Of a DNA stretch of 26,235 nucleotides, positions 1-26,235 are shown one piece after another; position 1 is the first letter of the stretch, and every line of letters starts with the position of its first letter. The notes under the pieces are model-generated. The model saw only the letters and a program-made list of their open reading frames with translations. It ran no database searches and had not been told where the DNA came from. The DNA is from Parachlamydiaceae bacterium. GTDB lineage: Bacteria; Chlamydiota; Chlamydiia; Chlamydiales; Parachlamydiaceae. Location of the stretch: assembly GCA_003164155.1 (NCBI GenBank), contig PLSG01000414.1, positions 1 through 26,235 of the forward strand. Direction: 5' to 3'. A program made the position numbers and the translations under genes.

Positions 1-89
1 CAATCACTAAAGCAATCAAGGATGGGGGCAAGTAGTGATTTGGCAGGCTTTTTACTAGACGAAGATCAGAGCTTAGCTTGGGCGTCCTA

Positions 90-670
90 CTAAATAGAAT
101 GACCGCTATACTTCTCTCAAAAGTGCATTTTAATCACAGCGCTAACGCTATGCCCGGATAATTGATCTGCCAGGAGAGCTGAAGATTGCCCCTTCTTTGA
201 TTTGCGTCTTCTCTATCCAAGCCTTTTGTGTAGAGACGGGGGCAGATGTCTTTGTCTTTAGCGTAAGCTAAGTAAACCACCTGCGCGGTGTCAGATGTTT
301 TAGATTGCAATAGGGTGGGCTCTGCGCCCTTATCGTTAAATAGAACACGCTCTAAGTCCAGGCTGACCTATTCTGAGCGCCTGAAAGCCCCAAAGAAAGC
401 CACGGTCAATATGGGCTCCTCTAATTTTGAGCAAGCCTCCTTTAAGTTTAACATGTGGTTCTACATTTCGAGTCGCGGAGCCAAGGTAAATAATTTACTG
501 GATGGATAAGGAGTCTTTGGTAGATTGCGAGTAATCTTCTCTGGATAATTGATGTGGTGCCTTTAACTGATATTAAGCATTTTCCCAACCTTACCAGCTT
601 AGGTAAATTTCACGTAGCACTCCCTAAAGTGGGAAAATATTTCTTTATCCGTAGAGACTTTTGTGATACG
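90..670 (-). pseudogene. Degenerate tyrosine recombinase/integrase (Cre-like INT_Cre_C type)
   Basis: Manual minus-strand translation gives ...PILTVAFFGAFRRSE*VSLDLE...LLQSKTSD...AYAKDKDICP (box I RRSE at 371-391). After one extra base in the G5 run at 238-242 it continues CPVSTQKAWIEKTQIKEGAIF, and after a further shift LSGHSVSAVIK...KYSGHSI* (box II GHS at 96-110). In-frame stops lie at 563-565, 461-463 and 368-370. Ends are approximate. Confidence 0.75.
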
Positions 671-777
671 TTAAAAAAAAATTTCACTTCTGTAAAAATC
701 ATTCATTGGAAGCACAAGCGATGGCCAAAAAGAAGGGCGCGGGAAAAAAACATCCTTCAGTCTCCCAGTCACTACCT

Positions 778-977
778 ATTGACAGGCTCAAATTAATCGC
801 CCACGATCTCTTGGTAACGGTTGAACAAAACAATTCAGTCGATTGGAGTTTGAAGGAAAATGCTTGCGCTCGCACGAAGGTCGCTCTCAAGCGAATTTTA
901 CGAAAGCACATGTGTACACTAGAAGCATTGACAATATACTAGATGCTATCCTCCGGCAAGCTGAAGTCTGTAAATAA
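778..977 (+). pseudogene. hsdR: C-terminal fragment of type I restriction endonuclease R subunit (DUF3387-like tail)
   Basis: LKLIAHDLLVTVEQNNSVDWSLKENACARTKVALKRILRKH, then after a frameshift DAILRQAEVCK*. This follows the HsdR tail pattern (IARELV...IDW..RESARAKMRV.VKRILRKY...VLEQAE). The rest of the gene is absent. Confidence 0.7.
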
Positions 978-1020
978 ATAAGTTTAGTTGATTTCATTAT
1001 ATCACAGGAGGTATGATCCT

Positions 1021-1521
1021 ATGCCTAAAAAAGTGAGGTCCAAGATGGACAAAAGCAAGGCTGTTTCCGTGCTCGATGTCGCAGCATATATTCTAGAGAA
1101 ACAGCCAAAAAACCAGCCAATTACCGCATGGAAGCTACAAAAGTTGGTCTATTACTGTCAAGCATGGTCTCTTGTATGGGATGAGCAAGTTTTGTTCAAA
1201 GAAAAAATTATTGCTTGGGCAAACGGACCGGTTATAAAAGAGCTCTATGAACAACATAGAGGCCAATTTACTGTGGTAAAACTTCAAAATGGAATAGTCG
1301 ATCATCTCACTTCAAATCAAAAAGACACAATCGATCATGTCGTGATGGCATATGGTGAAAAAACTGCGCAATGGCTAAGCGATTTGACTCATATTGAGTT
1401 TCCTTGGATAGAAGCAAGAGAAGCCCTTAGTCCAGGTGAAAGAGGTAAAATTGAAATCAAATTGGCTACCATGCATGAGTACTACAGCAGCATTGGTGTC
1501 GAACATCAAATTAACAGCTAA
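1021..1521 (+). CDS. Panacea/SocA-family (DUF4065) antitoxin
   Basis: Motifs SVLDVAAYIL, KLQKLVYYCQAWSL, LF.EKIIAWANGPVIKELY and THIEFPW.EAR. Start moved from the track's 988 to ATG 1021 because AGGAGGT (1006-1012) lies 8 nt upstream. Confidence 0.9.
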   Translation: MPKKVRSKMDKSKAVSVLDVAAYILEKQPKNQPITAWKLQKLVYYCQAWSLVWDEQVLFKEKIIAWANGPVIKELYEQHRGQFTVVKLQNGIVDHLTSNQKDTIDHVVMAYGEKTAQWLSDLTHIEFPWIEAREALSPGERGKIEIKLATMHEYYSSIGVEHQINS

Positions 1522-1552
1522 AATCATTTAACCTTCTCAACACTTATCACTA

Positions 1553-2002
1553 ATGTCCAAAAAGAACGCTAAGCAGGACTTCAAGATACCTAGGATTGTC
1601 TCAGCTCCATTGGGCGACAAAAAGCCTCGCGTTGCCGTTTTCCCCAACGAACAGTGCTTGCCGGAGTTTAGAGCAGATCAAATGGATATGGATGGTCCAT
1701 GGGGCTGGTCGAGATTTGATGTAATACATTTTCAAGAAATACTAATCAAAATTTTTGAATGCCAAAAAATAACTTGGCAGATTCTTTATCAAAAAAAGTC
1801 TCATCTAGTTGATATTGCTAAACTTATTCCTGAAGCTCAAAAGCGATTACGAATAATAGGTAAAGACGACCTTGATCAGCTCTACTCATTACGAATATCA
1901 GGGAAAAAGCGAATATGGGGCATTAAAGAAGGTAATCTTTTATGGCTTCTATGGTGGGATCCTGAGCACGCTGTTTGCGAAAGTATTGGCGCCAACAATT
2001 AA
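1553..2002 (+). CDS. Putative toxin partner of the Panacea antitoxin (possibly RelE/ParE-like fold)
   Basis: 149 aa, 31 nt downstream of the antitoxin on the same strand. The C-terminus LYSLRISGKKRIWGIKEGNLLWLLWWDPEHAVC has the beta-strand pattern of RelE-like toxins. The CDS is well supported; toxin function is inferred from context. Confidence 0.65.
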   Translation: MSKKNAKQDFKIPRIVSAPLGDKKPRVAVFPNEQCLPEFRADQMDMDGPWGWSRFDVIHFQEILIKIFECQKITWQILYQKKSHLVDIAKLIPEAQKRLRIIGKDDLDQLYSLRISGKKRIWGIKEGNLLWLLWWDPEHAVCESIGANN

Positions 2003-2115
2003 TTGTTTTTTCACGCGATGCTCACCTTTTTTCAGTAATTTGTATTTAAATTTTCAGTCTATTTTTATTTCAGATTGCGATGTACTGGCGGTACATTTAC
2101 TTGCATATTGCACCA

Positions 2116-2303
2116 TCAACGCCCTTGTAATTCATATGCTCGAAATACCATTCTCGCCTGCTTTCATTAAATCCCTACTTAATCTCGCCGATATCGGCTA
2201 GGGAGCTTTCACTCGCCTATCAATCTCTTTGTAATCAATCTCCGTTGGACTCTTTTTTCTTTGTGTGGCTACGGAATAGATCCATTTGCTCAGGGATAGG
2301 GTA
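2116..2303 (-). pseudogene. Frameshifted paralog of the small ORF at 2405-2685
   Basis: Minus strand reads YPIPEQMDLFRSHTKKKESN/IDYKEIDRRVKA/LADIGEIK*GFNESRREWYFEHMNYKGVD, with two frameshifts and a stop. Segment 2116-2227 matches the reverse complement of 2482-2594 at 95/113 positions by hand count. Confidence 0.8.
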
Positions 2304-2404
2304 GGGGATGTTGTATAGCTCTGCGCAGATCTCCTGTACAGTCTACTAGAGAAAAGCGACCGATTGGCGTTTCTGAGGCACTCCGTAAAACTATAGAGCG
2401 CGCT

Positions 2405-2685
2405 TACCCGATCCCACCTACCAAATGGATATGTTTAGAAGTCCTAAGAAGAAAAAGGAGCTCAACTTGATAAATCTTGAGGAGATAGATAGGCGAGTGG
2501 AAGCTGCCCTGGCTGATATCGGCGAGATTAAGCCTCGGTTTGACGAAAACCGGCGGGAATGGTACTTCGAGCACATGAATTACAAGGGTGTTGAGGCTTT
2601 CAGCTAAACAAGTGCCGTGGCATGTGCAAAGAAATATCTGGAACTTCTGAGAGAGCTATTCATTAAAGAGGCCAAGAAAGGATAA
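2405..2685 (+). pseudogene. Small protein remnant, possibly HicB-like fold, interrupted by TAA at 2605-2607
   Basis: Track ORF 2425-2607 continues in frame past TAA as TSAVACAKKYLELLRELFIKEAKKG* to 2685. Homology to the inverted copy extends upstream to YPIP at 2405 across a frameshift. The fold assignment is inference. Confidence 0.6.
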
Positions 2686-2824
2686 GTCGTGCGAAAAGGG
2701 ATCTAACACCCAAAGCAATCTGCATCCAAAATGAGGCGCATTCTAAAATTCATTGCGTTGACCTATGCCACATATATGAAAAATAAATTTATAAACGTAC
2801 CGAGTAACAACAAGGAAATTGAAT

Positions 2825-3409
2825 ATGTTATTATCGTATATCCTGTTTGCTGAATTTTTAGACAATCTATCCAAGGTTGGTGGATTTCTTACTGGTATCG
2901 CTTCTATTTTTGCTTTATACATTGGGAATAAGGCTGTTAAAGATTATTGGCGAATAAAAAGATCTAATGCAGCTTCTGCTGCACTGAGCAAATTTAGGGC
3001 TTGCATTGATGATATTATAGATGTTGTTCAAAGCAAGGATCCTTATAAATACCCTTCTTTTCCCCAAGAAATATCGATTGACAAGGAGGAAAAAGTTCAT
3101 CCAGAAAGACCTGCGCGATTAATTAAAACGAAGATTCAACAACTCAAAACATACCTACATGATCCAATTAGCCAGCTTTCAGGTAAAGAAGGGACATACT
3201 TATTGGAGCTTTTTTCAAAGTTGCAAAGCTATTGTCCACATCTTTCTAGTGTGGTTCATGTCGCAATCCGGGCAGATGAAGGCTGCCCTGCTGCTAAAGA
3301 ACAGCTCAAACCAATAGAACATTATCTTGATGAATATAAAACTGTACTAAAAGGTATAAATGATGAAGCAGAGAATTTTTTGATACCGATCATAGAAACA
3401 AAAAAATAA
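2825..3409 (+). CDS. Hypothetical protein with one N-terminal membrane anchor
   Basis: Long open frame with hydrophobic segment GGFLTGIASIFALYIG followed by a helical soluble region. AAGGA lies upstream of ATG 2825 (the track start at 2819 is TTG). Confidence 0.75.
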   Translation: MLLSYILFAEFLDNLSKVGGFLTGIASIFALYIGNKAVKDYWRIKRSNAASAALSKFRACIDDIIDVVQSKDPYKYPSFPQEISIDKEEKVHPERPARLIKTKIQQLKTYLHDPISQLSGKEGTYLLELFSKLQSYCPHLSSVVHVAIRADEGCPAAKEQLKPIEHYLDEYKTVLKGINDEAENFLIPIIETKK

Positions 3410-3454
3410 ATGTATTCAAAATAGGTGTAAAGATTGACCACTTTACCAAATATT

Positions 3455-3574
3455 TCAATTTGAAAAAAACATAGTGTAATATACGCTTGAATACATTGCA
3501 CCACATCCGCAAAGAGATAAAGAAGCAGAAAACATAGCTAAATAACTGGCAAGGCGAAAAATTTTGCTTCTCAT
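3455..3574 (-). pseudogene. Truncated lipoprotein gene sharing its signal peptide with 4351-5106
   Basis: MRSKIFRLASYLAMFSASLSLCGCGAMYSSVYYTMFFSN* (39 aa). The first 21 residues nearly match MKSRIFRISSYLAMFSASLSL. It has a lipobox-like LCGC and stops just after a T7 run. Confidence 0.75.
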
Positions 3575-3701
3575 AGAAGACCTATTTGTTTAGATGATAA
3601 TCGAAGTAATTTGGTGTTTAATTTTTCATGGTTGATGATTTTAATGCGGACTTTAGTGGTATCAGATCCGGAAGCTAATTTTACAAAATCTGTGTTGACT
3701 G
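3513..3701 (-). repeat. Copy C of the traD 3' end + spacer + lipoprotein 5' end
   Basis: Ungapped direct repeat of 5045-5233, 166/189 identical by hand count. Encodes VNTDFVKLASGSDTTKVRIKIINHEKL, versus TraD VNTAFVKLASGSGITKVRLNIINHDKL. Confidence 0.95.
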
Positions 3702-4145
3702 TATCTGATACCACAGTGATATGAAAAATACCCAAAGAGGGGTGATTAGAAAACCAGCTACAGGAATAAGAAATGTAAGCTGCCAAGAGAAACGTACTTT
3801 TTCATAATGCCCTCTAGAATAATGAAGCCACATCAAAAAAATGCTAATTGACACAGACAGAGGAATCCAGGCAACCAGGAACATATACCATAAGCCAATG
3901 GGTTCAGGCATCTTCGGATTATCAAATATCATTGCAGAACACAGTACAAGATCACGCAAGAAAGGAAAAAGGAGGATATAAGCTATTGTCCAACCGCTGG
4001 CCCGGTAATAAGCTCTTTTTTTCTCTTCTATGATTCCTTTTTCTGTAGGTGTGTGGTTGCTCATCTCAGTGCAAAGACCACCATTTTTGCTCGTGCTTTC
4101 ATCAGTTTTATTCAGTTGCTTCTCAGTCATCGTCATTCTCTTCAT
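3681..4145 (-). CDS. Hypothetical inner-membrane protein with about 3 TM segments
   Basis: 154 aa with hydrophobic stretches GWTIAYILLFPFL, IGLWYMFLVAWIPLSVSISIFLMWL and LTFLIPVAGFLITPLWVFFISLW. Its last codons and stop lie inside repeat copy C. Confidence 0.75.
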   Translation of the reverse strand: MKRMTMTEKQLNKTDESTSKNGGLCTEMSNHTPTEKGIIEEKKRAYYRASGWTIAYILLFPFLRDLVLCSAMIFDNPKMPEPIGLWYMFLVAWIPLSVSISIFLMWLHYSRGHYEKVRFSWQLTFLIPVAGFLITPLWVFFISLWYQIQSTQIL

Positions 4146-4170
4146 TTTTTGTTTATCTTATAAATCATAT

Positions 4171-4283
4171 TGTTTAGAGATCCAATAGCTTAGCTCTGTC
4201 AATTATGGGATAATTTAGAGTTTGACTTTAGCCATACCTAATCCTGAAGGCAGCTTGACAAAGGCTGTATTTACAGGAAGCTA
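4171..4283 (-). repeat. Copy B, a diverged traD 3'-end remnant
   Basis: Minus strand reads LPVNTAFVKLPSGLGMAKVKL*, versus TraD LPVNTAFVKLASGSGITKVRL (16/21 aa). 4224-4283 matches 5181-5240 at 44/60 nt. Weaker similarity continues to TGTTTAGA at 4171. Confidence 0.9.
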
Positions 4284-4292
4284 TATGGATTC

Positions 4293-4337
4293 TGAAAGGT
4301 GCCGTGAAACGGGCCGGGCGAGCCAGGCCCCTTTCAC
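4293..4337. other. GC-rich repeat/hairpin element (possible terminator or protein-binding site)
   Basis: TGAAAGGTGCCG (4293-4304) and TGAAACGGGCCG (4305-4316) in tandem, plus an inverted copy GGCCCCTTTCA (4326-4336). No strong U-tract, so terminator function is uncertain. Confidence 0.45.
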
Positions 4338-4350
4338 AAGGAATCGCCGA

Positions 4351-5106
4351 TCACCACATGATATGCGTTACGCCTTGAGGCTTTGTTTTTTCAACAGGTT
4401 GTGCTGCTGAAGATCCATACTCAAAAGTCTTGCTAAATTCGAGAATATCCTGCTTAAGCTTTTCTACATGCTCTTGTGGAGTATGTTTGTTTCCTGGTAG
4501 GGTCACTTCTTGGTTGCTTAGCAAAATAAGCTTATCCTTGTTTTTGAAAACCAAGTAGCCTCTTGTTGAGGATGGATATTGCCCACATATGCGTAAGACA
4601 GACATTTTTCCAATTGAAACAGCCACAAAAAGCATGTTATCTTCTATCATTTCTTCTTGTAAAATCTCAATATCTTGAGCATTGTCTACGTCTTTGAGAA
4701 TCCCTATGCCAAAATTGGTAAAAGCATCATGGAGATCTTCTCTATCAAAGCGTTTATTTTCTAGAGCAGGCGAAAACAAGATCTCTGCTTTTTTGAAATT
4801 CGCTGTGGAACTGTAAAAAGCTACACAAGCATGGTTTTCAAATAGAGTGTCTTGAGATATATATCTACCTTCACCAAAGTCATCTGCTTGACAGGAGAAG
4901 ACGTTATTTGGAGCATAATAGCGGTGATCTATGATTTTTCCTTGTAGTGGAGGTGGATTCCTATCTAAAGGATGAAAGGTTTCCGAAAGAGGAAGCCTAG
5001 TTCCATATAGCATATCGTGGCTGCATCCACTAAATAGCATTGCCAGGGATAAAGAAGCAGAAAACATAGCTAAATAACTGGAAATGCGAAAAATTCGGCT
5101 TTTCAT
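4351..5106 (-). CDS. Lipoprotein of unknown function, directly downstream of traD
   Basis: 251 aa with basic N-terminus, hydrophobic core and lipobox LFSG|C at residue 28. Starts 26 nt after the traD stop. Confidence 0.85.
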   Translation of the reverse strand: MKSRIFRISSYLAMFSASLSLAMLFSGCSHDMLYGTRLPLSETFHPLDRNPPPLQGKIIDHRYYAPNNVFSCQADDFGEGRYISQDTLFENHACVAFYSSTANFKKAEILFSPALENKRFDREDLHDAFTNFGIGILKDVDNAQDIEILQEEMIEDNMLFVAVSIGKMSVLRICGQYPSSTRGYLVFKNKDKLILLSNQEVTLPGNKHTPQEHVEKLKQDILEFSKTFEYGSSAAQPVEKTKPQGVTHIMW

Positions 5107-5240
5107 AGGAGACCTATCTGTTTAGATGATAATCAAAGTGATTTGTGCTTTAATTTGTCATGGTTGATGATGTTGAGGCGAACTTTAGTGATACCAGATC
5201 CTGATGCTAATTTTACAAAAGCTGTGTTGACTGGAAGCTG
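5045..5240 (-). repeat. Copy A (functional) of the traD 3' end/lipoprotein leader repeat
   Basis: Reference copy for the repeats at 3513-3701 and 4171-4283. Confidence 0.95.
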
Positions 5241-6821
5241 GAGTATTTGCGTGGGTGACACAATGGGCTTGCTTTTTTTCTGCATAGACAGAGATACACC
5301 ATCGCGAGTTTCGTGGGCTCCGTAGGATATCCCCTCTTGTCTTTCGGTAATCTCTCGTTCTCCAAAAGCTCGGGAGATCCTGTCCGCGATAAGAGGATCC
5401 TCTTCCTGGAAAACAATTTTGGTGGCTGTATTGGCCGTGATGACTTGAGAAACTTCACGTCCATAGATTTCATCTAACTGGGCGGGGGTTTGCAATACCA
5501 AGACTCCACAGCCACCATATTTTCTTCCTTCGGTTAACAAGCTTTCCAAATCCTTCACGCGTTGCAGCGTAGGGAGCTCATCGATGATAAACCAGATGCG
5601 TCTATCAAGATTGGGTTTAAGAGCAAGCAATCCTCTTATGGAAGCTGAAATCCAAGCGGCCATAAGGGGGCGCAAAATTGTTCTTTGCTTAGAGACGCTT
5701 TGGATGAACAGCCAGGAGTCATCATCTCTTTCTAACCATTCACGGATAGAAAATGGCGTAGAGGTGTCTTCTAATGCCCTTAGTGAGGATAAAAAGGTGG
5801 AGGATACAGAACGGATTGAACTGGCGGTTTTTTCTGAAGATAGATCCATATGTGCAGCTGCGGGCGTTCCAGCCATGAGCTTACACAAATTGGCCAGGGA
5901 CTCGTATTGTAGCCACTGGACTATATCTGAAGTTTTCCGCGTGTCTGCGAATTTTTCCAACAGCGTAGAAAAAACGGTCTTGCTCGCATCCCTCCAATAG
6001 CTGTCGTGATCGCTGTTGCTATGAGGGATAAAGGACTCGGCAATATCGGCATAATCAAAAGGGGTGTCTCCTTCTGCCCAAGGATTCCATTGGGCGGATC
6101 GCTTGTCAAACGGATTGAGTATGATGTCTTTATCTGGGCGATAATATTTTTCTACAAATATGCCGCAGGTATCTATGATGATTGTTTTTTGCTTCTGATC
6201 GCGGATTTGCACAAGCAAGTGGTGCAAGCAGTTCGTCTTTCCGCTACCTGTTCCGCCTGTGACCATCATATGGCGGGTTTCTGTGCCTTTCACTAAAGGC
6301 AAGGTTCCAATGAGAAAATTGGATGCTTTCTTAGTAAATTTTAAGCGCCATGCGAGCCATCTCGGAGATGAGATTTTCAAGCCAGATATGTGTTTTTCTG
6401 TTTTTGCAGAAGTGCCCTTTAATAGGAAAAAGGCAAGAATGGCTACAAAACATACGCTTGAGGCGATGATTGACTTCAATGCGTTTGAGTAGGCTTCATA
6501 CGCAAGCTTAATAACTATGGGCTGAGTTAGCTTTTTCACGTACTCTAGGGGAAGTTTTGGGCTATAGCTGTAATTTGCTTTGGAGATCTGAGACAGAAAT
6601 TTTCCATCCACTTCGAGATCCGTGAATGCCCCTGCATAGAACCAAGCTTTAAGATAATACCAAGTAGCTGAATAGGCTACTCTAGGAACACGGGTCATGA
6701 AATAGGTAAACGTACCCAGTCCGAAAAGGAGAGAGCAAAAAATAGCTACTCTAAGCACTTGTCGCAGCATGCGCAAACGATGCGAAATTATTTGTCCGCC
6801 TTCAGTTAATGTGTGTGTCAC
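5133..6821 (-). CDS. traD: Type IV coupling protein TraD
   Basis: Two N-terminal TM segments, Walker A GGTGSGKT, Walker B WFIIDELPTL, and LLTEGRKYGGC..L.LQ. GTG start with AGGAG upstream. Confidence 0.95.
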   Translation of the reverse strand: MTHTLTEGGQIISHRLRMLRQVLRVAIFCSLLFGLGTFTYFMTRVPRVAYSATWYYLKAWFYAGAFTDLEVDGKFLSQISKANYSYSPKLPLEYVKKLTQPIVIKLAYEAYSNALKSIIASSVCFVAILAFFLLKGTSAKTEKHISGLKISSPRWLAWRLKFTKKASNFLIGTLPLVKGTETRHMMVTGGTGSGKTNCLHHLLVQIRDQKQKTIIIDTCGIFVEKYYRPDKDIILNPFDKRSAQWNPWAEGDTPFDYADIAESFIPHSNSDHDSYWRDASKTVFSTLLEKFADTRKTSDIVQWLQYESLANLCKLMAGTPAAAHMDLSSEKTASSIRSVSSTFLSSLRALEDTSTPFSIREWLERDDDSWLFIQSVSKQRTILRPLMAAWISASIRGLLALKPNLDRRIWFIIDELPTLQRVKDLESLLTEGRKYGGCGVLVLQTPAQLDEIYGREVSQVITANTATKIVFQEEDPLIADRISRAFGEREITERQEGISYGAHETRDGVSLSMQKKSKPIVSPTQILQLPVNTAFVKLASGSGITKVRLNIINHDKLKHKSL

Positions 6822-6843
6822 TTTTATCTCCTAAGATGATTTC

Positions 6844-9660
6844 TCAATCGCTATTCAAATGATCGACGTATTTAGGATCGGCATAGAAATCAAACCAATG
6901 CGTTGGGTTGTAGCTTTTGGATTCATAGCGCGATTGATCTGCATTTTTGATAGGCATTATAGCGGTGTTCTTGCAGCTATCCCAAAATTGCTGAGCTTTG
7001 TCCCCTGCTTTATCGTTTAGGCGGCTAAATGTCCCCATTAGCTGATCTTTCGCATATTGACCTTTCAAACTTTCCTGTTCCTGTTTGCAATGTTGCTGAT
7101 GCTCATTGAGTTGACTGGAGACTTTTGCATCTGTTGATAAATATTGGTTGTTCACCTCCATTCCATTTTCTTGAGTAGAACCAAATTGAAGTCCTGAGTT
7201 TTGGGCTTTAGCATGTGTGGCATTTTTGAGGTCTTTCCATGTATTTTCTAGATTGGGCGAACTAAAGGAAGAAGAGCCCGGTTCTTTAAAGCTTTGCAAG
7301 CTGCCTATGTCTGCTTGGCATTTTTCAGCAATAAAGGTGTCCCGAAGATTTTCAAGTTCCGATCTTGAGCCTGGATCGAATAGCGTGGATAATTTTCCGC
7401 TCTGGTTCAGCCAATTGGCAAAATCCGTATTTAAGTTAGCGTTGACGCTGCTTGTATGGCTTTGTACATAACTTAAATTTTCTGATATCTGATTTAAATC
7501 GCTCATAGAACTGCTGCATTGTGACTGCGCTGAATGGAGTTTTTCCATCGATGAGGCATAATTTTCCACGTAGCGCATGCCTTCATCAGTCATATTATTT
7601 GTAGATTCACTGTGAGCGCAACTCAAAGCTCGCTGATAGTGTTCCTGGAAATCTTTTGAGCAAACTATACTTTGAGCTGATTGTTGAGATTCTTCCGATA
7701 AGGCATTGATGTTTTGGTTATGGCCGCCTTGAGCAGAAACTCCCAAGGTCCAGCCTAGGCCGCAATTTGCAAAATATTCAAGACTTTCCCTGCTGCTTAT
7801 TCCATTTTGCTTTCCCCAAGTTTCTGCGGCATTTTTTACCCAATTTGCACTCTCTTGCGCGGCTTGCGTTTCGCTTGTGCTATATCCGTTGGAATACATC
7901 TCGGATTGGGAGACGTGCTGCACAATGTCTGCAATATTGCGTGAGGCTGTTCCGGTAGTCTCAGTATATAATTGTTGTGAAGAGTCCACTTGAGTTTGGG
8001 CGCTTTGTTGGGCATTTTGCAGTTGCTGGCTGTAAGCTTCGGCGGTTTGGATGCTAGAATTGAGATGCGAAGGGTTTTGATTTGCGGTGATTGATTCACT
8101 GCCATAGGTGATCGAATGCGTTCCATGGTTATCTGTAAAAGCTCCAGCCGATAGAGATGGGGAGGTATTGTGCTGGAAAGCACTGTGGTTATCGTATGAA
8201 AACTGACCCATACTGGCATTAGCAAAAGAGTAGTTTCCTGTGCTCAGCTCAGTCGCTGCGGCCGTCGCAGCTGATTGGGCAGGGCTCATTAATGAGCTTG
8301 CGACGTGCACGAGAGATTGTAAGTTTTGCAGGAGATAAAATGAAATCACAGGAACAGATAGAGATAAATAGCCTCCCAAAGCCGCTGCGTCATAGGCTAG
8401 GTCTTGAAAGCCTGCACTTGTAAAAAGACTATAGCCATTGGATAGCCCGCCCATCACACTGTAAGCATATTGGCTTGTATAAATCATCGTGATGTAATTG
8501 ATGATGGCATATAGGGGAGGCCATAACTGCACCCAAATATTTAGAAAAATCCAACTTGAAATGAACTTTATCCCTCCAGGAAGCAACGAAAGTGGTATGA
8601 TGAGAGCAAAGGTAGCGTAAATTAAGCCTTCGATCACAACCTTGGTGGTTACAAGGCTGCTGCCAGCTAAGGCTCCAGCCGTTTGATACATACTGCGTTG
8701 GTTGTCCTTGGCTCTTTCAGCCGCAAAGCGCGTGGTGGAATTATGGAAAGCATTCACTACGATCATTTGCTTGCATAATTGATCTTGAGTAGCCAATAGA
8801 GGGGACTCTTGGTTAGAGAAGTTAGCGCTAGCCATTTGATTAGCTGTTTTTTGTTCTGCCGTTTTCTGGAATTTAAGCAATGTTTGGTACGAAATGGGCA
8901 AATTCTTCAACATTTCATGTTTGATGTAGTAGTCAGCTTCGCGTTTAAAAAGAGGTTCCATCACACCTAAAGCTTCCTTGCAAGTGAGGAACTGGGCGCT
9001 TCTATCCTTGTTCTCTGGATCAAAGTATTGGATCATGCGGACATTGCTGGTGTTCTTTTTAAAAAAATTCAATAAGTCTGCTGATCTGCGCATATCGTCT
9101 ATAGAATAGCGTCCAAGGGCCACATCGTAGACGATGCATTGTTGGGTGAATTGATTTAAATTTTGGGCAACTGTCCCGTTATTTAATCGTAGACGTGAAA
9201 AATCTAGCGCAGCGTCAGCTCCAAAAACCATCCCTGTTTGGCTGTATTTGACGTCGTCAGGAGTATGCATGACTCTTTCAATAGCTGTTGTCATTTCATA
9301 GCCTAAGAAGCTCGACAAGCTGGCGATTTTAGCAAAAAAAAGCGGCACTTTATCTACCACTAAGGGCTTATTCGAAAGTTTATCCACTATATGCACACGC
9401 GCCTGCGGGATAATGAAAAGCGTGGGGATAACGAGAAGCGGAAGGAAGTATTTTGTTAAAAAAGCATCGGAATAAGCTTGGAAGAAGCAGCGCGAAATTG
9501 TCCAAGCTCCGCCGATCATAGCCACCATGACACAAATTGGATAAACGAATCCCCCACCTCCATTGCCATAAAAAAGCATTGAAATGGCTACAAAGACCAT
9601 TCTCAATAGGTCTCCCCCGCCATAAGTGATAACCTCTATATTTTCATTAAACATCGACAT
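6844..9660 (-). CDS. traG: Mating-pair stabilisation protein TraG (F-type)
   Basis: N-terminal EVITYGGGDLL, multiple TM segments (WIFLNIWVQLWPPLYAIIN) and a long Ser/Gln-rich C-terminal region; 938 aa. Confidence 0.93.
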   Translation of the reverse strand: MSMFNENIEVITYGGGDLLRMVFVAISMLFYGNGGGGFVYPICVMVAMIGGAWTISRCFFQAYSDAFLTKYFLPLLVIPTLFIIPQARVHIVDKLSNKPLVVDKVPLFFAKIASLSSFLGYEMTTAIERVMHTPDDVKYSQTGMVFGADAALDFSRLRLNNGTVAQNLNQFTQQCIVYDVALGRYSIDDMRRSADLLNFFKKNTSNVRMIQYFDPENKDRSAQFLTCKEALGVMEPLFKREADYYIKHEMLKNLPISYQTLLKFQKTAEQKTANQMASANFSNQESPLLATQDQLCKQMIVVNAFHNSTTRFAAERAKDNQRSMYQTAGALAGSSLVTTKVVIEGLIYATFALIIPLSLLPGGIKFISSWIFLNIWVQLWPPLYAIINYITMIYTSQYAYSVMGGLSNGYSLFTSAGFQDLAYDAAALGGYLSLSVPVISFYLLQNLQSLVHVASSLMSPAQSAATAAATELSTGNYSFANASMGQFSYDNHSAFQHNTSPSLSAGAFTDNHGTHSITYGSESITANQNPSHLNSSIQTAEAYSQQLQNAQQSAQTQVDSSQQLYTETTGTASRNIADIVQHVSQSEMYSNGYSTSETQAAQESANWVKNAAETWGKQNGISSRESLEYFANCGLGWTLGVSAQGGHNQNINALSEESQQSAQSIVCSKDFQEHYQRALSCAHSESTNNMTDEGMRYVENYASSMEKLHSAQSQCSSSMSDLNQISENLSYVQSHTSSVNANLNTDFANWLNQSGKLSTLFDPGSRSELENLRDTFIAEKCQADIGSLQSFKEPGSSSFSSPNLENTWKDLKNATHAKAQNSGLQFGSTQENGMEVNNQYLSTDAKVSSQLNEHQQHCKQEQESLKGQYAKDQLMGTFSRLNDKAGDKAQQFWDSCKNTAIMPIKNADQSRYESKSYNPTHWFDFYADPKYVDHLNSD

Positions 9661-10315
9661 TCTTGAGCTGTGCCTCCATATATTTGAAAAGCTCTAGGAT
9701 GTATGCTTTTTCTTCTGGTTGAATAAGGCGCCTATAAACGCGATATTGATATGTGCGGATCTTTCCCCCACCGAAATCCAAGATCCAGCAAATCGCATGC
9801 TTTTGATAATGGTTAGCCTGGTATATGACAGGCCCTGGATTGTTCTCGTCAGAGAGCTCTTGTTGACAGAGAAAAGTTTCATAGCAAATCGTATTTTCAT
9901 CGTTGGGAATCATTAGCAAAGGACATGTGTATTTTACTTTTTTGAGCTTCTCGCTCCCATGCGTAGTTACTGTTGCAGTCAATTTTTCAGCCTTTGATTT
10001 GGCAATCGAAAATAGGCTGCTTCCTGTATTTTGGGTTTTTTTGTTGTCTTTGAATCTCGAAAGAGCAAAACTGTGTTCTGGATTATTCTTATTTTCATGC
10101 TCAGGACTATAGGCACATAAGATTTCGCCCTCGTTGTCTTCTACAGGGACTAGGGTTCTTTTCCATTTTTGATCCGGTGTATCAAGGGCTTTTTGGATAA
10201 TTGCATCAATTTGGTTGTTTTGTTTGCCATAGGTCACGAACATATCAAAAAAGGCTTCCGTTCTGGATGTGACTGCTAAAAATAAAAATCCAATGATTAG
10301 GCATAGGTTTTTCAT
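9647..10315 (-). CDS. Secreted hypothetical protein between traH and traG
   Basis: Signal-peptide-like MKNLCLIIGFLFLAVTSRTEA. GAGGAG lies 7 nt upstream of ATG 10315 (track start 10330). The 3' end overlaps the traG start. Confidence 0.8.
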   Translation of the reverse strand: MKNLCLIIGFLFLAVTSRTEAFFDMFVTYGKQNNQIDAIIQKALDTPDQKWKRTLVPVEDNEGEILCAYSPEHENKNNPEHSFALSRFKDNKKTQNTGSSLFSIAKSKAEKLTATVTTHGSEKLKKVKYTCPLLMIPNDENTICYETFLCQQELSDENNPGPVIYQANHYQKHAICWILDFGGGKIRTYQYRVYRRLIQPEEKAYILELFKYMEAQLKNVDV

Positions 10316-10326
10316 GTGATTTCTCC

Positions 10327-11682
10327 TCAATCAATTAAAATTTGTGAGTTGATTTGCTTTTCTAAAATCTGCATTTTCTCAATTAACCGCATCTCTAAAT
10401 CCAAAGCCTTTTGTGTGCGGGATTCATATCCTTGTACCAGGGAACGAACCCTCTCCAAGCTTTTCATATATGCATCAGTTTCTGTGGAGTAAGCGCTAGA
10501 AAGTCTAAGCTGCATGCATCCTTGCATAGCAGTTTCTATGGCTTCGGCAATGACTTGTGCAAGCACGTCCCAAGCGACAATATCAGCTATGCTTTGGAAG
10601 TCAAATGGACAGGGTTTGCCTTTGCGATATGCGGTTATCACATTGACGAATTTGTATAAGGGCAATCTGGTAGTGGCTAATAGCCCTTTCTCTTCATCGT
10701 TGAGAGGTTCATCGTGAATGGCTTTATTCTGCATGCTTACAAGCGTTTTGCGAATTCGTGCAAACCAGCAATTTTCGGACGTTAAAATTTCATCTTTTTC
10801 CAAAACGGTTAGGCATTGCTCGGAATCTTTGCAGACGTACTTAACGATTTCTCCGCCTTCGATAATGCGTTGTAAAAAATCGCTGTTTTCTGCTTTTGAT
10901 GGATAGTGGCGTGGCGCGCCTTCTTTTTCGGCAACTACAACAGTTCCTAAAAGGGTCATGTACATTTCCGCTAAATCCTTGTTTTGATTCCCTTGAAACA
11001 AGGGATGAAGGTGCAAGACTTTCCATGTGAGGTTATATTCTCCGCTGAGTGGCAAAAATTGCTTAACTGAATCTCGCGTTCTATTATCTTGTATAGTCCC
11101 TCCACATTTATGACGCGCTTCTATATGGTCTTTAAAAATTTGATTGGTCGTTCCTATTGATTGACAAATGTGCTGGCTGGCCATCTGGTTGGCTGGCCAG
11201 ATAGAACCGATGAGTCCAGCTGCTGTTTCACAGCTATTGATGCCCAGGGCATTCATAGTGTTCGCCCAGCTTTGCATTTGCCGCATGGTATTTGCAATTT
11301 GAGGAGAGACCGTTTCTAAGCCCAACATAAATGCATAACCTGTGGCGTTAGAGGCTACAGCCTTCATCGTTTCTACAATTTGCTTGCCGCTGATGAAAGA
11401 AAATCCGCCGGTATAAATGTCTATGCCGCCACAGCCCGCTTGGATATTGGGAAGATGCGCATTAACAAAACGCGTGGTTTTAATGGGAGAGCGGACAACC
11501 ATACCACCACCTCCGCTATAATATCCGGCCGCTTGGCTTTTATAGAGCAAATCGCCTTGCGAGACATGTACGTCAGCTCCTGTTGCCTTAAAAAGGCGTT
11601 CTGGCACCGTATACACCTTATCGCCAGCGGAAATATAATCAGAGAGGAGGATGCAGAAGCATACAAAACAAATCCTTACCAT
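10327..11682 (-). CDS. traH: Pilus assembly protein TraH
   Basis: Signature AGCGGIDIYTGGFSFI, FMLGLETVSPQI and NSCETA. Confidence 0.95.
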   Translation of the reverse strand: MVRICFVCFCILLSDYISAGDKVYTVPERLFKATGADVHVSQGDLLYKSQAAGYYSGGGGMVVRSPIKTTRFVNAHLPNIQAGCGGIDIYTGGFSFISGKQIVETMKAVASNATGYAFMLGLETVSPQIANTMRQMQSWANTMNALGINSCETAAGLIGSIWPANQMASQHICQSIGTTNQIFKDHIEARHKCGGTIQDNRTRDSVKQFLPLSGEYNLTWKVLHLHPLFQGNQNKDLAEMYMTLLGTVVVAEKEGAPRHYPSKAENSDFLQRIIEGGEIVKYVCKDSEQCLTVLEKDEILTSENCWFARIRKTLVSMQNKAIHDEPLNDEEKGLLATTRLPLYKFVNVITAYRKGKPCPFDFQSIADIVAWDVLAQVIAEAIETAMQGCMQLRLSSAYSTETDAYMKSLERVRSLVQGYESRTQKALDLEMRLIEKMQILEKQINSQILID

Positions 11683-12431
11683 GAATCCTTCTCCTGAAAT
11701 TGTAGGATGACGTTGTCCTCGATCTGGCTGATCGTCTCCATGCCAAACGCCAGAGGCGTGGCTTTTCTTGTCGTATGATTGACAGCAAAAAGAGCTGGGA
11801 AAGTGTTTAGCTCCATTTCATGCGCTATCTCTGTGTCAGCTATTGACTGAGGGAATTCGCGCAATATTATGCCATCGATTGAAATCGGTTGAACATCCCA
11901 GTCATAGTCCAATGAAAACTGTTTGACAACTGTTCCAAAGGCCTGAGAAAAGGGGTGCCTTCCTTCGTAGATGAATAGCAAGGAGGAGCTTTTGGCCAAT
12001 TTGTTAATCAGCTTTTTGCGATTTTCATAGTCGAAAGCTTTTTTTACTTGGGCCCCATATTGGGTTGTAGGGGAAAGTTCTGCTAGTTCGGGATGCTCTA
12101 AAATCACCCTTTGCCAGGTATAGGCAAAATTTTTAGCTTGATCTACCCACTTCTTCTGCATGCTTATATAGGCCACGATATTTTCATCAGAGGGTTCTAA
12201 AATAGCTTTTGATAAAGAGCGTTCAAGGTCCTCTTTGGCAATAGCCAGGACTACCTTGGGGTCTTTGGAAATTTCTAACTTTGGTTCTTTGGGTTTTTGA
12301 GGTTCCAGGAAATCATGGTACCATGCCCATCCTTCACCGCATCGATCCTTCCAAGGTAGCGGTTGGCTAGCCATCACCATAGCTTTGCTGGAAAGCATCA
12401 AGAAAAATGAAAATATCCTAAAAGAATGCAT
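11676..12431 (-). CDS. traF: Pilus assembly protein TraF (thioredoxin-like, no CxxC)
   Basis: GWAWY motif, LERSLSKAILEPS..NIVAY, V.PISIDG and PALFAV; lies between traN and traH. Confidence 0.92.
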   Translation of the reverse strand: MHSFRIFSFFLMLSSKAMVMASQPLPWKDRCGEGWAWYHDFLEPQKPKEPKLEISKDPKVVLAIAKEDLERSLSKAILEPSDENIVAYISMQKKWVDQAKNFAYTWQRVILEHPELAELSPTTQYGAQVKKAFDYENRKKLINKLAKSSSLLFIYEGRHPFSQAFGTVVKQFSLDYDWDVQPISIDGIILREFPQSIADTEIAHEMELNTFPALFAVNHTTRKATPLAFGMETISQIEDNVILQFQEKDSW

Positions 12432-14047
12432 CAGGAATTTTCCTCCAAACGCATTTTGAGGCGCTCTTCAATTTTCTTGATCTTTTCACTGCTATTGACA
12501 TGCGGGGGTAGATCAAAAGCCTCTGTGAGATTGAGCGTGGAAAAATCTAATTTTTTGATTTCTTTTTGTGTTAAACCTCGGCAGTCGGGGGTTTCAGCGC
12601 TTCCCCAATCTATTCCCAGCTGTTTTCTGGCTTCCTCTTGAAAAATGCGCGCGAGCTTGGTAGGAAATACACAAAAAACATGGTCGCTGTGACTGGTCCA
12701 CAGATCTAGAAATTTTTCTTTTTTAACTCCCAGGTAATGGCTAAGACCTTTTTTCTGACTTTCCATTAAAACTATTTCATCTGCGGTGCATTTGCTGAAT
12801 TTAAGTTTTGTCATTAGCCCATCCATCTCAAAGCAGCAGTCATACATCACATCGTTGACAATGCTTTTGCCGCATTTCTGGGTGTTTCCTTTAAATAACT
12901 GCACATGCCTCACATCTGGGGCTTGCGAGCCTTGGAGTTCTTTTTTCATTTCGTCAAACACTGCCAATTTTGTGGTGACATCAGGGAGCTGTTTATTTGG
13001 TTGATAGGAAGTTGTTTCCCATAGCTTTGGATCAGCTCCATATGCATCCTTCAATTCTCCCGCAGCTTGTGGACTGCGCGTGATGCATTGGAATACTTTC
13101 TCCCAGGCCACGCATTGCTTCTTGTGTTCCTGTATACATATTTCTTGTGTCAATATGCAATGTTTTTCTTTAAGAAAATCACAAGCGATTTGGTGTTGAT
13201 ATCGACACTTCATATTGTACGACTTGATCCAAAAGGGACGTTTGACTTTTCGCCCTTCGATGAGCCGCGTTTCCTTTTTTCCATTTTCTATGGACACCAG
13301 AGTGCAATCAATATTGTCGAGCAGTTCTTTGTTTTCCATGTGCCAAACATCCAGCTCTTCCCATTTTTCTTGTGAAATTACTCTTTCTTCCTCTACAAAG
13401 ACATTGCAAGGCTCAGCATCTTCTACGTGTGTCCAATCGCTAATGATAAAATCTCTATGCCACATCCCTTTTTCTTTGATGGACACTTTAAAGCTTTTGA
13501 TGGTGGGATCAGCTGCAAAAGCGCGTTCTTTGGTGGCCTTATCATCCTTTGGATGCGAACTTTTTTCTTCTTTGTGATGCCCGCGGCAGATTTTGACCTT
13601 TTTTTTATTCTCTGGTGTATATTTAACTTCCACAGATAGCACGTTATGCAGAATCACAGAGGATAACGCATTTTTAAAGAGGCATTTTTCAGTAGTGCTG
13701 TGCTCCTCTTGCTTATTTGCAGGAGGTGTTTTGTTAGTTTCCAAGATTTTGTCGCTGTGAGACACCAAGGCAGTTATCTCAGGATCCACGTTTGACGCTA
13801 AATCATCAAAGCTTTGATAAGCATTCGTCAATACATCGGTATGTGCTTTTTTTTCGTCAAATTTTTGCCCACGCAAAGCTTCAGGGGTAATGGCTTGTAC
13901 CTCTTGTGGGGATAGTTTAAAGCTTGAGGTGGCGCTTTTACCTAACGATTGGCCCTGTTTTAGGTATCCTTTTTGGCTTTCATTAGCGCAAAGGGGATGT
14001 GCCATCAATAGAGCAGCAACACAGGCTTGACAGCATCTAAACAGCAT
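12431..14047 (-). CDS. traN: Mating-pair stabilisation protein TraN
   Basis: Cys-rich, with C-terminal LFKG...CGK...DCC and FCVFPTKLARIFQEEARKQLGIDWGSAETPDCRGLT. An alternative start at 14005 would remove the signal peptide. Confidence 0.93.
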   Translation of the reverse strand: MLFRCCQACVAALLMAHPLCANESQKGYLKQGQSLGKSATSSFKLSPQEVQAITPEALRGQKFDEKKAHTDVLTNAYQSFDDLASNVDPEITALVSHSDKILETNKTPPANKQEEHSTTEKCLFKNALSSVILHNVLSVEVKYTPENKKKVKICRGHHKEEKSSHPKDDKATKERAFAADPTIKSFKVSIKEKGMWHRDFIISDWTHVEDAEPCNVFVEEERVISQEKWEELDVWHMENKELLDNIDCTLVSIENGKKETRLIEGRKVKRPFWIKSYNMKCRYQHQIACDFLKEKHCILTQEICIQEHKKQCVAWEKVFQCITRSPQAAGELKDAYGADPKLWETTSYQPNKQLPDVTTKLAVFDEMKKELQGSQAPDVRHVQLFKGNTQKCGKSIVNDVMYDCCFEMDGLMTKLKFSKCTADEIVLMESQKKGLSHYLGVKKEKFLDLWTSHSDHVFCVFPTKLARIFQEEARKQLGIDWGSAETPDCRGLTQKEIKKLDFSTLNLTEAFDLPPHVNSSEKIKKIEERLKMRLEENS

Positions 14048-14982
14048 TGTTTTTTAACCCACAGTAAATAGACAAAATCATCATCTCCTCCTCCTGGATA
14101 CGTTTTACCTGTGCCCCATAGCATGTCGCTTTTTCCAAGTGCATGGCAAGCCCCGCTGGTTTGCGGAATCGGCTTTACAATCTGCGTTTTGTATAGGCTT
14201 TTTTTTATAATGGGCATGATGCGCGGTTCGCAAAAATCGGTGTCTTCGTAGCCCTTCACAATCCCCATTCGATGCAGCTTGGCCAGGCAGCGATGTATAA
14301 GCAACGAGCTTGCTTGTAAGGGGCCGACTGTGTGCGATATAGTCCCTCCGAATGGATAGAGAGATCCTTGACATCCTCCGCACCAAAAAAGCTTGTCAAT
14401 TGGCTTATCCAAAGAGGCGCTTGTGCAATCAGCGATGCAGGCCAACTGAGCCAATGGGTTGCCAAACAAAATGGCTTCAGGACTGAAAATTTGCTGGAGG
14501 TCATCGGCCCCCCACAGCGGATCGAATTCGGACATGTAAGCCACATCGATCTCGCCTCCTTCAATGCATGTGAAGTCCGTGAGAATCCCCAAGATGGCTA
14601 ATATAGGGAAGACATAATAGTGCACATGGTAAAAGCTGGTAATGGACTGCGTTTCTTCAATGATCCCGACAGATCCTCGATTTTTAACACTTTCAGATCC
14701 GAGTTTTATGCCCCCTAGGCCGACTAACTTATAAGCATGCCTGGTCACATCGATCATGCGGGCGGGTTCCCAAAAGGTGATGGGCACTCCAACCTTGGGC
14801 GGAACGCCTGCGCATATGCAGATTGGGGTATGGTAGTGTGCAAAATCCTTTTCCTTGGGGGTAATGTTAATCCCTCCCAAAGTAATGGGAAAAATACACT
14901 CCCAGCATACATCTGTGATAGGATTAATCATGGAGGCGTGGACTTTAACAAAAGCAAAAATCAAGCCTAGAAAATATCTCAA
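14005..14982 (-). CDS. traU: TraU
   Basis: NPITDVCWECIFPITLGG, FWEPARMIDV, YMSEFDPLW, LFWCGGCQGSLYP and C-terminal KKQCC. TTG start overlaps the trbC stop. Confidence 0.95.
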   Translation of the reverse strand: MRYFLGLIFAFVKVHASMINPITDVCWECIFPITLGGINITPKEKDFAHYHTPICICAGVPPKVGVPITFWEPARMIDVTRHAYKLVGLGGIKLGSESVKNRGSVGIIEETQSITSFYHVHYYVFPILAILGILTDFTCIEGGEIDVAYMSEFDPLWGADDLQQIFSPEAILFGNPLAQLACIADCTSASLDKPIDKLFWCGGCQGSLYPFGGTISHTVGPLQASSLLIHRCLAKLHRMGIVKGYEDTDFCEPRIMPIIKKSLYKTQIVKPIPQTSGACHALGKSDMLWGTGKTYPGGGDDDFVYLLWVKKQCCLDAVKPVLLLY

Positions 14983-15545
14983 AATCTTTTCCTCAATGTT
15001 TTAGCCATTGCGGTTTCCCCCTGTGAAGCCATTTTTTCTAAAGCAAACTCTAGGGAGACATTTCCCTTTAGCTTATCAAAAAGATCTCCTTCGCTAACGA
15101 CAAAACTGGGTACGGCACTTATTTGAAAGCGCGTAAATAGGCGTGGGTCTATTTGGACAGTGGCCTGCATGCCTTTTTTTCTAAGCGCGTGGAGTTTTTC
15201 GGCCAACTGGTGAAAGCTATTTTCAGGTAGTCCACGCAATACAAAAACACCTGCGGATTTTTCGAGCTCTTTTGACAAAGTCAGCCATGCTTCATCAGGC
15301 AAGCCAAAGCTAACAAACACGTAAAGAGATGTCTGAGGATCTGCAGAAAAGCTTTCAGAAAAAACACATTTTTTCTTAAGGAGATCTTCCGCCAAAAGCT
15401 TGCCGCTGTCATAGAAATCGCCATACTCCACTTTAAGCTCTGCAATTTTTTGTCTTAACAGGTCTTTAGCTTGTAAGGCATCGGCAGAGTGGTCCACAGC
15501 CAAAAGCGAAAAGGGAAAAAGTAGCAAGCAGATGATTAAGAGCAT
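14979..15545 (-). CDS. trbC: F-type pilin assembly protein TrbC
   Basis: LYVFVSFGLP, FVLRGLP and IDPRLFTRFQISAVPSFV. Confidence 0.92.
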   Translation of the reverse strand: MLLIICLLLFPFSLLAVDHSADALQAKDLLRQKIAELKVEYGDFYDSGKLLAEDLLKKKCVFSESFSADPQTSLYVFVSFGLPDEAWLTLSKELEKSAGVFVLRGLPENSFHQLAEKLHALRKKGMQATVQIDPRLFTRFQISAVPSFVVSEGDLFDKLKGNVSLEFALEKMASQGETAMAKTLRKRF

Positions 15546-16120
15546 GGAATTTCCTCTACCTTGAGTTTGTCTTGTGCTTGCGATACTTTAGCCGGCAAAG
15601 CTCGAATGCCCAATTTTTTGGTTAGATAGCCTCCTTGATCAAAGTAGACGGGTCGATTTTCTGTTTTTTCAATGGCTAGGGGCGCACCGGACGTTAAAAT
15701 CCACTTTCCATTTTGGGTTTTTGCCCAGGCCAATTGCCCTGCGTCATTGGAGTCAAAAAAGAGTAAGTTTTCGTTGAGCTTGGCAGTGTCCAGCGGATTG
15801 ATTTTTGTGCCTTTGGGGATAATGATTTTGCCTGCTTGATCTGTGATATTTGTTTGCAGGCAAATCGTTGGATCAAAAGCAAAGATTCTGATTTTTAAAG
15901 CCTTTGGCAGGTTAATACCTAAGGGCTTTTCTATTTTTTCTATCAATACATTTTGGATCTCATGGCATTTTTGTGCATCCCAATGCGCGTTATTTAGGCG
16001 TTTTTGCAGCATTAAGAGCAGATCTTCTTCGGCAATCGAAAACGTATGACCATAGTTACCCACGTCTTTAGCTTCCAGGGTTGCCAAAAAAAAGAGTACA
16101 AGAGTTAGTAAATAGGGCAT
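15536..16120 (-). CDS. traW: TraW
   Basis: KDVGNYGHTFSIAEEDLL, FDPTI, GTKINPL, VYFDQGGYLTKKLGIRALPAKV. Confidence 0.93.
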   Translation of the reverse strand: MPYLLTLVLFFLATLEAKDVGNYGHTFSIAEEDLLLMLQKRLNNAHWDAQKCHEIQNVLIEKIEKPLGINLPKALKIRIFAFDPTICLQTNITDQAGKIIIPKGTKINPLDTAKLNENLLFFDSNDAGQLAWAKTQNGKWILTSGAPLAIEKTENRPVYFDQGGYLTKKLGIRALPAKVSQAQDKLKVEEIPCS

Positions 16121-16530
16121 AGCTGTTCCTTGATAGCTTTTAGGGGTACAAGTCCAAAAAGCGAATATCTGGAATCAAAACTGTCTGCGCTGCATCCTAA
16201 AGCAAAGAAATATCCTTCCGGAATGAATCCAGTGCAGGTATAGGGGATTTTGCTGGAAGCTCCCTTTTCGCCTTGTGGAATGCCATTGATATAGACCATG
16301 CCCTCAGATATACTGAAATAGTCTCCTGGAAGTCCTGCCACGACTTTGCAAAAGGTCGCTTTGCTTTGAGGCAGCTGAAAGGTGACAATTTTGGTTATCG
16401 CAATATCTTTTGCTGGTTTGGCCAAGTAAAGCCAGTGAGGCAAACTGTGACTGGAATTTACTTTCAAAGCATAGCCGAAAAAAAGCGCCGCTGTAACCAA
16501 GGCGTAGAGTCCACATATTGCCCACTTCAT
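16105..16530 (-). CDS. S26-family conjugative signal peptidase (TrhF/TrsF/TraF_P-like pilin maturase)
   Basis: N-terminal TM, catalytic Ser region NSSHSLP, Lys in FCKVVAGLPGD, and SFDSRY. Confidence 0.9.
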   Translation of the reverse strand: MKWAICGLYALVTAALFFGYALKVNSSHSLPHWLYLAKPAKDIAITKIVTFQLPQSKATFCKVVAGLPGDYFSISEGMVYINGIPQGEKGASSKIPYTCTGFIPEGYFFALGCSADSFDSRYSLFGLVPLKAIKEQLCPIY

Positions 16531-18986
16531 GCCTGAACCTCTTTGCTGAGGATCGTTTGAATGGCCTGAGAGACAGTCATGCCTGCGTTCGTCAAGTCTT
16601 TGATTTGGGCATATTCTTCGGCTTTAGTGCTGTATAGCTGTTTGGAGAATGGATCGAGCATCAACCTACCGATAGAAAAATTGCCATTGGGATCGTTAAT
16701 TAGAACTTCGCTGTATTCTCCTTGTTTTACACTGACGCTTTCTAGAGCTCTTAACATGGCGGGATTGCGCAATAGCTTGCCGCTATCGGCAAAGGTCTGA
16801 ATAGAAGTTTTCTTTTGCGAAAGAAAGCACCCCCAGTCGGAGTTTTCAAAAGCCGCTTTAGCTCCGGGAGTGGTAAAAAAATCTTCTAAGCTTTGCGTCC
16901 CCACTACTAAAGAGCCTTTGTATTTTCTTAAACGCCTGGCTAAGGTCTCAATGAATTCTCCGGTTTGAGGAGCTCTCAAAAGATCCCAAGCCTCATCGAT
17001 GCAGATATAGAAAGGTGTTTTTCGATCACCTAAAAAGGCCTGATTGGCAATGGTCATGATGACTAGCTGTAAAACGACAGACTGCAAATCTTTTTTGTTT
17101 TTTAGCTCTTCCAACTCAATGAGCACCAATTCGCGGTTGAAATTGACATTATTTTCCCCTTCAAAATACTTGGCATACACTCCATCCTTAGTATAGGGCT
17201 TTAACATAACCCCCAAAACTTGGGCTTTTTCGTTGGATTGGGCAAGTAAGGCGTTCGCTACTTCTGTAATGGTGGCATTTCGACCGTGCGTTTCCCAAAC
17301 CACTTGTAGGGCGGTTTCAATTAAGGCATTTTCATAATCTGTCGTTCCCTCTGAGGGAGAAGCCATACAGCTTACGATGGCTTTTAGAAAGCTAAAAGCC
17401 GTTTCTTTTTGATCTTGATCCTCTATGACGATCTTGGAAAAGGGATTAAGACAAATGTTAGACTCCTTATTAAACTCCAACTTTTGTCCGCCTACTAGAT
17501 CGCACATTTTTTCATAGCTGCGCCCTACGTCCAAAATATAAACGCGGGCTCCCGTTCTTAGGCCGTTGAGCAACAAATCCTGCATGAAGACCGATTTCCC
17601 CGATCCGCTGCGTCCCACTACAATGGTGTTATAATTTCCAGCCATATTGTCAAAGGGATTCCAGTTGAGCAGCTGCCCTCGCCTGCCAACCAATAGCATG
17701 CCCGGTGTGGGAGTTCCCGCCCACTCTCCTTGGATCGGAATGAATAGGGGGCATTCTGTAGTCAAAGTCGTTTTAAGTACCTGCATGCTGTTGAGGTCGT
17801 TGGCTACTTCTCCCCAAGCTGTAGGCAAGATCGACACCAGGTGCGCAAAATGCGTATAGCGATTTTCTGAAAGCTCAAATTGGTTGGCTTTAAAAACATT
17901 GCGCAATTCCTGCTCCGTTTCCCCTTTCTTCTCATTGGTAGACCAAAATCCGCAACTCAGTTGGGTTTTGACGAATTTGGCTCCTTGTTCAATTGAGCGG
18001 CGCACAAAATCGCATTCTCTAAGCTCCGCCGCTAATTCGGGAATCAAGCGAATGAGGTAATTGGATTTGCCCTGGTTTTCAATTAATCGCGAGCGATTGT
18101 TGAAGTTTTTTTCAGCTTTAGCCTGTTTGGGGAAATGCACGCCGTAGTGCAAAAAGAATGGCTGATTTATGCGATAGCTATCGCGCACCGAATCGCCTAT
18201 CAAATTTTGCATTCCCAGGGGATTCCACTGTGAAGGAACATCGACTACGCAATAGCTTTTAAAGACAGCCTCATCGTCAAAATACACTCCGTCTTTTTCT
18301 ATGTGCGTTTCGCCTCCGGTCATCAGCTGACTGGACAGATCATCTAAGATGTTGTGCCGGCGCCTGTGCAAGGCGGATGAGTTGGTGAAGTTCAGGGCAT
18401 AGCCTGCGGTTTCTAGAAATGTCTGGGGACCCATGCCGTGAGCTTTAGTTATCGTCTGCAATAGATGCAATAATTTATTGCGCATCTCGCTTAAGCGCTT
18501 TGCCTCTTCTGTGTAGCTGTCTTTGTAAGGCACGCTATAAGAAAGGATAAAGCGGAAATTGCGCACAGCAATAGAGCTCGATTGATAGTATTTTTTCCGA
18601 TGCTCTGCAATTTCTGCATATAGACCCTTACGATGACTTTTAGACCACCAGTTGATAAATGGATCTATTCTGTGATCGGCCAAAAGTAAAAATTGAATGG
18701 ATGCTCCTTCCCAAAACAAATCCTCAAAAATGCTGGCTAGCAGTTTTTGATGATGCTCATCCACCCCCACCAAGGGAATGGCTTCTATGGCAAATCCCAC
18801 ACTGGATTTATTCACAAAAAGGCCATGAGTCACATCATAACTCTCAAAAGGCAAAAATTTTGCCAATGCATCGACTTTAAAAAGGTCTTTAACATCGCCT
18901 AAGGCAGTATCATAGCTTCTTTTCTCACCACAAATGCGGGCAATCTTGCTACCTATCTTGCTGAGCATATTTAGCGATCTCCGCAT
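16527..18986 (-). CDS. traC: VirB4-like ATPase TraC
   Basis: Walker A GRSGSGKS, ILDVGRSY, CIDEAWDLL, ARRLRKYKGS and LDPFS..LYST. Confidence 0.96.
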   Translation of the reverse strand: MRRSLNMLSKIGSKIARICGEKRSYDTALGDVKDLFKVDALAKFLPFESYDVTHGLFVNKSSVGFAIEAIPLVGVDEHHQKLLASIFEDLFWEGASIQFLLLADHRIDPFINWWSKSHRKGLYAEIAEHRKKYYQSSSIAVRNFRFILSYSVPYKDSYTEEAKRLSEMRNKLLHLLQTITKAHGMGPQTFLETAGYALNFTNSSALHRRRHNILDDLSSQLMTGGETHIEKDGVYFDDEAVFKSYCVVDVPSQWNPLGMQNLIGDSVRDSYRINQPFFLHYGVHFPKQAKAEKNFNNRSRLIENQGKSNYLIRLIPELAAELRECDFVRRSIEQGAKFVKTQLSCGFWSTNEKKGETEQELRNVFKANQFELSENRYTHFAHLVSILPTAWGEVANDLNSMQVLKTTLTTECPLFIPIQGEWAGTPTPGMLLVGRRGQLLNWNPFDNMAGNYNTIVVGRSGSGKSVFMQDLLLNGLRTGARVYILDVGRSYEKMCDLVGGQKLEFNKESNICLNPFSKIVIEDQDQKETAFSFLKAIVSCMASPSEGTTDYENALIETALQVVWETHGRNATITEVANALLAQSNEKAQVLGVMLKPYTKDGVYAKYFEGENNVNFNRELVLIELEELKNKKDLQSVVLQLVIMTIANQAFLGDRKTPFYICIDEAWDLLRAPQTGEFIETLARRLRKYKGSLVVGTQSLEDFFTTPGAKAAFENSDWGCFLSQKKTSIQTFADSGKLLRNPAMLRALESVSVKQGEYSEVLINDPNGNFSIGRLMLDPFSKQLYSTKAEEYAQIKDLTNAGMTVSQAIQTILSKEVQA

Positions 18987-19297
18987 TCTAAATCCTCATT
19001 AAAATAGATGTAAGCCGGTTGTTCGCAGCCTTTAGGGGCTATCCAAATTCTTCTCTGAAATGGAGCAGAGGGTTCGATGGGCGGGGTGCACTTACACGTA
19101 GGATCTTTTTGCATATCGACAAGTTTGGGAACACATCCTAAAAACTGATCTTCCCCGCAAGGCGACTCGATGATCATTTTTTCTAACGTGGTCACAGGTG
19201 TGCAGGGGATTCCCTCACCTGGAGGACAATCAAAATTCGTTTTATACATACTGCAAGACGTTAGGAGAGCTATCAAGACAATTATATAAGGCATCAT
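18971..19297 (-). CDS. traV: Lipoprotein TraV
   Basis: Lipobox LLTS|C, FDCPPGEGIPC and RIWIAP; immediately upstream of traC. Confidence 0.88.
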   Translation of the reverse strand: MMPYIIVLIALLTSCSMYKTNFDCPPGEGIPCTPVTTLEKMIIESPCGEDQFLGCVPKLVDMQKDPTCKCTPPIEPSAPFQRRIWIAPKGCEQPAYIYFNEDLECGDR

Positions 19298-19878
19298 AGA
19301 CCTTTTTTAGCTGCATTTTGAACAAATTTGAAATCTGGTACATCCTTGGGAAATAGCTTCCCATTTATCTCGGCAGTGGGAACTGCCAAGACCTTTTCCT
19401 CTTGCTGTAAAAATACAAAGGCATCGTTAAAAGCAGATTGTCGTTTGAGAAACTCATGGTCATCTAACAGGGGTAGAGGTTTTTTAAAAATGCCCATAGC
19501 CGCTATCATGCATTGAGCCATAAGTTCTGGCTCATTAGGTATCGCCTCTTCAAACATCACTTCGAGGAATAATTGTTTTTGATGCGCATCCAGCTGGGCT
19601 AGGCATACCATAGCTTGGAGAGTGGGCAAATCGAGCGGTGTTGGGTGAAATTCGAATAAGATTTTTCCTGTATCGATATATTCCTTTTTGATGCGGGCAA
19701 AGTCGTTTTTAAATATCTTCAGGCAATGGGGGCATTGAAATGAAAAATACTCTACAAGTTTAATAGAAGCGTCCTCTTTGCCATAGCTTATGAGGTACTG
19801 CTTGCCTAGTTGTTCTACTGCTTGGACATTGCCGCATGTTGTCAAAACACACAGGAGTATATATTTCAATATGCGCAT
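19294..19878 (-). CDS. DsbA-like thiol-disulfide oxidoreductase
   Basis: LVEYFSFQCPHC active site, cis-Pro loop VPT..INGK and an N-terminal signal sequence. Confidence 0.88.
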   Translation of the reverse strand: MRILKYILLCVLTTCGNVQAVEQLGKQYLISYGKEDASIKLVEYFSFQCPHCLKIFKNDFARIKKEYIDTGKILFEFHPTPLDLPTLQAMVCLAQLDAHQKQLFLEVMFEEAIPNEPELMAQCMIAAMGIFKKPLPLLDDHEFLKRQSAFNDAFVFLQQEEKVLAVPTAEINGKLFPKDVPDFKFVQNAAKKGL

Positions 19879-21113
19879 TCTTCGCGTTTCCCTCCGTTGC
19901 GCACCTTCTCATGAGTGTGCAGGTCTCCTAAGTCAGCGCTATCTAAAAATGTGATATCCACGATCCTTCCTGAGGTGATTTGAATCACCGGTCGCAATTG
20001 CTCGGCTCTTTCGATAAAATAATCAGTCAAAGCATCCATTGCATTCGTCACCCCTTCGCTGCCTCCTGCAATGGCTATCTGGCCGGCAGTTTTCCCCCAT
20101 CCAGCCCCAACCTGTCCATTTCCTGCAACGCATCCCAATGGACCGGCAGGAGAAAGCTTAGCTAATGCGGCAGCCTCAAAAAAGTCACCAGCTCCAGCTA
20201 GAAAGCCTGTAATCAAGGCATTTTCAATTAATTGACAGCTTTTATCGACCACCGTTCCTCTAAGGCCATATTTGCCATCTTCCCCTGATACATATCCAGC
20301 CACTTGTGTTTCGATGAAACATCCATCCATGCGCACCTGTGTGAGCTTTTCTAAGCGAAAATAGACACGTTCGCTGGAAAGATCGCCGTAAACCGAAGCT
20401 GTGATGATTCCTCCCTTTAGCTTGGCACGCACTTCTTTTGGCAGACGTCCATCAGCAATAATCCTTAGCTTAACTGGAAGTGGATCAGTGCTGCCTTTAA
20501 CTCCACATGTCATGTCAACGCTGGAGACTAAAATGGCTTTTACACTTGTCCCTGCGGGGATAGTTCGATCAATATGATGTAAAGAGGATGGCTCTTGACA
20601 CGTTACATTTGCCAAAGGCATAAACATCTCTTGATTGGCTTGTAGAGGCTCTGCATGATGGAGGAATGGATCCCAGCCTTCTTTATGGTAGTTCTCTGAA
20701 ACAGTTTTTATTTCAGCTTGCAGAGTGTCCTTGATTGCATCTGAAGATGCAATAGCGGTTTGATTTTTTTTGAGTTCCATGCGCAAACTCTCAATTTCAT
20801 TGCGCAATAGGGAAATTTCATTCTGCGTTTCATTATGCCGCACTTCCTCATCTTTAACGCGTCCTACTACCAAATCTTGGATGTAGCTTACTTTGCCGTG
20901 TACAACTTCATTTTCCGATTGGACACGATCCATCCACATCTCTTTAGGATCAACAGTATCTAAAGGTAAGTTGGCGCTTGTAGAAAATGTCCTCTTTGGC
21001 TGATTTTCGAATTCCATCAGAAAAAAAATGGCTGCGATAGCTACAACAACGGCACATATTATTGCCAACAGCACCCATTTTTGTGATCTTCTTGTCTCGT
21101 CATTCACTCCCAT
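19866..21113 (-). CDS. traB: VirB10-like TraB
   Basis: IPAGTSVKAIL, GDLSSERVYFRLEKL, GYVSGEDGKYGLRG.VV and PVIQITSGR. Start moved to ATG 21113 (AAAGGGG upstream), which avoids overlap with traK. Confidence 0.93.
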   Translation of the reverse strand: MGVNDETRRSQKWVLLAIICAVVVAIAAIFFLMEFENQPKRTFSTSANLPLDTVDPKEMWMDRVQSENEVVHGKVSYIQDLVVGRVKDEEVRHNETQNEISLLRNEIESLRMELKKNQTAIASSDAIKDTLQAEIKTVSENYHKEGWDPFLHHAEPLQANQEMFMPLANVTCQEPSSLHHIDRTIPAGTSVKAILVSSVDMTCGVKGSTDPLPVKLRIIADGRLPKEVRAKLKGGIITASVYGDLSSERVYFRLEKLTQVRMDGCFIETQVAGYVSGEDGKYGLRGTVVDKSCQLIENALITGFLAGAGDFFEAAALAKLSPAGPLGCVAGNGQVGAGWGKTAGQIAIAGGSEGVTNAMDALTDYFIERAEQLRPVIQITSGRIVDITFLDSADLGDLHTHEKVRNGGKREECAY

Positions 21114-21130
21114 TTCCCCTTTATCAACTT

Positions 21131-21838
21131 TTAACGCATACAGCCAATGAGAACCAGTGCACACTCATCGGGTTTTAACTTATACCGATCAAGGAAAACC
21201 CAATCGCCATCTAGAACATTAACTTGGCATTCAGTCATGCGTTTAGCACATTTGGATATGTTCTGAAGGCGGTAAACGAAAATGATCTGTTGGTTATTAA
21301 CCAGTCGGTTAAGACGTTGAAATTTCAACTGATCTTTCACTTGTACATCTGGATCGTCCACAGAGACATAACCTTCAGGAAGAATTCCTCTGACATATCC
21401 TTCGACCAGTTCTTTGATTATATCTTGATCAACTGAGCTGGACAGTGGAGATTGAATGCTATCCATAACCATGCAATTCTCTACAATAGCTTCTGAAATA
21501 GGTTGCAGCATGATTATTTCACTAGAACTATCCTCGAAATGTAGTTCCAAGTCTTGGACTTTCCCTGAAGCTGTTACCAGGGATATCGTAGTGGGAGGAC
21601 ATAAGGCGCGCAATGCTTGTACAAAAATTTGTCCATTTCCCTCTTCAACTTCGATGGAGACTTCAGAATTTTTGAAAAATGCCTTTTTAATGCGATCTCC
21701 ATTAATTCCTAGGCGATTGTGGTGGCGTGAAGAAAGCTTCACTTGAATCACGGATAGAGGGTCCATCGGGATAAATTGAGTTGCATATGCATTAAAAAAG
21801 CTAGCCAACATGCACAACGCTAATAGATTTTTAATCAT
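21131..21838 (-). CDS. traK: TraK
   Basis: Signal peptide, LSSRHHNRLGI and TTISLVTASGKVQDL; lies between traE and traB with an ATGA overlap. Confidence 0.85.
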   Translation of the reverse strand: MIKNLLALCMLASFFNAYATQFIPMDPLSVIQVKLSSRHHNRLGINGDRIKKAFFKNSEVSIEVEEGNGQIFVQALRALCPPTTISLVTASGKVQDLELHFEDSSSEIIMLQPISEAIVENCMVMDSIQSPLSSSVDQDIIKELVEGYVRGILPEGYVSVDDPDVQVKDQLKFQRLNRLVNNQQIIFVYRLQNISKCAKRMTECQVNVLDGDWVFLDRYKLKPDECALVLIGCMR

Positions 21839-22389
21839 TTCGCCTCCACTCTTTCTATGGAAGATAGAAGTAATCTGCCGCCGAGGTTTTCAAATCCTAA
21901 CCGATACCTCTCAGATAACTTTGAAAGTACCTTATCACCTACAATAAGATTGCGATCCCCATCTATGGTTATGGTTTTATCCTGGGGGTTGACAAAGATC
22001 TTGCTCCTGAAAAACACATATGAGGCATTATCTTTCTTTAATTTTGCCACTTCTTCCGAAAGCTTCTGAGAGAGCACATGCGCAAAGGAAGGAGCTGTAT
22101 GGCGCATTAGGATAGTTAACTGCATATCCGCAGTAGCCGGAGCACGTGTTAGCAAGAGATCCCCTATAAAACATCCCATTTGTTCTAAATACGAGGGCGA
22201 TACATTGGCTCCTTCCACCCAAAATTCTTTTTCAATAAATGGAGGCATGATAATCACTCTCTCAGACTTCTGAAAAAGGAGAGAGCTCAATAAAATAGCT
22301 AATCCTAAAAGCAAAAATAGGACAGCTAAAAAGATATTGCGCTGCAAGGTGAGCGATCTCAACGTGTTATCTCTGATAAGTTCGTTCAT
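21835..22389 (-). CDS. traE: TraE
   Basis: One TM then ERVIIMPPF...FWV....VSPSYLEQM; ATGA overlaps with traL and traK. Confidence 0.92.
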   Translation of the reverse strand: MNELIRDNTLRSLTLQRNIFLAVLFLLLGLAILLSSLLFQKSERVIIMPPFIEKEFWVEGANVSPSYLEQMGCFIGDLLLTRAPATADMQLTILMRHTAPSFAHVLSQKLSEEVAKLKKDNASYVFFRSKIFVNPQDKTITIDGDRNLIVGDKVLSKLSERYRLGFENLGGRLLLSSIERVEAK

Positions 22390-22649
22390 CTTCTAAATCT
22401 CCTAGCATAAGAGGGAGGCAGCCGTTTCAAGCCATATCCTAAAGTCCAATAGAGATAACCATGCAAATGAATTGGGGCAAAGCGCTTACGGAATTTTGCA
22501 TATGCCCATCTGACTATAAAACCACTCAAAATAAGCACAAGATTGCCAAATAGAACGCCCAGCATCATGGGTGCAAACATGATGAATACATCATCGATGC
22601 GCCAAAACAACAAACGCGGGATATGATCTAAAGTTTTTAAGGTCTCCAT
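22386..22649 (-). CDS. traL: TraL
   Basis: LDHIPRLLFWRIDD, hydrophobic core, YLYW and LPPSYARRF. Confidence 0.9.
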   Translation of the reverse strand: METLKTLDHIPRLLFWRIDDVFIMFAPMMLGVLFGNLVLILSGFIVRWAYAKFRKRFAPIHLHGYLYWTLGYGLKRLPPSYARRFRR

Positions 22650-22652
22650 GTT

Positions 22653-22982
22653 TTACATCCCCGGCAGTACCGCTCCGAACACTGTATCGATGAAGTAAGG
22701 CACAATGGCCATCAAAAGCCCTATGCCTCCATACGTCATGATGGGACGATATGAAGCTGTGATACAGGTTGAGATAACCCCATATGCTATGCCCAGTACA
22801 CCAATTAATTTGGTGATAGGCCCGAAAACGATCTGCTTGATCTCTTGCGTTTTGCTATCTACAGCGAGGTTAAAAGATTCCCAAGTTTTCTCCACTTTTG
22901 CGTCTTTTTTAACAATTTCTGCTGCTGAAATCGCAAATGGTAAAGCCCAAAAGGTCAATAGCATAGTCAAAATCCACTTCAT
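22653..22982 (-). CDS. traA: Conjugative pilin precursor (TraA-like)
   Basis: 109 aa with signal peptide and two hydrophobic helices; first gene of the operon. AAGGAG lies upstream of ATG 22982 (track start 23030 is a TTG). Confidence 0.8.
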   Translation of the reverse strand: MKWILTMLLTFWALPFAISAAEIVKKDAKVEKTWESFNLAVDSKTQEIKQIVFGPITKLIGVLGIAYGVISTCITASYRPIMTYGGIGLLMAIVPYFIDTVFGAVLPGM

Positions 22983-23223
22983 ACAAATCTCCTTAAATTT
23001 TGAGAGAAATTCTTCTTTGCTTGATTCCAATATTTAAGCAATTAGCTAATCTGCCTAACTTTGGTTTTTTAAGATATGCGCCCAACATGAAGGAGCGCCT
23101 ATAGCCAAATAGGCTAGCGGCTCTGCTCCATCAGCATGCAATTGGAGATAGTGAGAATGAAAGGGGATAAGTTGATCACGACTTGGACATATGTCCACAA
23201 AAAATGAGGATTTCCGCATACTT

Positions 23224-23316
23224 TCACACTCCCTCCGCTGGCATTACCCAGATCAGGTTATTAGGGAATTATCTCAGCCAAGTAGCGACAATTCGCCGAC
23301 TTAGCACCCCTGGTGA
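23224..23316 (-). promoter_or_regulatory. TPP (thiamine pyrophosphate) riboswitch aptamer
   Basis: Minus strand: UCACCAGGGGUGCUAAGUCGGCGAAUUGUCGCUACUUGGCUGAGAUAAUUCCCUAAUAACCUGAUCUGGGUAAUGCCAGCGGAGGGAGUGUGA. It contains the THI-box motifs AGGGGUGC, GCUGAGA and ACCUGAUCUGGGUAAUGCCAGCG.AGGGA. Pairings: P3 GCUAAGU/ACUUGGC, P3a GGCGA/UCGCU, P4 CCU/AGG, P5 CUGG/CCAG. P1 is short. Confidence 0.93.
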
Positions 23317-23337
23317 CACAAGAAAATTTAAATATCT

Positions 23338-23368
23338 ATGATTTACATGATCCAAAAGCGCATGTCAA
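23338..23368 (-). promoter_or_regulatory. Candidate sigma70-type promoter for the riboswitch/tra transcript
   Basis: Perfect TTGACA at 23368-23363 on the minus strand, about 50 nt upstream of the aptamer. The -10 at 17-nt spacing (TAAATC) is poor. Confidence 0.4.
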
Positions 23369-23669
23369 TAAAAAAAGCAATCTGCATAGATTTTTTGGCA
23401 ACAATCAGGTGTAGCAATCAATCCATTCTAAGTTAGCCAAAAGCATATCATACACTTTTCAAGCGATCTGCTGAAACCTTGCTTACAACCAATGATTTAC
23501 AGAACGAGAAATGGCTCATACATGAATTAACGCTATCATAAATATGGTCTATATACGCTCCTAGATTTGGAACGGGTATCGACAGTCACACCCAATTAAA
23601 ATTTTCTTTTATTTCATCCCTGTTTGTGTTATAAAAGATTTGAAAAAACCATTCGCCAAAGGCAAAAAA

Positions 23670-24077
23670 ATGGATTTAGATATAGAAGTAATAAAAAAAA
23701 TTCAAAATAAGCAGTATGCTACATTCATCTCTTCTAACTTGTATGACAATCTGGAAAAGCACATACTAACAAAAAAGAAGCTTTCCAGAAGTGGATTGAC
23801 AAAGCAAAATTGGGTATCTGATGCTATCCACGAGTACTTGGAGCATGAAAAAAGTGAGGGGTCGCAAAGCTTGCAAGAGCGGCGCATCTCAATAAGAATA
23901 GATATTCTAACCTTGAGGAATTTGAAGGCCTGTGTAGAGAAAATGAAAAAATCTAATCCTAGCTATTCCTTAAAAAAATTGCTTGTGCATGCTATCGAAT
24001 CCAAACTAGAGCGCGAAAAGGATGAGGTAAAGAAAAAAATCGATGAATATCTTGAGACTTTAAAAAATAAGAACTGA
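23670..24077 (+). CDS. Tandem ribbon-helix-helix DNA-binding protein (TraY-like architecture)
   Basis: Two beta-alpha-alpha patterns: KQYATFISSNLYDNLEKHI...LTKQNWVSDAIHEYLEHE and RRISIRIDILTLRNLKACVEKM...YSLKKLLVHAIESKLERE. Divergent from traA. ATG 23670 preferred over TTG 23640. Confidence 0.7.
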   Translation: MDLDIEVIKKIQNKQYATFISSNLYDNLEKHILTKKKLSRSGLTKQNWVSDAIHEYLEHEKSEGSQSLQERRISIRIDILTLRNLKACVEKMKKSNPSYSLKKLLVHAIESKLEREKDEVKKKIDEYLETLKNKN

Positions 24078-24650
24078 GGGAAAATGATGCGGTCATAAGG
24101 CCAAAAAATAGGGGTAAAGCTAACGCCATAATCTGTAAGAGTCGTTGTAAATGCGCATGAAGTTCTTGGCAGAGCAAGAGCCGTAACTGATCAGATCTTC
24201 CACTCTAACAACAACACAGTTAGTGGTCAATAATGCCCAACCCAGTTGAACCTTAGCACTATGATATCGTGGATGAATGCGTATGATGGGATTTGGATTG
24301 CTGCGATCAAAAAGATAGTCGCTTCATATTCATTCAATCTCATTAAAATAGCTTTGCCTATTTCCTCATCGTAAGCAACAACAATATGTAGCGCTTCACA
24401 CAGCTAAAATTTTGACGAGGCTACTAGCCAATAATCACTCGACTCAATAATTTCTCTATGGAGAAAAATTAGTTATTTTGATATAATGAAGGTTAGCTAA
24501 TCTATTAAATTTTAAATATGTACCAGAGCTCTAGGGTATCGTTGGATTCATTCAGAAAGTTCTAACCGATATATGGAATCCTAAGGATGGGCATTGGAAA
24601 AATTATCAGGAAAGTGATACAAAATAAAGAAATAACGAGGTAGAAAAATC

Positions 24651-25304
24651 ATGAGTTCATCAGTGAGTTCAACTCCAATAGCTCGTCCAAGAACAGAAGA
24701 ATGCAAAGTGCCTGCTCCTTTAAAAAATAAGTTAGATCAAAGGATTACTTCATCAGTAAGTTCCGTAGTTATTCCAAAACTAGCAGAATCCAACACATCA
24801 CTAGTCCTCTCCGCAGCAGAACGGAAAGTAGCAGCATTTAAACAGATCTCATTTCAAGTTTTAAAAGAAACACTAGTAAAAGCTCTATTCGTGGGAGATC
24901 AATTGGCTACTCCAACTGTCTTAGCAAAACCAGGTTCACCACTTTATGGGAAAAAATATACGGAATATGTTCTTTATCTTGATGGGCCTTCCGCACCAGT
25001 TGATACTTCTGTCAAAAGTATTTTTCATTTACGCTTAGACTTGATGCTCAGCAAATATGCATTACCCAATCTTGAAGAGGAATTGACGAAACTTTCTGCC
25101 CAAAAACGTATGATTTTCAATTTTTTACTAGATGGGGTGATCAATAATCCGATAATGGGAAAACTCCCTTTTTACGACCTTGAATGTTTGAGTGAACCAA
25201 AAGACTCTAAAATTGTGCGTTCCATAGTCTTACGTTCTTTAAATTCAACGTTTCCTGTATTGACTAAGGTAGAAGGAACACTTAATCCAAACTTATGGAC
25301 TTAG
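24651..25304 (+). CDS. Hypothetical protein with Ser/Thr-rich N-terminus
   Basis: 217-aa open frame, ATG preceded by GAGGT, N-terminus MSSSVSSTPIARP. No family recognised. Confidence 0.8.
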   Translation: MSSSVSSTPIARPRTEECKVPAPLKNKLDQRITSSVSSVVIPKLAESNTSLVLSAAERKVAAFKQISFQVLKETLVKALFVGDQLATPTVLAKPGSPLYGKKYTEYVLYLDGPSAPVDTSVKSIFHLRLDLMLSKYALPNLEEELTKLSAQKRMIFNFLLDGVINNPIMGKLPFYDLECLSEPKDSKIVRSIVLRSLNSTFPVLTKVEGTLNPNLWT

Positions 25305-25340
25305 AACATATGATATGGGGTGTTTTTAAAATACCCCTCT

Positions 25341-26235
25341 TTATTGATTCAATTTTTTTTCATCTTGTTGTTTATTGTATGTTTTTTTATATGCAATACT
25401 TTCATCTTCTTTTTTTAGGTTGATCTTTTTATCTTCTTTAATTTTATCTTTACTCTCCTGCCTTCTTTCTTCAAGAATAACATTTAAAAGATGCATTCTC
25501 TCTAGAAATTTTTCATCAAGCCAATCTAATTCATTTACTTTTGGTATTGTATTTACGTTATTCACCTTTTTTCTTGAGTGACTTAACATTGTTTCAACAT
25601 GTTTAACGCTTTCTAGTTTATTTTTCTCAATCAATGAATGAGTGTTAACGTTCGATTTTTTTTCGTTTTTCACTAAAAAATCGGAAATTGCAGCTATTAA
25701 TAAGTTATGATGATGTGAACTTATAATAATAACTTTATAGCCTGAATTTTCTAACGAATCAATTTTCTCTTGTGTAGCAAATTTTTCTAAAATACGGGCG
25801 ACATAGTTTTCCTCATCAAGAATAGTTTCAATACTATCTAAATCAGATTTTGTACAGTGTAAAATATTTACGCTGTTTCCACCTGTGGTTTTAACAAATA
25901 AAAACTTATTTTTCGCTTCTAGACTTGAAATAAAATCTTCCATATCATTTTCTATTTCACGATGATTGCTAATTACTGCTCGTTTCTCACTGAGTTTTAT
26001 TTCTTTTGCGTTTCCAATCACTGGAGGTGATTTCGCAATACCGTTAGGATTCCTGTTATCCAAATTAGGTGAGGCCATTTCGAAGTCTGCACTTGCAGTT
26101 TCCTCTAATCCAGTCCTCGTTGCTTCAAGTAAATCAGCATATTCATCATTGCCATCACCGTTCAGACTAGGCAACGCCATTTCGGAGTCTGAGCTTGCAG
26201 TTTCCTCTGATCCAGCCCTCGCTGCTTCAAGTAAA
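25341..26235 (-). CDS. Hypothetical protein, 5' partial, with 34-aa repeats and K/E-rich coiled-coil C-terminus
   Basis: The frame stays open from the window end (LLEAARAGSEETASSDSEM...) into the track ORF 25341-26180, so the true start is probably outside the window. Confidence 0.8.
   Translation of the reverse strand, partial: LLEAARAGSEETASSDSEMALPSLNGDGNDEYADLLEATRTGLEETASADFEMASPNLDNRNPNGIAKSPPVIGNAKEIKLSEKRAVISNHREIENDMEDFISSLEAKNKFLFVKTTGGNSVNILHCTKSDLDSIETILDEENYVARILEKFATQEKIDSLENSGYKVIIISSHHHNLLIAAISDFLVKNEKKSNVNTHSLIEKNKLESVKHVETMLSHSRKKVNNVNTIPKVNELDWLDEKFLERMHLLNVILEERRQESKDKIKEDKKINLKKEDESIAYKKTYNKQQDEKKLNQ
26074..26235. repeat. 102-bp in-frame tandem repeat
   Basis: The unit beginning GCCATTTCGAAGTCTGCACTTGCAGTTTCC at 26074 recurs at 26176 (GCCATTTCGGAGTCTGAGCTTGCAGTTTCC). 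Peptides LLEATRTGLEETASADFEM and LLEAARAGSEETASSDSEM. Confidence 0.9.

Follow-up and report, generated by a model that had tools for sequence, protein, structure and literature searches.

The far end of the tra operon analysed here carries three co-oriented traD 3' ends on the minus strand, only the first of which belongs to an intact gene. Two 5'-truncated copies of the last ~35 traD codons lie downstream of the intact traD, and this arrangement is best explained, with moderate confidence, by 3'-end displacement, in which diverged tra elements recombined, with homology in traD as the anchor on one side and an illegitimate junction on the far side. The leftover ends are most likely traces of repeated exchange of cargo between related elements; taken across the family, the evidence does not support a dedicated, site-specific cassette system.

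Layout of the array behind traD

The window, which is the whole stretch of DNA analysed (26,235 nucleotides), contains genes with Pfam matches to TraG_N, TraH, TraN, TraC, TrbI, TraK and TraE upstream of traD. The features of the region behind them are as follows.

5133..6821, minus strand: intact traD, an F-type type IV coupling protein of 562 aa and the last gene of the tra operon (Pfam TrwB_AAD_bind, E 3e-128; TraG-D_C, E 1e-23)
5045..5240, minus strand: tail A, the copy of the repeat that belongs to the resident traD and is the reference for repeats B and C
5229..5237, minus strand: CTTCCAGTC, the 9-mer where the displaced copies start, its sole exact copy in the window
4351..5106, minus strand: lipo251, a 251-aa lipoprotein (open reading frame with lipobox FSGC)
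4304..4337, minus strand: GC-rich imperfect hairpin, seen in the sequence between the lipo251 stop and copy B
4171..4282, minus strand: copy B, a displaced traD tail of 21 codons, TAA and a spacer running to the TCTAAACA block (tblastn E 2e-5)
3681..4145, minus strand: TM154, an intact 154-aa protein (open reading frame with three TM segments)
3513..3705, minus strand: copy C, a displaced, decaying traD tail with spacer and the start of a lipoprotein signal peptide (88% identity over 189 nt to 5045-5233)
3455..3574, minus strand: lipoC, a 39-codon lipoprotein stub whose signal peptide and lipobox LCGC lead into unrelated residues before a stop (from its translation, compared with the lipo251 N-terminus)

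Tail A consists of the last 35 traD codons, a 26-nt spacer and the first 20 lipo251 codons. Each tail precedes a different gene, namely, lipo251 for A, TM154 for B and the lipoC stub for C, and these three are mutually unrelated past the shared signal peptide. Alignment within the window confirmed the preliminary description in that there are three traD 3' ends, on the same strand and in the order it had given. Copy C was likewise found to be present, but its extent is longer than had been stated there: 3513-3701 matches 5045-5233 without gaps, and the copy thus runs from the traD tail across the intergenic spacer of 26 nt and into the lipoprotein gene, of which it includes the first 20 codons (the signal peptide).

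As the window is an entire 26-kb contig of a 70%-complete metagenome-assembled genome in 589 contigs, and as A and C share an exact match of 34 nt, the alleles of several strains might in principle have been strung into one contig during assembly. However, repeat-driven misassembly is unlikely, because the longest exact matches between copies are those 34 nt for A-C, 8 nt for A-B and 9 nt for B-C. Both junctions lie in unique sequence, and independent genomes show this architecture too, among them G010 with an assembly of only 2 contigs. An assembly artefact is therefore very improbable.

Origin of the displaced tails

Copy B encodes LPVNTAFVKLPSGLGMAKVKL followed by a stop, and 16 of its 21 residues are identical to TraD 528-548. 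At the nucleotide level its identity to tail A is ~70% (the tblastn E value above refers to a search within the window), and the similarity runs on to the common TCTAAACA block ahead of the next start codon. The first 10 codons contain 8 differences from tail A, all 8 of them synonymous. Because dN/dS against tail A is 0.10 at a saturated dS of 1.8, copy B comes from a different, functional traD and evolved as part of that gene in another lineage. This agrees with the preliminary description, which had drawn on integrative elements that carry a replacement 3' end. The same genome yielded no donor of copy B.

Copy C differs from tail A in another manner, with a dN/dS of 0.97 and a dS of 0.19. 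The conserved NTAF has become NTDF, and the TGA is now CGA, by which the stop codon was lost. Copy C is drifting neutrally. No further copy of C was found in the same genome.

Displaced tails were detected in 7 of the 55 chlamydial traD loci for which at least 2 kb of downstream sequence is available. Nucleotide homology between elements ends at or just before the traD stop, and the genes that follow differ widely. The preliminary description had pictured the traD end as a recurrent site of cargo gain at which old ends are pushed downstream, and the recurrence of tails together with the highly variable content after traD bears this out. In the relatives, purifying selection was evident in five of six further displaced tails, with dN/dS values of 0.04 for L038, 0.13 for L079, 0.16 and 0.16 for the two tails of L130, and 0.06 for L031; the displaced tail of L137 is too degenerate and lies outside this set. 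Taking copy B and these five tails together, the repeat pairs have dS values of 0.35-1.8 and differ mainly at synonymous sites. Genome G089 offers a more direct view, as it possesses, besides L079, a paralogous locus with a single tail, L081. The latter is 92% identical to the displaced tail of L079 and its downstream DNA but only 84% identical to the intact traD of L079, and L079 is a direct hybrid of two element lineages.

These data also bear on the alternative that the resident traD tail was duplicated in situ, either in tandem or by "insertion with long target duplication", and diverged afterwards. Copy C shows no signal of purifying selection and could be such an in-situ duplicate, and its repeat reaches into the start of the neighbouring lipoprotein gene. 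In L077 the traD end is spanned by a perfect tandem duplication of 244 nt, the repeated unit of L031 takes in a paralogous LRR gene, and insertions with target duplications of 46-420 bp that lack mobility genes have been documented (PMC2853133). However, the predominantly synonymous differences of copy B and of five of the six further tails are not expected of copies decaying in place. In addition, the DNA after the two copies is non-homologous in L038, L079 and L130, as it is here past the signal peptide, and the repeats in G089 are unequally related to the single-copy paralog. As an account of the array, duplication in situ is unlikely; for copy C only, in-situ or long target duplication is possible.

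Under the favoured reading, the 1.8 kb behind traD form a 3'-end displacement array. Of the conserved tra backbone genes, traD is the final one, and related chlamydial elements have unrelated cargo past its stop. DNA from a related but diverged tra element would have recombined into the locus at least twice, with one side anchored by homology within traD, while the illegitimate joint on the other side fell inside the 3' end of the resident traD. In each of these events traD would have stayed intact and gained a foreign end together with the gene next to it, and the former traD end, a dead stub still joined to its own following gene, would have moved further downstream. TM154 with copy B, and the lipoprotein stub with copy C, would then be modules that were pushed back in this way. 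The route may have been one-sided homologous recombination, or the formation of tandem elements followed by deletion. We infer this route, the order of events and the co-expression of the cargo. The traD stubs themselves do nothing, whereas lipo251 and TM154, both intact, are probably transcribed along with the tra operon. A scan of 3300-5400 for promoters and terminators returned nothing exceeding shuffled controls.

Close relatives of the element were not found, the best TraD in JGI metagenome contigs being 49% identical. A degenerate pattern scan of GTDB contigs gave one match only, which was unrelated, and neither collection contained a closely related "empty" locus by which the events could be ordered.

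Breakpoints and a possible sequence-directed step

Copy B starts at AG|CTTCC (4282/4280) and copy C between 3705 and 3701. Both starts correspond to traD 5239-5233 and are ~6 nt apart at most, a proximity that random illegitimate joints do not predict. At this boundary A and B share AGCTTCC (7 nt), and A and C share CAGTCAACACAG (12 nt); there is no block common to A, B and C, although a core may have been obscured as B and C decayed.

Among 57 loci, the 8-mer CTTCCAGT is present in the traD 3' region of one other locus only, L038 of genome G013, which belongs to an unrelated genus, and it is again at the breakpoint. In these two loci CTTCCAGTC is located at -105 and -108 nt from the traD stop, in non-homologous codons. 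The start of B, the start of C and the start of the displaced tail in L038 all fall on CTTCCAGTC, which random joints do not predict either; the chance of this coincidence was roughly estimated at 1e-4 to 1e-3. CTTCCAGTC is not enriched, its frequency being that expected by chance in the window and across all loci.

A GC-rich hairpin is found 4-23 nt upstream of a displaced tail both here and in L038. That at 4304..4337 has a DNA fold of -14.7 kcal/mol (z -1.5), with no T run behind it. The genome contains it only once, and its interpretation as a repeated mobile-element end was rejected; the hairpin of L038 has only 19-nt partial matches to repeated sequence, mostly at G013 contig ends. The presence of hairpins near displaced tails in both loci, like the missing purifying selection in copy C, does not fit readily with displacement.

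The observations on CTTCCAGTC would be accommodated by a dedicated, sequence-directed cassette system, in which single-gene modules carrying a replacement traD tail insert at a CTTCCAGTC core in traD by means of a recombinase, relaxase or nuclease acting in trans. Such a system would regenerate traD and stack older modules behind it, as in integrons or in accretion at att sites. It would account for the shared start of B, C and the L038 tail at a motif limited to 2 of 57 loci, for the compact modules, which have one gene each and in all three cases a similar distance (127-140 nt) from breakpoint to next start codon, and for the hairpins beside both junctions. Low dN/dS of the tails would also be expected if element-borne tails must restore traD.

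However, the breakpoints of the five other loci (L031, L079, L130, L137 and L077) are elsewhere and lack the motif. Breakpoints in relatives were located at about residues 357, 436, 460, 495, 508, 518 and 551, and the boundary at CTTCCAGTC is shared by L038 only. The conserved, site-specific breakpoint that the preliminary description had anticipated is not upheld by this distribution, scattered breakpoints in related loci being what it had itself set down beforehand as refuting the idea. Nor is any core identical in all three copies, the right ends of the cassettes show no conserved sequence, the spacing between hairpin and core is 23 nt in one locus and 4 nt in the other, and the motif is not enriched elsewhere. 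Tidy cassette ends were not borne out either: because the TM154 reading frame extends into copy C, within which its last ~7 codons and stop lie, this junction is untidy and is not a clean cassette boundary.

The search for a recombinase was also negative. No match to the tyrosine recombinase family PF00589 was found on the contig with stops read through, Pfam gave no match for the small ORFs at 134-911, and no recombinase-like product was present among the ORFs scanned against Pfam. The "dead integrase" that had been suggested at 90-670 was rejected on these grounds, and this region has no similarity to a split integrase on contig C556.

Taken as a general explanation, a dedicated cassette system is improbable. 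It is about as improbable that chlamydial F-type conjugative elements exchange single-gene modules with a ~105-nt replacement traD end, cut and joined at the CTTCCAGTC core by a trans-acting enzyme of the element (relaxase, unknown nuclease or recombinase), in a "tail-swap" that builds an integron-like array and never inactivates the coupling protein. The CTTCCAGTC coincidence nevertheless keeps a sequence-directed step alive for the subset formed by B, C and L038.

Known systems and the cargo genes

Variable-DNA hotspots of integrative conjugative elements, such as those of the SXT/R391 family, collect cargo at fixed positions between genes on the borders of a conserved conjugation backbone, with boundaries at gene ends and an unknown mechanism of insertion. 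The locus described here resembles them in that cargo gathers at a border of the conserved conjugation backbone with boundaries at gene ends, but differs in its stacked partial copies of the flanking traD; to our knowledge, hotspots of the SXT/R391 type have not been described as leaving such copies of a flanking backbone gene. In ICESt1 and ICESt3 with CIMEs at fda, and in tRNA-gene islands, tandem elements are separated by copies of the target-gene 3' end, and the gene is restored by an element-borne copy. Accretion at att sites depends on a tyrosine recombinase and on a core that is identical and fixed in position. Repeated 3'-end copies between modules and a restored gene are common to those systems and the traD locus; at the latter, no integrase was detected, the copies have no core that all of them share, and the breakpoints vary in position from relative to relative.

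In insertion with long and variable target duplication, genes without mobility functions lie between direct repeats of tens to hundreds of bp that often overlap the 3' end of a neighbour (Furuta 2010, PMC2853133). The present array is similar in having non-mobility genes flanked by direct repeats at a gene 3' end. The repeats in those insertions are near-identical duplicates of one target, whereas most repeat pairs here are old alleles with many synonymous changes.

The closest parallels are rhs tips and T6SS effector-immunity arrays, for which the same architecture and mechanism have been published (PMC2935791, PMC5361080). Homology-anchored illegitimate recombination or circular intermediates were proposed for rhs, CDI and T6SS arrays, and an integrase is not involved (Jackson 2009, PMC2935791; Kirchberger 2017, PMC5361080). 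As in rhs, CdiA-CT orphan modules and Vibrio T6SS arrays, an intact gene is followed here by co-oriented, 5'-truncated 3' copies of varied length that are mostly silent or decaying. A different gene follows each copy, newer modules push older ones back, and many genomes show the pattern at the homologous locus. The displaced tails likewise derive from functional alleles of exogenous origin, with dN/dS values of 0.10 for B and 0.04-0.16 for the five tails of relatives, copy C being the exception. The differences are that the gene here encodes the type IV coupling protein of a chlamydial conjugative element, that the repeated part is the conserved TraD tail instead of a toxin tip that varies and is paired with a cognate immunity gene, that the downstream genes encode ordinary envelope proteins and not demonstrated immunity proteins, and that the tails have diverged as alleles, with dS up to 1.8, and are not near-identical to the adjacent gene. 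The pattern of 3'-end displacement is known from toxin loci and is not reported for conjugation genes in the literature searched.

If displacement is correct, the concept, so far described for polymorphic toxin loci, would be extended to a conjugation gene. The locus would illustrate the way in which conjugative elements in obligate intracellular bacteria acquire cargo and stack it at the distal border of the transfer operon while leaving that operon intact, the displaced gene ends being a record of past exchanges between element lineages, and orphan traD tails may serve as a simple marker for inter-element recombination in chlamydial genomes. Should the shared CTTCCAGTC breakpoint reflect an enzyme, this would be a new way to build gene-cassette arrays.

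Both cargo genes belong, from their homologs, to chromosomal chlamydial families and not to known exclusion genes. An analogy to the lipoprotein TraT and the inner-membrane protein TraS, which mediate exclusion in the F plasmid, was rejected: neither lipo251 nor TM154 has a Pfam or NCBIfam match, homologs occur in chromosomal contexts without traD, and the fold of lipo251 is of another kind. The genes downstream of the tails gave no matches to toxin or immunity families. TM154 is a full-length member of its family by alignment, and members occur in 65 of 399 further chlamydial genomes (66 of 400 with this one), often in several copies; within the family, the genomes with homologs mostly lack traD, and traD was absent within about 1.5 kb in all 11 loci checked. 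Homologs of lipo251 occur in 12 of 400 other chlamydial genomes, never beside traD in the loci inspected, and its mature domain has a PsbP/Mog1-like fold (AF2 model with pLDDT 74; Foldseek matches to PsbP and Mog1, E 1.5e-4).

Layout behind traD and the repeats of its 3' end

The window, an entire 26,235-bp contig (C97) of a 3.2-Mb chlamydial metagenome-assembled genome (589 contigs, about 70% complete), carries on its minus strand an F-type conjugation operon encoding TraE, TraK, TraB/TrbI, TraC, TraN, TraH, TraG and, last, TraD (562 aa; Pfam TrwB_AAD_bind, E 3e-128).

Layout behind traD, in minus-strand order
traD: 6821-5133, minus; intact, final gene of the operon
lipo251: after traD, minus; 251-aa lipoprotein
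GC-rich hairpin: 4337-4304, minus; between lipo251 and copy B
Copy B: 4282-4171, minus; diverged traD tail
TM154: after copy B, minus; 154 aa, three TM segments
Copy C: aligned segment 3513-3701, start between 3705 and 3701, minus; repeats 5045-5233
Lipoprotein stub: after copy C, minus; 39 codons

Repeat comparison and tblastn within the window bore out the claim of the preliminary description that the traD 3' end is present three times. Copy B shares about 70% nucleotide identity with tail A, the resident end of the intact traD, encodes 16 of 21 TraD residues (tblastn within the window, E 2e-5) and has in common with the resident tail the TCTAAACA block ahead of the next start codon. Copy C is present as described but longer: its 189-nt segment 3513-3701 is 88% identical to 5045-5233 without gaps, and it spans the last 35 traD codons, the 26 nt of spacer behind them and 20 codons from the start of the next lipoprotein gene. 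Copy B starts at AG|CTTCC (4282/4280), and the starts of both copies map to traD 5239-5233. The longest exact matches between the three copies are only 34, 8 and 9 nt, and repeat-driven misassembly of the array is therefore unlikely.

Displaced tails in the window and in related loci

Over 20 aligned codons, copy B and tail A show 9 nucleotide differences in codons that are synonymous and 9 in codons that are not (dN 0.18, dS 1.8, dN/dS 0.10), and every one of the eight changes in its first ten codons is synonymous. Copy B thus has a long history in another lineage, where it was the end of a functional traD. Copy C, which lost its stop codon and changed the family-conserved NTAF to NTDF, gave dN 0.19, dS 0.19 and dN/dS 0.97 against tail A; it is a relic, under neutral decay, of a tail closely resembling that of the resident traD.

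The traD 3' ends of all 73 genomes in the same family, of 400 genomes of the order and of JGI metagenome contigs were gathered, and each locus's own tail was searched against its own downstream DNA. Among the 55 loci in which 2 kb or more of sequence follows traD, 7 have displaced tails, the window included.

Loci with displaced traD tails
Window: two displaced copies (B and C)
L031 (genome G010): tail from residue ~357; unit includes a convergent F-box/LRR gene
L038 (G013): tail from residue ~518
L079 (G089): tail from residue ~495
L130 (G155): two copies, from residues ~436 and ~508
L137 (G436): tail from residue ~460, degenerate
L077 (G070): perfect 244-nt tandem duplication from residue ~551

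The breakpoints are thus scattered across the last third of traD. Nucleotide homology among the elements stops at, or shortly ahead of, the traD stop, and the genes that follow are highly diverse. The signature of purifying selection seen in copy B recurs in five displaced tails of relatives (dN/dS 0.04, 0.13, 0.16, 0.16 and 0.06; dS 0.35-0.9). Because of this synonymous divergence, and because the DNA after the repeats is non-homologous, a simple in-situ duplication of the resident tail is excluded for copy B and, among the relatives, for five of six other displaced tails, a count that leaves aside L137 as too degenerate for the synonymous-divergence test. Such a duplication is possible for copy C, and L077 is an actual case of it; there, the duplication (G070:C3, oriented 1210-1697) takes in the final 34 nt of traD together with the beginning of the TM gene behind it, and it is of very recent date unless it arose in assembly. 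A second locus of G089, L081, has a single tail that is 92% identical to the displaced tail of L079 and its downstream DNA, but only 84% identical to the intact traD of L079. L079 thus visibly combines two element lineages, with the junction inside traD.

Probable 3'-end displacement and a shared breakpoint motif

The array behind traD has the same anatomy as the 3'-end displacement arrays known from rhs genes, CDI systems and Vibrio T6SS effector-immunity clusters, in which an incoming module displaces the resident 3' end, which is stacked with its own downstream gene behind the intact gene; these partial copies vary in length, no integrase is involved, and either homology-facilitated illegitimate recombination or circular intermediates have been proposed as routes (PMC2935791; PMC5361080). 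One-sided recombination of such kind was demonstrated during conjugation (PMC3240628). 3'-end displacement is the best explanation of the window array, and we regard it as reasonably probable. The exchange would be anchored by homology within traD, and the far joint would be illegitimate, landing in the resident tail; an identical product would arise if two elements resided in tandem and a deletion then occurred.

A shared breakpoint motif and adjacent hairpins do not fit this explanation. Of 57 loci, just two have the 8-mer CTTCCAGT in the final 700 nt of traD: the window, at -105 nt relative to the stop, and L038, at -108. These same two are the ones whose displaced tails start at the full 9-mer CTTCCAGTC, although the codons concerned are not homologous (LPV 528-530 in the window; the LPV of L038 aligns with KPI 517-519), a coincidence to which we give a chance of roughly 1e-4 to 1e-3. 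Each of the two loci also has a GC-rich hairpin, 4-23 nt upstream of its displaced tail. These features speak for a dedicated site-specific cassette system acting at the motif, which we nevertheless consider improbable: the breakpoints of the five other loci lie off the motif, which is not enriched elsewhere, and searches found neither a core common to all three window copies nor conserved cassette ends. Nor was a tyrosine recombinase found on the contig, where the integrase previously put forward as a candidate is not present.

The traD 3' end had been proposed to be a hot spot that gains or swaps cargo cassettes at a conserved breakpoint. The hot spot is real: cargo is recurrently gained and exchanged at this end of the tra operon (7/55 loci), and the content behind traD does vary, but the breakpoint is not conserved (residues ~357 to ~551) and a site-specific cassette system is not demonstrated.

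Cargo genes and further tra loci

Searches of Pfam and NCBIfam assigned lipo251 to no family. Its mature domain gave a good model (pLDDT 74, core above 85) with a predicted PsbP/Mog1-like fold (Foldseek E 1.5e-4 to cyanobacterial PsbP). Sampling of 400 other chlamydial genomes showed homologs in 12 of them, at 30-60% identity, and in every locus inspected the setting is chromosomal and lacks traD. TM154, whose last ~7 codons and stop fall within copy C, is full-length and belongs to a family of small membrane proteins that is widespread in chlamydiae and often present in several copies. With the genome of the window counted, 66 of 400 genomes have members of this family, which are not linked to traD. 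A role of either as a TraT-like or TraS-like exclusion gene found no support. In L111 (G336:C14, 9853-12795), a TM154-family gene lies directly 3' of a lipo251-family gene and a second one 2 kb further, with housekeeping genes around; outside tra elements, there may be a functional link between the two families. The cargo region also holds a probable toxin-antitoxin pair at 988-2002 of the window, made up of an antitoxin-like gene with a SocA/Panacea domain (177 aa, Pfam E 7e-16) and, after it, an ORF of 149 aa that weakly matches the MAG6450 family.

Directly after traD, several chlamydial tra elements encode proteins of one conserved family, 162-178 aa long, which have 3-4 TM segments and, near the N-terminus, a motif like FFVNKP (members are L034:9547-10047, L037:3918-4406, and the ORFs after traD in L073, on the 145,285-bp contig G093:C2, L074 and L077). 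Neither of the two members scanned had a Pfam match, and one of them also had no NCBIfam match; these proteins are candidates for a T4SS accessory or entry-exclusion role. Among the products of the cargo behind traD in L038 (888-1379) are a GyrI-like/Cass2 ('integron-associated effector binding') protein and a TPR protein of 488 aa. In the Protochlamydia-like genome G010 (contig C1), the unit of traD tail and convergent F-box/LRR gene is found at no fewer than three loci, that is, at least L031, L035 and L036, and the traD end there travels with, or marks decay beside, expanding LRR effector genes. An inverted tail copy at the very start (2-134) of a 2.2-kb metagenome contig that also bears a traD end (L123, SDBV01154215.1) may be a palindromic assembly artefact. 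The genome of the window holds a second, decayed tra remnant (L082, contig C556, 1-4920), in which the contig opens with a perfect palindrome of ~80 nt ahead of a traD fragment truncated at both ends (residues ~375-514, 85% amino acid identity to the window TraD), followed by an AAA/DUF4143 ATPase, a 173-aa ORF and a split tyrosine integrase.

Follow-up and report, generated by a model that had tools for sequence, protein, structure and literature searches.

Riboswitches nearly always precede genes of the pathway whose product they sense. The locus described here departs from this pattern and raises the question of how a TPP riboswitch aptamer came to stand in the leader of a conjugative tra operon, and whether it has any effect on the transfer genes there. 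The window, which is the whole stretch of DNA that we analysed, is a complete contig (C97, 26,235 bases) of a Parachlamydiaceae MAG that consists of 589 contigs and is 70% complete. An earlier note on this DNA, made from its letters, had read the arrangement as thiamine-gated conjugation; we found no literature linking a TPP riboswitch with conjugation. All of the features given below lie on the minus strand unless the plus strand is named.

The first part of the answer concerns the RNA element itself. The earlier note had claimed a complete THI-box aptamer at 23316-23224 and had proposed cmscan with the Rfam model RF00059 as a check. The outcome of this search agrees with the claim: the match (23212..23321, with 23316-23224 as its core from P1 to P1) scored 65.2 bits against a gathering score of 54.3, with an E-value of 6e-11, and the model was matched in full, from position 1 to 105. 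The same match was recovered when the whole genome was searched with RF00059. All upper-case consensus positions of RF00059 are matched by the aptamer, and it keeps 32 of the 33 family-conserved positions, i.e., those shared by 90% or more of the other aptamers of the family. The consensus aptamer fold, which was built by hand, comes to -25.5 kcal/mol compared to -29.3 kcal/mol for the MFE structure and is therefore energetically feasible. Of 61 family genomes surveyed, among them this one, 21 carried an aptamer above the cut-off with scores from 58 to 72.6 bits; since the score of the window aptamer falls inside this range of functional aptamers, it can be regarded as an average, healthy member of the family. 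The nearest aptamers are the thiM-type ones of the genomes G305 and G239 (84-85% identical), and P3a is missing from the window aptamer as it is from its thiM-type relatives. The P1 helix consists of 4 pairs (UCAC/GUGA). Its shortness had been noticed before and taken as a possible sign of decay; the helix is indeed short, but the suspicion of decay does not stand, as P1 is identical in three intact thiM riboswitches of relatives (G305, G239 and G383) and must be considered a family trait. Judged by sequence and covariance-model score, the element is a genuine TPP aptamer. The genome harbors one further TPP aptamer, which is located on contig C314 upstream of a TenA-like gene.

The aptamer does not precede a working gene for thiamine synthesis, salvage or transport: it is followed by a stub of thiM (hydroxyethylthiazole kinase) and then by intact traA. 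The earlier note had stated that there was no thiamine gene downstream, which is true of intact genes only and is otherwise wrong, and it had named a decayed thiamine gene in the intervening 240 nt as a finding that would count against its reading. Precisely such a gene was found, as the DNA from 23227 to about 23026 reads as a frameshifted and truncated thiM 5' remnant (23026..23227), which comprises codons 1 to about 71, contains at least three frameshifts and ends 44 nt before the traA ATG. When the DNA of 22983-23640 was used as a query against the 61 family genomes, one match ran 130 nt beyond the aptamer, in G383 (70% over 226 nt, E 5e-15). In that genome thiM (270 aa, Pfam HK E 3e-84) comes immediately after the aptamer, with thiE and thiL behind it, and the layout aptamer-thiM-thiE is shared by G305 and G239. 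In an nhmmer search with the post-aptamer DNA only, the sole matches in the 199 kb of fetched loci searched were the thiM 5' ends of G305, G383 and G239, at collinear positions and with E-values from 2e-7 to 1.6e-6. At the protein level, a ThiM profile was run against 148,748 six-frame fragments of the genome, and the fragment adjoining the aptamer ranked second, aligned to ThiM 5-36, while the top-ranked match was a paralogous carbohydrate-kinase domain. Finally, tblastn with ThiM N-termini against the leader placed residues 6-36 at 23212-23120 (E 1.5e-6), residues 41-54 at 23108-23067 and residues 59-71 at 23058-23026, three collinear pieces which lie each in a different frame.

The reading frame of ThiM is thus no longer intact, being spread over three frames and stopping at about codon 71 of 270, and Pfam HK (PF02110) gave no match to the mended 53-aa remnant with an X at the break. 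The remnant was detected only when DNA of close relatives and profiles were used for the search; genome-wide tblastn with ThiM and ThiE returned no matches, and neither an intact thiM nor an intact thiE was found in the assembled part of this 70% complete genome. Three independent methods agree, and by its sequence the DNA behind the aptamer is a thiM pseudogene fragment, frameshifted and truncated. Two short reading frames are left on it. Relic ORF a (23114..23227, 37 codons) begins with a GTG in the 3' strand of P1, at the ancestral start position of thiM, and is collinear with ThiM 1-36. Relic ORF b (P0001; 23055..23219, 54 codons) begins with an ATG 5 nt past P1 and lies in its final third in the old thiM frame; it matched no Pfam family and no second copy of it was found in the genome.

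Behind the remnant the tra operon begins with a traA-like propilin gene (22653..22982, 109 aa), homologues of which were found by tblastn at the same position in 25 related tra loci. The gene has no Pfam match and is located directly upstream of traL and traE. Its ATG lies at 22982, 242 nt downstream of P1, with the Shine-Dalgarno sequence AAGGAG (22989..22994) 6 nt ahead of it, and a GGAGAT motif is conserved ahead of traA in relatives. Seventeen further F-type tra genes (5133..22649, from Pfam matches and the ORF layout) follow on the same strand and overlap or abut, which is in full accordance with the earlier description of traA at a distance of 242 nt and 17 coupled tra genes behind it. 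Their order is traL, traE, traK, traB, a thioredoxin-type gene, an unnamed gene, traC, an S26 peptidase gene, an unnamed gene, trbC, traU, traN, traF, traH, an unnamed gene, traG and traD. The Pfam matches (TraL, TraE, TraK_N, TrbI (TraB), TraC_F_IV, TrbC_Ftype, TraU, TraN, TraF, TraH, TraG_N and TrwB/TraD) include the F-specific assembly genes in the conserved order that characterizes an F-type T4SS. All 18 tra genes are intact, although the thiM-derived DNA in front of them has gained at least three frameshifts.

On the other side of the aptamer, divergent from traA and conserved beside it, lies a plus-strand gene for a protein of 135 aa (23670..24077), which we consider a candidate tandem ribbon-helix-helix (RHH) protein with TraY-like architecture. 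The candidate assignment is drawn from the AlphaFold model (pLDDT 71.7), in which E14-21/H22-41/H45-59 is followed by E70-77/H79-95/H101-134. Pfam RHH-type matches to this protein were sub-threshold only, its top Foldseek matches were F-relaxosome chains at non-significant E-values of at least 0.26, and a PDB sequence search gave no relevant match.

The distance between these two divergent genes indicates how the riboswitch came to its place. The RHH-traA interval is 687 nt here vs 211-410 nt in relatives, and the excess length is accounted for by aptamer and thiM stub together; the block thus represents an insertion of about 310 nt in the regulatory region of the element itself. The position of the promoter follows the same trend. 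The TTGACA upstream of the aptamer, to which the earlier note had drawn attention, was located at 23368-23363; it is the only TTGAC[AG] in the 657-nt intergenic region and the best candidate in a lenient promoter scan. As the -35 hexamer (23363..23368) it is combined with a 17-nt spacer ending in TG and the -10 hexamer TAAATC (23340..23345), which ends 23 nt ahead of the aptamer P1, and together they form the only strong sigma-70/66-type promoter of the RHH-traA intergenic region, with a predicted start near 23333. Further downstream the lenient scan returned only weak alternatives, the best of them a promoter-like site within the thiM remnant (TAGGCA, 17 nt, AATATT at 23057-23029). In five of six closer relatives the traA promoter consists of TTGAC(A/G), a 17-18 nt spacer ending in TG plus one base, and TAAAAN, its -35 hexamer being positioned at -63 to -81 from the ATG, and the sixth relative has TTGAAT at -85. 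Compared to this range of -63 to -85, the window promoter is found at -386, and the resulting shift of about 300-320 nt equals the size of the insert.

The promoter could have been imported with thiM or could be the native promoter of the tra operon. The best local alignments gave p 0.058 against the thiM promoter of G383 and p 0.078 against the tra promoter of the locus L072, and neither value is significant. We favour the native origin, since this is the only TTGACA promoter present and since the layout in relatives agrees with it; with either origin, the only strong promoter fires through the aptamer toward traA. The picture of the insert is then as follows. A thiM 5' piece of about 310 nt (about 23338-23026), which comprises the leader, the TPP aptamer and the first ~71 codons, is inserted in sense orientation into the traA 5' UTR, between the tra promoter (TTGACA 23368, TAAATC 23345) and the traA ribosome site; the thiM part of it is dead, frameshifted and truncated, and the aptamer part is intact.

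A search for terminator-like sites on the minus strand from 23360 to 22983 returned none. The only hairpin before a U-run (GGAGG/CCUCC) is weak, at -5.8 kcal/mol with a 20-nt loop, and by competing with the aptamer it would act in the opposite sense to that of an OFF switch, so a platform of intrinsic terminator and antiterminator was rejected. As the aptamer and traA lie on the same strand, downstream of the only strong promoter and with no intrinsic terminator, they are likely to be found on one transcript. In one read comparison, RNA reads were seen only over the RHH-type gene.

How could such a leader influence the tra genes? The donor-type loci lack an expression platform distinct from the aptamer: the start codon is a GTG within the 3' strand of P1, with an ATG 6 nt further on, and a Shine-Dalgarno sequence within the aptamer is common to the intact thiM genes of G305, G239 and G383. 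The window has kept this arrangement, with the Shine-Dalgarno-like GGAGGGAG (23229..23236) inside the aptamer, where it is formed by the P4 3' strand and the junction to P1, and, in the direction of transcription, with the ribosome site at 23236-23229, the GTG at 23227 in P1 and the ATG at 23219. Ribosome site and start codon thus fall, on paper, inside the ligand-bound fold, and TPP binding should hide GGAGGGAG and the start codons, which argues for a translational OFF switch. A direct sequestration of the traA ribosome site is not expected, since traA has its own strong Shine-Dalgarno sequence 230 nt downstream.

The remaining link could be provided by Rho. In E. coli thiM, the repression of translation by TPP brings about Rho termination within codons 20-34, and the Rho-target region is modular, i.e., it also works when it is moved to another gene (PMC5499598). 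The leader in the window contains a C-rich, G-poor stretch with rut-like composition (23215-23099; feature 23099..23215), where the C/G ratio in 78-nt windows is 1.4-2.1, up to 2.1 compared to 1.0 for the strand of the tra operon. Rho_RNA_bind was over the cut-off in 12 of 12 relatives and was not found in this 70%-complete MAG. We suppose that tra transcripts would start near 23333 and would have to pass through the aptamer. The TPP-bound RNA would then block translation of the relic ORFs, whose Shine-Dalgarno sequence and starts are placed in or just after the P4 and P1 strands, and about 230 nt of untranslated C-rich RNA would be left, giving Rho a place to load and to terminate transcription ahead of traA or inside it. 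When TPP is low, ribosomes translating the relic ORFs would protect the RNA and transcription would continue into the tra genes. The module would thus switch conjugation off when TPP is high.

The captured thiM module may accordingly be viewed as a TPP-dependent, Rho-mediated attenuator of tra, a reading that we advance tentatively and to which we give somewhat less than an even chance; we give about the same chance to a real thiamine-dependent effect on tra. The further proposal that the element co-opted a ready-made riboswitch cassette (TPP aptamer plus Rho-sensitive thiM start) as the leader of its transfer operon, with pilus synthesis and transfer in an intracellular chlamydia off when TPP is plentiful and released on thiamine starvation, we hold to be rather unlikely. 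An adaptive role of this kind is less likely than either a working attenuator or an inert relic.

One would argue that the insert is nothing but the latter, a captured fragment of a thiM leader without any thiamine-dependent effect on tra: TPP could be bound with no consequence 230 nt downstream, or a constitutive polarity could lower tra, and the fragment would persist as it is recent or harmless. We consider this nearly an even bet and about as likely as the attenuator. The distribution of the insert speaks for it. The earlier note had proposed that homologous tra regions be checked for a retained aptamer upstream of traA. No TPP aptamer near traA was found in the 20 closest tra loci of a 400-genome phylum sample (E up to 0.1), in seven loci with a TraE 64-69% identical, or in 13 further loci, so that about 37 distinct related tra loci were surveyed and none had one; a wider search of metagenomes and genomes with TraE contributed just four more loci. 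The insert is a singleton, the product of a one-off capture of a thiM leader fragment, and no conserved design of thiamine-gated conjugation is behind it. With a decayed thiM following the aptamer and with the aptamer absent from the related loci, the reading of the locus as conserved thiamine-gated conjugation had to be abandoned.

The sequence comparison at first sight points to selection on the aptamer. At sites invariant in the three intact thiM loci, the window differs at 9/77 positions of the aptamer (12%) vs 42/119 of the remnant (35%; Fisher p 2e-4), and the changes within the aptamer avoid the family-conserved core (1/33 vs 18/58, p 9e-4). However, the control gives the same pattern: in G413, a functional and more distant thiM locus, the aptamer differs at 1/33 and 22/58 positions, and codon positions 1, 2 and 3 of thiM are changed at 42, 35 and 59% of invariant sites, compared to 41, 22 and 48% in the remnant. 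We have therefore withdrawn these relative-decay tests as evidence of selection. A functional but more distant thiM locus as the donor suffices to explain the substitutions, and the conserved aptamer core can reflect inherited constraint together with a recent capture, with no need for selection after it. Damage that surely postdates the capture is limited to the truncation and the indels that shift the frame, some four events in about 200 nt, and by our own estimate an escape of the aptamer core from so few remnant indels by chance, while not the expected outcome, is far from rare. There is no statistical case for or against post-capture selection on the aptamer. The inert reading also agrees with the lack of a dedicated expression platform or intrinsic terminator for traA and with the independence of the traA Shine-Dalgarno sequence. 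Against it stand the aptamer, the Shine-Dalgarno sequence and both start codons, which are all in place, and the relic ORFs, which still run for 37 and 54 codons without a stop; the segment of E. coli thiM homologous to the insert acts as a Rho-dependent attenuator that can be transferred (PMC5499598), and the operon stayed intact with the insert in its leader.

Another explanation would place the riboswitch outside the element's own regulation: the element could have integrated in thiM or could use the thiM 5' region as its attachment site, and the riboswitch would then be chromosomal DNA or a copy of the target gene at the end of the element. The fragment starts near the donor leader and stops inside thiM, as a replacement 5' end would, and an intact thiM or thiE was not found in this assembly. 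However, a frameshifted copy is unable to restore a target gene, and the gene beyond the aptamer belongs to the element. In the first sample, seven tra loci have a homologue of the RHH-type gene at the corresponding position and divergent from traA (tblastn E 6e-11 to 4e-4). The gene is also present in all closer relatives that were fetched via TraE proteins 64-69% identical, and two of the RHH-traA loci (L010 and L012) lie inside complete single-contig chromosomes. Since the RHH gene is conserved beside traA, chromosomes included, the RHH-traA interval is internal to the element and contains no end or attachment site, and the attachment-site reading was rejected on this synteny. Additionally, a 68-kb contig of a second assembly runs on past the RHH gene into unrelated genes and an IS66 transposase. 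The argument of the earlier note against a mere relic of the host flank was thus correct, and we regard this explanation as very improbable. We also considered flanking repeats as scars of the insertion, namely a 15-nt direct-repeat family and a 17-nt inverted pair; the direct repeat has p 0.16 and its copy on the traA side falls within thiM-derived sequence, so these candidates were rejected.

The same 68-kb contig is 100% identical to the window over 14.4 kb, and low-coverage unitigs from peat and permafrost metagenomes of independent studies span 23188-23338 and 23003-23153 with zero mismatches, so that the block of aptamer and remnant is bridged at either end; metagenomes from three separate studies contain identical pieces of the locus. 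Thus an artefact, be it a chance THI-box match or a chimeric contig that fused a thiamine locus with a tra locus, for which the fragmentation of the MAG (589 contigs, 70% complete) might speak, is refuted by a covariance-model score 11 bits above the curated cut-off (E 6e-11), by the second assembly, by the unitigs of other studies and by the element DNA that flanks the insert on both sides, and its residual chance is negligible. The host of the element is a peat or permafrost chlamydia, and the insert is confined to one lineage of F-type conjugative elements.

Our data place a known riboswitch class in a context that is new for it and document, as a clear case from nature, the capture of a riboswitch by a mobile element. 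To our knowledge it is poorly documented how riboswitches come to control new genes. Here the origin can be read from the DNA, as the stub of the former gene is still attached to the aptamer, donor-like loci exist in related genomes and the site is empty in sister elements. By means of the captured riboswitch, DNA transfer could be tied to thiamine status. If the module works, horizontal gene transfer in chlamydiae would be linked to a vitamin signal of the host cell, the unit of aptamer plus early ORF that was defined in E. coli would prove to be portable in nature, and the locus would provide the first known instance of conjugation gated by a metabolite riboswitch, as well as a natural move of a riboswitch module between unrelated operons. 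If it is inert, it would still be a dated example of a riboswitch outliving its gene and a caution that an aptamer may score high and yet be a relic when its context is odd.

F-like tra islands are known in Parachlamydiaceae (PMC548262), and the operon in the window resembles the island of Protochlamydia amoebophila UWE25 and other chlamydial tra units in its F-type gene set (Greub et al., 2004; PMC548262). UWE25-type tra units and the window also have the gene order in common (traA, L, E, K, B ... C ... U, N, F, H, G, D). The difference lies in the leader of traA, where a riboswitch or thiM fragment is missing from every related locus that we examined. A comparison can also be drawn with the F plasmid and its PY promoter and TraY, as in both cases a gene for a tandem RHH protein (a candidate in the window) lies beside the tra promoter and traA is the first structural gene. 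Contrastingly, the RHH-type gene is divergent here and co-transcribed in F, and the similarity of its product to the F relaxosome is non-significant (Foldseek E at least 0.26). We know of no metabolite-sensing RNA in the leader of the F plasmid.

With the E. coli thiM riboswitch (Bastet et al., 2017; PMC5499598) the insert would share the translational OFF switch, and the aptamer and the thiM start would form the functional unit here as they do in E. coli. In E. coli the Rho target lies in the first tens of codons; the C-rich stretch of the window is a compositional hint at such a target. E. coli has a separate anti-Shine-Dalgarno helix, whereas here the Shine-Dalgarno sequence is located within the aptamer.

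The closest counterpart is the chromosomal thiM-thiE riboswitch of the chlamydiae themselves (G305, G239 and G383). The aptamers are 82-85% identical and have the same 4-bp P1, the Shine-Dalgarno sequence lies in the aptamer and the start in P1, and the first ~71 codons of thiM are collinear. In the window, by contrast, only a frameshifted thiM cut at about codon 71 is left, thiE is missing, and the first intact genes behind the stub are those of the tra operon, beginning with traA. Unlike in the chromosomal loci, the DNA upstream of the aptamer reads as that of the element, for the promoter itself with the native origin as the favoured one.

The similarity of the captured thiM piece in the traA leader to donor-type thiM leaders (window 23338-23322 against L042, L044 and L046) apparently begins about 20-25 nt upstream of the aptamer's P1 helix. 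This onset lies close to the transcript start expected for donor-type thiM genes, judged from their putative promoters. Because the two positions approximately coincide, the sequence comparison suggests that the captured piece may represent the 5' end of a thiM transcript. The minus-strand RNA of the leader also contains a perfect complementarity of 9 nt between 23331-23323 and 23001-22993, formed by A-U pairs throughout and present in the MFE fold as well. One arm is located just 5' of P1, the other abuts and overlaps the traA Shine-Dalgarno sequence, and the whole insert is thus enclosed by the pairing. In AT-rich sequence, such a complementarity could have arisen by chance.

The same genome has a second TPP aptamer (59.7 bits; contig C314:8370-8476, corresponding to L002:1501-1607), which is followed after about 280 nt by an ORF with a TENA/THI-4 domain (L002:1889-3106). 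Counted from the putative start of this ORF, the domain begins only at residue 178, and some 190 aa rich in Ser and Pro precede it as an extension. In most of the other family genomes with a TPP riboswitch, an MFS-type transporter of about 420 aa is found downstream of it, and in one genome the riboswitch is followed by an NMT1/THI5-like protein. In two further family genomes (loci L047 of G401 and L048 of G112) the downstream protein harbors mitochondrial-carrier-like motifs; such genes are candidates for the import of thiamine or TPP by intracellular bacteria.

A SocA/Panacea antitoxin-domain protein of 177 aa is encoded downstream of traD (988-1521, plus strand; E 7e-16). Its gene adjoins an unannotated 149-aa ORF, and the element may thus carry the two as a toxin-antitoxin pair. 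The overlapping, longer 68-kb contig extends past the high end of the window and has an IS66-family transposase (L069:1315-2967) about 5 kb past the RHH-type gene; several genes between these two had no Pfam matches.

The RHH-type gene itself (23670-24077, plus strand), divergent from traA, is conserved in the tra loci of relatives (L070:2602-3009, L072:2715-3116, L074:478-873, L075:1594-2028, L076:1765-2160 and L077:1799-2209). Its 5' part is matched exactly by a 180-nt contig (window 23664-23843) of depth 8 from the peat metatranscriptome run X10, the source of which may be DNA carry-over; no sequence of this run fell on the leader or on traA. The encoded proteins of 131-144 aa are predicted to have two tandem strand-helix-helix units per chain, and the best Foldseek matches, which are not significant, are F relaxosome chains. 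Given these matches and the likeness to TraY, the intergenic region between the RHH-type gene and traA may also contain oriT or operator sites. TraY of the F plasmid has two tandem strand-helix-helix units within one chain, an architecture that the RHH-type protein appears, from its modeled fold, to have in common with it.
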